Assembly: GCA_965223875.1 (NCBI GenBank)
Contig: OZ245024.1
Span: 2,483,211-2,547,210 of the forward strand
Reading direction: 5' to 3'
Source: Candidatus Multivoradales bacterium
GTDB taxonomy: Bacteria; Acidobacteriota; Thermoanaerobaculia; Multivoradales; JAHEKO01
DNA length: 64,000 nt
Shown: positions 1 through 64,000 of the stretch, in pieces
Layout of the letters: the number at the start of each line of letters is the position of its first letter
How positions within the stretch are numbered: position 1 is the first letter of the stretch
Made by a program: the position numbers and the translations under genes
The notes under the pieces: model-generated
What the model was told of the DNA's origin: nothing
The model's input: the letters and a program-made list of their open reading frames with translations, nothing else
Databases searched by the model: none

Positions 1-2055
1 ATGGAGATCCTCGTTCCGGCCAGCCGGCTGATCCCCGAGGACGCGGAGGAGCCGCTGGCGATCGACGACTACATCTGGTCGGACAGCGGCGACAAGCTCC
101 TCGTCTTCACCAACACCCGCCGCGTCTGGCGCCACAACACTCGCGGTGACTACTGGGTGCTCGACCTCGAGTCGGGAAAGCTCTCCAAGCTCGGCGGAGA
201 GGCCGAAGAGGCGACGCTCATGTTCGCCAAGTTCTCTCCCGACGCGACCCGCGTCGCCTACGTCCGCGACCGGGATATCTACGTCGAGAAGCTGGCCGAC
301 GGCACCATCACCCGCCTGACCACCGCCGAAGCGGAGCACATCGTCAACGGCACCTCGGACTGGGTCCACGAAGAGGAGCTCGGTCTGCGAGACGGCTTCC
401 GCTGGAGCCCGGACGGCCGGCGCATCGCCTACTGGAACTTCGACACCTCGGGCATCGATACCTTCTACCTGATCAACAACACGGACGAGCTCTACCCGAA
501 GCTCACCGGAATCCCCTACCCGAAGGCCGGCACCACCAACTCGGCGACCCGCATCGGCATCGTCAGCGCCGAGGGCGGCGAGACCACCTGGATGAAGGAG
601 TCGGACGACCCCCGCGAGCACTACCTGGCGCGGATGGAGTGGGCGAACAACTCGGGCGAGATCATCGTCCAGCATCTCAACCGGCCGCAGAACGAGCTCG
701 CGATCATGATCGGCGACGTCGAGACCGGCGCCTACCGGACGATCACCGTCGACCGGGACGAGGCGTGGATCGACTACGTCGACACCTGGCCCTGGCTCGA
801 CGACGGGCGCTGGTTCCTGTGGACCAGCGAGCGCGACGGCTGGCGTCACGTCTATCGGATCTCGCGCGACGGCGAGCAGGCCGAGCTGCTGACGCCGGGT
901 GAGTTCGACGTCACCTCGATCGAGCGCGTCGACGATGAGGGCGGCTGGCTCTACTACACCGCGGTGCCCGACAACCCTCTAGAGCGCCAGCTCCTGCGCG
1001 CACCGCTCGACGGCTCCGGTGATGTCGAGCGACTGACGCCGGAGGATGCTTCCGGCTGGCACTCCTACGACGTCTCGCCGAGCGGCGAATGGGCTCTCCA
1101 CACCCACTCACGCTTCGGGCAACCGCCGACGATCGACTTCGTCCGCCTCCCGGCACACACGGTCGAGCGCACCCTGGTCGACAACGCCGAGCTCGAGGCC
1201 AAGCTCGAGGCGCTCGAGCAGGGCGAGATGCGGTTCTTCCGCGTCCGCATGCAGGACGGGCTCGAGCTCGATGGCTGGGAGCTCCTGCCGCCCGACTTCG
1301 ACCCGTCGAAGCGCTACCCGATCGTCTTCTACGTCTACGGCGAGCCCTGGGGGCAGACCGTCGCCGACCGCTGGGGCGGCAGCACCTACCTATGGCACCT
1401 GATGCTCGCCCAGCGCGGCTACGTGGTGGTGAGCATCGACAATCGCGGAACGCGCTCTCCGCGCGGCCGCGAGTGGCGCAAGATCATCTACAAGAACGTC
1501 GGCCCGATCGCCGCCGAGGATCAGGCCGAAGCGGCGCGCCAGCTGCTGGCGAGCGGCTACATCGACCCCGAGCGCGTCTCGATCTGGGGCTGGAGCGGCG
1601 GTGGCTCGATGACGCTCAACATGCTCTTCCGCCACCCCGAGATCTACAAAACCGGCATCTCGGTGGCTCCGGTGCCCGACCAGCGCTACTACGACACCAT
1701 CTACCAGGAGCGCTACTCCGGCCACCCGGAGCACGACCCGGAGTCCTACGAGCAGGGTTCACCCATCACCTTCGCCGAGAACCTCGAGGGCAACCTGCTG
1801 CTGATCCATGGGACGGGGGACGACAACGTCCACTACCAGGGCACCGAGGCACTGATCAACAAGCTGATCGGTGCCGGCAAGCAGTTCGAGATGATGGCCT
1901 ACCCGAACCGCTCGCACGGCATCCACGAGGGCGAGGGGACCACTCGTCACCTCTTCCAGAAGATGACCGACTACCTCGAGCGGAACGCTCCGCCGGGGCC
2001 CGCCGAGACCGAGTCGCCTGAAGTGCCGGAGACCGAGGCAGTTCCCAAGGGCTGA
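1..2055 (+). CDS. S9B dipeptidyl-peptidase IV-like serine peptidase (5' end truncated by window edge)
   Basis: 684-aa ORF open at position 1. N-terminal beta-propeller-like region (WSPDG repeats) followed by a prolyl-oligopeptidase alpha/beta domain with nucleophile motif GWSGGG; C-terminal His region HGTGDDNVH. Confidence 0.85.
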   Translation: MEILVPASRLIPEDAEEPLAIDDYIWSDSGDKLLVFTNTRRVWRHNTRGDYWVLDLESGKLSKLGGEAEEATLMFAKFSPDATRVAYVRDRDIYVEKLADGTITRLTTAEAEHIVNGTSDWVHEEELGLRDGFRWSPDGRRIAYWNFDTSGIDTFYLINNTDELYPKLTGIPYPKAGTTNSATRIGIVSAEGGETTWMKESDDPREHYLARMEWANNSGEIIVQHLNRPQNELAIMIGDVETGAYRTITVDRDEAWIDYVDTWPWLDDGRWFLWTSERDGWRHVYRISRDGEQAELLTPGEFDVTSIERVDDEGGWLYYTAVPDNPLERQLLRAPLDGSGDVERLTPEDASGWHSYDVSPSGEWALHTHSRFGQPPTIDFVRLPAHTVERTLVDNAELEAKLEALEQGEMRFFRVRMQDGLELDGWELLPPDFDPSKRYPIVFYVYGEPWGQTVADRWGGSTYLWHLMLAQRGYVVVSIDNRGTRSPRGREWRKIIYKNVGPIAAEDQAEAARQLLASGYIDPERVSIWGWSGGGSMTLNMLFRHPEIYKTGISVAPVPDQRYYDTIYQERYSGHPEHDPESYEQGSPITFAENLEGNLLLIHGTGDDNVHYQGTEALINKLIGAGKQFEMMAYPNRSHGIHEGEGTTRHLFQKMTDYLERNAPPGPAETESPEVPETEAVPKG

Positions 2056-2117
2056 CATCGCCTGAAGCGGCCGAGCGCTCCGTTGTCATACCGACCGGGG
2101 CGACCGGAGGGAGCGTA

Positions 2118-2135
2118 GTGGAGGGATCCCTCCAC
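2118..2135. repeat. Perfect 18-nt palindrome gtggagggatccctccac
   Basis: Read directly: gtggaggga/tccctccac. It lies 63 bp downstream of the DPP-IV stop, between convergent genes; possible terminator hairpin. Confidence 0.4.
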
Positions 2136-2139
2136 TACG

Positions 2140-2265
2140 GCCGCTCCGCGTCCTCCGGTCGGGATGACAACGCGAGGTTCCGCCGCTCCGCGTCCTCGGG
2201 TCGGGATGACAACGCGAGGTTCCGCCGCTCCGCGTCCTCGGATCGGGATGACAACGGGTGGTCAC
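2140..2265. repeat. 42-bp tandem direct repeat x3 (unit about ccgccgctccgcgtcctcgggtcgggatgacaacgcgaggtt)
   Basis: gggatgac recurs at 2161, 2203 and 2245, period 42 = 14 codons. An inverted partial copy cgttgtcataccgac lies at 2089-2103. The array sits between the DPP-IV stop (2055) and the DUF1028 stop (2270). Confidence 0.8.
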
Positions 2266-2269
2266 CGGG

Positions 2270-3418
2270 TCATGGCGACAGCATCTCGATGACCGGCGAC
2301 GGCGAGAGCAGCACCGGACCGCTGCCGTAGTCGATCGTGACGTCGAGAATCACCTTGCCGGTCGTCACGCCCGACGTGATTCTCACCAGATAGAGACCCT
2401 CGCCCCTGTCGAGTATCGGCCCCAGCGAGACGCCCGCCGTACTGGAAGGATTGACGTCGACGGTGACGGTGGCACCGGGCTGCCTGATCTGAACGCCGAG
2501 CCAGTCCCGCGCGATGACGAACCCGCGCGCCCGGTGGACTCCGTTCGCGGGCATCCCCTCGTCGAGCAGAAGCATCTGCGAGCGGTTGTGGTCCGGTCGG
2601 CCGACCAGCGTCTGGCGCCAGTCGGCGAACAGCTGCTCGAGCTGAAGCACCGCGTCCTCGTCGTTGACGCCCTGGAAGGCGACGTTGAGGTCCATGAAGT
2701 AGGAGCCGTTGGCGCACCCGGTCGCCGCGTTGCAGGTGCCGTCCTGGTCGCCTCTGCGGGCCGCGACCATGTAGCCGACGTGAGCCGCCTTCTGGAAGCT
2801 CGGCGGCGGCGCGCCGCAGCCCTGGGGATTGCTCGGCGAGCAGGAGCAGCGGCCGTCGCCGCCCTGCTCGCGGGCGGCCAGCATCGCCGCCATCAGCCGG
2901 GCCGGCAGGTCGCCGTCCTCGTCTCGCAGCGCCGCCTCCGCCTCGGTGAGCACCGAGGCGCCGGTCAGCAGGTTCCCCTGCACGGCGTAGGTGATCGTCC
3001 CCATCCTCCCGGTCAGGTGCCCGGCGAATCCGCCGGCGAACGACCCGGTGAACCCGACCGACCTCTCCTGGGTGTCGACGATGCCGTACTGACGCGTCTG
3101 GTGGCCCGGGTCCTGGATTGCGAGCTTGATCAGGATCTCCTCCGGGCTGGTCCCGTTCATCAACTCCTGGAACATCAGCATCCGGTTCTGCCCGGTCACG
3201 TCGACCGAGCTCTGCGCCGCGCCGGCCCCTTTCCCGACCACCACGACCGAAGCGAGGCGCTTGAGATCGATCCCGGTGACGCAGGTCGCCGAGCCGATGG
3301 CCAGCTCACCGGTCTCCGAGTCCGAGATGGCGATCGACCATGTCGCCGAAGCTGCCTGCGGCAGCAGAAGCGCGAACCCGAGCAGGAATACCCAACAACG
3401 ACCTTTCGCAACACGCAT
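2270..3418 (-). CDS. DUF1028-family (Ntn-hydrolase-like) secreted protein
   Basis: The ORF is trimmed to the internal Met (MRVAKGRCWVFLLGFALLLPQAASA signal peptide), with GGAGGTG 6 nt upstream. The mature N-terminus TWSIAISDSETGELAIGSATC resembles the DUF1028 N-terminal nucleophile (TFSIVA...) motif. Confidence 0.65.
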   Translation of the reverse strand: MRVAKGRCWVFLLGFALLLPQAASATWSIAISDSETGELAIGSATCVTGIDLKRLASVVVVGKGAGAAQSSVDVTGQNRMLMFQELMNGTSPEEILIKLAIQDPGHQTRQYGIVDTQERSVGFTGSFAGGFAGHLTGRMGTITYAVQGNLLTGASVLTEAEAALRDEDGDLPARLMAAMLAAREQGGDGRCSCSPSNPQGCGAPPPSFQKAAHVGYMVAARRGDQDGTCNAATGCANGSYFMDLNVAFQGVNDEDAVLQLEQLFADWRQTLVGRPDHNRSQMLLLDEGMPANGVHRARGFVIARDWLGVQIRQPGATVTVDVNPSSTAGVSLGPILDRGEGLYLVRITSGVTTGKVILDVTIDYGSGPVLLSPSPVIEMLSP

Positions 3419-3531
3419 CTTCGACACCTCCAACTCCTGAAGTGAACCCGGCGATGAGCGGGGGAAGATCCCGCGGTGGAGAGGATTAGACCACGATCCG
3501 GAGATCGGTCGGGGCTGGCGCCCGGAGATCA

Positions 3532-5850
3532 ATGGCAGGAGGGCGTCGGGTAGACTCCGCCGACGTGCTTTGCCCATCGAACCACCGCGCTCTGAAGCAG
3601 CGCCTGGTCGTCTCGGTTGTCGTCCTGATGGCGGCCGGCGGCGGCCTGGCGGCCGACGACGGACCCCACTCGAAGCTGACGATCGAGCGGCTCTACTCGT
3701 TGCCGAACCTCATCGGTACCGCTCCACGCGGCTTCGCCTGGTCGCCGGACGGCGAGCACCTCGCCTTCCTCTGGAACGACGAGGGGCGCAACTTCATGGA
3801 TGTCTGGGTGGTCGACGCGACCGCGGAGAATGGCAAGCCGCGGCGCGTCACGCGGTTTGCGGACACCGCGCCGCCACGCGGGACCGACCAGGCCGGTCGT
3901 GGCGACGACCCCTACGAGGCGGCGGTGGCGCGCGAGGCGGACGAGCGCGACAGCGGAGTCTCTTCGGTCGCCTGGGGTGCCGGAGGGCACCTTCTCGTCG
4001 GCTTCCGGGGCGACCTCTGGAGCATCGATCCCGCGGGCGAGGCGACGACCCGGCTTACGGAGAGCGAGTCCGCGGAGCGAGCCGCGAGCTGGCTGCCGAA
4101 GAGCGATCGCATCGCCTTCCTCAGAGATGGTGATGTCTGGACGATGGACGCGAGCGGGACCGCCGTGCAAGCCACTGAGCTCGCGGGCACCGACACCCGG
4201 GTCGGCAGCTTTCGCTGGTCCCCCGACGGCTCCAGACTGGCCGTCCTCGAGAGCGATCGCCGGGCCGTTCCGGAGCGCTCGATCCCCGACTACCTGACAG
4301 AGGAGCCGGTGCTCCACAAGCTGCGGCGGGCATTCCCCGGCGAGCCCGCTCCCCTCCAGCGCCTCGGAGTCGTCGACCTCTCGGCGGACGGGGCACCGAC
4401 GCCGATCCGCTGGGTCGAGCTGACCGACCCCGCCCCCGACATGCTGCTCTCTTATCGCTGGTCCCCCGACGGGGCCTGGCTTGCGGTTGATACCAGCGAC
4501 CTCTACGCCAAGGACCGCCGGATCTTCCTGGTCGACACGGCGACGCTCGAAGGTCGACTGCTCGAGCGCGACCTCGACCCGGAGAACGAGACCTTCTACT
4601 TCTGGCGCATCGCCTGGGCGACCGACTCGAGCCGGCTCTATTTCCTTTCGGATCGCGACGAGGACTACCACGTCTGGGCCGTGTCACCCGACCGACCCGG
4701 TGAGGCCGAACGGCTCACGCGAGGCTCCTGGGCGGTGGCCGGACTCCACCCCGTGCCGGGAGGCCTGGTCGTGGTCGGCAACAAGGGCCGGCCGGAGGAG
4801 CGCCATCTCTTCTTCGTCGCCGATGGGGGCGGCGACCCCATCCGCCTGAGCCACCGCCCCGGAACCCACTCCCCGACTCTCTCTCCCGACGGTCGCTTCG
4901 CCGCGGTGGCCTTCTCGAGCGACGACACACCACCCGACCTCTGGCTCACCGAGGTTCGCCGCGACGGCTCGGCGAGCGAGACGACCGAGCGCCGTGTCAC
5001 CCGCTCGCCGCTTCCCGAGTTCGGCGACTACCGCTGGGTGACGCCGAGCTACGTCACCTTTCCGAGTCATGTCGACGGAACCACCCTCCACGGCCGGCTG
5101 ACCCTGCCGCCCGACTTCGATCCGGCGAAGACATACCCGGCGATTCTGGGCTCGGTCTACACCGATAGCGTGCGCAACCAGTGGGGTGGTCGCACGGCGC
5201 ATCCGACCTGGGGGCTCGACCAGTTCCTCGCTCAGGAAGGGGCCCAGGAGGGCTACGTGCTGCTCAACGTCGACATGCGCGGGAGCTGGGGGCGTGGCCG
5301 TGAGCATCGCCGCGGCATCCGGCTCGACTACGGCGGCATGGACATCGAGGACCTCGAGAGCGGAGCGCGCTTCCTCGCCGGCACCGGCTACGTCGACCCC
5401 GAGCGCATCGGCATCTGGGGCTCGAGCTACGGCGGACTGATGACCGCCATGTCGCTGTTCAGGAAGCCCGGACTCTACGCCGCCGGCATCGCCGGCGCCC
5501 CGGCCACCAACGTCTGGCACGCGCTGACCGGCCAGATGGCGGTGATGATGCGCCCCGAGGATCAGCCCGAAGAGTACGCCGACTCGTCTCCCTTCCTGCA
5601 CGGCGACGGCCTCGAGGATCCGCTGATGATCATCCACGGAATGCGCGACTGGATCGTCCTCTACAAGGACTCGGTGACCCTGGTGCAGCGACTGATCATG
5701 CTGGGCAAGGAGGACGTCGAGCTGGTGACCCTGCCGAGCGCGGGACACGGCTGGGACAACGAGGGCCTGGCGCAGACGCGATTCGCTTTCCGCAAGATGG
5801 TCGACTTCTTCGACCGGTATCTCGCGGAGCCGGAGGAGGCGACCGAATGA
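3532..5850 (+). CDS. S9 family serine peptidase with N-terminal TolB/DPP-IV-like beta-propeller
   Basis: 772 aa with a hydrophobic N-terminus (VVSVVVLMAAGGGLAADDG), WSPDG repeats, the GSSYGG nucleophile motif and the IHGMRD His motif. The start is uncertain; an internal start is possible. Confidence 0.8.
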   Translation: MAGGRRVDSADVLCPSNHRALKQRLVVSVVVLMAAGGGLAADDGPHSKLTIERLYSLPNLIGTAPRGFAWSPDGEHLAFLWNDEGRNFMDVWVVDATAENGKPRRVTRFADTAPPRGTDQAGRGDDPYEAAVAREADERDSGVSSVAWGAGGHLLVGFRGDLWSIDPAGEATTRLTESESAERAASWLPKSDRIAFLRDGDVWTMDASGTAVQATELAGTDTRVGSFRWSPDGSRLAVLESDRRAVPERSIPDYLTEEPVLHKLRRAFPGEPAPLQRLGVVDLSADGAPTPIRWVELTDPAPDMLLSYRWSPDGAWLAVDTSDLYAKDRRIFLVDTATLEGRLLERDLDPENETFYFWRIAWATDSSRLYFLSDRDEDYHVWAVSPDRPGEAERLTRGSWAVAGLHPVPGGLVVVGNKGRPEERHLFFVADGGGDPIRLSHRPGTHSPTLSPDGRFAAVAFSSDDTPPDLWLTEVRRDGSASETTERRVTRSPLPEFGDYRWVTPSYVTFPSHVDGTTLHGRLTLPPDFDPAKTYPAILGSVYTDSVRNQWGGRTAHPTWGLDQFLAQEGAQEGYVLLNVDMRGSWGRGREHRRGIRLDYGGMDIEDLESGARFLAGTGYVDPERIGIWGSSYGGLMTAMSLFRKPGLYAAGIAGAPATNVWHALTGQMAVMMRPEDQPEEYADSSPFLHGDGLEDPLMIIHGMRDWIVLYKDSVTLVQRLIMLGKEDVELVTLPSAGHGWDNEGLAQTRFAFRKMVDFFDRYLAEPEEATE

Positions 5851-7511
5851 GCCGATCGAGCCAGAAGACTCCGCGAAGCATCGCGCTCGGCCTGGCGGTG
5901 CTCCTGCTCGCCGCCATCCCCGCGGCCGGGTCCGATGACGGATGGGACCGCCTGGTGGAGATCGACGCGGCTCTCATAGAGCTCGGCTCACCGACGCGTG
6001 TCGATGGCGTGCCGCAGCTCGACGAGGCGGCGATCGCCGCAAGACGGGCCGAGCTCGAGCGAGCGAGAGCCGACCTCGCGACCCTCGATCCGTCCGCCTG
6101 GTCGGTGGCGGGCAAGGTCGACTTCCTGCTCGTCTGGGCGCGGGCCAACGCGCTCGAGTTCGAGCACCGGGTGACCCGCCCGTGGGCGCGAGATCCGATC
6201 TTCTGGCTCAACCAGGTGCGCCGCGTGCCCTGGGCCGATGTCGAGGACGAGGATCTCGAGACGTCGCTGGCCGCCGTCGCCCCGACACTGGAGCAGGCGA
6301 GGGCCAGTCTCACCGAGCCGCTCGGCGAGCTCGCGGACCTGGCGATCTTCCACCTCGAGAACTTCGACGGTGTCGGGCAGGGTGAGCCGTATCGTGACGA
6401 TCCGCCGGGGGGGACGATCGCTTGGTACGAGGACTTGTGTGGGCGGATCGCGGAGACGGTCGGGACCACGGCCGGCAGGGACGCCGGCCGCTTCAGGAGT
6501 CTGGGCGAGACGTGCGAGGGGGCGCTCGGGGCGGTTGCGGGTTACCGGGACTGGCTGAAGAGTGAGCGGTCCTCGATGCCGGCCTCGGCGGGCATCGGCA
6601 CCGAGCACCTCGACTGGTACTTCCGTAGCGTCCGCCTGCTTCCCTACGGCGTCGACGAGATGGTTCTGCTCGGCGAGCGGGAGTTCCATCGCTATCGTGC
6701 CGCGTGGGAGATCGCCCGCCGACGCAACCGCGACCTGCCCGAGCTCGAGCTGACGACGAGCCGCCAGCAGCACCAGGAGCGGACACGCGAAGCCGAGCGC
6801 CAGATCCGCGAGCTCGTCGAGGAGCAGGAGCTGCTCACCTTTCCCGAGGACACCCCGGAGAGCTTCGACACCGACACGTTCTGGAGCCCGCGCGCCGAGA
6901 CCGACCGCCACTTCTGGGAGGAGCTCCAGTTCCGCAACACCTTCAACAATCACATCCACGCATCGATCCCGGGGCACCGCTTCGACGGTTCGTTCGCCCG
7001 CCGGGTCGAGAACCCGATTCGTCGGGCCTACCGCGACAGCACCCGCGCCGAGGGCTGGGCCACCTACCTCGAGGAGATGTTCCTCCTCGCCGGCCTGACC
7101 CGCGAGGTACCGCGCGCCGACGAGCTCTTCTACGTCGCCCTGATGAAGCGGGCGAGCCGCATCTACGCCGAGACGAAGATGCAGGCCGGCGAGATGAGCC
7201 TGGCCGAGGCCAACCGCTACATGAGCGACTACGTCCCCTTCATGGAGGAGGACCTCGGCCGCTACGACCTTGAGGGCTACCTGCGCCGGCCGGGCTCGGG
7301 CAGCGGCTACATCATCGGCAAGATCCAGCTCGAGAAGCTGCTCTCGGAACGCTCGCTCGTTCTGGGCGACGACTTCGACCTCGGCGCCTTCCACGACGAC
7401 CTGCTCGGGCGCGGCATGATTCCGTTGACGCTCACGCGCTGGGAGATGACAGGGGCTTCGGACGAGGTCGAGTCGATCTGGGAGGCTGCGGTCGGCACTC
7501 CCTTCGAATAG
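5847..7511 (+). CDS. DUF885-like secreted protein (putative metallopeptidase-like)
   Basis: 4-bp ATGA overlap with the upstream peptidase, and a signal peptide. Motifs HASIPGHRFD and EGWATYLEEMF resemble the DUF885 HE-IPGHH/EGWA signature. Family assignment is from memory, not a search. Confidence 0.5.
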   Translation: MSRSSQKTPRSIALGLAVLLLAAIPAAGSDDGWDRLVEIDAALIELGSPTRVDGVPQLDEAAIAARRAELERARADLATLDPSAWSVAGKVDFLLVWARANALEFEHRVTRPWARDPIFWLNQVRRVPWADVEDEDLETSLAAVAPTLEQARASLTEPLGELADLAIFHLENFDGVGQGEPYRDDPPGGTIAWYEDLCGRIAETVGTTAGRDAGRFRSLGETCEGALGAVAGYRDWLKSERSSMPASAGIGTEHLDWYFRSVRLLPYGVDEMVLLGEREFHRYRAAWEIARRRNRDLPELELTTSRQQHQERTREAERQIRELVEEQELLTFPEDTPESFDTDTFWSPRAETDRHFWEELQFRNTFNNHIHASIPGHRFDGSFARRVENPIRRAYRDSTRAEGWATYLEEMFLLAGLTREVPRADELFYVALMKRASRIYAETKMQAGEMSLAEANRYMSDYVPFMEEDLGRYDLEGYLRRPGSGSGYIIGKIQLEKLLSERSLVLGDDFDLGAFHDDLLGRGMIPLTLTRWEMTGASDEVESIWEAAVGTPFE

Positions 7512-7541
7512 CTATACTCCGCGCCTAAGGGAACCGCCCTC

Positions 7542-9791
7542 TTGATGAGCCGATCCGTTCGTCTGGTCCTGCTGTCTCTGACGCTGTTCCTGGCCCTTTT
7601 TCCGCTGGCCGCGGGACGGCCCGGGCAGCCGCCGACGCTCAAGGCGGACGAGCCGGCCTACATGCTGATGGCGATGAGCCTGGTCGAGGACGGGGATCTG
7701 CGGGCCGAGGAGAAGGACATCCAGAGGGCCTTCGACGAGTTCCCCTACCTGCCGGTCAACAACCTGATCCTGATGACCCCGGACAACTGGCAGACGGTCT
7801 ACTTCGGCAAGCCCTACGTCTACTCGATGTTCGCGGCACCACTGGTCGGTCTGTTCGGCGTGCCCGGATTCCACAGCTTCAACCTGCTGCTGCTGATGGC
7901 GATGGTCGTGATGGGCACGATCTACCTGCGCGAGCACAACTCCGAGACCGTCGCGGCCCTCTTCGCCTGCGCCTTCTTCGTTCTCGGCCCGGCATTCGCC
8001 TACGCCTTCTGGATCCACCCCGAGATCATCAACATGTTCTCGGTCGCGGCCTGTCTCTTCCTGGCGTTCCACCTGCCCTCGCCGCCCGCCGGCTTCGGGA
8101 TCGGAAGCCACCTGCGCGGCGTGCTCGCCGATCCACGCTGGCGTACCGCCGGCTCGGCGGCCGTGCTGGCCATAGCGGTCTACAACAAACCGATGCTCTT
8201 CCTGCTCGGTGTGCCGGCTCTCTGGCTGGTCTTCAAGCGACAGGGCACCCGGGGCGCTCTGACCTGGATCGCCGCCGCGCTCGTCGGCGTGGGCGTCCTG
8301 ATCGGCATCTCGATGGCCTTCACCGGCAAGGCGACCGCCTACCTGGGGGTCGACCGTGGCGGTCTCAAGGTGTTGAGCCCGACCGGGTACGTCGACGCCA
8401 TCGACGATGTCCGCGGCCGCACCGAGCTCCACACCGACGAGGCCGCCAACTCCTGGCACTGGTTGGCTCGTCCGCCGGTGCTCGAAGAGCAATTCCTGGA
8501 GGATCTCGGCTACTTCCTCATCGGAAGGCACACGGGCCTCGTGCCCTACATGCCGCTCGGAGCCCTCGCGGTCCTGCTCTTCCTGCTTCACGGCAGACGC
8601 TTCCGCGAGCGGTGGCTGCTCCTCGCGTCCCTCGCGGTGGTCGCCCTCACCTTCCAGATATGGATCCCGTTCAACTGGCACGGGGGTGGCGGCTTCATCG
8701 GCAACCGCTACTTCGCCAACGCCTATCCGGCGTTCCTCTTCCTGGTGACGGCCGTACGCCCGGTCTGGCTGGCGCTCTCGGGAACCGCCTTCGCCAGTGT
8801 CCTTCTCGGAGCGATCATGGTCACGCCCTGGGGCGCGCCCGTGCCCCAGCCGACGATGCAGGCTCACGTCAGGGGCGGACTGTTCCGCTTCTTCCCTCTG
8901 GAGCTTTCGTTCCGCACCAGGATTCCCGGCTACGACACGTTCGGCTATCGCGGGGTCTCGATCACCGGGCGCAGAGACGTCTTCGAGGTCGCCGACGAGC
9001 AGAACGGCGTCTTCTGGATCCGGGGAGCCACGCGCAGCGAGCTCTGGTTCAGCAGCCTCAAGCCGCTGCCCAAGCTGATCTTCGAGATCGTCAGCCGGGC
9101 GCCCGACAACGAGATCGATGTCGAGGTCGGTGACGTGCGCGAGACACTCGTCTTCGAGGGCGTCGCTGGGCCCCCCGACAACAAACGCCGTGTCGTTCTC
9201 GAGCCCTCGGGGCCGACGAAGACACGTGTCTGGCAGGGGCAGCCAGAGTACATGTACCGCCTCATCGTGGCGCCGCGAACGGGAAGGCACGAGCGCGGCA
9301 ACATGCTCAACGTGAAGGTCAACCCGCTCTTCTACATCGGGGCAGAGGTCGCCTATCTGGGTACCGGCAGCAAGCAGGAGATCGTACGCGAGAACAGGAT
9401 CGAGTGGGTGGAGTGCGACCTTCCGAAGAGCCTGCCCGCCGCCGCACAGGGGATCGAGATCCCGGTGCGAGTTCGCAACACCGGAGTGAGCACCTGGGGC
9501 ATGCGCGGCGCCCGACAGGTGAATCTAGTCTACCGATGGCTGCGCGAGCCCGAGGGTCGGCTCGACTCGCCGCGGGGTCGCGAGACGCTCCACAGCGATG
9601 TCCGGCCGGGCGAGGACCTGTCGAAGTACATGCGCGTCAACACTCCCGAGGAGCCCGGCCGCTATACGCTGGTCTTCGACGCCATCAGGCGCCACGGCAG
9701 CCTGTTCTCGACCCACGGCGGCGACACCTGCCAACGTGAAGTCGACGTCCTTCCGTCCTCCGCCAGCAATCCAGCAGAGGGTGCGCAATGA
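7542..9791 (+). CDS. Polytopic membrane protein, GT-C-like (ArnT/PMT-type) glycosyltransferase candidate with C-terminal beta-sandwich domain
   Basis: At least 10 predicted TM helices in the first about 450 aa, with a DE dipeptide (KADEPAY) at the start of the first extracytoplasmic loop as in GT39/GT83. The about 290-aa C-terminal soluble domain has a VRVRNTG...YRW pattern. Confidence 0.5.
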   Translation: MMSRSVRLVLLSLTLFLALFPLAAGRPGQPPTLKADEPAYMLMAMSLVEDGDLRAEEKDIQRAFDEFPYLPVNNLILMTPDNWQTVYFGKPYVYSMFAAPLVGLFGVPGFHSFNLLLLMAMVVMGTIYLREHNSETVAALFACAFFVLGPAFAYAFWIHPEIINMFSVAACLFLAFHLPSPPAGFGIGSHLRGVLADPRWRTAGSAAVLAIAVYNKPMLFLLGVPALWLVFKRQGTRGALTWIAAALVGVGVLIGISMAFTGKATAYLGVDRGGLKVLSPTGYVDAIDDVRGRTELHTDEAANSWHWLARPPVLEEQFLEDLGYFLIGRHTGLVPYMPLGALAVLLFLLHGRRFRERWLLLASLAVVALTFQIWIPFNWHGGGGFIGNRYFANAYPAFLFLVTAVRPVWLALSGTAFASVLLGAIMVTPWGAPVPQPTMQAHVRGGLFRFFPLELSFRTRIPGYDTFGYRGVSITGRRDVFEVADEQNGVFWIRGATRSELWFSSLKPLPKLIFEIVSRAPDNEIDVEVGDVRETLVFEGVAGPPDNKRRVVLEPSGPTKTRVWQGQPEYMYRLIVAPRTGRHERGNMLNVKVNPLFYIGAEVAYLGTGSKQEIVRENRIEWVECDLPKSLPAAAQGIEIPVRVRNTGVSTWGMRGARQVNLVYRWLREPEGRLDSPRGRETLHSDVRPGEDLSKYMRVNTPEEPGRYTLVFDAIRRHGSLFSTHGGDTCQREVDVLPSSASNPAEGAQ

Positions 9792-9800
9792 GGGGCGCTC

Positions 9801-9900
9801 GATGACGGGGCATCCGGTGACGGGTATTCGGTGACGGGGTATTCGGTGACGGGACATTCGGTGACGGGACATTCGGTGACGGGGCATTCGGTGACGGGGC
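9801..9900. repeat. 15-bp tandem direct repeat array (about 7 copies of ggtgacggg[g][ty]attc)
   Basis: Read directly: gatgacggggcatcc, then ggtgacgggtattc, ggtgacggggtattc, ggtgacgggacattc x2, ggtgacggggcattc, ggtgacggggcc... It lies in the 157-bp gap between the GT-C-like stop and the GT4 start. Confidence 0.8.
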
Positions 9901-9948
9901 CGCGGCGAGGACCCGTGGTGACGACCCACGCGGAGTGAGGACTCCAGA

Positions 9949-11544
9949 GTGACCCAGGACCTCCGCCTCGACTACGTCTCTCCGCTGCCGCCGACGCGCT
10001 CGGGAATCGCCGACTACAGCCGCGACCTTCTGCCCGGGCTCGCGCCCCTGTGTGACCTTCGGGTCATCCGCCTCGAAGATCAGCCGGTCTCCGGCGAGAT
10101 CGAGCGACGCTGGTCGCCGGTTCGCGCCGACGAGCTCGGCGCCGGCGGACGATTGCCGCTCTACCAGATGGGCAACAACCGGCACCACATCGAGGTGTGG
10201 AAGCTCGCCCACCGCCTGCCCGGCGTACTGACCCTGCACGACCTGGTTCTCCACCACCTGCTCATCGAGCTCACTCTGGCCGAAGACGACTTCGACGGCT
10301 ACCTCGAGCGGCTCGAGGTCGATCACGGCTGGTGGGCCGGGCCCGTGGCCGAGGCGCGCCGGGACGTCGATCCGGGCAACGCGGGTGTCTTCGCCCTGCC
10401 GGCGAGGAGGAGCCTCCTGCGCAGCCAGCGAGGCGTCCTGGTTCACAGCCGGTGGGCCGAGCAGTCCCTGCGCGAATCGGACCCGGACGTCGAGGTTCGC
10501 GTGATCCCTATGGGTGTGCCGCTGCCCGACCCCATCGATCGGACCGCAGCCACCGAATGGCGTAGCGCCGCCGGCATACCCGACGGCGCATCTCTCATCG
10601 GCTTGTTCGGCTTCCAGACACCGATCAAGCGCACCGACCGGGCGATCGCCGCGCTCGCCACCGACCGGCTCGCCGACACGCACCTACTGGTCGGCGGCGA
10701 GGTCTCGCGCGGGCTGGACCTCGAGCGAGCGGCTGCCGAGGCCGGCGTCGCCGACCGGGTCCACTTCCTGGGCTTTCTCGACTACGACGAGTTCGAGCTC
10801 GCCATGGGCGCCTGCGATCTGTGTCTCAACCTGCGCTACCCCACCGCCGGGGAGACCTCGGCCTCGCTACTGCGCGAGCTCGCCGTCGGACGCCCGGCGG
10901 TCGTCTCCGACTACGGGCAGTTCGCCGAGCTTCCCGACGAGGTGGCGCTCAAGGTGCCGATCGGTGACGGCGAGGTCGAAGCGCTGGCGGCAAGCGCCGG
11001 TGACCTACTCGGCCAACCGGATCGTCTCGCTGCGATGTCGGAGGCCACGCGCCGCTACATCGTGCGACGACACTCACCGCGCCGGGCGGCCGCGGCCGTG
11101 GTCGAGGCCTGCCGCGAGCTCGCCGAGCTCGATCCCCCCGCACCGCGTCCTTTCCTCGCCCCACGACCGACCAGCCTGGTCTGGCGCGATCTTGCCGGCG
11201 ACCTCTCGGTCACCGGAACGGACCTTCCCTGGAGGGCCGGCGAGGCTCGCCGGCTACGCCTGCGGCTGCGCAACGACAGCTTCGCGCGCTGGCTCTCGGC
11301 CGAGAGCGATCCCGGCGGCGTGATGATCGAGATCCAGTGGCGCGGTGACGCGACGGACGAAGCCACCGAGCGCGCCTGGCTCGAGCTGCCGCGGGATCTG
11401 CCGCCGGACGACTCGATCGACCTCGAGTTTCCGGTCCGGCGGCCCCTCGCCGGGAACCGTGTTCTGGTGGTCGAGCCGCACGTCAAGAAGCGGGGCGGAT
11501 TCAACACCGTCGGCGGACCGACCTGGGCGCTGAGGCTGGAGTGA
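9949..11544 (+). CDS. GT4 (GT-B fold) glycosyltransferase with about 130-aa C-terminal beta-sandwich-like extension
   Basis: The N-terminus MTQDLRLDYVSPLPPTRSGIADYSRDL is a typical GT4 start, and the central GT4 core with a conserved E/G-rich region is present. The C-terminal LRLRLRND...IEIQWRG pattern resembles the C-terminus of the preceding protein. Confidence 0.75.
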   Translation: MTQDLRLDYVSPLPPTRSGIADYSRDLLPGLAPLCDLRVIRLEDQPVSGEIERRWSPVRADELGAGGRLPLYQMGNNRHHIEVWKLAHRLPGVLTLHDLVLHHLLIELTLAEDDFDGYLERLEVDHGWWAGPVAEARRDVDPGNAGVFALPARRSLLRSQRGVLVHSRWAEQSLRESDPDVEVRVIPMGVPLPDPIDRTAATEWRSAAGIPDGASLIGLFGFQTPIKRTDRAIAALATDRLADTHLLVGGEVSRGLDLERAAAEAGVADRVHFLGFLDYDEFELAMGACDLCLNLRYPTAGETSASLLRELAVGRPAVVSDYGQFAELPDEVALKVPIGDGEVEALAASAGDLLGQPDRLAAMSEATRRYIVRRHSPRRAAAAVVEACRELAELDPPAPRPFLAPRPTSLVWRDLAGDLSVTGTDLPWRAGEARRLRLRLRNDSFARWLSAESDPGGVMIEIQWRGDATDEATERAWLELPRDLPPDDSIDLEFPVRRPLAGNRVLVVEPHVKKRGGFNTVGGPTWALRLE

Positions 11545-11568
11545 TAGAACACGGGAGCGGAGTGACGT

Positions 11569-12762
11569 ATGGACACGCCTAGAGTCGACGACGCCGATCT
11601 GAAGACGTGGCGATCCCTATGGGAGGAGGACCGCCGGATCGGAGAATCCGGAGGGTCCGGACCGCTCGGTTTCGTCAAGCGGCTGATCCGCAAGCTGACG
11701 ACCGGTTCCCAGCAGGATCTCTGGGAGCGCCAGCGGCTCTACAACATGTTGATCCAGCACCATCTGGAGGGGCGCCGGGGCCAGCAGGAACGTCTCGGCC
11801 GCCTGATCGATCTCGACGAGCAGCGCGGCAACGAGATCGGCGGCATCTACGAAGAGCTCACCAAGCAGGACCTGCGCCTGCTGCGCCTCGAGCAGATGCA
11901 GGAGACGACGCTCGAGCGCATCGTCGACCACAACGAGACGCTCTACGCCGTTCTCGACCAGAAACTCGACGCCTACCGCCGCCAGGCGGTGGAGCTTCGC
12001 GGCCAGCTCGTCTCGCTCCTCGAGGTGGCGAAGTCCGGCGACGTCTCCGCCCTCTCGGACGCCGTCGAGGAGCAGTCCTACGTCGAGCTCGAGCGGCGCC
12101 ACCGCGGCACCGAGGACGAGATCGGTCATCGCGTCGAGCCCTACCTTCCGTTCCTACCGACCGAGGGCGTGGTCCTCGATCTGGGCTGCGGCCGGGGCGA
12201 GGCTCTGGAGCTGTTCCGCGACCACGGCCTGACCGGCCGCGGCGTCGATTCGAACGCCGAGATGGTGGCGCTGACCCGCGAGAAGGGACTCGAGGCGATC
12301 GAGGGCGACCTCTTCGAGGTGCTGCGCCAGACCGCCGAGGGAAGCCTCGCCGCCGTCGTCTCGTTCCACGTCATCGAGCACCTGCCGGCGGGCGGCATCG
12401 AGCGGCTGGTAAGACTGGCCTGGCGGGCCCTCGCTCCGGGCGGCGTCCTCGTCCTCGAAACACCCAGCCCTCTCTCCGTCGTCGTCGGCGCCCGCAACTT
12501 CTGGCTCGACCCGACCCACCAGCGCCCGGTCCACCCGGAGAGCCTCAAGCTCGCCTACGAGTACGCCGGCTTCGAGCAGGTCGAACGTATCGACCGGCAG
12601 CCCTTCCCCGAAGCCGACCGCCTGCACCAGATCCCCACCGCCGACCTCCCCGAGTCGACGCAGCCCCTGGCCCAGGAGATCAACATCCTCCGCGACCAGC
12701 TCGACGCGCTGCTGCTCGGGTTCCAGGACTTCGGGATGGTGGGGAGGAAACCGGCCGGCTGA
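11569..12762 (+). CDS. Class I SAM-dependent methyltransferase with N-terminal coiled-coil region
   Basis: The about 180-aa N-terminus is heptad-rich (QERLGRLIDLDEQRGNEIGG...LRLLRLEQMQE). Motif I VLDLGCGRGE and the downstream acidic motif are typical of class I MTases. Confidence 0.8.
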   Translation: MDTPRVDDADLKTWRSLWEEDRRIGESGGSGPLGFVKRLIRKLTTGSQQDLWERQRLYNMLIQHHLEGRRGQQERLGRLIDLDEQRGNEIGGIYEELTKQDLRLLRLEQMQETTLERIVDHNETLYAVLDQKLDAYRRQAVELRGQLVSLLEVAKSGDVSALSDAVEEQSYVELERRHRGTEDEIGHRVEPYLPFLPTEGVVLDLGCGRGEALELFRDHGLTGRGVDSNAEMVALTREKGLEAIEGDLFEVLRQTAEGSLAAVVSFHVIEHLPAGGIERLVRLAWRALAPGGVLVLETPSPLSVVVGARNFWLDPTHQRPVHPESLKLAYEYAGFEQVERIDRQPFPEADRLHQIPTADLPESTQPLAQEINILRDQLDALLLGFQDFGMVGRKPAG

Positions 12763-12784
12763 GCGAGCCGGTCGGCCGGCTCGC
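12763..12784. terminator. GC-rich hairpin between convergent genes (9-bp stem gcgagccgg/ccggctcgc, loop tcgg)
   Basis: Perfect inverted repeat read directly. It lies between the MT stop (12760-12762) and the BNR gene stop (12784-12786), so it is a likely bidirectional terminator. Confidence 0.5.
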
Positions 12785-15141
12785 TAGTCGACGTGCACCG
12801 CGTCGCTGGTGGTGCAGTTGGCGAGCTCGATCGCCTCCACCCAGCACCGATCGGCCGGCAGGGTGGTCACGGCGCTGCCGTTGCCCGCGCTGTCGGTACC
12901 GATCCAGAGAGGCGGAAGCCGGAAGGGCTCGCCGATCTCGAACTGCGTGCCGTTGCAGAGCGCACCGCCTTTGACCCAGCCACTGTTGTTCGCCGCGGCG
13001 ACGACCCCGGCCTCGGCGTTCACGGGGCCGTTCGAGATGTTGAGCGTCACCTGGCCGGGGCAGGTGCCCTCGGCCTCGAGACGGACGGAGGTGGTGTTGG
13101 TGTACACCCCTTGAGACGAGCCGGCGTGAAGCACCCTCGGACTCGTCGCGGAGACGTAGAGCGAGGAGAACGACCTCACCGCCGGCAGGCTTCCTTCATC
13201 GATGACCTCCCAGGTCGCCGCACCATCGCGGCTGACCCAGATCTTGTCGCCAGCGAGGTAGAGCGTGTCCGGAAGAAGAGGGTCGGCCACCAGGTCGCCG
13301 ATCTTCGACGTCGGCGGCGAGATCTCGTTCCAGGTATCGCCTCCGTCGGATGTTTCGAAGAGCCTGCCCATGAATAGCGTCTGGTCCTGGGCGAACAGGT
13401 AGAGCTTTAGAGGGTTCACGGCATCGATCACGATGGCGTACGGCAGGTAGTCGCCGCCGAGCAACCGCTCGTCCCAGGTCTGGCCTCCGTCCGAAGTTCG
13501 CAGTACGGCGCCGTGTCGACTCCCGACGACAGGGTACCGCCAGACACCAACCCAAATCCGGCCGGGGTTCGCTGGATCAATGACGATCCCATTCGCCAAG
13601 ACATAGCTGTACTCGCTGAGCGCCGGGCGGTAGAGCTCGGTCCACCTCGCTCCCCCATCCGTCGAGCGAAGGATCGCCGGGGCGAGCTCGGAGAGTCCAA
13701 TGTCGAAGCTCCAGTTCGCCGCAACGAGTGTGCTTCGATCGATTGGATGCACGGCGAGGTCGTACACAGCTGGTCCGATGATCCCGAAATCCTGCGGGTT
13801 CAGGATCGGACTCCTCCAGGTCAGACCCCCATCGTCAGAGCGGAGAATGTCGGCGAGGAAGAAGCCTGCCACGCTCAGGTCCGTGACTCCGTAGAACCGG
13901 TTGGGATCGGATGGAGCCGGTACGAACGGATCGACGTCGAACCTCTCGTCGACGAGTGTCCAAGTCGCGCCCTTGTCGGTGGATCGATGGATACCAGGTG
14001 CCATCGAGCTGGAAGCGACAATGGGCGCTGGTACTACGGTGGAGGACCCGACGACGGACGGGTAGGCATCAAGGCCACGAGTCTCCAGGTGCCAGTTGAA
14101 GCCGTGGTCCTCCGAACGAAGGGGTCCCCGGTCGCTACCCGCGACGATCTCGCTCGAGTCGAAAGGACTGAAGGAAAACCCGTGCACCCAGCCAAGTGTC
14201 TGGCCGGGGGTGGTCTCGACCCAGCTGTCGCCGCCGTCCTCAGAGCGGAAGATCGACGTCCGGGTACCGGCGAGCAGTACATTTGTCGACGTTTCGTCGA
14301 GGGCCAACGAAACGCTGTATTCGCCGAGCATCGTGGCCCAAGTCACGCCACGGTCGAGGCTACGGTAGAAGCCACCGGTACTGAATCCGAACAATCGCTC
14401 GGGGTCCTCCGGATCAACGAGCAACCCTCTGAAAGGCAATGCGCGACCCAGCGATACCCAGGAGGCTCCTCCATTGGCGCTCGAATAGAGGTCGCCGCTC
14501 GACACCAGGTAGAGCCTCTGCGTGTCCGAGGGATCCACCGTAATGACCGTGAGATACGGCAGAGGACTCGGCAGACCGTTGTTGATCGGAGACCACGTAG
14601 CGCCTCCATCCGTGGTCTTGAAGGCTCCGCTGTCGTCCGTCGTGAGGTACACCGTATCGGAGTCGTCGGGATCCACAGCGAATGACCGGGAGCCGCTCTG
14701 TGGAGCGACCGGCGCGATGTCCTGCCAGGTCGATCCTCCGTCAGAACTGCGATAGAGCACGATACTCGAACAGCAGACAGTGCCGTGCGCAAAGAAGGTG
14801 CCATCGCGACTCGCCGCCAGCCTCAGGCCCTCGAGCGGTAACCCGGACCGCGACGGCGCCCACGTCCGAGCACCATCAGCGCTTCGGTAGGCCCCATTGC
14901 TCGTGGGTGAGACGAGGACCACATCTTTCGTCAAGGGATCGTGCGCGACCCCCTCGATCCGACCTCCCTCAGGCAGACCCCCGGTCCATTGCCCGCTTCC
15001 GGCCAGGAGCATTCCGGAGCAGACCGAGGCCAGCACGGCCGCGATCACCGCGATCCAGTTCACGCTACGGCGCTTCGGTCGATTCAAGCGCGCCCCTCCA
15101 CCAGCAGGTTTCCGGACACCATGGTCAACGAGCGACTGCAT
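12784..15141 (-). CDS. Secreted BNR/Asp-box repeat protein (double beta-propeller, GH74/sortilin-like architecture)
   Basis: The ORF is trimmed to the internal Met MQSLVDHG, with GAGGAG upstream, followed by a TM/signal segment. At least 11 SxDxGxTW Asp-box motifs are present (SSDGGSTW, TTDGGATW, SANGGASW, SLDRGVTW, SEDGGDSW, STDKGATW, SDDGGLTW, STDGGARW, TSDGGQTW, TSDGGDTW, SRDGAATW). The C-terminal domain is Cys-containing. Confidence 0.75.
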   Translation of the reverse strand: MQSLVDHGVRKPAGGGARLNRPKRRSVNWIAVIAAVLASVCSGMLLAGSGQWTGGLPEGGRIEGVAHDPLTKDVVLVSPTSNGAYRSADGARTWAPSRSGLPLEGLRLAASRDGTFFAHGTVCCSSIVLYRSSDGGSTWQDIAPVAPQSGSRSFAVDPDDSDTVYLTTDDSGAFKTTDGGATWSPINNGLPSPLPYLTVITVDPSDTQRLYLVSSGDLYSSANGGASWVSLGRALPFRGLLVDPEDPERLFGFSTGGFYRSLDRGVTWATMLGEYSVSLALDETSTNVLLAGTRTSIFRSEDGGDSWVETTPGQTLGWVHGFSFSPFDSSEIVAGSDRGPLRSEDHGFNWHLETRGLDAYPSVVGSSTVVPAPIVASSSMAPGIHRSTDKGATWTLVDERFDVDPFVPAPSDPNRFYGVTDLSVAGFFLADILRSDDGGLTWRSPILNPQDFGIIGPAVYDLAVHPIDRSTLVAANWSFDIGLSELAPAILRSTDGGARWTELYRPALSEYSYVLANGIVIDPANPGRIWVGVWRYPVVGSRHGAVLRTSDGGQTWDERLLGGDYLPYAIVIDAVNPLKLYLFAQDQTLFMGRLFETSDGGDTWNEISPPTSKIGDLVADPLLPDTLYLAGDKIWVSRDGAATWEVIDEGSLPAVRSFSSLYVSATSPRVLHAGSSQGVYTNTTSVRLEAEGTCPGQVTLNISNGPVNAEAGVVAAANNSGWVKGGALCNGTQFEIGEPFRLPPLWIGTDSAGNGSAVTTLPADRCWVEAIELANCTTSDAVHVD

Positions 15142-15358
15142 CACGAACTCCTCTTCTCCACAGAAGGCACGGCTGGGAGCAAGCACCTGACGGGTCGTCC
15201 AAGCCCACGTTTCGCACCCGCCGCGAGGCGGTGCGTCCGGGCTCCTCGGCAGTCTCCCCAAAGACCTGTAGTGCTTGGCTAGGCCCTATTGTAGCCCCAG
15301 CGTCTCAGCCACCCTCGGACCGCGAGCGTCTCTCGGGAGCGAGGCCCCAAAACGCCGC

Positions 15359-16903
15359 CTAGGAGCCTGTCCGAGTAATCCTCGACACGAGGCGTTTGTC
15401 ATGTTGAGATCAGTGCATGGCTAAGAGGTTTCGTTCGTGGGAGATAGATCAGATCTGGCTGCTGCCGCCGTCGGTCCAGGAGTTGGTGCCGGAGGGTCAC
15501 GTGGCGCACTTCGTTCGGGAGACGGTCCGGGAGTCTCTGGACCTGTCGTCGATCCTTGGCGAGTACACCGAGGAGCGAGGGTACCCGCCCTATCACCCGG
15601 TGATGATGACGGCGTTGCTTCTGTACGCCTACACCCAGGGGGTGTACTCGTCGCGGCGCATCGCGCGGGCCTGCGACGAGCGGGTGGACTTCATGGCGGT
15701 GACCGCGATGCAGCGGCCGGACTTTCGCACCATCAGCGACTTTCGCAAGCGGCATCTGCAAGCTTTGGGGGCGCTGTTCGTCCAGGTGCTTCAGCTGTGT
15801 CGTCAGGCCGGTCTGGTCAAGCTGGGGCACGTGGCGTTGGATGGGACGAAGGTGCGGGCCAACGCCTCCAAGCACAAGGCGATGAGCTATGCGCGCATGC
15901 AGAAGGCGGAGCGGGAGCTGGCGGCCGAGGTGGCCGGTTGGTTCGAGCAGGCCGAGGCTGTCGATGCGCGAGAAGACGAGGCGTTCGGTGAGGACAAGCG
16001 CGGTGACGAGCTGCCGGATTGGGTGGCCAACAAGCAGCAACGCCTGGCCAAGATTCGCGAGGCCATGGCGGCTCTGGAAGATGAGGCCCAGCGCAAGGAT
16101 CCTCCCCCGAGCGACCCGGACAAGCCCCGCCGGGGCCGTCCGCGCAAGCATCCTCCGGGAGTGCCCAAGCCGAAGGAGCAGCGCAATTTCACCGATCCGC
16201 AGAGCCGCATCATGAGGACCCCCGATGGGTTCCAGCAGTGCTACAACGCGCAGGCGGCGGTCGATGCAGCTAGCCAGGTGATCGTGGCGCGTGGCGTGAC
16301 GCAGTCGGCCACGGACCGCCATCAGCTCCAGCCGATGGTCGAACAGATCCGGGCCCATACCGGGCAGGATCCCGGCGAGCTGTCGGCCGATTGTGACTAC
16401 TGCTCGGAAGGCAACTTGGCCGAGCTCGAGCGGTGCGGGATTCGAGGCTACGTGGCCACGGGCAAGCAGCAGCACGGCTCGCCGGCACCGGTCGGCTCGC
16501 GTCCTCGCAACGGCCCTCTGACCCAACGCATGCAACGCCGACTCAAGTGTGGTGGGTACCGCAGCCGCTACCGGCTGCGCAAGCACACGGTCGAACCGGT
16601 CTTCGGGCAGGTCAAGAGTGCCCGTGGATTCCGACAGTTCCTTCTGCGGGGCGCCGAGAAGGTCACCGAGGAATGGAGTCTCGTCTGCACCGCGCACAAC
16701 CTGCTCAAGCTGGCTCGAGCAACAGCGCCATGAGGCGCCCCGACGCGGCTTCTCTGCGCTCTTGCGCCGCCGCCGACCTCCTTGGTGGCCCCTTGAGAGC
16801 CGTTTCCGCGCCACCAGCTCGATTGGCCGCCTCTCAGCAACCCAATTCGCTCATCGTGACCAGCGTACCCGTCTCAAACCGCATTAGCCGGACAGGCTCC
16901 TAG
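15359..16903 (+). mobile_element. Insertion sequence, IS5/IS1182 superfamily, with 15-bp perfect terminal IRs
   Basis: Left end ctaggagcctgtccg (15359-15373) is the exact reverse complement of the right end cggacaggctcctag (16889-16903), with about 8 more imperfect bp inward. The palindromic CTAG tetranucleotide at both ends means the TSD/IR boundary is ambiguous. A single transposase ORF lies inside. Confidence 0.8.
15417..16733 (+). CDS. DDE transposase (IS5/IS1182 superfamily)
   Basis: 438 aa. N-terminal transposase InsH-like region (QIWLLPPSVQELVPEGHVAHFV), HVALDGTKVRANAS motif, DDE-type C-terminal region; no internal stops. Confidence 0.85.
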   Translation: MAKRFRSWEIDQIWLLPPSVQELVPEGHVAHFVRETVRESLDLSSILGEYTEERGYPPYHPVMMTALLLYAYTQGVYSSRRIARACDERVDFMAVTAMQRPDFRTISDFRKRHLQALGALFVQVLQLCRQAGLVKLGHVALDGTKVRANASKHKAMSYARMQKAERELAAEVAGWFEQAEAVDAREDEAFGEDKRGDELPDWVANKQQRLAKIREAMAALEDEAQRKDPPPSDPDKPRRGRPRKHPPGVPKPKEQRNFTDPQSRIMRTPDGFQQCYNAQAAVDAASQVIVARGVTQSATDRHQLQPMVEQIRAHTGQDPGELSADCDYCSEGNLAELERCGIRGYVATGKQQHGSPAPVGSRPRNGPLTQRMQRRLKCGGYRSRYRLRKHTVEPVFGQVKSARGFRQFLLRGAEKVTEEWSLVCTAHNLLKLARATAP

Positions 16904-18324
16904 TCCAGGTACCCGAGACTCCGGAGCGTCTCGACCTGCTCGTCGGTCAGCGGCTCGGTCTCGACGTCGTCGAAGGTCCGGCGGGGTCGGGCGGATGTGC
17001 GCCAGAACTCCTTGATCGCCTCGACGGCGGCTCGGACGGACTCGGGGCGCTCGGCGGTCAGGTCGTGGGTCTCGCCCGGGTCCTCGGCGAGATCGAACAG
17101 GGCCTGATTACGGATCCGGATGCGGTGAGCCGACCACGGCAGCATGAACGTCCGACCCGGGCGGGAGATCAACTTCTCGCTCCCCGAGACCCAGGCGAAG
17201 TCGTCGTTGCGGTTGAGCCCGTCCGAGAGCGAGAAGTCGATCTCGGCTCCGGCGAAGATGTTGCGGCCGTAGCTCCCGGCCGGGCGCTCGAGACCGGCGA
17301 AACGGGCGAGCGAGGGGAAGAGATCGACCGAACGGGTCAGTCCCGACCAACGGTCCCCCAGCGACTCGGGTCGCCGTCCCTTGGGGAACTTGATGATCAG
17401 CGGCACCTGCACGACCTCCTCCCAGAGGGCGTGGCCGTGGCCGTAGCCGCCGTGGTCGAAGAGCTCTTCACCGTGGTCCGCGGTGAAGACGAGGAGCGTG
17501 TCGTCCCAGGCGTCGAGCTCGCGCAGTCCCTCGAAGAACGGCGCGATGACCCGGCGATCGAGACCACGCATGCGCGCTTCGAAGATCAGGTTCAGGAAGC
17601 GGATGTCGTCCGGCTCGAGCTCGAGGCCCTCGTCGTTGATCAGCTCCCGGATGGCCGGTTGGGTGAAGTCGATGCCCTCGGCGATACGTGCCGACTCGTC
17701 GTACTCGAAGCCGTACTCGGTCATGTACTCGACGTCGCGCGTCGCCTCGGCGTAGGGATAGTGGCAGGCCGTGAAGTGGACATAGCCGAGGAAGGGCCGG
17801 TCGGCCTCTTCGATGCGCAGCAGCACCTCGCGCTGCAGCCCGTAGTCCATCGGCCTCATCATCTGGTAGCTGTCGAAACCCTGGTCGAAACCGAAACGCG
17901 GATCGAGATGTGGGTTCCCGGTCACCGAGAAGGTGTTGTAGCCGGCGTCCTGGAACCTCTCGGCCAGAGTCACCAGCTCGTCGGGCAGGACCGAGAACCA
18001 CTGGTGCTTCTCGCCCTCCTTGGATCCCCCCGAGACATGGTGCTGGTGCATGAACAGGCCGGTGAAGAGGCTCGCCGTCGAAGGCTTCGTCCAGCTTCCC
18101 TGGACGTAGTAGCGCTCGTAGACGACGCTGTCGGGATCGGCCGCCAGGGCGTCGACCGTCGGCGAGGTCGGCCGCTCGAACCCGTAGCAACCCAGCTTGT
18201 CGGGACGGCAGGCGTCGAAGACCGCGATGAGGATGTTGGGGCCGTCGACCGACGGCCCGCATCCCGCGAGACCGAGCGCCATCCCTGCCAGGACGAGTAC
18301 CGAGAGACGACTTGCCGAGCCCAT
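16900..18324 (-). CDS. Sulfatase-like hydrolase (alkaline-phosphatase superfamily), lipoprotein
   Basis: Trimmed to MGSASRLSVLVLAGMALGLAGCG (lipobox). The active-site region ILIAVFDACRPDKLGCYG aligns to DTLRAD of the paralog at 50924, with Cys in the nucleophile position; CRPDK is not a canonical CxPxR FGly motif. The stop codon overlaps the right IR of the IS. Confidence 0.75.
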   Translation of the reverse strand: MGSASRLSVLVLAGMALGLAGCGPSVDGPNILIAVFDACRPDKLGCYGFERPTSPTVDALAADPDSVVYERYYVQGSWTKPSTASLFTGLFMHQHHVSGGSKEGEKHQWFSVLPDELVTLAERFQDAGYNTFSVTGNPHLDPRFGFDQGFDSYQMMRPMDYGLQREVLLRIEEADRPFLGYVHFTACHYPYAEATRDVEYMTEYGFEYDESARIAEGIDFTQPAIRELINDEGLELEPDDIRFLNLIFEARMRGLDRRVIAPFFEGLRELDAWDDTLLVFTADHGEELFDHGGYGHGHALWEEVVQVPLIIKFPKGRRPESLGDRWSGLTRSVDLFPSLARFAGLERPAGSYGRNIFAGAEIDFSLSDGLNRNDDFAWVSGSEKLISRPGRTFMLPWSAHRIRIRNQALFDLAEDPGETHDLTAERPESVRAAVEAIKEFWRTSARPRRTFDDVETEPLTDEQVETLRSLGYLD

Positions 18325-18385
18325 GGCCGCCAATCGTATTACCAATGCGGCGCGCCGAGTGTGAGCGAAGCGCCGACGCCGATTC

Positions 18386-18646
18386 TCAGGCCCGGCGCAG
18401 GAAGAACACCAGCTCGTCGCCGTGACGGTACTGGGCGACGATGGCGTGCCCCGAGGTGGCACTGAAAGCGGCCATGTCGATCTCCGCCGCGGGGTCGGTG
18501 GCGACGACCCGCACCACCTCACCCGGGGCCATGCCGGCGAGCGCCTCGCGGGTCCGCAGCACCGGCAGCGGACAGAAGAGCCCGCGACAGTCGACCTCCA
18601 CGGTCGGCGCCGTCGCCAGCTCGCCCTCGAAGTCGACCCGCGTCAT
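18386..18646 (-). CDS. tusA: TusA/SirA-like sulfur-carrier protein
   Basis: MTRVDFEG...DCRGLFCPLPVLRTREAL has the CPxP active-site motif of TusA, about 85 aa. An alternative start at 18703 would add an acidic MLRSDGDGDDGDGDEGGRG N-terminus. Confidence 0.65.
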   Translation of the reverse strand: MTRVDFEGELATAPTVEVDCRGLFCPLPVLRTREALAGMAPGEVVRVVATDPAAEIDMAAFSATSGHAIVAQYRHGDELVFFLRRA

Positions 18647-18734
18647 CCCGCGTCCCCCCTCATCCCCGTCCCCGTCATCCCCGTCCCCGTCAGAACGGAG
18701 CATATACTCCGTCGCGTCTTCGCCGGAGCCGGCC

Positions 18735-20171
18735 CTGAACACCGATCACGACAGCGGGAAGCGAACCAAGATCGTCGCCACCGTCGGTCCGGCGTCCGAG
18801 GGCCATCGGGTGCTCTCGGCGCTGTCGGCGGCCGGTACCGACGTCTTCCGGCTGAACTTCAGCCACGGCGGGCGCGACCAGCATGTCGCGGCGGCCGGCC
18901 ACGTCCGGGCGATCGCCGCCGAGACCGGCCGCAACCTGGCGCTTCTCCAGGATCTGCAGGGACCGAAGATCCGCGTCGGGCGCTTCGAGGCCGGCTCGGT
19001 GGAGCTCGAGACCGGGCAGCCGTTTCGCCTCTACCTGTCGGAACGAGACGGCGACGCCGGCGGGGTGAGCCTCTCCTACCCCGACCTGGTCGACAGCATC
19101 GACATCGGACATACGGTGCTCCTCGACGACGGCAACATCCGCCTGCGCATCGTCGACCTGACCACCGAAGCGATCCACACCGAGGTCGAGGTGGGAGGAC
19201 CCTTGAGCGATCTCAAGGGGATCACCGTGCCCGGTGCCGAACCGGCGCTGCCGGCGCTCACCGAGAAGGACATGCGCGACATCGAGCTCGGCGTCGAGCT
19301 CGACGTCGACTGGGTCGCGCAGAGCTTCGTGCAACGTGCCGACGACCTGAAGCTCGCCCGGCATTACCTGGGCCGCTTCGGCTCGACGGCACGGCTGATG
19401 GCCAAGATCGAGACCCCGGCCGCGGTCGCCAGGTTCGACGAGATCCTCGCCGCCGCCGACGGCATCATGGTGGCCCGCGGCGACCTGGGTGTCGAGATGC
19501 CGCCCGAAGAGGTTCCGGTGGTTCAGAAGCGGCTGGTCGAGTGCGCCCACGACGCCGGCAAGCCGGTGGTGACCGCCACCCAGATGCTCGAGTCGATGGT
19601 CCACAACCCGCGACCGACCCGGGCGGAGACGTCGGACGTGGCGAACGCGATCTTCGACGGTACCGACGCGGTCATGCTCTCCGCCGAGACGGCGATCGGC
19701 GCCTACCCGGTCGAGTCGGTAGCGATGATGCGCCGGGTCGCCGCGGTGGTCGAGAGCTCACCGCTGTTCGAGGAGCGCCGCAAGCTGCTGCGACCTGACG
19801 CGACCGACGCCACGCCCAGCGCCATCGCGCATGCGGCCTGTGAGGTCGCCGAGAGTCTCTCCGCACGCGCCATTCTGGTGTTCACCGCCGGCGGCTCTTC
19901 GGCTCTGCGCGTCGCCCGGAACCGGCCCGCGGTGCCGGTCCTGGCCCTCACCCCGAGCCCCAAGGTGCGCGCCACCCTGGCCCTCTCTTTCGGGGTGCGC
20001 GCCGAGCTGGCCCCGGGCGTCGCCGACGCCGACCAGGTCGTCTCGCGCGCTCTGGAAGCCGCCCGCGAGCACGGCCTGGCCGCCGAGGGTGACCGGATCG
20101 TCATCACCGCGGGTGTACCGTTCGGCGTCACCGGAACGACCAACATGGTCTGGGTCGAGCGGGTTCGCTGA
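18735..20171 (+). CDS. pyk: Pyruvate kinase
   Basis: The conserved N-terminus KRTKIVATVGPAS begins at about 18759, with the barrel, FRLNFSHG, MVARGDLG and a C-terminal regulatory domain. There is no in-frame ATG/GTG/TTG between 18704 and 18759. A CTG at 18735 with GGAG 7 nt upstream is the best start candidate; the upstream in-frame ATG at 18441 would give an S/T/P-rich extension antisense to tusA. Confidence 0.85.
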   Translation: MNTDHDSGKRTKIVATVGPASEGHRVLSALSAAGTDVFRLNFSHGGRDQHVAAAGHVRAIAAETGRNLALLQDLQGPKIRVGRFEAGSVELETGQPFRLYLSERDGDAGGVSLSYPDLVDSIDIGHTVLLDDGNIRLRIVDLTTEAIHTEVEVGGPLSDLKGITVPGAEPALPALTEKDMRDIELGVELDVDWVAQSFVQRADDLKLARHYLGRFGSTARLMAKIETPAAVARFDEILAAADGIMVARGDLGVEMPPEEVPVVQKRLVECAHDAGKPVVTATQMLESMVHNPRPTRAETSDVANAIFDGTDAVMLSAETAIGAYPVESVAMMRRVAAVVESSPLFEERRKLLRPDATDATPSAIAHAACEVAESLSARAILVFTAGGSSALRVARNRPAVPVLALTPSPKVRATLALSFGVRAELAPGVADADQVVSRALEAAREHGLAAEGDRIVITAGVPFGVTGTTNMVWVERVR

Positions 20172-20177
20172 CCGGAC

Positions 20178-21527
20178 TCAGTCCAGAGCCGGCTGCGTCG
20201 CCCCGCTCTGTCGCCGCACCCAGTCGACCTGCATCGGCAGGTAGCCGGGAGCGTAGCCAACGATCTCGCGCTCGGTCCCCTTCTGCTCGAAGGCGAGGAT
20301 GCCGTGCTCGGCCTCGGGAAAGACCTCGATCTCGATGGGTCGTCCTTCGCCTCGCAGCGCCTCGAGCTCGTCGATCGACCAGCCGGTGGGCATGCTCGAG
20401 TCCTCACCGCCGAAGATCCAGAGACTCGGGATATCGAGTGAGGCGACGGTCGGGACGGGATCGTAGAGTCGGTCGATGAACGGTGGATCGCCCCCCAGGC
20501 TCCACCAGGCGTAGAGGCGGATCGCCCACCAGGGCAACGCCGTTCCGGTCAGGAACCCGATCATCGAGTCGCTGCCTTCGACGGCGCCGAACCACGGCTC
20601 GTCTTCCGCCTCCTCGAGCGCCTCGCGGAGCTCGCCCCAGCGATCCAGCTCGCGGTCGATGATGTCGCTGGCGATCCGGTTGATCGCATCGACCTCCGCC
20701 ACCGCCTCGTCGCCGAAGCCTTCCTGGGCCAGCGCGTAGACGTAGCCCCAGCGATCCTCGCCGGTGACCGGGACCATCGGACCGTAGTTGATCAGCAGGC
20801 TTCGTACGGCCGCCTTGGTGGCCGCCAACGGAGCGATCCAGCCGCCCTGGCTGTAGCCGGCCAGGTGGATGTCGTCCGGATCGATCCCGGGTTGCCGGCG
20901 GAGCCACTCGACCGCCGCCGCGGTGTCGTCCGAGAGCAGGTGGAAGTTCTGGGTGAACTCCCCATCGGATTCGCCGGTGCCGCGCTTGTCGTACACCAGA
21001 CCGGCGATTCCGTGAGCGGCGAACAGATAGGGGCTGTAGTAGGTGTCGACGGCGCTCTCGCTGCCCGACCCGTGGACAGCGATCACCGCCGGGAAGGGTC
21101 CATCGCCGGCAGGCAGCACGAGCTTGGCGCGCAGCTCGAGCTCGCCGCTCGTGATGCTTCCAGGGACCTCCGGAAGGTCGAGGCGCCGTGCCCGCTGCGC
21201 CGCTCCTCCCTGGCTCCACGCGAGACCCGGCTCCGGTGGCAGGTCGAAACGGACCGTGACTTCGACTGGATCGCGACCGCTCCACCCGGGTCCGGCCTCG
21301 AAGCTTCTATCGCCCACCGGCCAGAGCGCCCGGCTCTCGCCGCTCAACATGCGGTAACGCAGCGTGTCGCCCTCCCGAGGGGTGACGACGACCGGCCGTC
21401 CGTCGTCGAGCCGGTAGGCACCGGTGAACCGCGTGTCGAGCGCCGCCTCGCGGAAGAAGAAGAACCACGCCGCCACGGCAACCGCCGGAACCACGAGAAG
21501 GAGAGTCGTTCGTTTTCGCAGACGCAT
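20178..21527 (-). CDS. Alpha/beta hydrolase (dienelactone hydrolase/S9-like) with N-terminal extra domain
   Basis: N-terminal TM/signal MRLRKRTTLLLVVPAVAVAAWFFFF. HGSGSES...GYSQGG nucleophile elbow (GxSxG); an about 120-aa domain precedes the hydrolase fold. 3' end convergent with pyk, 6 bp apart. Confidence 0.7.
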   Translation of the reverse strand: MRLRKRTTLLLVVPAVAVAAWFFFFREAALDTRFTGAYRLDDGRPVVVTPREGDTLRYRMLSGESRALWPVGDRSFEAGPGWSGRDPVEVTVRFDLPPEPGLAWSQGGAAQRARRLDLPEVPGSITSGELELRAKLVLPAGDGPFPAVIAVHGSGSESAVDTYYSPYLFAAHGIAGLVYDKRGTGESDGEFTQNFHLLSDDTAAAVEWLRRQPGIDPDDIHLAGYSQGGWIAPLAATKAAVRSLLINYGPMVPVTGEDRWGYVYALAQEGFGDEAVAEVDAINRIASDIIDRELDRWGELREALEEAEDEPWFGAVEGSDSMIGFLTGTALPWWAIRLYAWWSLGGDPPFIDRLYDPVPTVASLDIPSLWIFGGEDSSMPTGWSIDELEALRGEGRPIEIEVFPEAEHGILAFEQKGTEREIVGYAPGYLPMQVDWVRRQSGATQPALD

Positions 21528-21634
21528 TACAAGCCCTTTTTCTCAGACGGCAAGAGCCCCGCTCGGGTTTCGCTGGAAGAGCAAAAAACTCCACCGCGCA
21601 TCCCGCCACCACCCGGGTCGCGAGAAGGACCGTT

Positions 21635-22261
21635 GTGGCCGCCCGGCCTCGATTCGAACCCTTCGCGCCCCAGCCGCCTCTGATAGACAAGGAGGGAGCT
21701 TTGGAAAGCGGACGGAAAGCGGCGCTGCGAGTCCTGCGGGCCCAGTCGGGCAACAGACAGGCGCTCGAGGAGATCTTCGAAGAGCTCCAGGGGCCGCTGT
21801 TCGGCTTCATCCGCTCGATCGTCGCCGAACGCGCTCTGGCCGAGGATGTGCTGCAGGACGTCTTCGTACTGATCTACAGAAAGCTCGTCTGGCTCCGGGA
21901 CCCGTCGCTGCTGCGGCCCTGGGCCTACCGCATCGCCAGTCGCGAGGCGGTTCGACGCGTCAAGCGCGAGCGACGCTTCCAACCGCTGGAGGAAGAGCCG
22001 GCGGAGGCTCTTCCCGACCCGGACATCACCGACCCGGACATGCGCCACCTAGCGGCACGGCTGCCCGAGCTGATCCAGCACGTCTCGCCGGCCAGCCGGG
22101 TCGTGCTCGGTCTCCACTACCTCGAGGAGCTCTCTCTGCCGGAGGTCGCCGCCGTCCTCGGCATTCCGGTGGGAACCGCCAAATCGAGACTTGCCTACGG
22201 GCTCACCGTGCTTCGAAAGGAGCTCGAGTGCAGCCCATGCGAAGAAAGGAACGACCCATGA
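21635..22261 (+). CDS. ECF-type RNA polymerase sigma-70 factor
   Basis: Region 2 (DVLQDVFVLIYRKL) and region 4 (LPEVAAVLGIPVGTAKSRL) signatures are present. The more likely start is TTG at 21701, which has GGAGG 5 nt upstream and gives 186 aa. Confidence 0.8.
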   Translation: MAARPRFEPFAPQPPLIDKEGALESGRKAALRVLRAQSGNRQALEEIFEELQGPLFGFIRSIVAERALAEDVLQDVFVLIYRKLVWLRDPSLLRPWAYRIASREAVRRVKRERRFQPLEEEPAEALPDPDITDPDMRHLAARLPELIQHVSPASRVVLGLHYLEELSLPEVAAVLGIPVGTAKSRLAYGLTVLRKELECSPCEERNDP

Positions 22262-22548
22262 GTGCGAGCGACCTCGACAACATCCGGCAGGGCGCCCTGG
22301 AGCGCATCGACAAGAGCCGCAAGTCGGCCATCGCCTTCCTGGTGGCCGCCGGAGTCTTCGAAGCCGGTGTGCTGCTGATCGTGCTGATGACGATGGACTT
22401 CGACGACACCACGCACCTGCTGATCTTCCTCTGCGCCTGCCTGGTCTACTGCCCCCTTGCCTTCGGACTGTTCGCCCTGCGGGCCTTCATCGACATGTCG
22501 GCGGAGCGGGTGCTGCGGGCGATCGAGCTACTCGGCGAGGAGAGCTAG
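22258..22548 (+). CDS. Small two-TM membrane protein co-transcribed with ECF sigma (possible anti-sigma/partner)
   Basis: ATGA overlap with the sigma factor stop. 96 aa with two hydrophobic helices. No zinc-finger anti-sigma motif, so the function is unassigned. Confidence 0.4.
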   Translation: MSASDLDNIRQGALERIDKSRKSAIAFLVAAGVFEAGVLLIVLMTMDFDDTTHLLIFLCACLVYCPLAFGLFALRAFIDMSAERVLRAIELLGEES

Positions 22549-22614
22549 AGCAGTTAGCCTGCCCACACCGGCGCCAGGGGCCCCGGCACCGACCACGGCA
22601 GACCAGCCGGCGCC

Positions 22615-24282
22615 TCAGGGCAGGACCCGGATCTCGTATTCTTCCGAGACGTCCGGCCACCAGGCGATCTCGCCCTGGAGCTTGAGCTTCCAGGTAATCG
22701 CCGCAGGGCCCTCGGCTGTTGGTGCGGCGGCCTCCGGGACGGTGAAGCTCGCCGTACCGGACGCCAGCTGGCGGCCCGGTCCTCGCTCGAAGATCTCGAT
22801 GGTGTCGACGACCTCGGTGTTCGTACTGGTCGAGACACCGCTCTCGCTCTCGGTGGTCTCAGTCGTCGTCCGGCTGCATTCGAGCCAGACACGCAGGCCC
22901 CGGAGGCGACTGGTCCAGCCGGTGAACGACCACTCGATCTGCGCCGATTCACCGGCCGGGATGGCGCTGCGGTCGAGCTTCAACCGCGGGCGGGGATTCG
23001 CCAGTGCCAGGACGCTGTACGGGATTCCCGCGAGGAGCAGGAGGCCGATCAGCACGAACGGGGTGAGGAAGAGGGCCAGGAACCAGTCGCGACTTCCGGC
23101 CATCCAGTCCTTCACGAAGACCCAGACGAAGACCGAGACCAGGCCGTTCCAGAGCAGAGCCACCGCGACGCTGCATCCGAGCTTTCCGAGGGGGCCGGAC
23201 GCCGGCTCGAGCTCCACTGGTCCCGACGGCGTCGCCACAGGTGGACGCCAATGTGGGCCGGCGGCGCTCTTCTTCGCCGCGCGGGCCCCCCAGGCGACGA
23301 AGATCATTCCACCGAGGCCGACCAGGGCGAAGAGGAGCGGCACGAGGCCGAAGAGGAAGTCGGTCGAGAAGCCACGCTCGATCACCGCGTCGAAGGGATC
23401 TTCGGGATTGACCCAGCAGGTGACCTCGGCTCCCTCCGGAATGCGCGCCGCCGCCTCCGCTTTGGACTCGTAGCCGCCCGAGGAGCCGCCCATGAACCGG
23501 TAGCGGTTCGAGCGGTGCTCGCGTCCGTCGATCTCGTAGCGGTAGAGCGCCTCGACGCTGTAGGTGTCGCTATCGTCGCCGCTGTGGGTCACGACGCCGC
23601 TCGACAGGATCTCGCATGGCACCGGTTGCCAGGAGCGAGCCTCCATCACCTGAAGGGCCGGAAGGACGAAGAACGGCACCAGGAAGCCGACACCGAAGAG
23701 GAAGAAGATGCCGAAGAAGGCGGTCAGCAACCCGACGCCCGCCACGGGCTTGGCTTTCTCCATGGCGGTCGCAGAGGCCCCGGTCCGGTCAGGCTCGGTG
23801 TCCCGACCGAGCCGCAGGACGAGCCAGATTCCACCAGCACCGACGGCACAGAAGACCAGCGGCAGCAGGATCCAGAAGCCGCGCCACAGGTTCGCCCGAA
23901 CCAGGTAGGCGTTGGACGGCTCGTCCGGATCGACCCAGCAGGCGACCCGGCGACCGGCCTCGTAGCGCGATACCAGCCGCTCGACCTCGGCGATGCGCTC
24001 GAAGCTCGAGCCGCTGTGGCGGTACTCGACTCCGGAGAAGCGCTCACCACGATGGCTCCAGGAGTAGGAGACGCGAAAGCCGTAGTCTCCCGTCTCCGTC
24101 TGCTCGACCACCTCTGAGGTCTCGATGGTGCAAGTCGACGGGTCCCAGGAGTAGGTCGCGACGGCCTGGAGCCAGTCGATCACCATGGCGACCGCCAACA
24201 GGGCACCGATGCCCGTGAACACCGAGAGCAGGACAATCGTCAGCGCTCGTTTGCCGCGCGACTTCGACCGATCGGTGCTCAT
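22615..24282 (-). CDS. Membrane protein with two tandem DUF3592-like modules
   Basis: A TM helix, an about 100-aa beta-rich domain and another TM are present twice (CTIETSEVVEQ... and CEILSSGVVTHS...), plus a further TM bundle and a C-terminal domain. The DUF3592 assignment is from memory. Confidence 0.5.
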   Translation of the reverse strand: MSTDRSKSRGKRALTIVLLSVFTGIGALLAVAMVIDWLQAVATYSWDPSTCTIETSEVVEQTETGDYGFRVSYSWSHRGERFSGVEYRHSGSSFERIAEVERLVSRYEAGRRVACWVDPDEPSNAYLVRANLWRGFWILLPLVFCAVGAGGIWLVLRLGRDTEPDRTGASATAMEKAKPVAGVGLLTAFFGIFFLFGVGFLVPFFVLPALQVMEARSWQPVPCEILSSGVVTHSGDDSDTYSVEALYRYEIDGREHRSNRYRFMGGSSGGYESKAEAAARIPEGAEVTCWVNPEDPFDAVIERGFSTDFLFGLVPLLFALVGLGGMIFVAWGARAAKKSAAGPHWRPPVATPSGPVELEPASGPLGKLGCSVAVALLWNGLVSVFVWVFVKDWMAGSRDWFLALFLTPFVLIGLLLLAGIPYSVLALANPRPRLKLDRSAIPAGESAQIEWSFTGWTSRLRGLRVWLECSRTTTETTESESGVSTSTNTEVVDTIEIFERGPGRQLASGTASFTVPEAAAPTAEGPAAITWKLKLQGEIAWWPDVSEEYEIRVLP

Positions 24283-24349
24283 CAGGCCGGATTCTACGCG
24301 GACGAGGACCCTACCGCCGGCAGGGCCCTGAAGCCTATGTAAACCGACC

Positions 24350-24378
24350 TTGACATAAAGAAGTGCCTCCTTTACAGT
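24350..24378 (+). promoter_or_regulatory. Sigma70-like promoter (TTGACA, 17-bp spacer, TACAGT) upstream of the membrane-protein/XRE pair
   Basis: Read directly, in a locally AT-richer intergenic region about 45 nt upstream of the ATG at 24423. Nearby gtaaag/ctttac inverted elements could be an operator. Confidence 0.35.
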
Positions 24379-24422
24379 TCGTCTTGCCTAGCACCCTTGA
24401 CACCAAGTAAAGGACCAATGAC

Positions 24423-24866
24423 ATGACGTCAGATGATCCCAGACCCTCCTTCCGCGACTCTCTGGAGTCCTGCCACTCCATGCCGCAACGCGACCGGCGC
24501 AACGCCCGAAGAGCGAACTGGCTGCTCTTCTTCTGGGCGGTGACCTTTCTCCCCGCTCTCTACCTGTTCCGGCGTGGGCACATGCCGCCGGGAGCCGTCT
24601 CGTACGTTGCCGTCGCCGTTCCCATCGCTCTCGCCATCGCCGGAGTCATCGCCTACATACGGTTCCTGCGCGAGGCCGACGAGTTGCAGCGCCAGATCCA
24701 GCTCGAAGCGCTGTCGCTCGGGTTCGGAGCCGGCTTCGTGGCCAGCTTCGGCCTGCAACTGCTCGAGGAGCTGGGCCTGGGCGAGTTCGGCGCTCCCGAC
24801 ACCTTCTCGGTGATGGTCTTCTTCTATCTCGCCGGGATGCTCCTCGGCACCAGGCGGTACCGGTGA
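24423..24866 (+). CDS. Small 4-TM membrane protein (DUF2178-like partner of XRE regulator)
   Basis: 147 aa with hydrophobic helices. It overlaps the downstream HTH gene by 4 bp; this pairing is a recurrent two-gene module. Confidence 0.45.
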   Translation: MTSDDPRPSFRDSLESCHSMPQRDRRNARRANWLLFFWAVTFLPALYLFRRGHMPPGAVSYVAVAVPIALAIAGVIAYIRFLREADELQRQIQLEALSLGFGAGFVASFGLQLLEELGLGEFGAPDTFSVMVFFYLAGMLLGTRRYR

Positions 24867-25057
24867 AGAATCGTCTGAAGGTTCTGCGGGCGGAGCGCGA
24901 CTGGACCCAGGCGCGGCTGGCGGCCGCGCTCGAGGTCTCGCGTCAGACCGTCAACGCGATCGAGACCGGCAAGTACGATCCCAGCCTGCCCCTCGCATTC
25001 CGCATAGCCCGGCTGTTCGGGATGCCGATCGAGGAGGTCTTCGATCCCGGTGAATAG
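24863..25057 (+). CDS. XRE-family (Cro/C1-type) HTH transcriptional regulator
   Basis: GTG start. 64 aa; LKVLRAERDWTQARLAAALEVSRQTVNAIETGKYDPSLPLAFRIARLFGMPIEEVF is a canonical HTH_XRE (YozG-like). Confidence 0.8.
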   Translation: MKNRLKVLRAERDWTQARLAAALEVSRQTVNAIETGKYDPSLPLAFRIARLFGMPIEEVFDPGE

Positions 25058-25244
25058 GGGGTTGCGAGCGGCAGTAGAGTGTGTGACGGCGCCGACGGCC
25101 GGCACGCCGTGCCCTCAGTCGAAGGGGGGCCGGCCGCTTCAGAAGTGAGGAGGACAGCCATACGAGAGAGGCGTGGCACCTCGAGACGGCCACGGTCGGC
25201 TCAGAGGCGGGCCGCATCAGAAAACGAAGAGGACGAGAATCCTG

Positions 25245-25985
25245 ATGATCGAAGCAAAGAACCTGACCAAGACGTTCAAGGACAAGGAGCGCGGAGAGGT
25301 CGTCGCGGTCGACAACCTCTCCTTCAGTTGTAGGCAGGGAGAGGTCTTCGGCCTGCTCGGCCCGAACGGCGCCGGGAAGACCACCACCCTGCGGATCCTC
25401 TCGACGGCTCTCAAACCGACGTCGGGCACCATCATGGTCGATGGGGTCGACGTCGCCAGGGACCCGGGTGAGGTGCGGCGTCGCATCGGCTTCCTGTCGG
25501 GATCGACCGGTCTCTACCCCCGTCTGACACCTCGCGAGATCGCCCGCTACTTCGGGCGGCTCTACGGAATGGCGGACGCCGACATCGATCGACGCACCTC
25601 CGAGCTGTTCGCGCGGCTCGACATGGAGGACTTCGCCGACCGGCGCGCCGACGTGCTGTCCACCGGTCAGAAGCAGAAGGCCTCGATCGTGCGAACGGTC
25701 ATCCACGAGCCACCGATCGTCGTCTTCGACGAGCCCACCTCGGGCCTCGACGTCATGACCTCGCGCGAGATCATCCGGCTCATTCACGAGTGTAGGGAGG
25801 AGGGGCGCTGCGTCGTCTTCTCGACCCACTACATGGCAGAGGCCAACCGGCTCTGCGATCGCATCGCCGTGGTCCACGAAGGAAAGCTGATCGCCGAGGG
25901 CACTCCGGAGGAGGTCCGGCAGCGCTCCGGCGCCGCCGATCTCGAGGAGGCCTTCCTGGCGCTCATCGAGGGGGTGGCGGCATGA
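25245..25985 (+). CDS. ABC transporter ATP-binding protein (NatA-like)
   Basis: Walker A GPNGAGKTT, signature LSTGQKQK, Walker B VVFDEPTSGLD. Confidence 0.9.
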   Translation: MIEAKNLTKTFKDKERGEVVAVDNLSFSCRQGEVFGLLGPNGAGKTTTLRILSTALKPTSGTIMVDGVDVARDPGEVRRRIGFLSGSTGLYPRLTPREIARYFGRLYGMADADIDRRTSELFARLDMEDFADRRADVLSTGQKQKASIVRTVIHEPPIVVFDEPTSGLDVMTSREIIRLIHECREEGRCVVFSTHYMAEANRLCDRIAVVHEGKLIAEGTPEEVRQRSGAADLEEAFLALIEGVAA

Positions 25986-27571
25986 GCCTGCGCAATCTCT
26001 CGATCGTCTTCCGCAAGGAGATCCTCGACATCGTCCGCGATCGGCGCACCCTGATCTTCATGGTCCTGCTCCCGGTCGTCGTCATGCCGGGCATCTTCGG
26101 TCTGATGGGAAAGCTCACCTCGTCGGGCGTTCAGCGCCTGCGCGAGGACACCTCGACGGTCGCCCTCATCGGCGAGGCGAACGCACCGGCGATGGGCCGC
26201 CTCATCCGCGGCCTCGACCAGGCGAGCGGCAACATGGCCTTCTTCATGGAGCTGGCCGATCCGGTCCTCGCCGGTGGTCTGCGGCACATGCTCACCGACG
26301 ACGAGAGCGAGGACATGCGCCTGGCGACCGCGGCCCGCGAGTCGCTCACCGACGACGACCTCGGCGACGCCCGTTTCCTCGACCTGGTCGCCTTCGAGCC
26401 CGCCACCGACAAAGGCCGCGAACTCCTCTCCACCGGCATGCCGACCTTCCTCGCCGACGCCGCGCGAACCCGCCTCGTCGGCTCGGCGATGGTCCTGTTC
26501 GAACAGGGATTCCTCGGTGCCGACGCCGACGCCGAGCCCGATACGGGCCGCCTGGAGGATCTGGGCGTGCTGGCGGACTACGAGCGGATCAGGGCGATGG
26601 ACGCGACCGGGTTCGAGGCGCTCGAGACCGACCTCGACGCGCTCGAGATCTTCGGCCAGGAGCTCACGGCGGCGCTCGAATCGAACCGCTTCCACGCCAT
26701 CCTGGTGCTCCACGAGGGGTTCCACGACGCGCTCCATGCCGACGGCACCGCTCGCTACAGTGTCTTCTACGACGAATCGGTCGACAAGTCGGCCATCACC
26801 GATCGCAAGATCACCCGCTTCCTCGACCGGCTGTCGACCGGCATCGTGCGCTGGCGAGTCGTCGGTCATGACCTCGATGCGACGGTCCTGACCCCGATGC
26901 AGGTGAACGACGTCAATATCGGGCGCGAGCGCAGCATTCTCTCGGTTCTTCTGCCCTACATCGTCATCCTGATGTGCTTTCTCGGCGCGATCTTCCCCGC
27001 CATCGATCTCGGCGCAGGGGAGAAGGAGCGCGGCACCCTCGAGACGCTTCTGGTCACACCCGCCAAACGGACCGAGCTGGTACTGGGCAAGTTCCTCGTC
27101 ATCACGCTCTCGGCCCTGATCGCCGCGATGCTCAACATCGGCAGTCTCACCATGAGCGTCAAGCTCGGCATGATGAAGGCGATGGGCGCGGCGGGAATCA
27201 AGTTCGATCCGATGGCCGTTCTGGTCTCGGCCATCTCGATGCTCCCGGTGGCCGCGCTCTTCGCCGCCGCCCTGCTGGCGATCTCGATCTTCGCGCGCAC
27301 CTACAAGGAGGCGCAGAGCTACACCGGACCGATCCAGTTCGTCGTCATCGTGCCGGCGCTGGTCTCGTTCATGCCCGGCATCGAGCTGACGATCCCGCTG
27401 GCCATGGTGCCGTTGGTCAACGTCTCGCTGGTGCTCAAGGAGGCGTGGTCGGGCATCTTCCAGTGGGACTGCATCGCCGTTCTGCTGATCTCGTCCGCGG
27501 TCTACGCGGCGGCGATGCTCGCCTTCTGCGTGCGCTGGTTCCAGCGCGAGGAGGTGCTCTTCCGGACCTGA
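25982..27571 (+). CDS. ABC-2 family permease (NatB-like)
   Basis: ATGA overlap with the ATPase. N-terminal TM, a large extracytoplasmic loop, then 5 C-terminal TM helices. Confidence 0.75.
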   Translation: MSLRNLSIVFRKEILDIVRDRRTLIFMVLLPVVVMPGIFGLMGKLTSSGVQRLREDTSTVALIGEANAPAMGRLIRGLDQASGNMAFFMELADPVLAGGLRHMLTDDESEDMRLATAARESLTDDDLGDARFLDLVAFEPATDKGRELLSTGMPTFLADAARTRLVGSAMVLFEQGFLGADADAEPDTGRLEDLGVLADYERIRAMDATGFEALETDLDALEIFGQELTAALESNRFHAILVLHEGFHDALHADGTARYSVFYDESVDKSAITDRKITRFLDRLSTGIVRWRVVGHDLDATVLTPMQVNDVNIGRERSILSVLLPYIVILMCFLGAIFPAIDLGAGEKERGTLETLLVTPAKRTELVLGKFLVITLSALIAAMLNIGSLTMSVKLGMMKAMGAAGIKFDPMAVLVSAISMLPVAALFAAALLAISIFARTYKEAQSYTGPIQFVVIVPALVSFMPGIELTIPLAMVPLVNVSLVLKEAWSGIFQWDCIAVLLISSAVYAAAMLAFCVRWFQREEVLFRT

Positions 27572-27673
27572 GCGGCGTCCCGGCGCGACTCGAGCCCGAA
27601 TCGTAGAGAACCTTGCTCGGCGAACCTCCGGCCTCGTCAACATCAATCCAGGAGAGCTCGGAGAGCCGGGTTC

Positions 27674-28198
27674 TCACCGAATGCCGTCATGAAGCCAGGC
27701 CCCGGTCGAGATCGGGGCCCTGCCGATGTCAGGCCAGTGCAGCCAATAGCTGTCGAGCGGAAGGGCGCCAAAGTGTCGGTAGAAGTCCCTCGACGGGTGA
27801 CCGGGCGGAGCGTCCACGATCACATGGGTGCCTCCGACTTTCTTGAACCAGTCAGCCATCGGCCGCAGGAGGGCCGCGCCGATGCCGCGGCGCTGCTCGG
27901 AAGGGCGGACGAATATCCATTGCAGCTCGCCCTCGCAACCCATGCGGGTCGACAGATGTCCTGCGACGAACCCGACGATCCTTCCGTTGGTGACAGCGAC
28001 GAACATGGCCCGCGGCGCCATGGCGTGACTCGGATGATACGAGCCGTCGAAGTAGCCCTTCACCCGCGGGCGCAGGTGTTCGGCCACGGCTGACTCGTCG
28101 ACCGACTCCGGGTAGGCCTCCGAAGCGACCATGGCCTCAGCCTGCAGGCGAACGACCGCATCGAGATCGGACAGGCCGACCGGACGAACCTCCATCAT
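27674..28198 (-). CDS. GNAT-family N-acetyltransferase
   Basis: RRGIGAALL acetyl-CoA binding motif; 174 aa. Confidence 0.8.
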   Translation of the reverse strand: MMEVRPVGLSDLDAVVRLQAEAMVASEAYPESVDESAVAEHLRPRVKGYFDGSYHPSHAMAPRAMFVAVTNGRIVGFVAGHLSTRMGCEGELQWIFVRPSEQRRGIGAALLRPMADWFKKVGGTHVIVDAPPGHPSRDFYRHFGALPLDSYWLHWPDIGRAPISTGAWLHDGIR

Positions 28199-28458
28199 CC
28201 TACCGACCTACGATCACTCGGAATCGCCACGGGCGACCAGGAGGTTTCGCGACACGCCCTGCATCCTCGGCGCCCATTCTACGGCGCGACCCTCCTCCGA
28301 GCCCGATCCACTCGGCTCGGCGTCAGGTGGTTCCAGCGCGCGTTCTTCAGGACCCCGTTTGCAGAGCTTTCAGTGCCTCTACCGGGCCTGCCCTCGCTCG
28401 AATCATGGGCAAAGCGGCGGGGACGGCCGCACCGTCCCCACCGAGCCTTCGTAATTCC

Positions 28459-29175
28459 CTACTTTGCGACGTCGTCCGAGGACATGTCGACGGTGATCAT
28501 GAAGCCCGTCGTGCCCCGGAACTCGAAGGCCTTGTCGCCGACCTTCCAGGTCTCGATCTCGTTCGGCATCATCCTGAAACCGTCGTTGCGAGGCGCCCCG
28601 AAGTAGGCGATGTTCTCGAGCACACCCGTTTCCCCACCCAGACCCGGGTGCTTGTTGAGAATGGTGTGGGCCCTCTCGCCACCGTCGAGCTTGGCCTCGG
28701 CGCGATCCTCGGTGGCGGTCCATTCGATGTCGCCGTCCTCGGCGACCTCGAACGACTGCCACTCGACCGGGAAGATGTGCGACAGCGCCTTGGCCACTCC
28801 GGCCTTCTGCGCGTCCGTCGTCCCCTTCTGGAAGGTTACGATGGCCCACTCGGTCTTGCCGTCGTCCCACGCCTCGCCGAGGTCTCCCGCGACCCAGAAC
28901 TTCACACCCGCCAGGTCGGTGTCGCCATGGTGTCCTTCGTTGACCTTGTAGGCCATGTTGAATTTGCAGAAATGCTCGCCGTCGTGGGCTGCATGGGACG
29001 CGGGCTCGGTGTTGAAGTAGCACTGACAGAACATCGGGCAGCTACAGGCCTCGATGACCGTGCCGTTGAAGTGCCAGTCGTCGTCCCCCGCGGTCAACGG
29101 CAGCGACGCGGCGCCCACCAGCAGCACCAGCGCCGCGATCGCGAGCTTGAACGGAACAGGGTTGCCTCGACTCAT
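28459..29175 (-). CDS. DUF1326-like secreted protein (CxCPxxCxC motif)
   Basis: Trimmed to the Met before the signal peptide, with GGAGG upstream. Motif ACSCPMFCQCYF. Confidence 0.5.
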   Translation of the reverse strand: MSRGNPVPFKLAIAALVLLVGAASLPLTAGDDDWHFNGTVIEACSCPMFCQCYFNTEPASHAAHDGEHFCKFNMAYKVNEGHHGDTDLAGVKFWVAGDLGEAWDDGKTEWAIVTFQKGTTDAQKAGVAKALSHIFPVEWQSFEVAEDGDIEWTATEDRAEAKLDGGERAHTILNKHPGLGGETGVLENIAYFGAPRNDGFRMMPNEIETWKVGDKAFEFRGTTGFMITVDMSSDDVAK

Positions 29176-29532
29176 ACTTCCTCCCCTCTGAGGTTGAAAG
29201 TGCGGCCGCCGAGAATCTCCCACGGGACAGCGCCCAGCGCGCCCCTCGCGCCAAGTCCCGGATAGCCACGACTTACGGTGATTCCCTGGATCGTAATCCC
29301 TGGCGCGCCCCGTGGTCAAACGCTCCGGCAACCTCCTGGTGGCCAGCGACACTCGAACGGATACCGCGTGAGTGGGTCATCGGAGCCGAGATCGAGGCGC
29401 GCTGACGCAGGAATAGCGGGGCTCTGCCGAGCAAGCCCAACGATGGGACCGGCACCGAGGGGGAATCGGCTTCGAGGGGGGATCGGCTTCGAGGGCCGCT
29501 CAGGCGGTATTCGTTTGGGTGTTACAGGGCCA

Positions 29533-29973
29533 CTAGGACCGCGATCGACCGCCCACGAGCACGCCTGCCGCTCCGACGAGGGGAATGAGCCAGGGATACC
29601 ACACGGGATTGCGCGCGTGCTCGCCCGCCTCCGTGAACGTCATCTCGGCAACGGGCTTGTCGATCACATCAGCGGTCTCGTAGGCCCACTCCGTGGTCAG
29701 CGCGAAGACCAGTCCGAGCGCCAGGACCAGACCGACGAGTATCTTCACTGCGGCCGCCGAGTGGCCGAGACGCCGAGCCGTGTAGCCGCCCACCACCGCG
29801 GCGAGAAAGCCGAAGACGATGTTCATCGCAGTCCAGACCGTCGATGGCTCCGGTCCTTCGCCGGCGAACGCCCCCTCCCCACCCAGCACCGCCCAGGCCA
29901 GACCGATTCCGATGAATACGACGATCACCATCACGATATAGCCACCGATGGCTGCCAGGATGTCTCGCAGCAT
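29533..29973 (-). CDS. Small membrane protein, 4 TM, unknown function
   Basis: Hydrophobicity pattern only. Confidence 0.4.
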   Translation of the reverse strand: MLRDILAAIGGYIVMVIVVFIGIGLAWAVLGGEGAFAGEGPEPSTVWTAMNIVFGFLAAVVGGYTARRLGHSAAAVKILVGLVLALGLVFALTTEWAYETADVIDKPVAEMTFTEAGEHARNPVWYPWLIPLVGAAGVLVGGRSRS

Positions 29974-30132
29974 GTCGCGCCTCCTCTGGAGGCATTCTAT
30001 GCCCGCGCTCGACCACCGGCCGGCCCGCCATGCTCTCCGTTCGAGAGGAGGCCGGCCGAGCGCCTTTCCACAAACAGGAGAAACCCGAAATCCTCGCCAA
30101 CGTACCTATCGGGTAGCCTGACGGCCAGAGCC

Positions 30133-31266
30133 ATGCGACCACGCCACGTCCTCCTTTCCTGCCTCGCCACCCTCCTCCTCGCCACGTCGGCCGCTACCCA
30201 GCCGGCTGACGGGGCAGCGGAGTCCTCGCAGCTCATCGACCGCATGCTCGACGCGCTCGGGGGCCGCGAAGCCATCGCGGCGGTGAGGAGCCTCTCCGCC
30301 GAGGCCCGCTGTACAGGCCCTGGCGGCGACTTCGACACCTGGATCGACTCGTTCCGGCCCGGGCTGACCTATTTCCGCCAGGAGACCGACGACGGCGCCG
30401 CGGAGATCTGGAGTACCGGGGAGTCGACCTGGCACCTCGACGGGGAGGGTGCGGTCACCGAGTTGCCCGGCCCGACGCGCTACTTCGTCCGCTCCCACGA
30501 GTTCCACCTGCTCCTCTTCGAGATCGAGAGCAGGTTCTCCGACCACCATCTCGGCGCCTGGAGCGAAGTGGGTGCCCGGCGTTGCCGGGAGATCGAGATG
30601 ACCGACGGCTCCGGCCAGCCGGCCTCGCTCTGCGTCGCCGAAAGTGACGGCCTGCCGCTACGGCTCGAGATGAACCCGCAGGGTGCCCAGGGGCCGGTGA
30701 ACATCACCTTCGGCGACTGGCGCGAGATCGGCGACGTCTGGTACTTCTTCCACTTCGATCTCACCGAGGGTTCCGAGCGCACCTTCACCTACGACTACGA
30801 GAGGCTCGAGCCCGACACGGTCGACGCTCTCCGCTTCGTCCGACCCGCCGCGCTGCACCAGCGCGAGGAGCAGGAAGCGCTTCTCGACCTCCTTCGAAGC
30901 GACCGCCGGGCGCATCTCGAGACCGACGCAGCCGCGATCGCCGCCAACGTCGCCGCCACTCTGGTCGAGGTCTCCTCCGGAGCCGTCAGTGTCTCGTCTC
31001 GCCAGGAGGTCGAGTCGCTCTTCACCACGGTGTTCGACGGCGCCGACTACGAGCTCTGGGAAGATACCGAGCCGCCGAAGGTCAGGCTCTCCCGGGACTC
31101 CAGCATGGCCTGGGTGGTGCGGCGGGTACGGGTACGGCGCCAGGCACCTGGTCCCGATGGCGACAGACAGCTCCAGGAGTTCACCAGCGCCTACACCGCC
31201 ACCTACGAGAGACGGGACGGACGGTGGCTGATGACCTCGGTGACCTCGACGTTCCCGTCACCCTGA
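30133..31266 (+). CDS. Secreted protein with C-terminal NTF2/SnoaL-like (DUF4440-like) domain
   Basis: Trimmed to MRPRHVLLSCLATLLLATSAATQ (signal). The C-terminal about 130 aa (SYTATYERRDGRWLM) has the typical NTF2-like ending. Confidence 0.4.
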   Translation: MRPRHVLLSCLATLLLATSAATQPADGAAESSQLIDRMLDALGGREAIAAVRSLSAEARCTGPGGDFDTWIDSFRPGLTYFRQETDDGAAEIWSTGESTWHLDGEGAVTELPGPTRYFVRSHEFHLLLFEIESRFSDHHLGAWSEVGARRCREIEMTDGSGQPASLCVAESDGLPLRLEMNPQGAQGPVNITFGDWREIGDVWYFFHFDLTEGSERTFTYDYERLEPDTVDALRFVRPAALHQREEQEALLDLLRSDRRAHLETDAAAIAANVAATLVEVSSGAVSVSSRQEVESLFTTVFDGADYELWEDTEPPKVRLSRDSSMAWVVRRVRVRRQAPGPDGDRQLQEFTSAYTATYERRDGRWLMTSVTSTFPSP

Positions 31267-31515
31267 GTCCCATCCCGACGACCCGAGGTGAAGTCGATCG
31301 ACCCCTGTTCCGAACGACGAGACGGGTGGACCGCACGATATCGACAGGCGCCTCGCCTCGCTCCTCCCGCGGACCGCTGCGCCTCGCTCACAGACTGTCT
31401 CCCGGCCCTCCGGCCAGCGACCCGGGTTCGCGGATTCGGCGGTTGCGCATGAACTTCCACAGAGGAATTCCGCGGACCGCGAAGGATTGTTCCCGCTCGT
31501 GCATCAAAGAACCGT

Positions 31516-34107
31516 ATGGGAGTCACCTCCGCTCGACCAGGCCGCCTGTTCACGGACCCTCGCCACGGGAAGCGTTCGCTGCCTGGCCCCGCACCCGCAA
31601 GAGTAGAGACCGACGGTAAGCACTTCACGCGAGCCGGCAGACCCCGCCTCATCAAGGGCGTCACATACGGCAGCTTCAAACGTCGCCTCGACGGGGCGCT
31701 CTATCCGCCGACCGAGGTCGTCGAGCGCGATCTGCGCGCCATGGCCGAAGCTGGTGTCAACACCGTCAGGCTCTACACCACACCTCCCGGGGATCTGCTG
31801 GACGCCGCGGACGCCCTCGGCCTCGGCCTGATCGTCGGCATCGACTACCACGACTGGCGCATGGAGCCGGCGACGAACCGGTCCGCCCGCCGTCGTATCG
31901 CACGGGCCGCGAGACGGGAGCTCGATCGAGCTCTCGAGACCTGCGTCGGGCACGCCAGCGTGCTTGCGATCGCCGTCGGCAACGAGGTTCCCGTGGACCT
32001 CGTGCGACTGCACGGCACGCGGCACGTCGAAGACACGCTGAACGAGCTCATCGAGCGCGTCCACACCTTCTGTCCGGACCTCCTGGCGACCTACGTCAAC
32101 TTCCCGACGACCGAGTTTCTGGAGATCGAATCGCAGGACTTCGTCAGCTTCAACGTCTTTCTGGAGGATCCGGAAGCACTGCGCCGGTACCTGAGACACC
32201 TCCAGATAGTCGCCGGCCCGAAGCCGCTGGTCCTCACCGAGCTCGGTCTGGCCGGGGACATCCACGGAGAGGCGACTCAGGCGCAGTCCGTCGCGTCCCA
32301 GCTGACGATCGCCACCGAGACCGGCTGTGCCGGTGCCTGCGTCTTTTCCTGGACCGACGAGTGGGCCGTCGACGACGAGCCCGTCGATGGATGGGGGTTT
32401 GGGCTGACGACGTCGGAGCGCGCGGCCAAACCGGCCCTCGGGGCGTTCTCGAACTGGACCTCTCGCCCGCTGGGCGACCTGAGGCCGCTATGGCCGCGGA
32501 TCTCGGTCGTCGTCTGCGCTCACAACGAGGAGGCGACCATCGAGGAGTGCCTGACCTCACTGGCCGAGACCGACTACCCCGACCTCGAGGTCATCGTCTG
32601 CGTCGACGGCTCCACCGACCGCACCTTCGAGATCGCTTCCCGCTTCCCCTTCCAGGTCTACGACCTGCCCCACGGCGGGCTCAGCCGAGCACGCAATCGG
32701 GGGCTGGCCGCCGCCTCGGGTGAGATCACCGCCTACCTCGACGCCGACGCGGCCTGTCACCCGTACTGGCCGTACTACCTGGCCCTCTCCCTGGAAGACC
32801 CCGAGATCGTGGCCACCGGAGGCCCCAACCTCCCCTTCCCCTCTGCCGGACTCGTCGAAGAGGCCGTGGCCCTGTCGCCGGGAGATCCGGTCGAGGTGCT
32901 GATCGGGGACGATCGCGCCGAGCACGTTCCCGGCTGCAACATGGCGTTCCGAACCGAGGAGCTCGAGGCCGCCGGCGGCTTCAACGTCGCGTGCACCGTC
33001 GCCGGCGACGACGTCGACATCTGCTGGCGCCTACTCGATCGGCAGCGGCAGATCGGCTTTGCGCCGGCTGCCCAGGTACGCCACCACCGCCGGGATCGGA
33101 TCGGACGCTACCTCAGGCAACAGCTCGGCTACGGCAGGGCCGAGAAGATGCTCTCGGGTGCCCATCCCCACAGGTACAACGGGCTCGGCCAGGCGATGTG
33201 GACCGGCTTCGTCTACACCAAGGCGCGTCTCCTGCCGAGTCTCCTCGCGCCGGTGGTCTACCACGGCTACCAGGGGATGGCACCGTTCCAGTCGATCCAG
33301 GGACGGCCCGCTCAAGCCGCCATCGGATGGGTCGGCGCCCGGCTGCCCCTGTTGCTTCCGCTGGCCATCGGTGGCCTCGTGCTCGCACCGATGGACCGGG
33401 CCTGGCTGGCGCTTCCGGTCGTGAGCCTGCTGGTCCTCGCGCTCTACGCGCTCTCGGTTGGCCTCGGACTACGCTCACGCGGTGGAGACGCGCCCTCGCG
33501 ACGCGTTCGAGGGCTTGCCGGTCTGCTCCACGTGGCCCAGCCCTTCGCGAGACTCTGGGGTCGCCTTCGCGGCAAGCCCCTGGAGCCGGTGGATCGGCCC
33601 GTGAGCTGGCAGGGCGATCGATCGCGATGGCTCCAGGTGCTGAAACGGCGGCTCGAGATCGCCGGGGTACGTACGACAGTCGGAGGACCCACCGATGACT
33701 GGGACCTCGAGGCCCGGCACGGGATCTTCCTGACGGCTCGGATCAGCACGGCAGTGGTCTGGAATTGGGAGCCGCGATGGCGGGTGCGGTGGCGTCCTCG
33801 CGGTGGAGCGTTGGCATGGCTCGCGGCAGGAGTGAGCGCCCTGTACCTGGGTGCGACGGCGGCGGGAGCCGTCCTCCTCGGTGGCGGTGCTCTCGCCCTG
33901 CTCGAGCTGCTGTCGCTCCGGCGGGCGATCATCGTCGCCCTCCGCGCATCGACACGCGGAGCCGGAGAGGGCGAAGAGCCCGTGGTCGAAACGACTCCAT
34001 CACGGCCGACCCTGGTCGGAGAGAGCCCGGAGCCCCTGCTCTTCGAACGCTCCGCCTTCTCCACTCGAGACGTGATTCCGGCCGTACAGAAGGCTCACAG
34101 GCGATGA
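31516..34107 (+). CDS. Fusion protein: clan-A-like glycoside hydrolase TIM-barrel + GT2 glycosyltransferase + C-terminal multi-TM region
   Basis: The N-terminal about 300 aa carry NTVRLY, GNEVP (acid/base-like) and TELGLAG (nucleophile-like) motifs. The middle domain carries ISVVVCAHNEE...VCVDGSTD...LDADA...GCNMAFRTEELEAAGGF...DDVDICWRL, typical of GT2. At least 4 TM helices lie in the last about 300 aa. The start is uncertain. Confidence 0.7.
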   Translation: MGVTSARPGRLFTDPRHGKRSLPGPAPARVETDGKHFTRAGRPRLIKGVTYGSFKRRLDGALYPPTEVVERDLRAMAEAGVNTVRLYTTPPGDLLDAADALGLGLIVGIDYHDWRMEPATNRSARRRIARAARRELDRALETCVGHASVLAIAVGNEVPVDLVRLHGTRHVEDTLNELIERVHTFCPDLLATYVNFPTTEFLEIESQDFVSFNVFLEDPEALRRYLRHLQIVAGPKPLVLTELGLAGDIHGEATQAQSVASQLTIATETGCAGACVFSWTDEWAVDDEPVDGWGFGLTTSERAAKPALGAFSNWTSRPLGDLRPLWPRISVVVCAHNEEATIEECLTSLAETDYPDLEVIVCVDGSTDRTFEIASRFPFQVYDLPHGGLSRARNRGLAAASGEITAYLDADAACHPYWPYYLALSLEDPEIVATGGPNLPFPSAGLVEEAVALSPGDPVEVLIGDDRAEHVPGCNMAFRTEELEAAGGFNVACTVAGDDVDICWRLLDRQRQIGFAPAAQVRHHRRDRIGRYLRQQLGYGRAEKMLSGAHPHRYNGLGQAMWTGFVYTKARLLPSLLAPVVYHGYQGMAPFQSIQGRPAQAAIGWVGARLPLLLPLAIGGLVLAPMDRAWLALPVVSLLVLALYALSVGLGLRSRGGDAPSRRVRGLAGLLHVAQPFARLWGRLRGKPLEPVDRPVSWQGDRSRWLQVLKRRLEIAGVRTTVGGPTDDWDLEARHGIFLTARISTAVVWNWEPRWRVRWRPRGGALAWLAAGVSALYLGATAAGAVLLGGGALALLELLSLRRAIIVALRASTRGAGEGEEPVVETTPSRPTLVGESPEPLLFERSAFSTRDVIPAVQKAHRR

Positions 34108-35321
34108 AGACGGTAGCGGCCAACGGCCTCAGCTACCCGCCGGCGGATCGCGGCAGGGTCGTGGTCTGGGGACTGATGGCCTCCCTGCCCTTCGGCGGCA
34201 TGATCTGGCAGGCGCTGCACTACCTCGTCGGTCTGCGGCGTCTCGGCTTCGACGTCTGGTATGTCGAGGATTCCGATCGTGTCGTCTACGACCCGGTGCG
34301 CTTCTGGCCGACCCTCGACTACTCGGCCAACGTCGAGCGGCTCGACGAGCACATGCGAGACGCCGGCCTTGGCGACCGGTGGGTCTTCCGACCCCCCGAG
34401 GTCCACGAGTTCTGTCTGGGTGCGGCCGACGACCCCGCCGCTCTGCAGCGCATCTACGAAAGCTGTGATGCCGCCATCAACCTGTGCGGCGCGCAGGAGA
34501 TGCGTCCTGAGCACCGAGCGATCCCCCGCCTCGTATACCTCCAGACCGACCCGACCGCCGACCAGGTCCGGGTGGCGTGTGGCCGCCGACCCAAGATCGA
34601 GGAGCTCGAGGCATACGACTATCTGTTCACCTACGGCGAGAACATCGGCGACGACGACTGCGGGATTCCGGTCAAGCGCTTCGACTGGCTGACCACGCGC
34701 CCGCCGGTGCTCATGGACTGGTGGGCGAACGGCAACGGAGCCGAGCCCGAGCGCAAGCTGACGACCATCTCCAACTGGAAGCGCTTCCCGAAGAAGAACG
34801 TCACCTGGAAGGGCGAGACCTGGAGCTGGAACAAGCAGGACGAGATCCGCCGCTTCATTACGCTGCCGGAGAGATCGACGCTACCCCTCGAGCTGGCGCT
34901 GGGCGGGGTCGTCAGCGACCGTGAGAAGGACCTGCTGCGCGGCCACGGCTGGCAGGTACGGTCCGCCGCCGAGATCTCGGACGCCGAGGCCTACCGCGCC
35001 TACGTCCGGCACTCGATGGGAGAGCTGACGATCGCCAAGGAGCAGTACGTGATCCCCCGCTCCGGCTGGTTCAGCGACCGGAGCGTCTGCTACCTCGCGT
35101 CGGGTGGTCCCGTGGTCACGCAGAACACCGCCTTCGGCAAGCGCATCCCGACCGGCGAGGGACTGTTCGCGTTCGATGTCGCCGACCAGGCCATCGACGC
35201 CATCGACGAGATCTCCGGCGACTACCGGCGCCACTCGAAGGCGGCCGCGGAGATCGCCGCGGCGTACTTCTCGTGCGACGTGGTCCTTCCGGCGATGCTC
35301 GAGAAGGCAGGGTTGGGCTGA
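34104..35321 (+). CDS. Putative GT-B-fold glycosyltransferase-like protein (unclassified)
   Basis: ATGA overlap with the upstream gene. The N-terminus SLPFGGMIWQALHYLVGLRRLGFDVWYV and the C-terminal SDRSVCYLASGGPVVTQNT resemble GT-B donor-binding elements. Weak assignment. Confidence 0.35.
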   Translation: MKTVAANGLSYPPADRGRVVVWGLMASLPFGGMIWQALHYLVGLRRLGFDVWYVEDSDRVVYDPVRFWPTLDYSANVERLDEHMRDAGLGDRWVFRPPEVHEFCLGAADDPAALQRIYESCDAAINLCGAQEMRPEHRAIPRLVYLQTDPTADQVRVACGRRPKIEELEAYDYLFTYGENIGDDDCGIPVKRFDWLTTRPPVLMDWWANGNGAEPERKLTTISNWKRFPKKNVTWKGETWSWNKQDEIRRFITLPERSTLPLELALGGVVSDREKDLLRGHGWQVRSAAEISDAEAYRAYVRHSMGELTIAKEQYVIPRSGWFSDRSVCYLASGGPVVTQNTAFGKRIPTGEGLFAFDVADQAIDAIDEISGDYRRHSKAAAEIAAAYFSCDVVLPAMLEKAGLG

Positions 35322-36397
35322 TGAGCCGAACGCTTCGCATCGCCCAGATCGCGCCGCTGTGGACCAGTGTGCCGCCAGCCACCTACGGAGGCGCCGAGCT
35401 CATGGTCCACTGGCTGACCGAGGAGCTGGTGAGCCGGGGGCATCAGGTCGACCTGTTCGCTTCCGGCGACTCGGTGACCCGGGCCACGCTGCACTCCGTC
35501 TGCGAACGTCACCTCATCGAGGCGATGGAGCGCGGCGAGGCGCATGTCTACGAGCCCTGGGCGGCGGCCGCGATGGCCGAGGCTCTCGCCAGGGACTCCG
35601 AATACGACGTCATCCACTGCCATCTCGGCGCCTCGATGGCGCCCCTGGGACGGCTGGCTCGCACACCGGTCGTCCATACGATTCACACCGATCTGAAAGC
35701 CGTCGACGAGCTCCGGATCCTCGAGCTCTACCCCGATGTCCCGATCGCCGCCATCAGTGCCTCGCAAGTGAGCGGGCTCCCGGAAGACCGCCGCGGTCCT
35801 TTGCGGATCATCCATCACGGCTGCGATTTCGACACCTACGAGCCGCGGTACGAGGCGGGCGAGCACCTGGCCTTCCTCGGCCGGATGGGACCCCACAAGA
35901 ATCCCGTCGGCGCGATCGACATCGCGCGTGGCGCGGGAATGCCCCTGGTCATGGCGGGCTCGCCGCAGGACGAGGCGGAAGCGGAGTACTTCACCAGGGA
36001 GGTAGAGCCGAGGATCGACGGCGAAACCGTCCTCTGGCTCGGTGACGTCGACCATCCGGCCAAGGTCGATCTGCTCCGCAAGGCCGCGGCACTGCTCTTT
36101 CCGATCGAGTGGGACGAGCCCTTCGGTCTGGTCATGATCGAGGCGATGGCCTGCGGGACGCCGGTGCTGGCCCATCGACGCGGCTCGGTACCCGAGGTCA
36201 TCGAGCACGGCGTTACCGGCTTCCACGCCGAGACTCCGGGCCTGCTCCGCACGCTGGTCGGGAGAACCCGGTCGCTCGATCGTCGCAGGGTGCACGAAGC
36301 GGCCAGGCGCCGTTTCGGCCATCGACGCATGGTCGACGACTACGTCGATCTCTACCGACAACTGGCCACGGGGGTGACGCAGTGGAAGGCCGGGTGA
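35321..36397 (+). CDS. GT4 glycosyltransferase
   Basis: Classic PLWTSVPPATYGGAELMVHWL N-terminus and EPFGLVMIEAMACGTPVLAHRRGSVPEVIEHGVTGF C-terminal motif. Confidence 0.85.
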   Translation: MSRTLRIAQIAPLWTSVPPATYGGAELMVHWLTEELVSRGHQVDLFASGDSVTRATLHSVCERHLIEAMERGEAHVYEPWAAAAMAEALARDSEYDVIHCHLGASMAPLGRLARTPVVHTIHTDLKAVDELRILELYPDVPIAAISASQVSGLPEDRRGPLRIIHHGCDFDTYEPRYEAGEHLAFLGRMGPHKNPVGAIDIARGAGMPLVMAGSPQDEAEAEYFTREVEPRIDGETVLWLGDVDHPAKVDLLRKAAALLFPIEWDEPFGLVMIEAMACGTPVLAHRRGSVPEVIEHGVTGFHAETPGLLRTLVGRTRSLDRRRVHEAARRRFGHRRMVDDYVDLYRQLATGVTQWKAG

Positions 36398-37467
36398 TCG
36401 GCGCCGAGCATCCCGCCGCCGTCGCGTGGCGCAAGCTGGCGGGCTCGGAGGCACGGCCGGACGAGATCGTCGCCTTCGAGCGGCGCTGGAAGAAGCGCCG
36501 GGCACGCCCCGTCTACCGGCTGCAACGGCGGACCGAGCCGGCCTTCGACGTCGTCGCCAAACCCTGCAGGAGCGACGAAGCCCTGCGCACCGCGGTCATC
36601 TACCGGCACCTACTCCCATACGTCCCGATCCGCTGCCCTCACCTGCTCGGTATCGTTCCGGGGGACGCAGACGACCGGTCATGGCTCTTCTTCGAGTGGG
36701 TCGAGGCGATGGAGTACGAACCGGCCGATCGCGCCCATCGTCGACTCGCCGGCCGCTGGCTGGCGACCCTGCACACGACCGCGGCCGAAGTGTGTGGAGG
36801 CACGCGAATCGCCCGACTCGACTATCTGTACGACCTCGACTCACCGGGGCTCCGGGAGCACCTGTCGACGATCGCCGCCCTTCTCGACGACGCTCTCACC
36901 GGCGGCGCCTTCTCCGACGACGATGCGCGGCTGCTGCGCTCCCTCGACGAAGGGCGCGCGGCGCTCGAGCGCCACTGGAGCGCCCTCGAGGACTTCACCC
37001 GCTCGGTCCCGCGAACCCTGGTCCACGGCGACTTCTGCGTCTCCAACATGCTGGTGAGCCACGAGGACCGGCTCGTGGTCTTCGACTGGCAGCGCTCGGG
37101 CTGGGCCAGCCCCGCGTTCGACCTGACCCGATTCCTCGGATCGTGGGCCGACCCCGACCTCGAGGCCTATCTCGACGTCACCGGGCGACACTGGCCCGGC
37201 TTCGATGCCGGGACGGTCCGCCGATTGGCCTACGTCGGCGAGATCCTGCGCTGGGTGGAGGCTGTCCGATGGGACGTGGCGCAGCTCGGCGGCGAATGGA
37301 CCGAGGGTCCACTGAGCCGCCTGCGGGTCTACCAGCGCTGGATGCGCGACATCCTGGAGGCGGCTCCCTGGACCGACGACGCTCCACTCGGCGGATCCGG
37401 CTGGCGCTCGGCCGTCCCCTACGAGCGGCCGGCCCGATTGGCGCCGGGAGCTCCCGTCCACGCATGA
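36382..37467 (+). CDS. APH/choline-kinase-like phosphotransferase (protein-kinase-like fold)
   Basis: GTG start overlapping the GT4 end. Brenner motif LVHGDFCVSNMLV followed by VVFDWQ (DFG-equivalent). Confidence 0.65.
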   Translation: MEGRVIGAEHPAAVAWRKLAGSEARPDEIVAFERRWKKRRARPVYRLQRRTEPAFDVVAKPCRSDEALRTAVIYRHLLPYVPIRCPHLLGIVPGDADDRSWLFFEWVEAMEYEPADRAHRRLAGRWLATLHTTAAEVCGGTRIARLDYLYDLDSPGLREHLSTIAALLDDALTGGAFSDDDARLLRSLDEGRAALERHWSALEDFTRSVPRTLVHGDFCVSNMLVSHEDRLVVFDWQRSGWASPAFDLTRFLGSWADPDLEAYLDVTGRHWPGFDAGTVRRLAYVGEILRWVEAVRWDVAQLGGEWTEGPLSRLRVYQRWMRDILEAAPWTDDAPLGGSGWRSAVPYERPARLAPGAPVHA

Positions 37468-37488
37468 GAGGCCAGGAGTGAGCGATTC

Positions 37489-38646
37489 GTGAGGTCTCCC
37501 GTGCCCCCAGGCATCTCGGCGAGCATCGTCGTCAACAACTACAACTACGGCGCCTTCCTCGCCGAAGCGATCGACAGCGCTCTCGCTCAGACATGGGAGC
37601 ACACCGAGGTGGTCGTGGTGGACGACGGATCGACGGACGACTCCGCCGACATCATCAACGCCTACGGCGATCGAATCGTCCCCGTGCTGAAGGCCAACGG
37701 TGGACAGGGATCGGCTTTCAACGCGGGCTACGCGGCGTCGGCGGGCGATGTCGTCATCTTTCTGGACGCCGACGACAGGCTCCGCCCGACGGCCGTCGAG
37801 GCGGCGGTTCCCCACTTCGCCGACCCGTCGACGGCCACGGTGCAGTGGAGGCTCACGGTGATCAACGCCGAGGGCCGGACGACCCCACAGCTCATCCCAC
37901 GCCGGCGGCCGCCGGTCGGCGACCTCACGCGGGCCGCGGTCGAGCGGGGCCCGGATCAGTTCCGCTGGGCGCCGACCTCGGGTACCGCCTGGTCGCGACG
38001 CTATCTCGAGCGGGTCCTGCCGGCACCCGAGCTCTACCGCCACGGCATCGACTGCTACCTGTTCCAGTTGGTGCCCTACTTCGGCAAGGCGGCGGCTCTG
38101 GAATCCTCCGAGAGCTTCTACCGGCTCCACGGCGCCAACGACAGCCGCACGATCGGCTTCGACAGAAAGCTCCGCCGGCAGGTCAGGTTCTACGACGACT
38201 ACTCGGCACGGGCCCTGGCGGAGTGCACTCGTCGAGGATGGGTCGCCGACCCGGCGCAGTGGAGAGCGAACTCCTGGTGGTGCCGTCTCGACCGGGCCGC
38301 CAGCGAGCTCGACGCGACCCTCGAGCCCGGCGCACCCTTCATCCTCGTCGACGAGAACAGTTGGGGGGTCGACGAGACCTTCAGCGGAAGGCCGGTGATG
38401 CGGTTCGTCGATCGCGACGGCAGGTACTGGGGCCCACCGGCCGACGACGCCAGTGCCGTCGCCGAGATCGAGCGTCTCCGCCAGGCGGGCGCGTCGGCGG
38501 TGGCTTTCGCCTGGAAATCGTTCTGGATGCTCGATCACTACCAGGGTCTCGCCGCCCGCCTGCATGACAACCATACCGTCCGGCTCGACAACGACCACCT
38601 GAAGATCTTCTCGCTCGACCGACGGATCGGAGGCGCCAGCCGATGA
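37489..38646 (+). CDS. GT2 glycosyltransferase with C-terminal about 105-aa domain shared with the downstream sulfotransferase
   Basis: ISASIVVNNYNYGAFLAEAIDSALAQT...VVVVDDGSTDDS...FLDADD (DxD). The C-terminal PFILVDENSWG...YWGPPADD...IERLRQAGASAVAFAWKSFWMLDHY...LKIFSL (about aa 270-377) aligns to aa about 198-306 of the ORF at 39648. Confidence 0.8.
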   Translation: MRSPVPPGISASIVVNNYNYGAFLAEAIDSALAQTWEHTEVVVVDDGSTDDSADIINAYGDRIVPVLKANGGQGSAFNAGYAASAGDVVIFLDADDRLRPTAVEAAVPHFADPSTATVQWRLTVINAEGRTTPQLIPRRRPPVGDLTRAAVERGPDQFRWAPTSGTAWSRRYLERVLPAPELYRHGIDCYLFQLVPYFGKAAALESSESFYRLHGANDSRTIGFDRKLRRQVRFYDDYSARALAECTRRGWVADPAQWRANSWWCRLDRAASELDATLEPGAPFILVDENSWGVDETFSGRPVMRFVDRDGRYWGPPADDASAVAEIERLRQAGASAVAFAWKSFWMLDHYQGLAARLHDNHTVRLDNDHLKIFSLDRRIGGASR

Positions 38647-39632
38647 GACCAGCCCACAAACGCGCCGGTCGCGAGCTCGAGCCCGCCGATCGCGCGGTCC
38701 TTCTGATGGGGCTGGCTCGAGCCCTGAGCAAGGCCGGCCTGGGGCCGGAAGCTCTCGACCTGGCGCCCAACTGCGCGCACTCGCGCTCGGGAAGCTATCC
38801 GAGCTGCACGGCGATCTGCCGGCTGACCCACGGAGGGACCCGGCGCCTGTTCTGCAAGTGCTCGAAGGACTTCGACGCGCCCAGCCATCGACACCGTTCC
38901 GGGGTCGCCTACGAGGCGAGGGTCTACGAACAGCTGGTGAGCCGCTTCGACGGCGCCTCGCCGGAGTACGTGGGTGCGTACGAGGACCACTCCCGCGGCC
39001 TGGCGTTCCTCTTCCTGGAGGAGCTCGAGGGCGTCCTGCGGGTCTCCAAGACAGCGGCCGGAAACATGTCCCGCGCAGCGGCCTGGATCGGCAGGTTCCA
39101 TCGCCGGCACGACCTGGCGCAGGGCGCCGTGCCGGTCTTCCTGACCGTCTACGACCGCGACTACTACACGCAGTGGCCGCGTCGCGCCCTGCGACTGACG
39201 CGCAAGCTCCACGGGCGCTACCCCTGGCTGGGAACCGTCTGCGACGCGTTCGAGAGCGAGATGGTGCCCCTGCTGCTCGCCGCCGCCCAGACGGTCATCC
39301 ATGGGGAGTACTACCCGAAGAACATCCTCGCCAGACGCAGCACGGTCTTCCCCGTCGACTGGGAGTCGACCGCGGTGGGACCGGGCGAGCTCGATCTGGT
39401 CTCGCTGACCGAAGGGTGGCCGGACGAGGACAAGAGAGCCTGCGCGCGCTCCTACCGTGATGCCCGCTGGCCCGACGGCGCACCGGCGAGCCATGCGCCG
39501 GCCTGTCGGGCGGCAGGGATGTACTGGCTGCTCCGCTGGCTCGGCAACGGCAGCTACTTCGCGACCGGAAAGCACGGCGTCCGGCGGCTCAACGAGCTGG
39601 GCGCCCTGGCCGGTCGTCTGGGCTGGATCTGA
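38643..39632 (+). CDS. APH-like phosphotransferase paralog with HGE in place of HGD
   Basis: ATGA overlap with the upstream gene. Motifs VIHGEYYPKNIL and VFPVDWE parallel the first kinase. Confidence 0.55.
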   Translation: MRPAHKRAGRELEPADRAVLLMGLARALSKAGLGPEALDLAPNCAHSRSGSYPSCTAICRLTHGGTRRLFCKCSKDFDAPSHRHRSGVAYEARVYEQLVSRFDGASPEYVGAYEDHSRGLAFLFLEELEGVLRVSKTAAGNMSRAAAWIGRFHRRHDLAQGAVPVFLTVYDRDYYTQWPRRALRLTRKLHGRYPWLGTVCDAFESEMVPLLLAAAQTVIHGEYYPKNILARRSTVFPVDWESTAVGPGELDLVSLTEGWPDEDKRACARSYRDARWPDGAPASHAPACRAAGMYWLLRWLGNGSYFATGKHGVRRLNELGALAGRLGWI

Positions 39633-39647
39633 CCCGGGAGTCCTGAC

Positions 39648-40577
39648 ATGAGACCACTCGAAGATCATCAGAAGGTTCTCGGTATCGGTTTGAGCAAGAC
39701 CGGGACGACGAGTCTGACCACGGCGCTCCAGACGCTCGGGATCGCGACGATCCACAACCCCCACGACGGGCGAACCCAGCGTGAGCTCCAGAGCGGCCAC
39801 CCGCGGCTGAGCGTGCTCGAGGAGTACCAGGCCGTGACCGACATCCCCGTCGCCCCCTACTACCCCCAGCTCGACACGATCTACCCGGGAAGCAAGTTCA
39901 TCCTGACCGTGCGCGACGTCGACTCCTGGATCGTGTCGGCCCGCAACCACTGGCGCCTCATCCCCTCCTGGGAGGCGGACCCCTTCTACGGCTTTCTCCA
40001 TGCCGCCGTGTACGGCTGCCTCGACTTCGACGAGGAGCGTTTCCGATGGGCCTACGAAAGCCATCGTCGCGCGGTGACGCGCTACTTCGCCGGTCGCGAA
40101 GAGGACCTGCTGGTGATGGACATCGTCGGCGGTGACGGCTGGGAGGTGCTCTGCCCGTTCCTCGGTCGCGAGGTCCCGGATACAGCTTTCCCGCACAAGA
40201 ACACCCGCGCCGAGACGGCCGAGTGGGGAGGCCGCCTGCGGCGCACGGTCGAGGAGCTCGAGAGCGCCATCCCGAGAGAGACGCCGTTCATCCTGGTCGA
40301 TGAGCAGGAGTTCGGACGCCTTCTGGTGGACGGCAGGAGGCCGATCCCGTTTCTCGAGAACGGGGGCGAGTACTGGGGGCGCCCGGCGGACGGAGCGAAC
40401 GGCATCGCCGAGCTCGAGCGACTGCGCGACTGCGGCGCCGGGTTCATCGCCTTCGCCTGGCCCGCCTTCTGGTGGCTCGAGTACTACGGCGATCTGCAGG
40501 AGCACCTCGACACGAGGTATCCCTGCGTGATTCGCAACGAACGGTTGGTGGTCTTCGACCTGGTCGCCGAGAACTGA
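39648..40577 (+). CDS. Sulfotransferase-family protein (P-loop/5'-PSB-like KTGTTS motif) + shared C-terminal domain
   Basis: N-terminus VLGIGLSKTGTTSLTTAL (PAPS 5'-phosphosulfate-binding-like loop) within an about 190-aa domain. C-terminal PFILVDEQEFG...YWGRPADG...LERLRDCGAGFIAFAWPAFWWLEYY...LVVFDL is homologous to the GT2 C-terminus. Confidence 0.6.
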   Translation: MRPLEDHQKVLGIGLSKTGTTSLTTALQTLGIATIHNPHDGRTQRELQSGHPRLSVLEEYQAVTDIPVAPYYPQLDTIYPGSKFILTVRDVDSWIVSARNHWRLIPSWEADPFYGFLHAAVYGCLDFDEERFRWAYESHRRAVTRYFAGREEDLLVMDIVGGDGWEVLCPFLGREVPDTAFPHKNTRAETAEWGGRLRRTVEELESAIPRETPFILVDEQEFGRLLVDGRRPIPFLENGGEYWGRPADGANGIAELERLRDCGAGFIAFAWPAFWWLEYYGDLQEHLDTRYPCVIRNERLVVFDLVAEN

Positions 40578-40579
40578 CC

Positions 40580-42406
40580 GTGGACGCCGCCCGACAGCGG
40601 ACGCTCCCCCGTCTGCTCCCCTACGCGGCGCGCCAGAGAGGCGCGCTCATCGTCGTCGTCCTGCTCACCGCGGCGAGCGCCGCCGCGGTCGCGCTGCGAC
40701 CGTGGCCGATGAAGCTCCTGGTCGACTGGGGACTCGGCGACGTGGAGATCCCTTCACGGCTCGAGCGTCTGTTGACCGACTGGGGGCTCTCCTCGAGCCC
40801 CTTCGCGCTCGTCGTCATGGCCGGAGTCGCCAGCCTCGGAGTCCACCTTGTCCACAGCCTCCTGGGTGCCGGCCTCACCATGTCCTGGGCGCGGGCCGGC
40901 CAGCGCATGGTCAACGACCTCTCGGTCGACCTGTTCGCCAGCCTCCAGCGTCGCTCCCTCGGATTCCACTCCCGCCAACCCGTCGGCGATTCCCTGGCGC
41001 GGATCACCGACGATGCCTGGTGTGTCTACACGGTCACGAACGGGCTCCTCATCGCTCCCCTTCAGAAGACCCTGACCGTCGTCGCGATGGGAGTCGCCGC
41101 CTACCTTCTCGACCCGACCCTGGCTCTCCTGGCGCTGCTCATGGCACCCCTGCTGGCTCTCTCGGCCCTCTGGTTCGGCGGCCGACTGAAGCGTCGCGCC
41201 CGCCTCGACCGCGAAGCGCGCTCGCGCCTGTTGAGCTTCGTCCACCAGACGCTCGAGGCCCTGCCACTGGTGAAGGCCTACGCGAGCGAGGACAGGAATC
41301 GCCGCCACTTCGACTCCCTGGCCGACCACTCCGTCCAGGCCACTCAGCTGGGCAGCCTGGTCAACAGCGGCTTCGGCATGGTCAACAGCCTGGTGACGAC
41401 GCTGGGGACGGCGGTGGTCCTGATCGTCGGCGGACACCGAGTGCTCTCCGGCGGAATCACTCTCGGAACACTGCTCGTCTTCATCACATACGTCCGCACC
41501 ATCCAGGCCGCATCGAAGGACCTCTTCTCGACGTTCGCAAAGCTCAAGGCGGCGGAGGCCGCCGCCGAGCGGGTCTTCGACCTCCTGGACGATGGTGACG
41601 CGCTTCACAAAGTCGAGTTGAGCGCCCTACCGAAACCACGTAGGCGCAGTGACAGCCAGGGAGTCTGCGTCCGCCTGGAGGACGTGAGCTTCGGCTACGA
41701 ACCGAGCCATCCGGTCCTTCGAGGCGTCACCCTCGAGGCCCATGCGGGCCAGACCGTGGCCCTGGTCGGGCCGAGTGGGGCCGGCAAGAGCAGCCTGCTC
41801 TGCCTCTTGATGCGCTTCTACGATCCCTGGCAGGGACGAATGCTGATCGACGGGGTCGATGTGAGCGCGGTGCCGCTCCCGGACCTTCGCGAGGGAATCT
41901 CCGTCGCCCTTCAGAGCGACTACCTCCTACCCGTCTCGGTACGCGACAACATCGCCTACGGGCGCCCCGAGGCGGACTTCGAAGAGATCCGTCGGGCGGC
42001 GCGGCTCGCCTGCGCCGACGGCTTCATCTCCAGACTGCCCGACGGATACGACACCCGACTCGCCGAATGGGGCGCGACGCTGTCCGGCGGCGAGCGCCAG
42101 CGGATCGCCATCGCCAGAGCGCTCCTGCGGCAGGCCCCGCTGCTGATCCTCGACGAGCCGACCTCGGCACTCGACGCAGCAACCGAGGAGCGCGTGCTGA
42201 CCAATCTCTCGGGTCTCGAGGGATGCACCACGCTCGTCGTGGCCCACCGCCTGTCGACGATCCGCCGGGCCGATCTCATCGCGTTCCTCGACCAGGGGCG
42301 GGTGATCGAGGTCGGCACGCACGAGGAGCTCACACGGCTCGGCGGGCAATATCACCGCATGTGCACGGCGCAGCGCTTCGCCGCGGCCAGGGAGGACGTC
42401 GCATGA
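40580..42406 (+). CDS. ABC exporter, fused TMD-NBD half-transporter (MsbA-like type I exporter)
   Basis: GTG start 3 bp after the sulfotransferase stop. Six TM helices, then an NBD with GPSGAGKSS, LSGGERQR and ILDEPTSALD. Confidence 0.85.
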   Translation: MDAARQRTLPRLLPYAARQRGALIVVVLLTAASAAAVALRPWPMKLLVDWGLGDVEIPSRLERLLTDWGLSSSPFALVVMAGVASLGVHLVHSLLGAGLTMSWARAGQRMVNDLSVDLFASLQRRSLGFHSRQPVGDSLARITDDAWCVYTVTNGLLIAPLQKTLTVVAMGVAAYLLDPTLALLALLMAPLLALSALWFGGRLKRRARLDREARSRLLSFVHQTLEALPLVKAYASEDRNRRHFDSLADHSVQATQLGSLVNSGFGMVNSLVTTLGTAVVLIVGGHRVLSGGITLGTLLVFITYVRTIQAASKDLFSTFAKLKAAEAAAERVFDLLDDGDALHKVELSALPKPRRRSDSQGVCVRLEDVSFGYEPSHPVLRGVTLEAHAGQTVALVGPSGAGKSSLLCLLMRFYDPWQGRMLIDGVDVSAVPLPDLREGISVALQSDYLLPVSVRDNIAYGRPEADFEEIRRAARLACADGFISRLPDGYDTRLAEWGATLSGGERQRIAIARALLRQAPLLILDEPTSALDAATEERVLTNLSGLEGCTTLVVAHRLSTIRRADLIAFLDQGRVIEVGTHEELTRLGGQYHRMCTAQRFAAAREDVA

Positions 42407-44211
42407 GGACCTGGTGGGTTCGGCTCCTCGGGTACGCCGCCAGGTACTGGGTCGCGATCCTCGGCATTCTGGCACTGCTCCTCACGGGCGCCGGGCTCGG
42501 CCTGCTGACTCCGTGGCCCCTCAAACTGATCGTCGACCATGTCCTGACCGGCGTCGACCTACCCGCCGGGCTTCGCTGGATCGAAGCTCTGCCAGGGGCC
42601 GCCACCCGGCAGGGACAGCTCGTCTGGCTCGCCGCCGCGACGGTCCTGCTGTTCATCGCCGGCCGCGTCGTCGTGATCCTCGAGCGCTACCTGCGCACGG
42701 GCGTGGGCAGCCGGATGGTCTACGCCCTGGCCGGCGATCTGTTCGAGGCCCTGCAGCGCCAATCGCTCCGTTTCCACCACCAGCGCAGCAGAGGTGACCT
42801 GGTTCGCCGCGTCACGGCCGACGCCGCCTGTGCCCGGGAGCTCGTCCTCGACGTCATGGTGCCGCTCGTCGTCTCCGTGGCGACCCTCGTAACGATGTTC
42901 CTCGTCATGTGGCGATTGAGCCGCCCCCTCGCTCTGGTGGCCCTGATGGTGGCGATCCCTCTCGGTCTCGTGGTGCGCCTGTTCGCCTCGCCGATGGCGG
43001 AGCGCAAGCTGCGCAAGAAGGACCTTCAGGGACGGGCGATGGCCGTTGCCGAGCAGACTCTCACCGCCATCCCCCTGGTGCAGGCGTTCGGTCGCGAGGG
43101 TCGGGAGGACGAGAGGTTCCGCCACATCAATGAGCGCATGATCGAGGCCAGCCTTCGCGCCACAGGCATCAAGCTGCAGTTCAAGGTCGTCTGCGGACTC
43201 GTTACCGCCGTGGCCGCGGCGGCGGTCATGGTTCTCGGAGGGACACAGGTCCTGGAGGGCTCCCTGTCCGTCGGAGCGTTACTCGTCCTGCTGCACTACT
43301 TCGCTGCTCTGTACGGCCCGATGGAGAGCCTGGCCTATCTTTCCGACAGCGTCGCCTCGGCATCGGCGGGCGCCACCCGCGTCTTCTCCGTGCTCGACAG
43401 CGAAGAGGAGACGTTGCCCGAGCGGCGGGGCGCGCAAGCCCTCGATCCGGCACGACGCGCGCCCGGGCTCGCCGTCGACTTCGAAGCCGTCACCTTCGGG
43501 TACGACGCGGCAAAGCCGGTACTGCACAGCGTCACGACTCGCATTCAGCCGGGAGAGACGGTCGCCGTCATCGGACCAACCGGCGCAGGGAAGAGCACCC
43601 TCCTCTCGCTCGTTCCCCGCTTCTACGACCCCGACCAGGGACGGATCCGCGTCGGGGGCGAAGATCTTCGGGAGGTGTCTCTGCGCAGCCTCCGATCACG
43701 GGTGACGCTGGTTCTCCAGCAACCGTTCCTCCTGCCGCTGAGCATGGCGGAGAACATCGCCTATGGGCGACCGGGTGCGACGCGACGGGAGATCCGGCGA
43801 GCGGCCCGGCAGGCACGGGCCGATGAGTTCATCGAGCGTCTTCCCGAGGGATACGAGACCATGGTCGGCGAACGCGGCGAGACTCTCTCGGGCGGCGAGC
43901 GGCAGCGCCTGGCGATCGCGCGGGCCATACTGCGGGACACTCCGATCCTTCTTCTGGACGAGCCCACGGCCTCGCTCGACGCCTTCACCGAGAGCGCGTT
44001 GCTCGAGATCCTCGAAGAGCTGATGGCCGATCGCACCTGCATCGTCGTCGCCCATCGCCTCTCGACCGTGCGCTATGCCGACCGCATCCTCGTCCTCGAC
44101 GAAGGTCGTATCCTCGAGGAGGGCACCCCGGCCGAGCTCGAGCGCTCCGGCGGGCTGTACGACCGGGCGCACCGCCTACAGACAACCCGAGGCGGGACAG
44201 GCGGGCGCTGA
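42403..44211 (+). CDS. ABC exporter, fused TMD-NBD half-transporter (second subunit of a putative heterodimer)
   Basis: ATGA overlap with the previous exporter gene. Six TM helices, then an NBD with GPTGAGKST, LSGGERQR and LLDEPTASLD. Confidence 0.85.
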   Translation: MRTWWVRLLGYAARYWVAILGILALLLTGAGLGLLTPWPLKLIVDHVLTGVDLPAGLRWIEALPGAATRQGQLVWLAAATVLLFIAGRVVVILERYLRTGVGSRMVYALAGDLFEALQRQSLRFHHQRSRGDLVRRVTADAACARELVLDVMVPLVVSVATLVTMFLVMWRLSRPLALVALMVAIPLGLVVRLFASPMAERKLRKKDLQGRAMAVAEQTLTAIPLVQAFGREGREDERFRHINERMIEASLRATGIKLQFKVVCGLVTAVAAAAVMVLGGTQVLEGSLSVGALLVLLHYFAALYGPMESLAYLSDSVASASAGATRVFSVLDSEEETLPERRGAQALDPARRAPGLAVDFEAVTFGYDAAKPVLHSVTTRIQPGETVAVIGPTGAGKSTLLSLVPRFYDPDQGRIRVGGEDLREVSLRSLRSRVTLVLQQPFLLPLSMAENIAYGRPGATRREIRRAARQARADEFIERLPEGYETMVGERGETLSGGERQRLAIARAILRDTPILLLDEPTASLDAFTESALLEILEELMADRTCIVVAHRLSTVRYADRILVLDEGRILEEGTPAELERSGGLYDRAHRLQTTRGGTGGR

Positions 44212-44232
44212 TCCTCCGGCTGACCTCGGCCG

Positions 44233-44398
44233 CTAGTGGCCTGTAACACCCGAACGGATGCTGTATGAGCGAGTCATCGAAGCCGAGGTCAAGGCGCGCT
44301 GACACAAGCATGGCGGGACCATGCTGAGGAAGCGCAACGACGAGATCGGCTGCGAGGGCCGCACAGACAGTATCCGTGTGGGTGTTGCAGGCCACTAG
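44233..44398. repeat. IR-bounded 166-bp element (19-bp terminal inverted repeats, 1 mismatch) between convergent genes
   Basis: ctagtggcctgtaacaccc (44233-44251) pairs with gggtgttgcaggccactag (44380-44398). CTAG lies at both extremities. Confidence 0.6.
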
Positions 44399-46111
44399 TC
44401 AGCGGCCGCGGGAGAGGAATCGACCGGGCCTGGCGCCGGTCATCGCCCCATCGAGCAGAACCGGCTCGCCGTTGACCAGCAGGTGGACGATTCCCGCAGG
44501 GTAGTGATGCGGGTCGGTGTACCGGGAGCGGTCCTCGACCGTCTCCGGATCGAAGACCACGATGTCGGCCAGCTTTCCGGGCAACAGAACACCGCGATCC
44601 GCCTGCCCCATCCACTCGCTGGGCAGGCCGGTCATGCGGTGGACCGCGTCCTCCATCGTCAGCACACCCTCCTCACGGACGTAGTGACCGAGGACGCGCG
44701 GGAACGATCCGTAGCTGCGCGGGTGCGGATGTCCCTCGCCGGGCACCACCAGATCGCCGTCGGTCTCGAACATGGCACCGGGGTGTCGCATGATCCGGCG
44801 CACGTCGTCCTCCGACATGCCGTAGAAGATGCCGATGAAGCCCCCCTGGATCTGCAGCTCGATGAGCGCCTCGACGGTGCGCTCCGCGGTCGGCGTCCCC
44901 TCTGCGCTCTCCGGCGACTCCCGGGCAGCCAGATAGCCGGCCAGGGTCCGGCCCTCCCACTCCGGTGCCGCCGGTAGCTCCCGGAACCGAACGCTCTCCG
45001 GCACGCCGCCGGTCTGCTGCGGGAAGATCTCGAGCATCTCGCGGACGATCCGCTCTCGGGTCGCGGGGTCGGCGGCACGCCTCGCGAAGGCCTCCGTCCC
45101 TTCGGCCAGGGCCCAGGCGGGAAAGAGGAGGTCCGAGTAGGTGCTGAAGGCGGTGTACGGGTAGACGTCGAAGGCGACCTCGAGGCCCGAAGCCCTCGCC
45201 GCGTCGATCGCCTCGAGCAGGCTCTCCGAGCGGCCCCACTGCGCCGCGCCGGTCACCTTCAGATGGTTGATCTGGACGGGCAGGCCGGCACGCCGACCGA
45301 TCTGGAGCGCTTCGTCGACCGCGTCCACAACGCGCGGGCCCTCGTCACGCAGATGGGTGACGTAGATCCCACCGAAGTGGGCCGCCACTTCGGCCAGGGC
45401 GACGATCTCGTCGACCTCGGCGTAGATCGCGGGAACGTACTCGAGGCCGGTCGAGAGCCCCAACGCGCCCCGCCGCATCGCTTGCGCGACGAGCTCGCGC
45501 ATGCGGTCCAGCTCCTCGTCCGTCGGAGAGCGGTCCTCCAGACCCATCACTCGCTTGCGGATCCAGGTATGGCCGGCGAACAGACCGACATTGGGCGCCA
45601 TCTCGACACGATCCCTGTACTCGTCGATCGGATACGGCTGATCCTGGCTGTGAAGCGGCGCCAGGATCGTCGTGATCCCCTGGCGAACGAAGTTCTCTGC
45701 CAGGGGCTTCGATTCGAGATCGACAATGTGGGCATGGCTGTCCCAGAATCCCGGCGCCACCGCCAGGCCGGTGACGTCGATGACACGGACCGCACTGTCG
45801 CGATCGAGCTCGGGAGCGACGGCGACGATGCGATCGCCGCGCACGCCCACGTCCGCCGTCGTTCCCGGCGCTCCGGTGCCGTCGATCACCGTTCCGCCGA
45901 CGAGCAGGAGGTCGAAGCCCCCGTTGAGGCTCCCGTTGAGGCTCCCGTTGAAGCCCTCGCTGAGACCTCCTTTTTCGGGGCCACCTTGACAGCCGACCAG
46001 GCCTGCAAAGACCAGCAGCGCCGCCGCCGGACGGCCGAGTCGTCTCACCGTGTCGACGCCTCCGGGCGCCCAAGCCACCAGGGGGACTCGAAAGGCACGG
46101 CCTCCGGCCAC
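44399..46111 (-). CDS. N-acyl-D-amino-acid deacylase (D-aminoacylase)-like amidohydrolase, lipoprotein
   Basis: Lipobox LVFAGLVGCQGG. The amidohydrolase HxH-region GFWDSHAHI and the overall layout (TIM barrel plus small beta domains) match D-aminoacylases. The N-terminal NGSL x3 linker is encoded by a 12-bp tandem repeat at about 45925-45963. The start may lie downstream, because the ORF overlaps the next gene by 67 bp. Confidence 0.75.
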   Translation of the reverse strand: MAGGRAFRVPLVAWAPGGVDTVRRLGRPAAALLVFAGLVGCQGGPEKGGLSEGFNGSLNGSLNGGFDLLLVGGTVIDGTGAPGTTADVGVRGDRIVAVAPELDRDSAVRVIDVTGLAVAPGFWDSHAHIVDLESKPLAENFVRQGITTILAPLHSQDQPYPIDEYRDRVEMAPNVGLFAGHTWIRKRVMGLEDRSPTDEELDRMRELVAQAMRRGALGLSTGLEYVPAIYAEVDEIVALAEVAAHFGGIYVTHLRDEGPRVVDAVDEALQIGRRAGLPVQINHLKVTGAAQWGRSESLLEAIDAARASGLEVAFDVYPYTAFSTYSDLLFPAWALAEGTEAFARRAADPATRERIVREMLEIFPQQTGGVPESVRFRELPAAPEWEGRTLAGYLAARESPESAEGTPTAERTVEALIELQIQGGFIGIFYGMSEDDVRRIMRHPGAMFETDGDLVVPGEGHPHPRSYGSFPRVLGHYVREEGVLTMEDAVHRMTGLPSEWMGQADRGVLLPGKLADIVVFDPETVEDRSRYTDPHHYPAGIVHLLVNGEPVLLDGAMTGARPGRFLSRGR

Positions 46112-49100
46112 AGCTCGTCGAGCGTCTCCGCGTCGTAGAGATTCCCGTCGCGCATGACCCAGCGGATCGACCGGGTCGCCTCGATATCCGCCAGAGGGTC
46201 GCGCTCGAGGACGACCAGGTCGGCCAGCTTACCCTGCTCGAGGCTGCCGAGATCGCCATCCAGGCCGAGCAGCTCGGCGCCGAAGATGGTGGCGCAGCGC
46301 AGGACGTCGTGCGGACTCATCCCGCCGCCCGCCAGGAGACCCATCTCCCAGTGGGCCGAGAGGCCCTGCACTTCGCCATGACCACCCAGGGCCACCCGTC
46401 CTCCCGCCTCGAGAATCGCCTTCGCGCCGGCGGCCGTGTCGCGATCGTTGTACGCCTCCGGCGGAAACCAGAGGACCCGCGAGGAGGTCTTGGCGTAGAG
46501 CTCGCCGGCGGCGAACCAGCGCTCGATCCCGGGGTCGGTGTGCGGCCGCTCCTCGGCCATCAGCCGGTAGATCGGCAGCGCGCCTCCGAACGAGACGACG
46601 AGCGTCGGGGTGTAGGTCATCCCGGTTCTCGCCAGGAGCTCGATGACGTCGCTTCGGATCGGCGCGACCGGAAGGGCGTGCTCATTGCCGCTGAAACCGT
46701 CCATCGCATGCGTCAGATCGGCCTTCGTATCGGCGGCGCCCTCGGCCGTCACCATCAAGCCGCGCTCACGCGCCGCCGTGATGATCCACTGCTTCTGCAT
46801 CCGGTTGCCCGGCATGTAGGACTTGATCAACCCGGTGCGGTAGTCGTCGACGTAGCGATCGAGAGCCGCCCGGGCCTCGTCGAGCGAACGCAGGTCACGG
46901 GCCATCGGGCTCGGCAGACCGACGCCGGGGCCGGTCGAGTAGACCCTCGGCCCCGGTACGTCGTCAGCCTCGATGATGTCGGCGACGTCGAAGACATCGA
47001 CGCTCGACTGCGGGTCGCTCACAGTGGTGACACCGAGGGCGAGGTTGGCAAACGAGGCCGTCGACTCGGGCTCGAGAAGCTCCGGCTTGGTGGACAGATG
47101 GGCGTGAACGTCGACGAAACCCGGCACGATGGTGTGCCCGCCGACATCGAAGACCGCCGCTCCCTCGGGGATCTCGACCGACCCCCTCGGGCCGAGGGCG
47201 GCGATGCGGTTGCCGGTAACCACGATCTCGCCGTCCTCGATGACGCCCCGGCTGGAGATGGTGACGATCCGCGCGCCGCGCAGGACGATCGAGCCGCTAG
47301 GAACCGGGCGTGGAGCGGTGACCTCGAGGCGCAGGGGCCCGGCGTCCTCTCCGCCGACGGTCATCCCCGAGCCCCACACCAGGCGCCCGTCGGCCGGCGA
47401 CCAGGCGAGTGTTCCCCAGTCTCCGCCGAGCGCGACCGGCGTTCCATCGGCGGGCGTCAGCTCGCGACCGCCGAACCCGCCGGCGGGAACGTCGAACAGA
47501 GAGATCCGGCCGCCGGCCAGTGCCGCCACTCGCGAGCCGTCCGGGCTGAGCCACAGGTGTCCGGCACCCGCCTGGGGAGAGAGGCGGGCCTGAGGAGTCC
47601 GGAAGCTCCCGTCCCCCGCCAACGACACCAGACCTGCCTTGACGGAGCTCAGGTAGAGACCCGCCGGATCGCCGGCGAAATGGGGGTGGCGCAGGCCGCC
47701 CGAGGGCGCCATCGCCCGCGGCTCGCCACCGGCGGCCGGTACCTCGACGATCATCGCGTCCGGGGGAACGATCTCGCGTGGCGCCGCCTCGGAGCCGAGT
47801 GGCGCCGTCAGCGCCACCACGCTTCCGCCGTCCGGCGTCCAGACCGGATCGGCCCAGAAGGCGGCTTCGCGCGACAACCGGACTGGCTCGCCACTACCGT
47901 CGGCGGCGGCCTTCCAGAGATGGCCTCCGGCCGCTCCCCAGGTCACGTAGGCGACCCACCGGCCATCCGGAGACCAGGCCGGCATGAACTCCCGCGGCGA
48001 GGAGGTCCGGGTGAGCCGGTCGGGCGAGCCACCATCCGCCGCGGCGACGAAGATCCGAGCCATGGAAGAGAAGGCCATCCTGCCATCGGGAGCCACCGCC
48101 AGATGCTGCAGCCGCCGTGCCCTCACCGGTCCCGTCTCGACCCGGCGGGGGAAACGGAGCCTCGGAGTCACCTCGAGAGACACCGTGGCTGTGAACGGAA
48201 CCTCCACATCACTCCCGTCCAGACCCAGTCGATGGATCCTGCCGTCGATCTCGACGAACACCGCGTCTCCATCGGCGCTGAAGGAGTAGTTCGGTAGCAG
48301 ATCGCGGGTGGCGCGACCTTCGAGTTGGTTGCGCTGGATGCCCTCGGAGAGCCAGCGCTCGGTGCCGGTCTCCATATCGCGGAGGCGAAGCCCGGTCCCG
48401 CCTTCACGCATGGCCGCGTAGACCATCAACGACCCGTTTGGAGAGAGCGCCGGCCTCATGGCGTTGTCGCCCTGAAGGGGCACCCTCTCCGTGGCGCCCG
48501 TCGCCGACTCGAGGCGGAAGATCGCGCTCGACGGGCCGTCACGACTTCCGTGCTGGCGCGGGGTGACGGCGGTGTAGTAGACGACGTCCCCGTCAGGGCT
48601 CACCTCCGCTCCGTAGGGGCCCGGCGCCGGGGCGGAGACCAGGAAGGCCGGCGGCCCGTTGGCGTTCTCGACCACCTTGAGCCCCTCCCCGGTGTCGACG
48701 TCGTAGCGCCAGAGATCGGCCACACCCGGCGGCATTCCCAGCGGAACGACCGTCACGTAGACGGCCGCCCCGTCGGCCGACCAGGTCGGCGACAGCATGC
48801 CGACGCGGCGCCGGTCGGTCAGCGCCCGGGCGCCGCGTCCATCGGCCCGCGAAATCCAGACGTTGTCAGAGCCGGACTCGTCACTGATGTAGACGATCGA
48901 AGCCCCGTCGGGCGAGTACCGAGGCTGTGACTGGAACGCGCGACCGGTGAGAAGGGGCACCGCCTCACCCCCTTCGACCGGGAGGCGGTAGATGTCGCCG
49001 AGCAGCTCGAAGAGCAGCGACTCCCCGCCGGGATCGGCGTCGAGCGAAAGCCAGGTTCCTTCATCGGTGGTGAAGCCGATCGTGTCGGCTCCGGCACTCG

Positions 49101-49155
49101 CCGAAGCCGCGGCGACCAGCATCAAGGCGGCCACTCCCCCCGCTCGTATCGACAT
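46045..49155 (-). CDS. Large secreted protein: TolB-like (PD40) beta-propeller repeats + C-terminal amidohydrolase domain
   Basis: Trimmed to MSIRAGGVAALMLVAAASASA. It has multiple SPDG propeller blades over about 600 aa. The about 400-aa C-terminal domain has the VDVHAHL metal-binding motif of amidohydrolases. Confidence 0.8.
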   Translation of the reverse strand: MSIRAGGVAALMLVAAASASAGADTIGFTTDEGTWLSLDADPGGESLLFELLGDIYRLPVEGGEAVPLLTGRAFQSQPRYSPDGASIVYISDESGSDNVWISRADGRGARALTDRRRVGMLSPTWSADGAAVYVTVVPLGMPPGVADLWRYDVDTGEGLKVVENANGPPAFLVSAPAPGPYGAEVSPDGDVVYYTAVTPRQHGSRDGPSSAIFRLESATGATERVPLQGDNAMRPALSPNGSLMVYAAMREGGTGLRLRDMETGTERWLSEGIQRNQLEGRATRDLLPNYSFSADGDAVFVEIDGRIHRLGLDGSDVEVPFTATVSLEVTPRLRFPRRVETGPVRARRLQHLAVAPDGRMAFSSMARIFVAAADGGSPDRLTRTSSPREFMPAWSPDGRWVAYVTWGAAGGHLWKAAADGSGEPVRLSREAAFWADPVWTPDGGSVVALTAPLGSEAAPREIVPPDAMIVEVPAAGGEPRAMAPSGGLRHPHFAGDPAGLYLSSVKAGLVSLAGDGSFRTPQARLSPQAGAGHLWLSPDGSRVAALAGGRISLFDVPAGGFGGRELTPADGTPVALGGDWGTLAWSPADGRLVWGSGMTVGGEDAGPLRLEVTAPRPVPSGSIVLRGARIVTISSRGVIEDGEIVVTGNRIAALGPRGSVEIPEGAAVFDVGGHTIVPGFVDVHAHLSTKPELLEPESTASFANLALGVTTVSDPQSSVDVFDVADIIEADDVPGPRVYSTGPGVGLPSPMARDLRSLDEARAALDRYVDDYRTGLIKSYMPGNRMQKQWIITAARERGLMVTAEGAADTKADLTHAMDGFSGNEHALPVAPIRSDVIELLARTGMTYTPTLVVSFGGALPIYRLMAEERPHTDPGIERWFAAGELYAKTSSRVLWFPPEAYNDRDTAAGAKAILEAGGRVALGGHGEVQGLSAHWEMGLLAGGGMSPHDVLRCATIFGAELLGLDGDLGSLEQGKLADLVVLERDPLADIEATRSIRWVMRDGNLYDAETLDELWPEAVPFESPWWLGRPEASTR

Positions 49156-49210
49156 GATGGGCGATTCTCTCACCCCGGGCCGGAAGAGCGCGGGAGCTAC
49201 AATCGCTCGC

Positions 49211-49990
49211 ATGGACGAGGCGGCCGCGCAGAGGAGCCCCTACAAGGAGCCGATTGTCTTCGCGTCCGCCTGCGTGGTCGTCAGTGTCCTGGCCGCACGC
49301 GGCGTCTTCAACTCGATCTCCGGCTTTCCGCTCATCTTCGCCGCGGCCTGCGTGGTCTTCGGCCTCCTCTCGATCTGGAGGCAGCGTCCCCGCCGCGCCG
49401 TCGCGGGCCGGGTGCTGATCCTCGTTCTCGGCGCCGCCATCGCGATCGGCGGCTCGCTCCATCAGCGCCGCGTGGTTGCGGAGCAGATCGCCAACCGGCA
49501 GCTTCAGGTCGCCGACGAGATCCGCGGCTCGAAGCTCCCCCCACCCATCGGCTTCGAGCCGCTGAATCGGGAGCCCGAGGCCTGGGACGAGGTCGCGGCA
49601 CTCGACGGCGACGCCACCCTCATCACCTTCTGGGCCCGCTGGTGCTCGCCCTGCTGGAAGGAGATGGAGGAACTCGACGAGCTCTATCGCGAGCACGGAG
49701 ACCGCGGCCTGCGGGTGCTGGCGGTGACCCGGTACGACCACCCGGGCGAACCCGACGAGCGCCGGGCCGACTTCGACAAGGCGGTCGACTTCCTGGACGG
49801 TCGCGATCTCACCTTCCCAGCGGCGATCACCGACAGCGACGAGCTCTACACCGCCTGCAAGGTCAACTCGCCTCCGGGGCTCGTTCTGGTGGACGGCGAC
49901 GGGCGCGTCGTCGACTTCGCCATCGACCTCGACCGGGCGCGCCGGCTGATGGAGCGGGCGGTGGAGATGCTCGACGGAGCGGTCTCGTGA
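49211..49990 (+). CDS. TlpA/ResA-like thiol-disulfide oxidoreductase (redoxin) with N-terminal TM anchor
   Basis: Two or three N-terminal TM helices, then a thioredoxin fold with WCSPC. Confidence 0.7.
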   Translation: MDEAAAQRSPYKEPIVFASACVVVSVLAARGVFNSISGFPLIFAAACVVFGLLSIWRQRPRRAVAGRVLILVLGAAIAIGGSLHQRRVVAEQIANRQLQVADEIRGSKLPPPIGFEPLNREPEAWDEVAALDGDATLITFWARWCSPCWKEMEELDELYREHGDRGLRVLAVTRYDHPGEPDERRADFDKAVDFLDGRDLTFPAAITDSDELYTACKVNSPPGLVLVDGDGRVVDFAIDLDRARRLMERAVEMLDGAVS

Positions 49991-50913
49991 GACGCGCGGC
50001 GCTCCTACTGTCGGTTCTGGCCGCGGCACTCGCCGGCTGTCACCCGTCGAGCACCCAGCAGGCGGATCTGGCCTTCGAGCCGGAGATTCCGAACCCCGCG
50101 TTCGCCGAGGGCACGGGACCGACCGTCCTGGTCGACGAAGCGCACCAGAACTTCCACACCGTCGACGGTCGCTACGCGCCCTTCGCCAAGCTGCTGCGAC
50201 GCGACGGCTACGTCGTCGAGGGACTGGCCGAGTCGGCCTCACTGGAAGCCCTGGCAGGCGCCGACGTCTACGTCATCGCCAACGCCATCGCCGCCTCCGA
50301 CGAGGAGGGCTGGACGCTGCCGATCGAACAGGCCTTCACCGAGGCCGAGGTCGAGGCGATCGCCACCTGGGTGGAGGGCGGCGGCTCCCTCCTCCTCATC
50401 GCCGACCACATGCCGATGCCCGGAGCCGTGGAGAGCCTGGCGGCCGAGTTCGGCGTGCTGTTCGGCAATGGCTTCCTGTACGACGCCGACGGCGAGTCGA
50501 AGCTCGAGTTCTGTCGCGAATCGGGCCTGGCGAGCCACCCGATCACCGAGGGTCGGAGTGCCGACGAGCGGGTCGAGTGCATCCGGACCTTCACCGGCCA
50601 GGCGTTCCGCGCCGAGGTCGAGCTCGAGCCGCTCATCACCCTGCCCTCGGGCAGCCGGCTCAAGCTGCCGATCGAGGCCTGGGAGTTCGAGGAGACGACG
50701 CCGTCGATCCTCGCCGGAGGGATGCTCCAGGGCGCGGTACTGCGCCACGGCCAGGGCCGGGTGGCGATGTTCGGTGAAGCGGCGATGTTCTCGGCCCAGG
50801 AGCGGATCTCGGACGAGGGCCGTGAGCTGATGGGCATGAACCGGCCCGACGCGGCCGAGAATCCGCAGTTCCTGCTCAACGTGATGCACTGGCTGTCGGG
50901 ACTGATCGGCTAG
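49987..50913 (+). CDS. Lipoprotein, DUF4350/ThuA-like (class I glutamine-amidotransferase-like fold) candidate
   Basis: GTGA overlap with the upstream gene and a lipobox LAGCHP. The C-terminus NPQFLLNVMHWLSG is a DUF4350-like ending. Weak assignment. Confidence 0.4.
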   Translation: MRRAALLLSVLAAALAGCHPSSTQQADLAFEPEIPNPAFAEGTGPTVLVDEAHQNFHTVDGRYAPFAKLLRRDGYVVEGLAESASLEALAGADVYVIANAIAASDEEGWTLPIEQAFTEAEVEAIATWVEGGGSLLLIADHMPMPGAVESLAAEFGVLFGNGFLYDADGESKLEFCRESGLASHPITEGRSADERVECIRTFTGQAFRAEVELEPLITLPSGSRLKLPIEAWEFEETTPSILAGGMLQGAVLRHGQGRVAMFGEAAMFSAQERISDEGRELMGMNRPDAAENPQFLLNVMHWLSGLIG

Positions 50914-50923
50914 AGTCTCGACA

Positions 50924-52297
50924 ATGAGCCGCACGTGGATGGTGCTCGTCGGCGCCCTGGTCGCTCTCTCCTGCGCGCCACCGCGCGGCGAGGTCTCGAT
51001 CTGCGCCGACTGCAACGTCGTTCTCGTCTCGATCGATACGCTGCGCGCCGATCATCTCGGCCTCTACGGCCACTCGCGGCCGACGTCGCCGCACCTGGAC
51101 TCCCTGGCCGAGGAATCCATCGTCTTCGACAACTTCTTCAACAACGGCGGCACGACGCTGCCGGTGCACATGTCGATGATGACCTCGCTCCAGCCCTTCG
51201 CCCACAGGGTGCTGCCGTCGCACAAGCGGCGCCTGGAGGACGAGAGGGTGACGCTGGCGGAGCGGCTGGCGGAGGCGGGGTGGGCGACGGCCGGCTTCAC
51301 CGATGGGGGCTGGGTGCGGGCCCAGTTCGGCTTCGACCAGGGCTTCGACACGTTCGACGACAGCGGCGGCCGGCTCGAGACCATTCTGCCGAAGGCGCTC
51401 GACTGGATCTCGCAGAGCGACTCCCGGCCGTTCTTCCTCTTCCTCCACACCTACGACGTGCACTCCGAGTGGAACGAGCTGCCCTACGAGTGCCCCGGCG
51501 ACATGCAGTTCACCTTCCAGCCCGAAGAGGAGCTCCGCTACCAGAGCTGTACCGACGGCGTCTGCGCCTCCGAGAGGCTGGCGATGCTCAACCGCCGGCT
51601 GTGGGCGAACGCCGGTCTCAAGGGGCGGTTGATGGCCGCCGGCATCCACGAGGAGCTGGCGCGGCTCTACGACGGCTGCATCCTCTACGTCGACGGCAAG
51701 ATCCGCGAGCTGACGGATCACCTGCGCGCCGAGGGCCGCTGGGAGAAGACGATCTTCATCGTCACCTCCGACCACGGCGAGGGATTCCTCGAGCACAACA
51801 TGCTGCTCCACATCTCGCCATGGGAGGAGGTGCTGCGGATCCCGCTGATGATCCGCTTCCCCGAGGGGCTTCACGGCGGGCGACGGATCGACCACATGGG
51901 CACGACGATAGACATCGCCCCGACCGTGCTCGAGGCCCTCGGGCTTCCAGCCGAAGAGACCTTCCGCGGCCTCAGCCTGATGCCGACCATCCTCGACGAC
52001 CGACCGATCCGGGATGCCTTCTCGGTCCAGAACAGCCTCAGGACCTCCCGGTGGAAGTACCTGGAGCTCGGAGAGATGAAGATGGTCTACGACATCGAGG
52101 CCGATCCGGGCGAGCTGCACGATCTCGCCGGGTCACACCCGAACCGTCTACGGGAGGTCCAGCGCCTCGCCGCGCGCCTGGCCGCCGACGACCGCAAGGC
52201 CTACGACGACTTCGTCGCCGGCGTCGAGGCCGGCGAAGAGGTGATCCTCGACGAGAAGGTCCAGGAGGAGCTGCGGTCGCTCGGCTACGTGCAGTAG
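50924..52297 (+). CDS. Sulfatase-like hydrolase/transferase (alkaline-phosphatase superfamily, Thr nucleophile variant)
   Basis: VVLVSIDTLRADHLGLYG...TSPHLDSLA. A paralog of the ORF at 16900, with Thr where that one has Cys. Confidence 0.75.
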   Translation: MSRTWMVLVGALVALSCAPPRGEVSICADCNVVLVSIDTLRADHLGLYGHSRPTSPHLDSLAEESIVFDNFFNNGGTTLPVHMSMMTSLQPFAHRVLPSHKRRLEDERVTLAERLAEAGWATAGFTDGGWVRAQFGFDQGFDTFDDSGGRLETILPKALDWISQSDSRPFFLFLHTYDVHSEWNELPYECPGDMQFTFQPEEELRYQSCTDGVCASERLAMLNRRLWANAGLKGRLMAAGIHEELARLYDGCILYVDGKIRELTDHLRAEGRWEKTIFIVTSDHGEGFLEHNMLLHISPWEEVLRIPLMIRFPEGLHGGRRIDHMGTTIDIAPTVLEALGLPAEETFRGLSLMPTILDDRPIRDAFSVQNSLRTSRWKYLELGEMKMVYDIEADPGELHDLAGSHPNRLREVQRLAARLAADDRKAYDDFVAGVEAGEEVILDEKVQEELRSLGYVQ

Positions 52298-52312
52298 AGC
52301 CTCGCTCCATCC

Positions 52313-53377
52313 TCAACCCACCGGAATCGTCAGGGTCGGTCCCGGCGCCGAGGTCTCCCCGGCCAGCAGGTTGAAGAGCTGGGTCAGCAGCATGAACGTC
52401 GACTTGGAGTTGAGGTCGTCGTCACGGATGTAGAACCAGCTTCCCCGGTAGGGCACCGCGGTGGCCGCGCCTTCCGGAGGCTTCGTCGAGCTGTAGACCT
52501 TGAGCAGATGGCCGGCGACGTCGTCCCAGTCGAACTCCCGGCCGTCGTTGCCCCGGGTGACGGTCACCAGCCCCCGATCGGCGTGCTGCGAGGGAACCTC
52601 CACGTTCTGACTCAGGTAGAAGAGGATGCCGAAGATCGAGCGGGTCCGGATATTGAGTGTGTTGGGGCGCTCCTCCGTCGACTTGGTGTTGACGACCAGA
52701 CGCCGCGCGTCCGGATCGAGACCCAGGAGCTCCCGCAGCTCGGCGAGTTCGTCCTGTCGCTCGAGGTCGTCCAGGAGCAGGAACACCACCTCGCCGGTCT
52801 CCTCGTCGCGAACCAGATCGATGAGCTTTTCCTTCTGCAGCTCCCGCAGCAGGACCAGGCAGCGAGCGAAGCGCTCGTACCTCGGCACGTAGTCGGGCGT
52901 GGGCCCCGACGCGGAGGGCGCGTTGTGGAGCCCGTTCATGCGCTCGACGGCGGCGCCGAACAGCCTCTGGATGCTCCACCCCGACTGCGACAGAACGAGC
53001 AACGCGTTGGGCGCGACCGGACGCATCAGCGCTCGCAGAAAGTCCTGCCCCTGGAGCGGCTGGTAGACGATGGTCGGAGAGCGCGAGTAGGACATGCCGG
53101 TCGCGGCTCCCACGCTGTCGGAACCGGAGGGACTCCAACCGGCACTGATCCCCAGCGACCCCTGTGTGGACAGTGACTCCGTGACGCTCCCTACCTGAAC
53201 GAAGTAGGGGTTGTCGCGGTACTTGAGCCGCACCAGATTGAGCAGGAACTGGGTGTCGACCGAGCGGACGACGGCGTGATTGAAGTCGACACTCCCCTGC
53301 TCGACCGCACCGGGACCCACCGACGCGCAGCCCGTCAGCGCGAGCAGCGACAGGACCGGAACCATTCGACGCAACAT
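52313..53377 (-). CDS. Lipoprotein of unknown function
   Basis: Trimmed to MLRRMVPVLSLLALTGCAS (lipobox), with GGAGGG upstream. No recognisable motifs. Confidence 0.4.
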   Translation of the reverse strand: MLRRMVPVLSLLALTGCASVGPGAVEQGSVDFNHAVVRSVDTQFLLNLVRLKYRDNPYFVQVGSVTESLSTQGSLGISAGWSPSGSDSVGAATGMSYSRSPTIVYQPLQGQDFLRALMRPVAPNALLVLSQSGWSIQRLFGAAVERMNGLHNAPSASGPTPDYVPRYERFARCLVLLRELQKEKLIDLVRDEETGEVVFLLLDDLERQDELAELRELLGLDPDARRLVVNTKSTEERPNTLNIRTRSIFGILFYLSQNVEVPSQHADRGLVTVTRGNDGREFDWDDVAGHLLKVYSSTKPPEGAATAVPYRGSWFYIRDDDLNSKSTFMLLTQLFNLLAGETSAPGPTLTIPVG

Positions 53378-53556
53378 GATCTCTCCCTCCGTATTGCGGA
53401 ACGTCCCGAAGTGGACGTCCGGGCCCATTGTGCCAACTCCCGCGCTCTCACTCGCGGTCAAGTCGGGGCCGGCTTCGGAAGGCACGGGAGAGCGGACTCG
53501 CTCGCCTGGGTGTACCATCGGGTCATGCCCGACACCCGGTCCGTACCGACCGATCG

Positions 53557-54381
53557 ATGACGAAGACCGCGCTGGCGCCCTTCCCGGTGGCCTCCGCCAT
53601 CTTCGCCCTGGTGCTCAACGCTGGCGTGCTGGGGTGCGGCTCGCGTCCTTCGCCCGCCGTCGAGGAGTTGATGACCGCCAGTCGGCGAGGCGACCTCGAA
53701 GGCATCGAAAGAGCTCTGGCGGCCGGGGCCGACGTCAATGCACGCGAGCCCGATGATCACGAGACGGCGCTCTACCGTGCCGCGCGCATGGGTGAGGCGG
53801 AGGCGGTACTGGCCCTGCTCGAGGCCGGCGCGGACCCCGACATCGGCGACAGGAGGTCGGTCTCGCCGCTCCACGTCGCGGCGAGGAGCGGGTCGAGCGC
53901 CGTCGTGGCCGCCCTGCTCGAGGGCGGAGCGACCGTCGACGCTCGAGAAGATCAGCAGGGAAAGACACCACTCCACGAGGCGGCCTACGAGCTTCAGCCG
54001 GACGTCGCCAGGCTGCTGCTCGAGGCCGGTGCGGACCCCAATGCGCGCCTCAAGTGGGATCCGTCACCCGCCCTGGCGATCGCTGTACGCCAGTCGAACC
54101 TGGAGCTCGCCGAGCACCTCGTCAAAGCCGGAGCCGACGGCAGCCTCGACGACGGATCGGGACCGCTCATCCACCAGGCCCTGGCGCTGGCGCATGACGA
54201 GGATCCGGAGATGCTCCGCCTGCTGATCGACGGTGGTGCCTCGCTGGAACAGAAAGATGACGAAGGCCGGACCGTCGTCGAGGCGGCGCGATACTACCTG
54301 GCCCAGGAGACAGGAGCCTCCTGGGTGGCCAAGCGACAGAGGGTACTCGAGTCGCTCGAAGCCATGGAGGCCGAGCAATGA
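53557..54381 (+). CDS. Ankyrin-repeat lipoprotein
   Basis: Lipobox VLGCGS. At least 6 ankyrin repeats (GADVNA..TALYRAAR.G....LL.AGADP.. pattern). Confidence 0.75.
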   Translation: MTKTALAPFPVASAIFALVLNAGVLGCGSRPSPAVEELMTASRRGDLEGIERALAAGADVNAREPDDHETALYRAARMGEAEAVLALLEAGADPDIGDRRSVSPLHVAARSGSSAVVAALLEGGATVDAREDQQGKTPLHEAAYELQPDVARLLLEAGADPNARLKWDPSPALAIAVRQSNLELAEHLVKAGADGSLDDGSGPLIHQALALAHDEDPEMLRLLIDGGASLEQKDDEGRTVVEAARYYLAQETGASWVAKRQRVLESLEAMEAEQ

Positions 54382-54980
54382 GAGCCTTCACCGGATTCGT
54401 GGCGCTCGCGACCGCCACCACCTTGATCGGCTGCGGAAGCCCCGAGGGGAAGGCTCTCTGCGAAGCCATCTGGACGGAGGACGTGGCCGCGGTAGAGGCG
54501 CTGTTGAGCCAGGGCACCGACCCGAACGAGAGAGTCACCTTCCAGGGACACCTGAGCTCGCCGTGGCGCCAGGCGATCAACAAGCTGGATCTTCCAACCG
54601 ACACCCGTGAAGCGATCGCCCTGGCGGCCCTCGAGGCCGGCGGCGACCCGAACCTCTCGTGGTCGTGGAGCGGTGGTGGAGACAATCCCAGGTCCTACAC
54701 GATGTACGCCCTCGAGATTCCCGCTCGCGGCGGCAGCGTCCGCCTCGTCGAGGCGCTCATCGCCGCGGGGGTACGCATAGGCGCCGAACCTGGAGGTGAA
54801 GCGCTGATCGCCGCCGCTGGCGCTGGTCAGCTCGAGGTCCTCAGGGCCCTGGTCGAGGCCGGCGCGCCGCTCGACTACAAGAGCAGCGACTCGGGCGAGA
54901 CGCCACTCGGCGCGGCGGTCGACTCGGCCTCCCGCGAGGTGATCGACTATCTGGACTCACTCGGCGCCCGCGAGTGGTAG
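54378..54980 (+). CDS. Ankyrin-repeat lipoprotein (second copy)
   Basis: ATGA overlap with the upstream gene and a lipobox LIGCGS. Ankyrin-like repeats (LEAGGDPN, LIAAGVRIGA...). Confidence 0.65.
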   Translation: MRAFTGFVALATATTLIGCGSPEGKALCEAIWTEDVAAVEALLSQGTDPNERVTFQGHLSSPWRQAINKLDLPTDTREAIALAALEAGGDPNLSWSWSGGGDNPRSYTMYALEIPARGGSVRLVEALIAAGVRIGAEPGGEALIAAAGAGQLEVLRALVEAGAPLDYKSSDSGETPLGAAVDSASREVIDYLDSLGAREW

Positions 54981-55096
54981 ACGGCCCCCTTCCTGGGACA
55001 GAGCCACTCCGATGATCCCGGGAGTGTAGACTCCGGCCAACCATCACTCGGCTAGCAGGCCCCAGCGGCGAGCCGCTCGGGGTCGAGGAGGTCACC

Positions 55097-56050
55097 ATGC
55101 GAGGAGACAGGCTCGTTGGACTGTTGCTGTGTATCCTTCTGTCGGCGTGCGGCTCAGAACCGATCGATACCACCGCGACGGAGTCCCCTGACGCCAGCGC
55201 GGCGTCGCAGGCGCCACCGCCCGCGGAGCCTGGCGTCGTCCTGGTGCAGGCGGACGACTACTCCTTCACCGCACCCCCCACGTTCCCGTCCGGCTGGGTC
55301 AGGCTCCGCTTCGACAACCAGGGCGCGGAGCCGCACTTCGCGATCATCTGGGACCTTCCTGACGGGAAGACCTTCGATGACTACGTGGCCGAGGTCGCCA
55401 CGCCGTTCCAGGACTACTACACCAAGTACCGGAGCGGCGAGTGGGACCAGGAGACCTTCTTCGAAGAGCTCATCGCGGCCATTCCCGCCTGGTTCTACGA
55501 GGCCGTGCCGAAGGGAGGTCCCGGATTCACGGCGCCCGGAACGGCCTCGGAGACCCTCGTCTACCTCGAGCCCGGGGACAACTACCTCCTAGAGTGCTAC
55601 GTCCGGTCCATGAAGCAGGACGACCGCTTCCACGGGGCCGAAGGCATGCTGCGCCCGCTGATCGTCGAAGGCGAGCCGTCGGGCCTGGAGCCGCCGGAGG
55701 CCGACATCGAGATCGTCCTGTCGAGCTTCGAGATCGAGCTCTCGGGCGACCTCACCGCCGGACCCCACATCGCCAGGGTCCGCGTCGAGGACACGCCGGA
55801 GGGGTTCATCCGCCACAACGTGCACCTGGCGAAGCTGGCGGAAGGTCAGACAGGTGCCGACCTGGCGCCATGGCTCAACTGGGTCGACGAGATGCTGCCG
55901 CCCGCCCCTGCGGTCTTCATGGGCGGCGCCGGACAGATGGCCGCCGGCCGCGAGTCCTACCTGGTCATCGACCTGGAGCCCGGGAGCTATACCTGGATCT
56001 CGGAGATGTTCGGCATCCAGGGAATGTTGCAGGACTTCGTCGTCGAGTGA
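55097..56050 (+). CDS. Lipoprotein of unknown function
   Basis: Lipobox LLSACGS. No motif recognised. Confidence 0.4.
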   Translation: MRGDRLVGLLLCILLSACGSEPIDTTATESPDASAASQAPPPAEPGVVLVQADDYSFTAPPTFPSGWVRLRFDNQGAEPHFAIIWDLPDGKTFDDYVAEVATPFQDYYTKYRSGEWDQETFFEELIAAIPAWFYEAVPKGGPGFTAPGTASETLVYLEPGDNYLLECYVRSMKQDDRFHGAEGMLRPLIVEGEPSGLEPPEADIEIVLSSFEIELSGDLTAGPHIARVRVEDTPEGFIRHNVHLAKLAEGQTGADLAPWLNWVDEMLPPAPAVFMGGAGQMAAGRESYLVIDLEPGSYTWISEMFGIQGMLQDFVVE

Positions 56051-56071
56051 GGCGCGAGGTACGGCAAAGCC

Positions 56072-57697
<1,626 letters not shown>

Positions 57698-57774
57698 TTA
57701 GCGCAATCACACCCGGACGACTCTCTCCGGCAATACGGCGGGGCAACCTAGCGCCTCCGGCTTCGTATAGTCTC

Positions 57775-59469
57775 GTGGACCCTATGGAGTTGCCGCGCCT
57801 TCCAGCGGGAGTCAAGGGGGCACGGAGACAGGAGGATATTTTGGATAGACGCGAGTTTCTGCGCCTGACCGGTCTCGGGATGGGCGTTATGACGGTTCCC
57901 GTTCTCGGGCGGCAGGTGCCGCTCCTGGGCGCCACCACCCCGATCGCGACGGGCGACAAGAAGGCCCTGGCGGACGTCGCTCTGAACACGGCGAAGATGA
58001 AGGGCGCGAGCTACGCCGACGTGCGCATCGGCCGCTACCTCAACCAGTTCATCATCACCCGCGAGGACAAGGTCCAGAACATCGTCAACACCGAGTCCTT
58101 CGGCGTCGGCGTGCGGGTCATCGCGGACGGCACCTGGGGCTTCGGCGCCACCAGCGACGTCACCGAGGACGGCATCAAGGCGGCTACCGAAAAGGCGGTG
58201 GCGATCGCCAAGGCGAACTCGCGGTTCCAGGTCGAGCCGGTGAAGTTGGCACCCACCAAGAGCTTCGGAGAGGTGGCCTGGAAGACCCCGATCGAGAAGA
58301 GCTGGGTCGACGTACCGATCACCGAGAAGGTCGACCTTCTGATGGAGGTCAACGCCGCGGGGATGGAGGCCGGAGCCTCCTTCATCAACTCCTTCCTCTT
58401 CCAGGTCAACGAGCAGAAGTACTTCGCCTCGACCGAGGGCTCCTACATCGATCAGGACGTCCACCGGCTGTGGCCGAACTTCAACGTCACCGGCGTCAAC
58501 CAGGAGACCGGCAAGTTCCAGAACCTGTCCGCCTCCTCGTCGCCGGTCGGTCGTGGATGGGAGTACCTCGACGGTCGCGACGAGGACAAGGTCGCCGGGC
58601 CGGTGGTCATGTACGACAAGACCTACGACATGATCGAGGACGCCGGGCAGATGGGCGCCGCCGTCAACAAGAAGATGGCCGCCAAGTCGGTCGAGCCCGG
58701 CAAGTGGGACCTGGTGCTCGATCCGTCCCACATGTGGCTGACGATCCACGAGTCGGTCGGACATCCCCTCGAGCTCGACCGCGTGCTCGGCTACGAGGCC
58801 AACTACGCCGGCACCTCGTTCGCCACCCTCGACAAGTGGAAGACCAAGTCCTTCAACTACGGCAACGAGAAGGTGACGTTGTTCGCCGACAAGACGCAGG
58901 AGCATTCGCTCGGCGCCGTCGGTTGGGACGACGAGGGCGTCAAGACGAAGCGCTGGGACCTGGTCAAGGACGGCATCCTGGTCGACTATCAGAAGATCCG
59001 CGACCAGGCCCACATCCTCGGCCAGGAGGAGTCAGACGGTTGCTGCTACTCGCAGTCCTGGTCGGACGTGCAGTTCCAGCGCATGCCGAACGTGTCGCTG
59101 GCGCCGGGCAAGGAGAAGCTCACCGTCGACGAGCTCATCAGGGATGTCGAGAAGGGTATCTACATCATCGGCAACGGCTCGTACTCGATCGACCAGCAGC
59201 GCTACAACTTCCAGTTCGGCGGTCAGCTGTTCTACGAGATCAAGGACGGCAAGATCGACGGCATGCTGCGCGATGTCGCGTACCAGTCGAACACGCAGGA
59301 GTTCTGGAACTCGCTGGCGGCGCTGTGTGACGAGCGCGACTACCGCCTCGGCGGCTCGTTCTTCGACGGCAAGGGTCAGCCGGCGCAGGTCAGCGCGGTG
59401 TCGCACGGCAGCCCCACCACGCGCTTCAACGGCATCAACGTCATCAACACCGAGCGCAAGCTCGGCTAA
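57775..59469 (+). CDS. tldD: TldD-family metallopeptidase with Tat signal peptide
   Basis: RREFLRLTGLGMGVMTVPVLG twin-arginine motif. HESVGHPLELD (HExxxH) TldD signature. Confidence 0.85.
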   Translation: MDPMELPRLPAGVKGARRQEDILDRREFLRLTGLGMGVMTVPVLGRQVPLLGATTPIATGDKKALADVALNTAKMKGASYADVRIGRYLNQFIITREDKVQNIVNTESFGVGVRVIADGTWGFGATSDVTEDGIKAATEKAVAIAKANSRFQVEPVKLAPTKSFGEVAWKTPIEKSWVDVPITEKVDLLMEVNAAGMEAGASFINSFLFQVNEQKYFASTEGSYIDQDVHRLWPNFNVTGVNQETGKFQNLSASSSPVGRGWEYLDGRDEDKVAGPVVMYDKTYDMIEDAGQMGAAVNKKMAAKSVEPGKWDLVLDPSHMWLTIHESVGHPLELDRVLGYEANYAGTSFATLDKWKTKSFNYGNEKVTLFADKTQEHSLGAVGWDDEGVKTKRWDLVKDGILVDYQKIRDQAHILGQEESDGCCYSQSWSDVQFQRMPNVSLAPGKEKLTVDELIRDVEKGIYIIGNGSYSIDQQRYNFQFGGQLFYEIKDGKIDGMLRDVAYQSNTQEFWNSLAALCDERDYRLGGSFFDGKGQPAQVSAVSHGSPTTRFNGINVINTERKLG

Positions 59470-59487
59470 GCGGGGAGCTCTACAGAC

Positions 59488-60804
59488 ATGACCGTACTGA
59501 GCGAAAGCGAAGCCAAGGCGATCCTCCAGAAGGCCCTCTCGTACTCGAAGGCCGACGGCTGCGAGGCGAACCTCAATGGCAACGAGGACGGCAACGTCCG
59601 CTACGCCCGCAACACCGTGACCACCGCCGGCTCGGTGACCGACCTGCAGCTGGTCGTGCAGTCGAACTACGGCCAGAAGATGGGCACCGCGACGATCAAC
59701 GAGCTCGACGACGCCTCGATCGAGAAGGTCGTGCGCCGCAGCGAGGAGCTCGCTCGCCTGGCGCCGGACAACCCCGAGTTCGTGCCGGTGCTCGGCCCCC
59801 AGTCGTACGTGGAGTCGAAGGCCTTCTTCGACTCGACGGCCGGCATCGACCCGGCCTACCGGGCCAAGGCCGCGAACGACTCGATCGGACCCTGTCGCGA
59901 GGAGAAGCTGGTCGCCGCCGGCTTCCTCAACGACTCGACCGGCTTCCAGTCGATGATCAACTCGGCGGGGCTCTTCGCCTACCACAAGGAGACGACCTGC
60001 GATTTCTCCGTCACGGTCCGCACCGAGGACGGCACCGGCTCCGGCTGGGTCGAGCGGGACGTCAACGACGTCGCGAAGCTCGATACGGGCGAGGCCTCGG
60101 CCGTGGCGATGAAGAAGGCGGCCGGCTCCAAGGACGCCCGCGCCATCGAGCCCGGCAAGTACACGGTGATCCTCGAGCCGTCGGCCGCGATCGGCCTGCT
60201 GCAGAACATGATGTTCAACTTCAACGCCCGGCCGGCCGACGAGGGACGCAGCTTCCTCGCCAAGCAGGGCGGCGGCAACAAGCTCGGCGAGAAGATCGTC
60301 GACGAGCGGATCAGCCTCTGGTCCGATCCCTCGGATCCCGATGTGCCGGTCTCGCCCTGGCAGCAGGACGGCCAAGCTCGCAAGAAGACCTACTGGATCG
60401 AGAAGGGCGTGGTGAAGAACATGTTCCGCGACCGTTTCTGGGCCAAGGAGACCGACAAGGAGCCGGTCCCCTTTCCCGCCAACGGCCGCATGGAAGGCAC
60501 CGACACGTCGCTCGAGGAGCTCATCAAGGGCACCAGCCGCGGCATTCTGGTGACCCGGCTCTGGTACATCCGCACCGTCGACCCGCAGACGCTCCTCTAC
60601 ACCGGGCTGACGCGTGACGGAACGTTCTTCATCGAGAACGGCAAGATCGCCTACCCGATCAAGAACCTGCGCTTCAACGAGAGCCCGGTGATCATGCTCA
60701 ACAACCTCGAGGCGCTGGGTCAGCCGGCACGGGTCCAGGGCGTGATGGTCCCACCGATCAAGGTCCGGGACTTCACCTTCACGAGTCTCTCGGACGCGGT
60801 GTAG
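59488..60804 (+). CDS. pmbA: PmbA/TldE-family protein (TldD partner)
   Basis: It lies 18 bp downstream of tldD. TldD/PmbA fold, lacking HExxxH as is typical for TldE. Confidence 0.8.
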   Translation: MTVLSESEAKAILQKALSYSKADGCEANLNGNEDGNVRYARNTVTTAGSVTDLQLVVQSNYGQKMGTATINELDDASIEKVVRRSEELARLAPDNPEFVPVLGPQSYVESKAFFDSTAGIDPAYRAKAANDSIGPCREEKLVAAGFLNDSTGFQSMINSAGLFAYHKETTCDFSVTVRTEDGTGSGWVERDVNDVAKLDTGEASAVAMKKAAGSKDARAIEPGKYTVILEPSAAIGLLQNMMFNFNARPADEGRSFLAKQGGGNKLGEKIVDERISLWSDPSDPDVPVSPWQQDGQARKKTYWIEKGVVKNMFRDRFWAKETDKEPVPFPANGRMEGTDTSLEELIKGTSRGILVTRLWYIRTVDPQTLLYTGLTRDGTFFIENGKIAYPIKNLRFNESPVIMLNNLEALGQPARVQGVMVPPIKVRDFTFTSLSDAV

Positions 60805-60824
60805 GCCGGCGGGGCGGCAAGCCG

Positions 60825-61442
60825 TTGCACGACTTCTCCTTCACCCGCCTGCAGTACGAGTCCGGTGACTGGGACGTCGATCAGCGGATGCCGTCGAACC
60901 TGCTGAACTCGCTCATCGAGTACACCACCCTGACCGTCGACCCCGAGGAGCATGTGGTGCCGCTGCGCGACGCGGCGGCGCTGCACGCGCCCTTCGCCTA
61001 TCTGTCGGGACACAAGCTGGTGGAGTTCTCCCGTCAGGAGGCCGAGCACTTCCTCAAGCTGGTCGAGAACGGCGGCTTCGTCTTCGTCGACGACTGCAAC
61101 CACGACATCGACGGTTTGTTCGCCAGGAGCTTCGAGTCCCAGATCGAGCGCCTGTTCGGCGAGGGTGAGCTGCGCAAGATCCCGATCGACCATCCGATCT
61201 ACTCTTCGTTCTTCGACTTCGACGAGGGGCCGCCGACGACCTCCTTCGAGCTCAACGGCTGGGGCGACGACCTCGTCCACGAGTACCTGAAGGCGATCGA
61301 GATCGACGGTCGCATCGGCCTGCTCTACAGCAACAAGGACTACGGTTGTGAGTGGGACTACGACTACCGGAACAAGCGTTGGCTGGCGAAGGACAACACC
61401 CGCTTCGGTGTCAACATCGTCATGTACGCTCTGACCGCCTGA
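60825..61442 (+). CDS. DUF4159 domain protein
   Basis: TTG start. LHDFSFTRLQYESGDWDVD...FVFVDDCNHDIDG pattern, typical of DUF4159 proteins found next to MoxR/vWA operons. Confidence 0.65.
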   Translation: MHDFSFTRLQYESGDWDVDQRMPSNLLNSLIEYTTLTVDPEEHVVPLRDAAALHAPFAYLSGHKLVEFSRQEAEHFLKLVENGGFVFVDDCNHDIDGLFARSFESQIERLFGEGELRKIPIDHPIYSSFFDFDEGPPTTSFELNGWGDDLVHEYLKAIEIDGRIGLLYSNKDYGCEWDYDYRNKRWLAKDNTRFGVNIVMYALTA

Positions 61443-61512
61443 CCTTTCCGGCGGCCTGACCCCTTCGACTACCCGACCCCTTCAACTACCCGACCCTTCC
61501 GACGACCCGACA

Positions 61513-62544
61513 ATGGAGAGCGAGATCGACACCAGGGGTGCGACGGCGACCTCCGAAGCCGAGGTCGACCAGCTCCTCGGGGCGCTCGGACGGCTTCGCG
61601 GCGAGATCGGCAAGGCGATCATCGGGCAGGACGAGATCGTCGATCAGCTGCTGGTCGGGCTGCTCGCGGGCGGACACTGCCTGCTCGAGGGCGTGCCGGG
61701 CCTGGCGAAGACCCTGATGGTCCGTTCGCTCGCCTCGGCGACCCATCTGGCCTTCAAGCGCATCCAGTTCACGCCCGACCTGATGCCGAGCGACATCGTC
61801 GGCACCGAGATCCTCGAGGAGGACCACGGCACCGGGCGCCGGGCGTTTCGCTTCGCCCGCGGCCCGATCTTCGCCAACCTGGTTCTGGCCGACGAGATCA
61901 ATCGCAGCCCACCGAAGACCCAGGCCGCCCTGCTCGAGGCGATGCAGGAGCACGAGGTCACCTACGGCGGCGAGACCTACCTGCTCGACGAGCCGTTCTT
62001 CGTCCTGGCGACACAGAACCCGATCGAGCAGACCGGAACCTACCCGCTGCCCGAGGCGCAGCTCGACCGTTTCCTGCTCCAGCTCCGTATCGAGTATCCA
62101 TCGGCCGAGGAGGAGGCCCGCATCCTCGCCGCGACGACCGGTGTCGAGACGCCCGACATCCAGCCGGTGGTCACCGCGGAAGAGATCGTTCGTTGCCAGC
62201 GACTGGTGCGCGAAGTCTTCGTCTCCGACGACCTCCTCGACTACGTGACGCGGCTCGTGCGCGCGTCGAGACCGGCCGAGAGTCCGATCGAGCTGGTGCG
62301 TGACTTCGTCGAGTGGGGTGCCGGTCCGCGCGCCGGGCAGTCCCTTCTTCTGGCGGCCAAGGCCCGCACCCTCCTCGCCGGGCGCCTGGCGGTGACGCTC
62401 GACGAGCTCGAAGCGCTGAGCCTGCCGGTCCTGCGGCATCGCGTCCTGGTCAACTTCAAGGGCCAGGCGGAGGGGGTCACCGCCGACGACGTGACGCGAC
62501 GTCTTCTCGCCGAGGTCGCCTCTCCCGCCAGTCCGCTGGCCTGA
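61513..62544 (+). CDS. moxR: MoxR-family AAA+ ATPase
   Basis: IIGQDEIVDQLLVGLLAGGHCLLEGVPGLAKT Walker A region, followed by the AAA lid. Confidence 0.9.
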   Translation: MESEIDTRGATATSEAEVDQLLGALGRLRGEIGKAIIGQDEIVDQLLVGLLAGGHCLLEGVPGLAKTLMVRSLASATHLAFKRIQFTPDLMPSDIVGTEILEEDHGTGRRAFRFARGPIFANLVLADEINRSPPKTQAALLEAMQEHEVTYGGETYLLDEPFFVLATQNPIEQTGTYPLPEAQLDRFLLQLRIEYPSAEEEARILAATTGVETPDIQPVVTAEEIVRCQRLVREVFVSDDLLDYVTRLVRASRPAESPIELVRDFVEWGAGPRAGQSLLLAAKARTLLAGRLAVTLDELEALSLPVLRHRVLVNFKGQAEGVTADDVTRRLLAEVASPASPLA

Positions 62545-62558
62545 CGCGGGGGGGCGCC

Positions 62559-63506
62559 GTGGCCGTTCCCGCCTCCCGCTTCCTCGATCCCGCGGCCCTC
62601 GCCGCGCTCGGGGATCTCGAGCTCATCGCCCGCGCCGTCGTCGAGGGCTATCTGTCGGGCCGCCATCTGCTGCCCCAGGCCGGCTTCGGGACCGAGTTCG
62701 CCCAGTACCGCAGCTACGATCCCGGGGACGATCTACGCCGGATCGACTGGAAGGCCTACGGTCGATCGGACCGCTTCTACGTGCGCCAGTCGGAGGTCGA
62801 ACGCGACGTCACGGTGCGCTTCCTGCTCGATGCCACCGGCTCGATGGAGCACGACGACGGCCGTCTGACCAAGCTCGACTACGGCCGGATGCTCGTCGCC
62901 GGCCTCGCCTACCTGGCGCATCGCCAGGGCGACCGCCTCGCCCTCCACGTCGTCAGCGATGGCGGCTGTGTCGATCTGGCGCCACGCGGGCGTCGTCCCT
63001 TACTCGAGCTGCTGCACCACCTCGAGAGCGTCGAGGCGGCAGGTACCTGGCCGCCGTTTTCCGAGCTCGAGGCCCATCTGGTCACCGGCAGGACCCGCGA
63101 GCTGGTGGTCGCCGTCTCCGACCTCTACGACTCCCCGCCCGACGATCCGGCATCCGCCGCGACGGGAGCGGCCGCAAGTGAGACCGAAGGGGCGATCGAC
63201 GCCGCCCTGCGCAACCTGCGCGCGCTCGGTCACGAGGTGCTGGTTCTCCAGGTCACCAGCCGCAACGAGATCGACTTCGACTTCACCGGCGACGTCGTGT
63301 TCCGGGATCTCGAGACAGGCGCCGAAGTCGCCGGAAGCGCCGACTCCATGCGCGCCACCTGGCGCGCCGGCCTCGCGGCCGAGCACGAGCGCTGGCGTGA
63401 GCGCTTCCTCGAGCTCCGCGTCGCGCACGCTCTCGTCTCGACCGACGAGCCCTTCGAGCACGCGCTGCGCGAGTTTCTGTTGCGCCGATCCTCCCTGCCG
63501 GCATGA
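62559..63506 (+). CDS. DUF58 domain protein (MoxR partner)
   Basis: GTG start. YRSYDPGDDLRRIDWKAYGRSDRFYVRQSEVERDVTVRFLLDATGSM is the canonical DUF58 motif. Confidence 0.8.
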   Translation: MAVPASRFLDPAALAALGDLELIARAVVEGYLSGRHLLPQAGFGTEFAQYRSYDPGDDLRRIDWKAYGRSDRFYVRQSEVERDVTVRFLLDATGSMEHDDGRLTKLDYGRMLVAGLAYLAHRQGDRLALHVVSDGGCVDLAPRGRRPLLELLHHLESVEAAGTWPPFSELEAHLVTGRTRELVVAVSDLYDSPPDDPASAATGAAASETEGAIDAALRNLRALGHEVLVLQVTSRNEIDFDFTGDVVFRDLETGAEVAGSADSMRATWRAGLAAEHERWRERFLELRVAHALVSTDEPFEHALREFLLRRSSLPA

Positions 63507-64000
63507 GCTTCCTTCTCCCGATCTGGCTGTGGGCGGCGGCCGCTGCCGCGATACCGATCACCATTCATCTCCTTTCGCGCGGCCGAGGGCAGGTTGTCCG
63601 GGTCGGTACGGTGCGCTTTCTGCCCCGCGCCGAGAGTCATCGGCTCCGTCGGCTGCGACCGAGTGGACCGCTGCGGTTACTGCTGCGCTGCGCTCTGATC
63701 GCGAGCGTCGCGATCGCCCTGGCGGCGCCGCGCTGGTGGAGCCCGGCCGCACCGCGGCCGGGTGAGTCCTGGGTCCTCGTCGACCCGGCCCTTCTGGCCG
63801 CCCGGAGCCGGTTGCAGGCGGGAGCCCCGGAGGCCTTCCGACGTATCGACGAAGCCGCCGGTACGCCAGGGATCCTCCTGACCGACGGCCTGCCCGACTG
63901 GGAGAGCGCCGGTGACGTCATCGAGGTGCCGGACGATTCCATAGACCTCTGGTCCCTGATCGCCGAGGCGGCTCGCCGGGTCCCGCCGGAAGCCGCCCTG
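63503..64000 (+). CDS. BatA-like protein, N-terminal double-TM domain (3' truncated by window end)
   Basis: ATGA overlap with the DUF58 gene. MSFLLPIWLWAAAAAAIPITIHLL matches the BatA N-terminal double-transmembrane motif (TIGR02226-like). The ORF is open at position 64000. Confidence 0.6.
   Translation, partial: MSFLLPIWLWAAAAAAIPITIHLLSRGRGQVVRVGTVRFLPRAESHRLRRLRPSGPLRLLLRCALIASVAIALAAPRWWSPAAPRPGESWVLVDPALLAARSRLQAGAPEAFRRIDEAAGTPGILLTDGLPDWESAGDVIEVPDDSIDLWSLIAEAARRVPPEAAL

Follow-up and report, generated by a model that had tools for sequence, protein, structure and literature searches.

What do tandem repeats directly upstream of a glycosyltransferase gene do: do they act on the expression of that gene, or do they only occupy the space in front of it? 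The question is raised by an array in the 64-kb stretch of DNA analysed here (the window), which comes from an uncultured Thermoanaerobaculia bacterium. A sequence-only reading of the window had described about seven 15-bp direct repeats at positions 9801–9900, filling most of the 157-bp gap upstream of the start of a GT4 glycosyltransferase gene (GT4), and both observations were confirmed. Units of 15 bp with the consensus GGTGACGGGGCATTC are arranged head to tail on the plus strand as six full units and an 11-nt partial one (Table 1), and together they account for 100 of the 157 nt that separate GT4 from the preceding gene, UP. Tandem Repeats Finder returned a period of 15, 6.9 copies and 89% matches, with a score of 155 that is the second-highest in the window. 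The word near-perfect, which had been applied to the iterations, proved too strong, as the copies are 89% alike, occur in four variants and include one unit that has lost a base (14 bp). The 9-mer core GGTGACGGG is found seven times in the window, compared to 1.44 expected from shuffled sequences, and 0 of 100 shuffles contained seven copies. Six of the seven cores lie at 9816–9898; the lone further core in the 64 kb is at position 31254 on the minus strand.

The array lies among four co-oriented genes, DUF885, UP, GT4 and a class I methyltransferase gene, which are separated by gaps of 30, 157 and 24 nt and occupy positions 5847–12762, all in one orientation. The methyltransferase gene is probably in the operon of GT4. 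By its GT4 homologs, the window belongs to the Acidobacteriota (class Thermoanaerobaculia), close to MAGs labelled Candidatus Multivoradales. The G+C content is 64–71%, and the UP–GT4 spacer is G+C-rich throughout. The GT4 start agrees with the public gene call P0121, which is 100% identical over 531 aa. No Pfam match was found for UP, an ortholog of which has a weak match to DUF6311. By eye, the C-terminal tails of UP (9320–9791) and GT4 (11200–11544) look alike, each having about 110 aa that are rich in beta structure and show motifs such as ...R(V/L)RN.G...W..., which suggests an accessory domain common to these two proteins of the operon.

Two ways of reading the array as coding sequence were rejected. 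An N-terminal extension of GT4 over the array is incompatible with the GT4 frame, which has stops in every unit and is closed upstream of 9949. A minus-strand ORF at 9525–9929, which would encode NAPSP-type repeats, is unlikely to be a gene, since it overlaps the 3' end of UP in antisense and since the 74-nt strain difference described below is not a multiple of three.

Table 1. Positions of genes, repeat units and translation signals around the UP–GT4 gap (window coordinates)
Feature	Position	Strand	Description
DUF885 gene	5847–7511		Co-oriented with UP and GT4
UP	7542–9791	+	749-aa polytopic membrane protein
UP–GT4 spacer	9792–9948	+	157 nt, UP stop to GT4 GTG; 83 nt in the sister strain, ≤10 nt in distant relatives
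Unit 1	9801–9815	+	GATGACGGGGCATCC; read directly from the sequence
Small ORF	9802–9834	+	MTGHPVTGIR and stop; ATG 10 nt after UP stop; GAGG at 9790–9793, 8 nt upstream of ATG; speculative
Unit 2	9816–9829	+	GGTGACGGG-TATTC, 14 bp; read directly from the sequence
Unit 3	9830–9844	+	GGTGACGGGGTATTC
Unit 4	9845–9859	+	GGTGACGGGACATTC
Unit 5	9860–9874	+	GGTGACGGGACATTC
Unit 6	9875–9889	+	GGTGACGGGGCATTC
Partial unit 7	9890–9900	+	GGTGACGGGGC, 11 nt
Degenerate extra repeat head	9917–9924	+	GGTGACGA; 17 nt past the array; in both strains (window and L086)
GT4 Shine-Dalgarno-like site	9937–9941	+	GAGGA, 7-nt spacer, GTG at 9949–9951; 3' of the array; read directly from the sequence
GT4 glycosyltransferase gene	9949–11544	+	531 aa, GTG start; matches Glycos_transf_1 and Glyco_trans_1_4
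Class I methyltransferase gene	11569–12762	+	24 nt 3' of GT4, co-oriented

Copy number of the array differs between two strains

A search with the GT4 protein gave one match at 96% identity (P0001), encoded on a 23-kb contig (L086; source, ENA ERZ25072999). This contig is collinear with the window over positions 86–20654 at 96–98% DNA identity, and since this is identity at the within-species level, we take L086 to be a second genome of the window's species. A search for further strains, made with the N-terminal 160 aa of GT4 in order to include fragmentary genes, gave none above 71% identity.

In L086, the UP–GT4 gap measures 83 nt and holds about 1.7 copies of the unit (one full unit and a terminal partial one), compared to about 6.9 in the window. 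At the site of the array, L086 reads GATGACGGGGAACTT followed by GGTGACGGGG, after which the shared CCGCGGCGAGG begins. The flanks of the array align base for base between the window and L086, and L086 is shorter by exactly 74 nt, that is, by 4 x 15 + 14. Since the flanks are conserved while the number of units is not, we conclude that copy number varies between strains. The comparison of copy number among strains that the sequence-only reading had proposed therefore returned about two units in L086 against about seven in the window, and not an invariant number, these values being read from two metagenome assemblies that represent two genomes of the species (n = 2).

Because both sequences come from metagenome assemblies and the 14-bp unit could reflect a homopolymer error, copy number might be wrong in one or both of them. 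We find such an artefact hardly credible. The array is only 100 nt long, its units carry ordered internal variants, and its flanks are exactly common to two independent assemblies. Moreover, the L086 unit ends in AACTT, unlike every unit in the window, which argues against L086 being a collapsed version of that array.

The two genomes differ at other places as well. Between DUF885 and UP, L086 (7425–7610, compared with 7497–7504 in the window) has an insertion of about 190 nt that the window does not have, and this insertion consists of one long imperfect palindrome, MITE- or REP-like. Gene content also differs: L086 has two extra genes at 12967–15047, one for a 432-aa unknown protein and one for a Trypsin_2 protease, and the window has an extra 471-aa ORF without Pfam match (15399–16814, minus strand) within 15363–16898.

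The gap is short in distant relatives

We compared the UP–GT4 junction in five other genomes where UP precedes GT4 (L087, L088, L089, L002 and L003; GT4 identity 58–72%). The junction measures -4, 10, 10, 7 and 10 nt, respectively. These overlapping or closely spaced genes indicate that the ancestral UP–GT4 pair was tightly packed, and it was probably translationally coupled. They also indicate that the gap in the window is a recently acquired spacer and not an old promoter region. Taken together with the co-orientation of the genes at 5847–12762, the short gaps in the five relatives are most simply explained if the gap is a spacer between two cistrons of a single operon.

At the orthologous GT4 loci of genome contigs, the array was found in 0 of 80 (≤63% identity). 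In most other Thermoanaerobaculia, GT4 is preceded by prfB, and 12-bp 'repeats' seen upstream of GT4 in several ortholog loci were discarded as they lie inside the prfB coding sequence. Another Thermoanaerobaculia MAG (L049) has a 15-bp repeat of 2.6 copies (CGACGGTGGAAGGAT) at 5969–6007, which runs in frame over the start codon region of GT4 directly after the prfB stop. Here a tandem duplication arose independently, again at the 5' end of a gene of the GT4 family.

Probable growth of the array by slippage

The reading that we favour, with a probability of roughly 65%, is that the array is a near-neutral, lineage-specific VNTR (minisatellite), made by slippage in a derived spacer inside an operon. 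The history would have begun with an ancestor in which UP and GT4 overlapped or lay about 10 nt apart. The species would then have gained a spacer of about 83 nt carrying two GRTGACGGGG decamers with a start-to-start distance of 15 bp. Such a pair is present in L086, and its two decamers look like the seed of the array. Slipped-strand mispairing between the decamers at replication could then have added units one by one, leaving about seven copies in the window genome and about two in the sister strain. Neighbouring units in the window share private variants (TATTC in units 2–3, GGGAC in units 4–5), which is the pattern expected from stepwise duplication of single units by slipped-strand mispairing.

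The pace of this growth can be judged from the substitutions. About three substitutions are present in the 100 nt of the array, and the divergence between the window and L086 is roughly 3%. The match between the two values suggests that the array grew over the timescale of strain divergence and did not act as a fast switch. Other repeats in the window point the same way, in that repeat gain and loss appear to be general in this genome. A 42-bp tandem repeat at 2140–2256 (2.8 copies, 97% matches), situated between convergent genes, is shorter by exactly one unit in L086, and further short arrays fill intergenic gaps at 61458–61511 and 29445–29495. The first of these is a 17-bp repeat of 3.2 copies (GACCCCTTCGACTACCC) in a 70-nt gap between a stop at 61440–61442 and an ATG at 61513, the gene at which is MoxR-like by eye; like the UP–GT4 array, it is a short-unit repeat between co-oriented genes. 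The second is a 17-bp repeat of three copies (GGGATCGGCTTCGAGGG), apparently non-coding and G-rich (G4Hunter about 1.5). The 42-bp repeat is preceded by a perfect palindrome, GTAGTGGAGGGATCCCTCCACTAC.

As for consequences, the array is most likely transcribed within the operon mRNA, and GT4 would be translated from its own GAGGA-N7-GTG site 3' of the array. Both the GAGGA and the GTG are unchanged in L086, whose 7-nt spacer between them differs by one substitution (C in L086 for the T at 9943 of the window). Since this site lies downstream of the repeats and its GAGGA and GTG are the same in both strains, the array probably has little or no function. At most, it would lengthen an unstructured spacer and slightly shift the amount of GT4 relative to UP.

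The array resembles bacterial VNTRs or minisatellites, as used for MLVA, in several features that define them: it has head-to-tail units within the 10–100 bp range in an intergenic spacer, its copy number differs between close genomes with conserved flanks (about 6.9 and 1.7 copies, 74 nt), and its neighbouring units share variants in a manner consistent with slippage. The present case comprises two alleles from two genomes (n = 2) of an uncultured Thermoanaerobaculia bacterium. If the history given above is right, the locus offers a clean example of the birth of a minisatellite, with a proto-repeat in one strain and seven units in another, and its birthplace would be an operon junction that was formerly tightly packed. 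The array could help to tell strains of this uncultured lineage apart, and it warns that a repeat in front of a gene need not be regulatory.

Promoter, leader and binding sites

The sequence-only reading had placed the array in the promoter region of GT4. This interpretation is not supported, both because UP and GT4 are adjacent in the five relatives and because a scan of 9300–10300, which covered sigma-70-type consensus sites, found no sigma-70-like promoter; no intrinsic terminator was found in the same interval. Acidobacterial promoters are poorly known, and the spacer could conceivably contain an internal promoter. The best promoter match seen by eye extends across two units (GTGACG-N18-TATTCG) and agrees at 7 of 12 positions. 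A single 15-bp unit is shorter than the span from -35 to -10 and so has no room for a whole promoter.

A structured leader, another of the roles put forward from the sequence alone, also lacked backing. No Rfam match was obtained in 9000–10500 at E up to 1, and no fold above that of shuffled sequences was seen (z = +0.08 for the window RNA, +1.58 for the L086 RNA and +2.33 for the window DNA). Since these z-scores are positive, shuffled sequences are, if anything, more structured than the spacer.

An iteron-like array, with the units acting as binding sites for a transcription factor or for a replication or partition protein, had likewise been suggested, and the six or seven identical cores GGTGACGGG are regularly spaced, as such sites would be. 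We regard this as highly improbable, however, and the evidence did not uphold it. In the 64-kb window, the array motif is not found upstream of other genes, the single isolated extra core included. It is not found as a repeat in about 1 Mb of related DNA either (89 loci), where the core occurs singly about ten times. Two cores are present in the sister strain and none in more distant relatives. The iterons of replication origins go with a rep gene and an AT-rich element, whereas the neighbours of this array encode a membrane protein, the glycosyltransferase and the methyltransferase, and no rep, par or regulator gene and no AT-rich stretch adjoins it. In addition, a 15-bp spacing puts successive sites on different faces of the helix, and five metagenome contigs with the same 15-bp unit have unrelated contexts.

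These five contigs came from scanning metagenome contigs for exact matches to two units in a row, and none of them (0 of 5) is homologous to the window outside the repeat. The same scan of viral contigs found none. One of the five (L081, an unrelated contig of 48 kb) carries eleven 15-bp units at 755–913, in an array that directly borders the stop codon of a CheY-like receiver gene and is ordered as two copies of GGTGACGGGCTATTC, six of GGTGACGGTCCATCC and two more of GGTGACGGGCTATTC, followed by a partial unit. By eye, genes for a BMC shell protein and for ribosomal protein L21 can also be recognised on L081. The L081 array adjoins a 20-bp perfect inverted repeat. In a second contig (L082), the units lie inside a His/Gly/Pro-rich coding repeat that can be read on the opposite strand, and each of the remaining three contigs has a two-unit site at the end of a gene. 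As a rough estimate, five contigs is about the chance level for a unit with 13 specified bases among the tandem repeats of so large a collection. Since there is no common context and the number of hits may be roughly at chance level, we do not regard these arrays as a family.

Could unit number tune GT4 expression?

Quantitative tuning of GT4 expression by the array is possible by analogy with other bacteria, in which expression-tuning repeats are found directly upstream of surface-glycan genes. The array would then be an expression rheostat or contingency locus, in which the number of units sets the output of GT4 (and of the methyltransferase) through internal promoter geometry or through the 5' leader, and subpopulations would differ in glycan modification. 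The difference of two versus seven copies between conspecific genomes would be expected under this scheme, as would the position of the array, 49 nt upstream of the start of a glycosyltransferase gene. Precedents come from the hmwA promoters of Haemophilus influenzae, where more 7-bp repeats generally mean less transcript (PMC2424069), and from the promoter tandem repeats of Mycobacterium tuberculosis, with units of 54–58 bp that vary within populations (PMC12817950).

On balance, we nevertheless consider such a rheostat unlikely. Promoter-like hexamers were not found in 9300–10300, the gap is a spacer that arose secondarily inside an operon, and the array has about as many substitutions as slow, neutral growth would leave. 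Its units are imperfect (89% matches, four variants), whereas perfect repetition is usual in highly mutable switch tracts. Simple-sequence contingency tracts consist of perfect 1–9 bp units and act by frameshift or by a change in the -35/-10 spacing. The array shares with these loci the association of a repeat tract of strain-variable length with a glycosylation gene, but its units are 15 bp long and imperfect to the extent just given. It may also differ in location: the contingency tracts lie in an ORF or a promoter, while this array is outside the GT4 ORF and any other ORF that it could frameshift, and no sigma-70-like hexamers were found around it (9300–10300).

The two precedents differ from the present case in further respects. 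The M. tuberculosis repeats (dop, lpdA, cysG) are likewise copy-variable and situated shortly upstream of a gene start, but each unit of 54–58 bp carries a promoter, for which a 15-bp unit is too short, and no promoter-like site was seen here (PMC12817950). The H. influenzae hmw1A/hmw2A repeats are likewise copy-variable upstream repeats and precede a surface-adhesin gene; the promoter region that contains them has been mapped and their effect on transcript level measured, whereas the repeats described here are intra-operon with no promoter detected (PMC2424069). By analogy, the array could work like the hmwA repeats, and if unit number does shift GT4 output, repeat-driven expression variation would be extended to free-living Acidobacteriota.

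Tuning might also operate between the cistrons. The length and the G-richness of the spacer, or a short relay ORF (see below) that is kept or broken, would determine how much GT4 and methyltransferase is made relative to UP. We give this variant a rather small chance. If it were true, subpopulations of a free-living soil acidobacterium would differ in their envelope glycan, and a contingency-type mechanism would be found with long units, in a non-pathogen and at the level of translation between cistrons.

A short ORF between UP and GT4

The spacer contains a short ORF that starts closely behind the UP stop (Table 1). In L086, the same ATG (position 9928 of that contig) opens an ORF of 20 codons, MTGNLVTGPRRGPMVTTHAE, whose stop lies 10 nt before the GTG of GT4. 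In the window, the ORF has 10 codons, as the 14-bp unit shifts the frame. If one G is added to the GGG run of unit 2, the window ORF becomes 45 codons long and ends at the same TGA (9936–9938). Since 15 bp corresponds to five codons, gain or loss of whole units keeps this frame.

These observations suggest a MIRU-like relay, in which a short ORF extending from the UP stop to the GT4 start hands ribosomes from UP on to GT4. MIRUs are described as carrying an ORF that is coupled to the downstream gene (PMC12548453), an arrangement that would be matched by the 20-codon ORF of L086, which spans the spacer and has a GAGG 8 nt upstream of its ATG. The window's 5.05-Mb contig is probably a long-read assembly, which makes an error in the G-run (a homopolymer) conceivable. 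Even so, we hold the relay to be improbable. In the window assembly, the ORF has no more than 10 codons; the gaps of 10 nt are not the overlaps typical of coupling; GT4 has a Shine-Dalgarno-like site of its own; the element is not dispersed within the 64-kb window or L086; and two sequences (n = 2) are too few to judge coding constraint.

The likeness to MIRUs is limited in other ways. Both are tandem repeats between operon genes and may carry a short stop-to-start ORF (PMC12548453; PMC3184786). However, MIRU units measure about 40–100 bp, compared to 15 bp here, and occur at about 40–50 loci per genome (PMC3184786), whereas no second array was found in the 64-kb window or in L086. MIRUs couple genes by an overlap of -4 nt (PMC12548453). 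The array shares the position between cistrons with them, but in place of overlaps the L086 ORF has 10-nt gaps, and the window ORF is broken by the 14-bp unit.

G-quadruplex potential of the array and of a second site

The G-runs that recur every 15 nt could fold into a G-quadruplex, either on the non-template DNA strand or within the mRNA, and so modulate the transcription or translation of GT4. There are eight runs of at least three G on the sense strand, 11–12 nt apart; the relaxed pattern G3+N1–12 is matched at 9779–9824 and 9836–9884, and the best 25-nt G4Hunter window scores 1.52. We nonetheless judge a role for such a structure to be very improbable. Quadruplexes with three long loops are weak, and the standard pattern (loops ≤7 nt) is not matched. 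The mean G4Hunter score over the array is 1.06, so that, with a maximum of 1.52, the array falls short of a canonical G-quadruplex (loops ≤7 nt or G4Hunter clearly above 1.5). Furthermore, the sister strain has too few G-runs in the array itself, and a far stronger motif is present elsewhere in the window, at 18635–18696 (score -2.48).

This other motif, GACGGGGACGGGGATGACGGGGACGGGGATGAGGGGGG on the minus strand, has the short loops of a canonical G-quadruplex motif, and none of the other window regions checked gave a more extreme G4Hunter score. It is located directly upstream of the ATG (18646–18644) of an 86-aa TusA gene, in a divergent gap shared with the pyruvate kinase gene, and is kept in L086 except for a 2-nt indel. 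The decamer GATGACGGGG is common to this motif and to unit 1 of the array.

Follow-up and report, generated by a model that had tools for sequence, protein, structure and literature searches.

Systems that assemble a glycan at the cytoplasmic face of the membrane, decorate it and export it through an ABC transporter are known in several forms. In the cyclic beta-glucan systems (Cgs/NdvB(Sm)+ChvA/NdvA of Rhizobiales and Brucella, and the GH17-GT2 NdvB of Pseudomonas and Bradyrhizobium), a membrane-bound synthase combines a glycosyltransferase domain with a GH-type transglycosylase domain, in the Cgs system assembly is cytoplasmic and export is by an MsbA-like ABC transporter, and the products often carry anionic substituents. 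In the Nod-factor (lipo-chitooligosaccharide) pathway (NodC, NodB, NodL, NodS, NodH, NodIJ), a GT2 enzyme makes an oligosaccharide in the cytoplasm, interchangeable transferases decorate it (acetyl, methyl, sulfate from PAPS) and an ABC system exports it. The MsbA/PglK/Wzk-type flippase-dependent glycoconjugate pathways encode type IV ABC half-transporters next to glycosyltransferases working at the cytoplasmic face, while PAPS-dependent sulfation of a glycan or glycolipid, with the sulfotransferase encoded alongside the glycosyltransferases, is seen in the cyanobacterial sulfated exopolysaccharide Xss/synechan cluster (PMC12267927) and in the mycobacterial sulfolipid-1 locus, with Stf0 (PMC11625862).

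A locus showing features of each of these is present in Candidatus Multivoradales bacterium (Acidobacteriota), within a window of 64,000 nucleotides (contig OZ245024.1 of assembly GCA_965223875.1, positions 2,483,211 to 2,547,210). A preliminary description, made from the sequence alone, had reported nine co-directional genes at 31516-44211 of this window with five stop/start overlaps, and this observation is confirmed. GC3 frame analysis and inspection of start codons give nine genes on the + strand, here G1 to G9, and the five overlaps were read directly from the sequence: G1/G2 ATGA, G2/G3 TGATG, G3/G4 GTGA, G5/G6 ATGA and G8/G9 ATGA. The block G2-GT4-APH-GT2-APH(-sulfotransferase) is conserved in three other lineages (loci L003, L086 and L088) with G1 identity of 63-70%, so that the arrangement is not due to chance. 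It remains conceivable that the genes are functionally unrelated neighbors, given that APH-family kinases and MsbA-type exporters are classic resistance determinants which could happen to sit next to housekeeping glycosyltransferases. However, this scenario is already disfavored and we consider it very unlikely in view of the five translational overlaps, a gene order that is identical or nearly identical in L003, L086 and L088 at 63-79% protein identity, a C-terminal domain shared between G5 and G7, and the existence of a natural fusion of a G1-type protein and an ABC exporter; in addition, PADLOC found nothing beyond generic ATPase similarity.

The first gene, G1 (31516-34107, +), encodes an 863-aa putative backbone synthase in which a GH-A-type TIM barrel, a GT2 domain and a C-terminal membrane anchor of about four helices are fused, and for which more than 4,788 homologs were found. 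Pfam searches returned GT2 with 98 bits and a weak GH2_C TIM-barrel match, but no GH17, GT84 or GH94 match. The N-terminal GH-A-clan domain (31615-32445, about aa 34-310) retains the catalytic pair N156-E157 (acid/base) and E242 (nucleophile, in the motif TELG), residues that are invariant in 26 homologs from several phyla. A profile of this domain searched against PDB matched 9fz9, a "GH2 catalytic domain-containing protein" (2e-21), GH2 glucuronidases (1e-11), GH158 (6e-10) and GH72 beta-1,3-glucanosyltransferases (2e-6), so that it also touches the beta-1,3-glucan families GH158 and GH72, and some JGI annotations of G1 homologs read "GT2/exo-beta-1,3-glucanase (GH17)". Hydropathy shows transmembrane segments only at aa 605-654 and 769-809, and with no signal peptide and no transmembrane helix before or after it the GH domain should be cytoplasmic, in contrast to the GH17 domain of NdvB, which is modeled as periplasmic (PMC10237404).

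The GT2 (GT-A) catalytic domain of G1 (32491-33225, about aa 326-570) matches PF00535 and PF13641, with invariant residues D364, D409xD411, GPN435-438, GCN473-475, GDDVD497-501 and QQxxYG535-540, and the C-terminal membrane region (33328-33942) comprises two helix pairs flanking a conserved cytoplasmic loop (H672, Q675, P676, R679, R683, W698). Hits to solved structures cover only the generic nucleotide-binding GT-A half of the GT2 domain, which does not resemble BcsA, HAS or NodC-type processive synthases, and polymerization of a backbone by G1 is therefore a guess. NodC itself scores 30.6 bits against a cut-off of 550. The closest NCBIfam model is the mycofactocin glycosyltransferase MftF, which glycosylates a small molecule, although at 135.6 bits the score is far below the cut-off of 280.

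G2 (34104-35321, +) encodes a 405-aa protein with no Pfam hit and is the signature gene of the system. Its AlphaFold model (AF2, pLDDT 92) predicts a GT-B fold, with Foldseek top hits among GT4 enzymes (ManT 7qsg, BshA, PimA, TreT, HepE) at E about 1e-10. More than 4,320 homologs were found, about 55% identical across phyla, and one to three paralogs occur in many related loci. G3 (35321-36397, +) is a GT4 (GT-B) glycosyltransferase (Glycos_transf_1 81.8 bits, Glyco_transf_4 53.6 bits) and is likewise present in L003, L086 and L088.

G4 (36394-37467, +) encodes an APH-family kinase (Pfam APH 67.7 bits, E 1.7e-18; EcKL 36 bits) with the canonical HGDxxxxN and DW motifs, and the alignment shows K56, H211-G212, N218 and D231-W232 to be invariant. 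The APH match is found only in the correct frame, the mechanically called ORF at 36426-37481 being a wrong-frame shadow ORF. Matches of G4 in PDB, to viomycin/capreomycin kinases and macrolide phosphotransferases, are weak. G6 (38643-39632, +) belongs to a second, divergent APH clade (30.9 bits, cut-off 23.2), all six members of which carry HGE(F/Y)YPxN and DW(E/Q); as HGE replaces the canonical HGD, this protein may not be a kinase.

Between the two lies G5 (37489-38646, +), a GT2 glycosyltransferase (103 bits for aa 12-155), while G7 (39648-40577, +) is a PAPS-type sulfotransferase (Sulfotransfer_4, PF17784, aa 9-189, 133.6 bits) in which the 5'-PSB motif GLSKTGTTS and the 3'-PB motif RDVDSWIVS are intact, and whose PDB hits are sulfotransferase 9kf1 (7e-19), Schistosoma SULT-OR and SgdX2. 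No PAPS-synthesis genes lie in the window. The C-terminal 115 aa of G5 are 41% identical to the C-terminus of G7, and define a domain of roughly 110 residues without a Pfam match (C-dom; nt 38272-38616 in G5, nt 40221-40562 in G7). Many tailoring enzymes share it: it is C-terminal in 75 ORFs of 26 loci and occurs in about 3,800 50%-identity clusters, fused to GT2, GT4, methyl-, sulfo- and pyruvyl-transferases and kinase-like domains, which are all enzymes that decorate glycans.

A recognition domain shared by different tailoring enzymes is how RiPP pathways work, and together with the similarity to MftF, and with solved relatives of the APH and Sulfotransfer_4 proteins being antibiotic kinases and small-molecule sulfotransferases, it could point to a natural-product or RiPP-type pathway, in which a peptide or small-molecule aglycone encoded or made elsewhere is glycosylated, phosphorylated, sulfated and then exported by the ABC pair, with the C-dom as the leader- or substrate-recognition element. 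We consider this unlikely. No conserved small ORF was found upstream of or within the operon, no peptide-type enzyme was found, and the operon contains no rSAM, PKS, NRPS, protease or cyclase gene; the ABC proteins lack a peptidase domain, the core conserved across phyla consists only of carbohydrate-active enzymes and exporters, and the C-dom partners include pyruvyl transferases and many glycosyltransferases, which are typical of polysaccharide tailoring. This fits the preference of the preliminary description for a glycan or glycolipid over a RiPP.

The operon closes with two MsbA-type (type IV) ABC half-transporters, G8 (40580-42406, +; ABC_membrane 126 bits, ABC_tran 106 bits) and G9 (42403-44211, +; 133 and 117 bits), translationally coupled by the ATGA overlap. 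In G8 the Walker A, LSGGERQR, Walker B-DE and H-loop motifs are canonical, as are the motifs of G9, and tandem pairs occur in many related loci. The ABC proteins score below the curated cut-offs for NdvA/ChvA (350 against 733 and 268 against 585), MsbA (412 against 602), PglK (151 against 1000) and HepA, and no Wzx/Wzy or Wzm/Wzt component lies inside the operon, so that it does not belong to the canonical loci, in agreement with the preliminary description.

The interpretation put forward in the preliminary description, a candidate pathway for a sulfated and/or phosphorylated glycoconjugate, is supported. All nine family assignments were verified by profile or structure searches, and the refuting condition set beforehand, that the kinase-like and sulfotransferase-like ORFs belong to unrelated families, was tested and does not hold. 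Two corrections are needed, however. The gene mix had been called unusual, but only the tailoring set of two kinases plus a sulfotransferase is, whereas the core of GH-GT2 fusion, GT-B protein and one or two ABC exporters is extremely common across phyla. Of 52 genome loci with enough flanking sequence, 38 have both G1 and an ABC exporter and 45 have an ABC exporter; some loci contain only G1, one ABC exporter and G2, and one protein (P0234) is a natural 1412-aa fusion of a G1-type protein and an ABC exporter. Furthermore, while the operon fails membership of the cyclic-glucan loci, its logic is close to theirs: a synthase with a fused GH-type domain, cytoplasmic assembly and an MsbA-type exporter. 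Known cyclic-glucan loci lack the G2 GT-B protein, the C-dom tailoring enzymes, APH kinases and sulfotransferases.

Comparison with the other systems shows differences in each case. Related loci carry hexapeptide acyltransferases, YdjC and PIG-L deacetylases and sugar epimerases, and the deacetylases, hexapeptide acetyltransferases and methyltransferases, including NodS-like ones fused to the C-dom, resemble the Nod-factor repertoire. Yet NodH belongs to Sulfotransfer_3 and not Sulfotransfer_4, NodIJ is an ABC-2 type transporter and not MsbA-type, there is no NodA-type acyltransferase in the operon, and Nod loci have no fused GH domain, no G2 protein and no C-dom. Compared with the flippase-dependent pathways, the operon has no priming phosphoglycosyltransferase, oligosaccharyltransferase or ligase. 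Xss uses Wzx/Wzy-type export and sulfolipid-1 uses Pks2, PapA and MmpL8; none of these components is present here, and the sulfotransferase families also differ. No description of the gene set was found in the literature searched.

We suggest, with moderate confidence, that the operon encodes a cytoplasmic-face assembly, tailoring and export line for an anionic glycan. The analysis establishes the enzyme families, the conservation of their catalytic motifs, a gene order conserved in four lineages and membership of a widespread system with G1, G2 and one or two MsbA-type exporters as its core; the activities, their order and the product itself are inferred from sequence and predicted structure. 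In this view, G1 would sit in the inner membrane, held by its C-terminal helices, its GT2 domain making the backbone oligosaccharide from nucleotide sugars, while the fused GH-A domain, with its intact retaining Glu/Glu pair, would act on that same chain by trimming, branching or cyclizing transglycosylation, as precedented by the GH-type domains fused to the cyclic-glucan synthases NdvB and Cgs. G2, G3 and G5 would add further sugars, G4 and G6 would phosphorylate hydroxyl groups using ATP and G7 would sulfate one using PAPS, the C-dom of G5 and G7 would bring these enzymes to the common substrate or to the synthase/exporter complex, and the G8/G9 heterodimer would move the finished product across the cytoplasmic membrane. 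That the APH and Sulfotransfer_4 relatives with solved structures act on small molecules, and that the window lacks PAPS-synthesis genes, calls for some caution here.

We favor as product a free, decorated oligosaccharide of the periplasmic-glucan or Nod-factor type, but MsbA-type exporters more often flip lipid-linked substrates than export free glycans, and a membrane-anchored glycolipid or lipid-linked glycan is the main, if more tentative, alternative. In that scenario the GT2 domain of G1 would glycosylate a membrane lipid such as a polyprenyl phosphate, diacylglycerol or similar, the other glycosyltransferases would extend it, the kinases and the sulfotransferase would decorate it, and G8/G9 would flip it to the outer leaflet as MsbA, PglK and Wzk do. 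MsbA_rel, MsbA and PglK are among the NCBIfam hits of the exporters, G1 is predicted to be membrane-anchored, and its GT2 subfamily (Glyco_tranf_2_3, Glyco_transf_21) and weak NCBIfam hits (HpnI, CruG, dolichyl-P transferases) include lipid glycosyltransferases. In related loci, Nostocales add HlyD plus MacB/FtsX genes resembling the DevBCA glycolipid exporter, and the PIG-L and YdjC deacetylases together with hexapeptide acyltransferases recall lipid A and GPI chemistry. Conversely, no polyprenyl-phosphate priming transferase and no acyl- or lipid-synthesis gene is present in the operon, the ABC proteins also score well against the glucan exporter model NF010178 (350 bits), and a cytoplasmic retaining glycosidase domain that is always fused to the synthase is easier to explain if the chain is released or rearranged, as happens in NdvB and Cgs.

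The operon thus represents a rare tailoring variant of a large system found in many phyla, in which the tailoring enzymes vary between loci. On our preferred reading, this variant would build a sugar chain inside the cell, add phosphate and sulfate to it and pump it out.

The 64-kb window is uniformly GC-rich (about 68%), and mechanical ORF lists are therefore full of shadow ORFs. Third-position GC framing and inspection of start codons resolved nine plus-strand genes between 31516 and 44211: G1, a GH-A/GT2/transmembrane fusion (31516-34107), G2, a predicted GT-B-fold protein (34104-35321), G3, a GT4 glycosyltransferase (35321-36397), G4, an APH-family kinase (36394-37467), G5, a GT2 glycosyltransferase (37489-38646), G6, a second and divergent APH-family protein (38643-39632), G7, a Sulfotransfer_4 protein (39648-40577), and the MsbA-type ABC half-transporters G8 (40580-42406) and G9 (42403-44211). 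The preliminary description had reported five start/stop overlaps, and all five are present in the sequence (ATGA, TGATG, GTGA, ATGA and ATGA), so that what had been observed is confirmed. Three long shadow ORFs of 351-655 aa, at 36426-37481 (+), 36841-38598 (-) and 38538-40505 (-), overlap real genes as a result of the high GC content; the first of these lies in the wrong frame relative to G4 and gave no family hit in profile searches, thereby masking the kinase gene.

G1 carries a GT2 domain (98 bits), while its N-terminal domain matches the GH2 TIM barrel only weakly as a single sequence. A profile of 14 sequences of that domain matched the solved “GH2 catalytic domain-containing protein” 9fz9 at 2e-21, as well as GH2 glucuronidases, GH158 and GH72 beta-1,3-glucanosyltransferases. 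Clan GH-A retaining glycosidases and transglycosylases have an Asn-Glu acid/base after strand 4 and a Glu nucleophile after strand 7 of a (beta/alpha)8 barrel; the corresponding residues of G1, Asn156-Glu157 and Glu242 (in “TELG”), are invariant in 26 homologs from several phyla, and in 9g4n an Ala replaces the Glu that in 9fz9 aligns with the “TELG” Glu. On this evidence the domain belongs to clan GH-A, although it was placed in no CAZy family and the barrel fold is inferred from profile similarity. Hydropathy analysis finds membrane segments only at aa 605-654 and 769-809, with no helix before the GH domain or between the GH and GT2 domains, and the glycosidase-like domain is therefore predicted to sit on the cytoplasmic side, next to the GT2 domain. 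This sets G1 apart from the NdvB-type cyclic beta-1,3-glucan synthases, in which a periplasmic GH17 domain (PF00332) is linked to a cytoplasmic GT2 domain through transmembrane helices (PMC10237404); no GH17 Pfam hit was found in G1. A G1 profile searched against PDB did not link the GT2 domain to any processive membrane synthase.

G2 has no Pfam or NCBIfam match, but its AlphaFold model (pLDDT 92) matches GT-B/GT4 glycosyltransferases at about 1e-10. G4, in its correct frame, scores 67.7 bits on the APH family (PF01636; cut-off 23.2) and has the canonical Lys, HGDxxxxN and DW motifs, with K56, HGD211-213, N218 and D231-W232 conserved in the alignment. G6 scores 30.9 bits against the same cut-off; in all six members of its clade, which includes relatives in loci L003, L013, L016 and L060 of the set of related loci described below, the catalytic Asp is replaced by Glu (HGE(F/Y)YPxN; HGEYYPKN in G6), while the ATP-binding Lys and the DW motif are kept. 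To our knowledge no characterized kinase has this change, and kinase activity of G6 remains an inference from family membership. G7 scores 133.6 bits on Sulfotransfer_4 (PF17784; cut-off 22.8), has both PAPS-binding motifs intact (the 5'-phosphosulfate-binding P-loop “GLSKTGTTS” and the 3'-phosphate-binding “RDVDSWIVS”), and is homologous to the solved sulfotransferases 9kf1 and 4mua. The family assignments in the preliminary description are all correct.

G8 and G9 show the general type IV exporter architecture (ABC_membrane plus ABC_tran) with fully canonical ATPase motifs, yet they score below the curated equivalog cut-offs for MsbA (TIGR02203, 412 against 602 bits), PglK (NF050066, 151 against 1000), HepA (NF045513, 365 against 725) and the cyclic-glucan exporters NdvA/ChvA (NF010178, 349.7 against 733; TIGR01192, 267.9 against 585), and no GT84/GH94 synthase is present in the window. 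Pfam searches of all nine proteins showed no Wzx flippase or Wzy polymerase and no Wzm permease or Wzt ATPase. An unrelated ABC-2 type transporter pair (an ATPase plus a 591-aa ABC2_membrane_2 permease) does lie 4 kb upstream at 25149-27571 (+), but it is absent from the orthologous locus L003 and we do not count it as part of the system. The Nod-factor pathway is likewise not matched: the NodC model scores 30.6 bits against a cut-off of 550, the sulfotransferase belongs to a Pfam family other than the Sulfotransfer_3 of NodH, and the exporters are not of the ABC-2 type of NodIJ. A PADLOC search for anti-phage defense systems returned only hits of the ABC ATPase domains to generic models such as mad3 and AriA, and G3 matches GT4-conflict at 25.8 bits, below the cut-off of 26.

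The nine genes form a unit. An ENA contig (L003) has the same nine genes in the same order, with G2 79% and G1 70% identical, and two JGI metagenome contigs also carry the block G2-GT4-APH-GT2-APH; one of these (L086) breaks off after the second kinase, while in the other (L088) the block is followed by a Sulfotransfer_4 gene. This synteny excludes a chance arrangement. In L003 a GNAT gene lies directly upstream of G1, whereas in the window two unrelated genes lie between the corresponding GNAT gene and G1, which supports 31516 as the left border of the unit. Rfam gave no hit in the window and a promoter/terminator scan gave nothing useful; ARAGORN predicts a 94-nt tRNA-Glu(CTC) at 56499-56592 (+) inside a Ser/Thr protein kinase gene on the opposite strand (56072-57697), but as Rfam finds no tRNA there it is probably a false positive. 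Elsewhere in the window, a second small glyco-type block at 7512-12762 (+) encodes a 759-aa protein with no Pfam hit, a 540-aa GT1-family glycosyltransferase and a 398-aa SAM methyltransferase; an IS-type DDE transposase (DUF772, DDE_Tnp_1, DDE_Tnp_1_6) at 15408-16733 (+) is the only obvious mobile element; ankyrin-repeat proteins lie at 53380-54980; and at 57676-63506 (+) a TldD/PmbA metallopeptidase pair is followed by DUF4159, a MoxR-type AAA ATPase and DUF58, which looks like a Bat/aerotolerance-type operon. Two sulfatase genes (PF00884), at 16900-18642 (-) and 50906-52297 (+), could be involved in the turnover of sulfated glycans or could be unrelated.

To place the operon in a wider context, homologs of its first two genes were collected: G2 and G1 gave more than 4,320 and more than 4,788 scored hits, respectively, with identity of about 55% across phyla. 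A scan of one genome per species found 586 relatives of G2, the best 80 loci of which come from Cyanobacteria, Acidobacteriota, Verrucomicrobiota, Chloroflexota, Actinomycetota, Nitrospinota, Planctomycetota, Proteobacteria and others. Of the 52 loci with enough flanking sequence, 38 contain both a G1 homolog and an MsbA-type exporter, these coming from at least ten phyla, and 45 contain an exporter. The usual order is G1, one or two ABC genes, G2, and then often one to three G2 paralogs, while some loci consist of only G1, one ABC gene and G2. One JGI metagenome protein of 1412 aa (P0234) is a natural fusion of a G1-type synthase and an ABC exporter. In the cultured actinomycete Couchioplanes caeruleus (L085, MEIA01000356.1), a possible experimental entry point, the G1 homolog is flanked by an NAD-dependent sugar epimerase, a 453-aa FAD_binding_3 protein and an ABC exporter, with no G2 seen on this short contig. 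We therefore define the core of this so far unnamed system as a GH-A/GT2/transmembrane fusion, a G2-type GT-B protein and at least one MsbA-type exporter in one co-directional block, with tailoring enzymes bearing the shared C-terminal domain described below as optional additions; the window contains all of these.

In contrast to the core, the tailoring genes vary. Two tandem hexapeptide acyltransferases occur in 32 loci, a YdjC-like deacetylase in 19, a PIG-L deacetylase in eight and sugar epimerases in 10, while HlyD plus MacB/FtsX genes were found in 13-14 loci (Nostocales). In these Nostocales loci (e.g., L009 17181-19675 and L040 1-1539) the HlyD and MacB/FtsX genes, which are DevBCA-like, lie downstream of the cluster and a NACHT-associated protein upstream, and a conserved ORF of about 190 aa with no Pfam hit lies between G1 and the first ABC gene and may be a split-off C-terminus of G1. 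APH-like kinases pass the tblastn score threshold in four of the 80 genome-scan loci, and across all 84 loci screened by phmmer G4- or G6-type ORFs turn up in six (L003, L004, L013, L016, L018 and L060). Some of these, from Anaerolineae and Bryobacteraceae MAGs, carry three to five APH-like kinase genes in a row next to G2 (L016 5088-9947 and 15025-16050; L013 6523-9489), suggesting multiply phosphorylated products. The sulfotransferase domain occurs in none of the 80 genome loci. The tailoring set of the window is therefore rare, while its core is very common.

G5 and G7 have different catalytic domains, but their last 115 or so residues are 41% identical. In the related loci this domain (C-dom) is always C-terminal and occurs on up to four proteins per locus. 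A word-indexed homolog search with the C-dom alone returned only 22 short fragments, whereas an exhaustive profile search found it in about 3,800 clusters at 50% identity, with some proteins carrying several copies; one protein of 1486 aa (P0274) has six matched stretches. In a census of 77 such proteins the partner domains were GT2 (19), SAM methyltransferases including NodS- and FkbM-type (at least eight), Sulfotransfer_3 (seven), GT4 (four), Sulfotransfer_1 (three), kinase-like domains (three) and polysaccharide pyruvyl transferase (two). The domain region matched no Pfam model in the scans performed. From its distribution alone we infer that it brings tailoring enzymes either to the common glycan or to the synthase/exporter complex.

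While the families, motifs, synteny, co-occurrence and fusion rest directly on the sequence data, the pathway itself, including its product and donor sugars and the roles of the GH domain and the C-dom, is inferred from them. In this view, G1 would make a backbone chain at the inner face of the membrane, and its fused retaining glycosidase domain would trim, branch or cyclize that chain; the only precedents known to us for a GH-type domain fused to a bacterial glycan synthase are the cyclic-glucan synthases NdvB (GH17-GT2; PMC10237404) and Cgs. G2, G3 and G5 would add sugars, G4 and G6 phosphate and G7 sulfate, with G8/G9 exporting the product, and because the ATP- and PAPS-dependent steps and all the glycosyltransferases are cytoplasmic, decoration would have to come before export. 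We favor a free, decorated oligosaccharide, comparable to a periplasmic glucan or a Nod factor. The main alternative is a lipid-anchored glycolipid flipped by the MsbA-type pair, for which the usual substrates of this exporter class and the lipid-glycosyltransferase relatives of the GT2 subfamily speak. A small-molecule or peptide aglycone is less likely: although MftF is the nearest curated GT2 model, and the solved relatives of the APH and SULT proteins act on small molecules, no scaffold genes or precursor ORF exist, the intergenic region upstream of G1 holds no conserved small ORF, and the conserved core is purely carbohydrate-active, such that the possibility of a RiPP was downgraded.

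The interpretation given in the preliminary description is likewise supported, to which our analysis adds that the operon is a rare sulfation/phosphorylation variant of a very widespread and apparently uncharacterized glycan export system with a new, putative adaptor domain. By the criteria applied above, the operon is not a member of the NdvB, NdvA/ChvA, MsbA, PglK, HepA, NodC, Wzx/Wzy or Wzm/Wzt systems or of the anti-phage defense systems. In the way it would work, the operon is closest to the cyclic-glucan and Nod-factor pathways. ABC-exporter-dependent glycan assembly is itself known, but literature searches on NdvB/GH17, on the PDB entries 9FZ9, 9G5G and 9G4N, on PF17784 and on several combinations of gene content found no paper describing this core or the shared domain, although, given incomplete coverage of the literature, a prior description cannot be excluded. 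A more far-reaching reading, which we regard as possible but tentative, is that interchangeable tailoring enzymes (glycosyl-, methyl-, sulfo- and pyruvyl-transferases and kinases) are recruited to a system spanning many phyla through a previously unrecognized C-terminal adaptor domain of about 110 residues. This would be a docking code for glycan tailoring, comparable to the recognition elements of RiPP pathways, and in the present variant the product would be a new sulfated and phosphorylated, possibly cyclic or branched, oligosaccharide.

If this reading is right, thousands of bacteria make an unrecognized class of exported, decorated glycans, with carriers including Cyanobacteria, Acidobacteria, Verrucomicrobia, Chloroflexi, Actinobacteria, Nitrospinae and Proteobacteria. 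Bacterial sulfated glycans are rare and of biotechnological interest, and a compact nine-gene operon with its own exporter is a practical starting point for heterologous production. The shared C-terminal domain would be a general handle for finding glycan-tailoring enzymes in genomes and would help explain how such enzymes are brought to their substrate, while a cytoplasmic glycosidase fused to a synthase would extend the cyclic-glucan paradigm beyond the Proteobacteria.

Follow-up and report, generated by a model that had tools for sequence, protein, structure and literature searches.

The window analysed here, 64,000 nucleotides of a Candidatus Multivoradales bacterium contig (OZ245024.1), contains at positions 31516-34107 of the plus strand a gene encoding an 863-aa protein in which a glycoside hydrolase barrel, a GT2 glycosyltransferase domain and two C-terminal transmembrane (TM) hairpins are joined. 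The reading frame of 863 codons plus stop is uninterrupted and has a GC3 of 0.81, typical of coding sequence in the surrounding 68% G+C DNA, and an identical 863-aa protein (P0001) is present in public collections. The same fused architecture, with a median length of 865 aa, recurs in 82 of the 84 loci retrieved and also in most of the best 150 representatives of the N-terminal domain. An earlier note had described a single chain carrying hydrolase barrel, GT2 domain and C-terminal TM region, a description that would fail if an undetected frameshift or stop separated two genes; the domain assignments confirm the single chain, and the continuous frame together with recurrence of the fusion rules out a two-gene artefact. 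The motifs listed in that note were found at aa 82 (NTVRLY), 155 (GNEV), 241 (TELG), 364 (DGS), 409 (DADA) and 487 (GGF), with the correction that the sequence at aa 498 reads DDVDICWRL rather than EDVDICWRL. An AF2 model of the full-length protein was obtained with a mean pLDDT of 83.6 and a pTM of 0.78.

The gene is the first of a nine-gene plus-strand operon (31516-44211) tightly coupled by ATGA and GTGA start-stop overlaps, bearing out the earlier suggestion that it heads a glycan cluster. Its stop codon overlaps (ATGA) the start of a gene encoding a soluble, divergent GT-B-like protein of 405 aa (34104-35321) which has no Pfam or NCBIfam match of its own. This is followed by genes for a GT4 glycosyltransferase (35321-36397, start refined; PF00534 and PF13439), an APH/EcKL-type small-molecule kinase (36394-37467, alternative start 36382; PF01636, E=4e-18), a second GT2 glycosyltransferase (37489-38646, start at 37489 or 37501; PF00535, E=2e-29), a second APH-type kinase overlapping the preceding gene by ATGA (38643-39632; PF01636, E=6e-7) and a Sulfotransfer_4 sulfotransferase (39648-40577; PF17784, E=1e-38). 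The operon ends with two MsbA-type ABC exporter half-transporters of TMD-NBD organization (40580-42406 and 42403-44211; PF00664 and PF00005 matched by the former), which probably form a heterodimer. Beyond it, a convergent minus-strand gene (44399-46228) follows, and promoter and terminator scans at the operon ends returned nothing, the sigma-70 consensus being ill suited to DNA of such high G+C content.

Two of these neighbours accompany the fusion gene widely. Of the 70 loci that extend 3 kb or more beyond the fusion gene, 62 carry an MsbA-type ABC exporter gene downstream of it and on its strand, and natural single-chain fusions of the enzyme to an ABC exporter were observed (P0114, P0127, P0128 and P0151). 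A homologue of the GT-B-like protein was encoded downstream in 46 loci. This partner has more than 4,300 homologues, most of them annotated as 'hypothetical', and its relatives include proteins with weak PF13524 matches and fusions to GT2, GT4 or YdjC domains. Reciprocal searches starting from the partner in Moorena and Nitrospinaceae led to the same triad of fusion enzyme, ABC exporter and GT-B-like protein. These data indicate that a dedicated ABC exporter is genetically coupled to the synthase, here in two copies. The exporters matched the MsbA-related, HepA and ChvA/NdvA glucan-exporter curated models, as well as PglK, and the scores lay below the cutoff of every curated subfamily, so that the substrate class is unreadable from sequence. 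The remaining genes vary by locus, with an epimerase/dehydratase in 24, a UDP-Glc/GDP-Man dehydrogenase in 13, a YdjC deacetylase-like protein in 11, an acyltransferase in 9 and a sulfotransferase homologue in 11 of the 84 loci. In some lineages these variable accessory genes suggest a product with uronic or amino sugars and not a plain glucan. Neither the Pfam-annotated window ORFs nor the recurrent neighbour clusters included a Wzx, Wzy, OPX/PCP or initiating phosphoglycosyltransferase, and no BcsB/BcsC, PgaA/PgaB or Alg44-like partner was seen among the window ORFs or those clusters.

The fusion enzyme belongs to a family that spans many phyla, being detected in 593 species or more and occurring in at least Actinomycetota, Cyanobacteria, Bacteroidota, Planctomycetota and Acidobacteriota, as well as in one archaeal MAG. 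Used as queries, the enzyme and its partner each retrieved over 4,000 proteins from the databases. The closest named relatives are from Actinomycetota (54-58% identity), and family members are labelled merely 'glycosyltransferase' or 'hypothetical protein' in their sources. Literature searches covering GH157, the relevant PDB entries and fusions of GH with GT2 yielded no paper describing the family. One homologue (L002, 70% identical) is encoded near genes for OmpW and OMP beta-barrel proteins. Conservation was assessed in 84 sequences from more than 15 phyla, including Actinomycetota, Proteobacteria, Bacteroidota, Planctomycetota, Acidobacteriota and Gemmatimonadota.

The N-terminal domain (aa 29-322, 31600-32481) has the (beta/alpha)8 barrel fold of clan GH-A and is closest to GH157, GH2 and GH72. 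Its closest solved relative is a GH157 endo-beta-1,3-glucanase, LaGH157, followed by GH2, GH72 and GH158, with GH2 equalling GH157 in structural score. Identity to LaGH157 is approximately 21%, and LaGH157 differs in extending well past the barrel (537 aa; PDB 9fz9, 9g4n and 9g5g) and in lacking the PTTE(F/Y)L motif (E200) that is invariant in the fusion-enzyme family. The predicted acid/base pair N156-E157 (31981-31986) aligns with the NE of LaGH157, E157 lying just after the model strand at 149-156 (DSSP), the predicted beta4. The predicted catalytic nucleophile E242 of the TELG motif (32239-32241) lies within the strand at 238-243, at the end of beta7, and aligns with LaGH157 E224, the residue mutated to Ala by the depositors of PDB 9g4n. 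Paired catalytic glutamates, the feature on which the earlier proposal of a hydrolase domain depended, are thus predicted at the clan GH-A positions along the chain, after beta4 and at the end of beta7. R85, N156, E157, Y193, E242, W283 and W293 were each conserved in all 84 sequences. The NE and/or nucleophile motif has been lost from a few distant representatives (P0131, P0206, P0219 and P0239), therefore barrel catalysis is not universal in the family. Membership of GH2 itself was rejected, since GH2_C scored 16.9 and 20.8 bits, short of its cutoff of 21, and the protein lacks the accessory domains, with no match to the sugar-binding and Ig-like domains PF02837 and PF00703 and a barrel beginning at aa ~29. 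Some homologues are called 'GH17' by JGI, and GH17/NdvB membership was considered and likewise rejected, PF00332 being absent among Pfam matches at E<=1 and the topology being different. The barrel is best explained as a retaining clan GH-A beta-glycosidase or transglycosylase domain.

The second domain (aa 326-560, 32491-33195) comprises an inverting GT2 glycosyltransferase of GT-A fold and an interface helix (PF00535, E=7e-28; PF13641, E=3e-19). It contains the DxD metal/nucleotide-sugar motif D409-A-D411 (32740-32748) and, downstream, the predicted catalytic-base region G497-DDVD-501 (33004-33018), which aligns with the GGEDNE of the chondroitin polymerase K4CP. D364, D409, D411, D498, D499 and D501 were invariant among the 84 sequences. 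The GT2 assignment of the earlier note is a strong one, and the domain appears competent. Strict conservation of the GH and GT2 catalytic residues indicates that both sites are under purifying selection, and on this sequence evidence both active sites look functional. On the helix following the GT-A core (529-549) the sequence QQLGYG (aa 535-540, 33118-33135) stands in place of QxxRW and lacks the R-W pair; Q535, Q536 and Y539 were conserved in 84 and G540 in 83 of 84 sequences. In PDB profile searches the core aligned best with soluble polymerases of the K4CP type (K4CP being the top sequence match, E=4e-34) and also matched GalT1 and PcManGT, with further matches to 5mlz, 5ekp and 9hwj, whilst the match to BcsA was weak (E=3e-5) and covered the first ~106 profile positions only, in the N-terminal half. 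The best curated model was MftF (TIGR03965; aa 322-567), at 135.6 bits against a cutoff of 280; polyprenyl-phosphate-type models scored far lower (for example AglG 57 bits and DPhHxTase 25 bits), and NodC gave 30.6 bits against a cutoff of 550.

The C-terminal multi-TM region proposed in the earlier note is present and consists of four predicted helices arranged as two hairpins. Hairpin 1 (aa ~598-651, 33307-33468; helices 598-623 and 628-651) coincides with a family-averaged hydrophobic block at 600-656, and hairpin 2 (aa ~763-812, 33802-33951) is similarly supported by hydropathy, family average and model helices. Between them lies a predicted cytoplasmic insert of approximately 110 aa (652-762, 33469-33801), formed by a basic amphipathic helix and a small alpha/beta unit, with 23 K+R versus 10 D+E; R679 and R683 within it were conserved in 84 of 84 sequences, and no Pfam or PDB relative of the insert was found. 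The external turns of the hairpins are no longer than 8 aa, and the tail after hairpin 2 is predicted to be cytoplasmic and disordered. No hydrophobic segment occurs in aa 1-560 (family-averaged maximum 1.08), and neither a signal peptide nor a TM helix was found before or between the catalytic domains of the enzyme or of 83 of 84 relatives, the hydrophobic N-terminus of the remaining one probably reflecting an over-extended ORF start. The topology prediction draws on hydropathy and the positive-inside rule, on the AF2 model and on how the natural ABC fusions are oriented. The absence of a signal peptide or inter-domain TM helix, the 23 K+R in the loop between TM2 and TM3 and the short external turns together place the barrel on the cytoplasmic side with the GT2 domain, and a cytoplasmic C-terminus is consistent with its natural fusion to ABC exporters of N-in topology. 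The best explanation of these predictions is that hydrolase and synthase domains both face the cytoplasm, the two hairpins holding the enzyme at the inner face of the membrane.

The occurrence of glycan-cleaving and glycan-making domains fused on the same side of a membrane is unusual, and implies that the 'hydrolase' acts in biosynthesis, by setting chain length, releasing the chain from its primer, branching it or cyclising it, and not in degradation or trimming. On balance we favour, with moderate confidence, a cytoplasm-facing, membrane-anchored bifunctional GH-A and GT2 enzyme acting in a pathway by which a beta-glycan is made, processed and decorated inside the cell and then exported by an ABC pump. 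The fusion enzyme is best viewed as the signature of a widespread three-part module, together with one or two MsbA-type exporters and the GT-B-like protein of ~400 aa. At the cytoplasmic face of the membrane, the GT2 domain of such a module would join nucleotide sugars into a beta-linked oligosaccharide or polysaccharide, and the fused barrel would act in cis on the nascent chain by cutting it to length, releasing it from a primer or transglycosylating it to produce branches or rings. The GT-B-like protein, the GT4 and the second GT2 may add further sugars, the two APH-type kinases phosphate and the sulfotransferase sulfate, and the finished anionic glycan would be exported by the ABC heterodimer. 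We infer the order of these steps, as we do hydrolysis versus transglycosylation by the barrel and the identity of the sugars; a backbone resembling beta-1,3-glucan is suggested only by the kinship of the barrel to GH157, GH72 and GH158. A retaining glycosidase beside a cytoplasmic synthase could instead represent a futile or editing activity. Once the product of the module is identified, a further widespread pathway for an envelope or extracellular glycan, apparently both sulfated and phosphorylated in this case, would be recognised, and the module would offer a compact system in which to study the coupling of synthesis, processing and ABC export.

The earlier note likened the protein to a self-contained synthase-dependent exopolysaccharide module. 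In such a machine one polypeptide would polymerise a chain, pass it across the membrane by way of its own TM helices and trim it after export, in the manner of BcsA/BcsZ or PgaC/PgaB. The co-occurrence of GH, GT2 and TM regions in one chain is consistent with this, and NdvB provides an existing GH and GT2 synthase with an extracytoplasmic GH domain (PMC10237404). However, a barrel located in the cytoplasm cannot trim an exported chain, and here the barrel has neither a signal peptide nor a TM helix separating it from the GT2 domain. BcsA-like synthases carry Q(Q/R)xRW on the interface helix and TM helices flanking the GT domain as a channel; the fusion enzyme carries QQxGYG, and its four TM helices are all C-terminal with very short external turns, so that both motif and TM architecture rule against a synthase of this type, to which sequence similarity is in any case weak and partial. 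The near-obligatory and sometimes fused ABC exporter, along with the GT-B-like partner, also argues against a self-sufficient machine. This part of the note is not supported, and it is the least credible of the readings considered. It is very improbable too that the barrel is a non-catalytic acceptor-binding domain or scaffold of glycosidase origin, leaving the protein functionally just a GT2. Such a role would account for the distant members lacking the NE and/or nucleophile motifs and for the sub-threshold GH2_C score, but conservation of R85, N156, E157, Y193, E242 and W283 in all 84 sequences across phyla is hard to explain without catalysis.

A lipid-linked pathway, in which the GT2 domain transfers sugar to a membrane lipid or a polyprenyl-phosphate-linked acceptor, an MsbA/PglK-like ABC protein flips the product and the barrel edits, recycles or releases intermediates, is less probable than cytoplasmic synthesis and export of a glycan but is the alternative we take most seriously. 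The GT-A core with its interface helix and C-terminal hairpins resembles DPMS, GtrB and ArnC, consistent with the matches to 5mlz, 5ekp and 9hwj; the exporters score about equally on MsbA and glucan-exporter models and match PglK, and a basic helix lying at the membrane face carries the invariant residues R679 and R683, candidate ligands for a lipid phosphate. Against this, the conserved neighbourhood has no initiating phosphoglycosyltransferase, ligase or polymerase, MftF, an enzyme with a soluble acceptor, far outscores the polyprenyl-phosphate-type models, and the conserved retaining glycosidase is given no obvious role. The MftF match could instead be taken to indicate an oligoglycosylated small molecule, with the GT2 domain placing a beta-oligosaccharide on an aglycone, the barrel trimming it, the kinases and sulfotransferase modifying it and the ABC protein exporting it. 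We regard this as improbable, since that match falls far under its cutoff, no PKS, NRPS, RiPP or terpene genes for making an aglycone were seen in the conserved core or the window, and the recurrence of one core triad across more than 15 phyla is more in keeping with an envelope or osmoprotectant glycan than with a specialised metabolite.

Several known systems resemble the fusion enzyme and its cluster in part. BcsA/BcsZ and PgaC/PgaB combine a GT2 polymerase and a glycan-processing hydrolase in one cluster. In those systems the BcsZ and PgaB hydrolases are separate extracytoplasmic proteins and BcsA and PgaC, which have QxxRW, provide a TM channel of their own; the fusion enzyme has neither arrangement. 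NodC with NodH and NodIJ, and capsule polymerases of the K4CP type, illustrate GT2 synthesis at the cytoplasmic face, cytoplasmic tailoring (sulfation by NodH) and ABC export; they differ in lacking a fused glycosidase, and NodIJ and KpsMT are of ABC-2 rather than MsbA type. MftF, understood to add a beta-oligosaccharide to the soluble acceptor mycofactocin, differs in having no GH barrel, and no mycofactocin genes were found near the fusion gene among the window ORFs. The characterised GH157 enzyme of Bacteroides cellulosilyticus is a degradative enzyme of the cell surface (PMC10229575), and the CesA of tunicates is a natural fusion of GT2 and GH6 (PMC7464555). The latter is eukaryotic, with a GT2 of cellulose synthase type and a GH6 domain outside clan GH-A, and is unrelated to the fusion enzyme in sequence and context.

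Cyclic glucan systems provide further parallels. The steps carried out by Cgs are cytoplasmic and the product leaves through Cgt, an ABC exporter of MsbA type. Elongation, length control and transglycosylation are performed by GT and GH-type domains within this one membrane protein (PMC10834661). The likeness of the fusion enzyme to Cgs with Cgt would be one of functional logic and not of family membership, GT2 and GH-A domains being present rather than GT84, GH94 and GH189, no homology to which was detected in Pfam, NCBIfam or PDB searches of the fusion enzyme, and Cgs being about three times larger. In NdvB and the pseudomonad 'Orphan' cyclic beta-1,3-glucan synthase, a GH17 domain with a signal peptide is predicted to be periplasmic and TM regions flank a BcsA-like GT2 with Q(Q/R)xRW (PMC10237404). 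The fusion enzyme does not have this periplasmic GH17 barrel separated from GT2 by TM helices; its barrel is GH157/GH2-like, predicted to be cytoplasmic and directly abuts the GT2 domain, and C-terminal hairpins, QQxGYG and an ABC partner further set it apart. Both nevertheless comprise, in one chain of ~860 aa, an N-terminal clan GH-A barrel with beta-1,3-glucan-active kin, a GT2 domain and TM helices, and they share a proposed logic in which the GT2 makes a chain that the GH cuts or transglycosylates (PMC10237404). A bolder and less probable reading is that the family represents a new, phylum-spanning class of glycan synthase, in which a cytoplasmic GH-A transglycosylase fused to a GT2 polymerase would produce length-defined or cyclic beta-glucan-like oligosaccharides that are phosphorylated or sulfated in the cytoplasm and exported by a dedicated, sometimes fused MsbA-type transporter, as an evolutionarily independent counterpart of the cyclic-glucan/OPG systems.

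An open reading frame of 863 codons, free of internal stops, spans window positions 31516-34107 on the forward strand, bearing out the proposal of the earlier note that its hydrolase, transferase and membrane regions belong to a single polypeptide. Third-position G+C of the frame was 0.81 within surrounding DNA of approximately 68% G+C, and an identical 863-aa protein (P0001) was present in public collections. The motifs quoted in the earlier note were located at aa 82 (NTVRLY), 155 (GNEV), 241 (TELG), 364 (DGS), 409 (DADA) and 487 (GGF), with the exception of EDVDICWRL, a misreading of the DDVDICWRL found at aa 498. Residues 1-28 (31516-31599) are unconserved and missing from many homologues, and aa 1-24 were modelled at pLDDT below 50; the true start could be further downstream, and the public annotation has the same start as that used here.

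Assignment of the N-terminal domain as a clan-A-type barrel required testing since the whole protein scored 16.9 bits on Pfam GH2_C and the isolated domain 20.8 bits, both just short of the gathering cutoff of 21. A profile built from the N-domains of 24 diverse members matched PDB entries 9fz9/9g4n (E=3.6e-25), corresponding to LaGH157, a GH157 enzyme of Labilibaculum antarcticum whose structure was determined in the presence of laminaribiose and laminaritriose, followed by GH2 beta-glucuronidases and beta-galactosidases and then GH158 and GH72 beta-1,3-glucanosyltransferases. When the 24 N-domains were scanned singly, 21 produced a Pfam GH2_C match and 20 a GH72 match. DSSP analysis of the predicted structure placed N156-E157 directly after strand beta4 and E242 at the end of beta7, the latter aligned with the LaGH157 glutamate changed to alanine in the E224A mutant structure 9g4n. 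Residues R85, N156, E157, Y193, E200, E242, W283 and W293 were conserved in 84/84 members of the family, a set spanning more than 15 phyla. From sequence and predicted structure, the N-terminal domain is thus indeed a clan GH-A barrel whose catalytic apparatus appears intact, as the earlier note had proposed, and the paired catalytic glutamates on which that proposal turned are present as E157 and E242 in both sequence and predicted secondary structure. GH157 is an endo-beta-1,3-glucanase family (PMC10637969; PMC10229575), and the affinities to GH157, GH72 and GH158 give a weak hint of a beta-1,3-glucan-like substrate; with identity to GH157 of only about 21% and GH2 equally close in structure, the barrel is a candidate member of GH157 rather than an assigned one. 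The NE acid/base motif is gone in a minority of distant members, P0131, P0206, P0219 and P0239 (replaced, for example, by SVGRGLP or SVGQPLP), as is the nucleophile Glu in most of them, which suggests lineages in which the barrel may no longer be catalytic.

The GT2 domain was identified by PF00535 (E=7e-28, aa 330-436), with PF13641 reaching aa 536, and its residues D364, D409 and D411 (the DxD motif), D498, D499, D501, Q535, Q536 and Y539 were likewise conserved in 84/84 members. The best match of a profile of the GT2 and TM region was the chondroitin polymerase K4CP (E=4e-34), in which the catalytic-base region GGEDNE aligned with the AGDDVDxCW stretch, whilst BcsA was matched at E=3e-5 over only the first approximately 106 profile positions and its QxxRW-type motif is replaced in the family by an invariant QQxGYG. 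A confident full-length AF2 model (pLDDT 83.6, pTM 0.78) contained helices at 598-623, 628-651, 763-778 and 780-812 with a helical and small beta-sheet insert between, concordant with hydropathy, and the family-averaged hydropathy showed hydrophobic blocks of hairpin size at two places only (600-656 and 759-805) and no membrane-like stretch in residues 1-560 (maximum 1.08). The modelled membrane anchor is unlike a channel. Neither the fusion enzyme nor 83 of 84 relatives had a signal peptide or TM helix before the barrel or between barrel and GT2, the single exception probably being an over-extended ORF start. The inter-hairpin loop contains 23 K+R versus 10 D+E, and predicted external turns are of at most 8 aa. 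As a GT2 that depends on nucleotide sugars has to face the cytoplasm, the barrel is predicted to do so also, and both domains are placed in the cytoplasm by sequence and model. Natural fusions to a C-terminal ABC exporter (P0114, P0127, P0128 and P0151; 1336-1421 aa) are consistent with a cytoplasmic C-terminus.

Of 8,000 candidates scored in a full-length database search, 4,785 matched at E<1e-10; nearly all of the best 120 were of 750-880 aa, with 84-98% of the query covered. The N-domain alone retrieved 1,821 representative clusters at 50% identity, mostly fused proteins of 800-900 aa. Counting one genome per species, the family is present in at least 593 species, from Actinomycetota, Alpha-, Beta-, Gamma- and Deltaproteobacteria, Bacteroidota, Planctomycetota, Acidobacteriota, Gemmatimonadota, Verrucomicrobiota, Nitrospirota, Chloroflexota and Myxococcota, plus one Thermoplasmata MAG. 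The latter homologue (42% identity, positions 21-2297 of the 8.6-kb archaeal-binned contig of locus L045) stems either from horizontal transfer or from erroneous binning. Other variants carry C-terminal NHL-repeat propellers (P0153 and P0188, approximately 1260 aa) or an additional N-terminal GT2 domain (P0150).

In the window, the fusion gene is followed on the same strand by genes encoding a 405-aa protein without a Pfam, NCBIfam or PDB match (34104-35321), a GT4 (35321-36397), an APH-type kinase (36394-37467), a second GT2 (approximately 37489-38646), a second APH-type kinase (38643-39632), a Sulfotransfer_4 enzyme (39648-40577) and two MsbA-type ABC half-transporters (40580-42406 and 42403-44211), beyond which the next gene is convergent. 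ATGA/GTGA overlaps among these packed genes indicate one operon with translational coupling. An upstream 662-aa ORF was kept with the cluster in 0/84 loci, so the fusion enzyme is the first gene of the operon, in agreement with the earlier note. The second GT2 and the sulfotransferase have in common a homologous C-terminal region of approximately 115 aa (38272-38625 and 40221-40562; 45-46% identity via the orthologues of the closest relative, L002) with no Pfam domain reported there, which may be a docking or substrate-binding module of tailoring enzymes. In L002 itself the enzyme is 70% identical and gene order is the same; its GT4 gene was called as two ORFs (13807-14400 and 14441-14899; 197 and 152 aa), which may reflect a frameshift, a pseudogene or faulty assembly of that MAG, and upstream OmpW and OMP beta-barrel genes on the contig hint at a diderm host.

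Across the 84 loci examined, an ABC_membrane plus ABC_tran exporter was encoded downstream on the same strand in 62/70 having at least 3 kb of downstream sequence, and a homologue of the 405-aa partner in 46/84. Unbiased ORF clustering produced the same three leading families, and a search begun from the partner in Moorena and a Nitrospinaceae genome recovered the same triad. Accessory genes were variable: NAD-dependent epimerase/dehydratase (24 loci), UDP-Glc/GDP-Man dehydrogenase (13), YdjC (11), sulfotransferase (11), APH kinases (approximately 9-12) and hexapeptide acyltransferase (9). Wzx, Wzy, OPX/PCP and initiating phosphoglycosyltransferases were absent from the recurrent neighbours and from the Pfam-annotated window ORFs. 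The data show near-obligatory coupling of the fusion enzyme to ABC export, alongside a set of cytoplasmic tailoring enzymes. The partner family has more than 4,300 matches, mostly called 'hypothetical protein'. Its identity is still 52-59% in Cyanobacteria and Nitrospinota, a stronger conservation between phyla than that of the fusion enzyme; weak PF13524 (GT-B-like) matches among its relatives, and their fusions to GT2, GT4 or YdjC, suggest a divergent GT-B fold.

Sulfatase-family (PF00884) genes are present elsewhere in the window at 16900-18642(-) and 50906-52297(+), and another (13083-15521) directly adjoins the Nitrospinaceae cluster of L086; these could be true sulfatases with a sulfated glycan as substrate, or else transferases of the OpgB/LtaS kind. 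Upstream of the operon, a further, separate group of a few glycan-related genes (7512-12762 and 15408-16733) comprises a 759-aa ORF without assigned function, a GT1-group glycosyltransferase and a methyltransferase, and is followed by a DDE transposase. ARAGORN called a 94-nt tRNA-Glu(ctc) at 56499-56592(+), within an ORF for a Ser/Thr protein kinase (56072-57697(-)); the call is probably spurious, Rfam having no tRNA at that place.

Both active sites of the fusion enzyme are predicted to be competent and to face the cytoplasm. The GT2 domain would polymerise a beta-linked chain on which the retaining barrel would work in cis, setting its length, releasing it from a primer, or branching or cyclising it through transglycosylation; the product would then be decorated by the other glycosyltransferases, kinases and sulfotransferase and exported by the ABC heterodimer. 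This general scheme of cytoplasmic synthesis, barrel processing, decoration and ABC export we consider somewhat probable, whilst a specifically beta-1,3-glucan-like or cyclic product is put forward only tentatively, as less likely than not. A pathway in which the glycan is lipid-linked and the ABC proteins serve as flippases is unlikely. MftF is the best curated family for the GT2 part (aa 322-567), at 135.6 bits against a cutoff of 280, and an MftF-like role in producing an oligoglycosylated small molecule is rather less likely still. Loss of motifs in four distant representatives would fit a non-catalytic barrel, but this is contradicted by conservation of the catalytic residues in 84/84 members and appears improbable. 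Least credible is the synthase-dependent model of the earlier note, if taken with extracytoplasmic trimming as in BcsA/BcsZ or PgaC/PgaB, since a barrel on the cytoplasmic side, as predicted from the lack of an intervening export or membrane segment, could not trim an exported chain in the manner of BcsZ or PgaB.

In its logic the proposed scheme resembles the cyclic glucan synthase Cgs, whose product leaves the cell through the MsbA-type Cgt/NdvA/ChvA transporter. Fusions of glycoside hydrolases and glycosyltransferases are as such already known from NdvB, Cgs and tunicate CesA, a GT2-GH6 fusion (PMC7464555). A literature search found no paper on the present fusion family, and what is new here is a very widespread, as yet uncharacterised module whose predicted all-cytoplasmic arrangement is unusual. 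By domain kind the nearest system is NdvB (GH17 and GT2), but its topology differs, as TM helices lie between GH17 and GT2 and a periplasmic location is predicted for the GH17 domain (PMC10237404), whereas the barrel of the fusion enzyme is predicted to be cytoplasmic.
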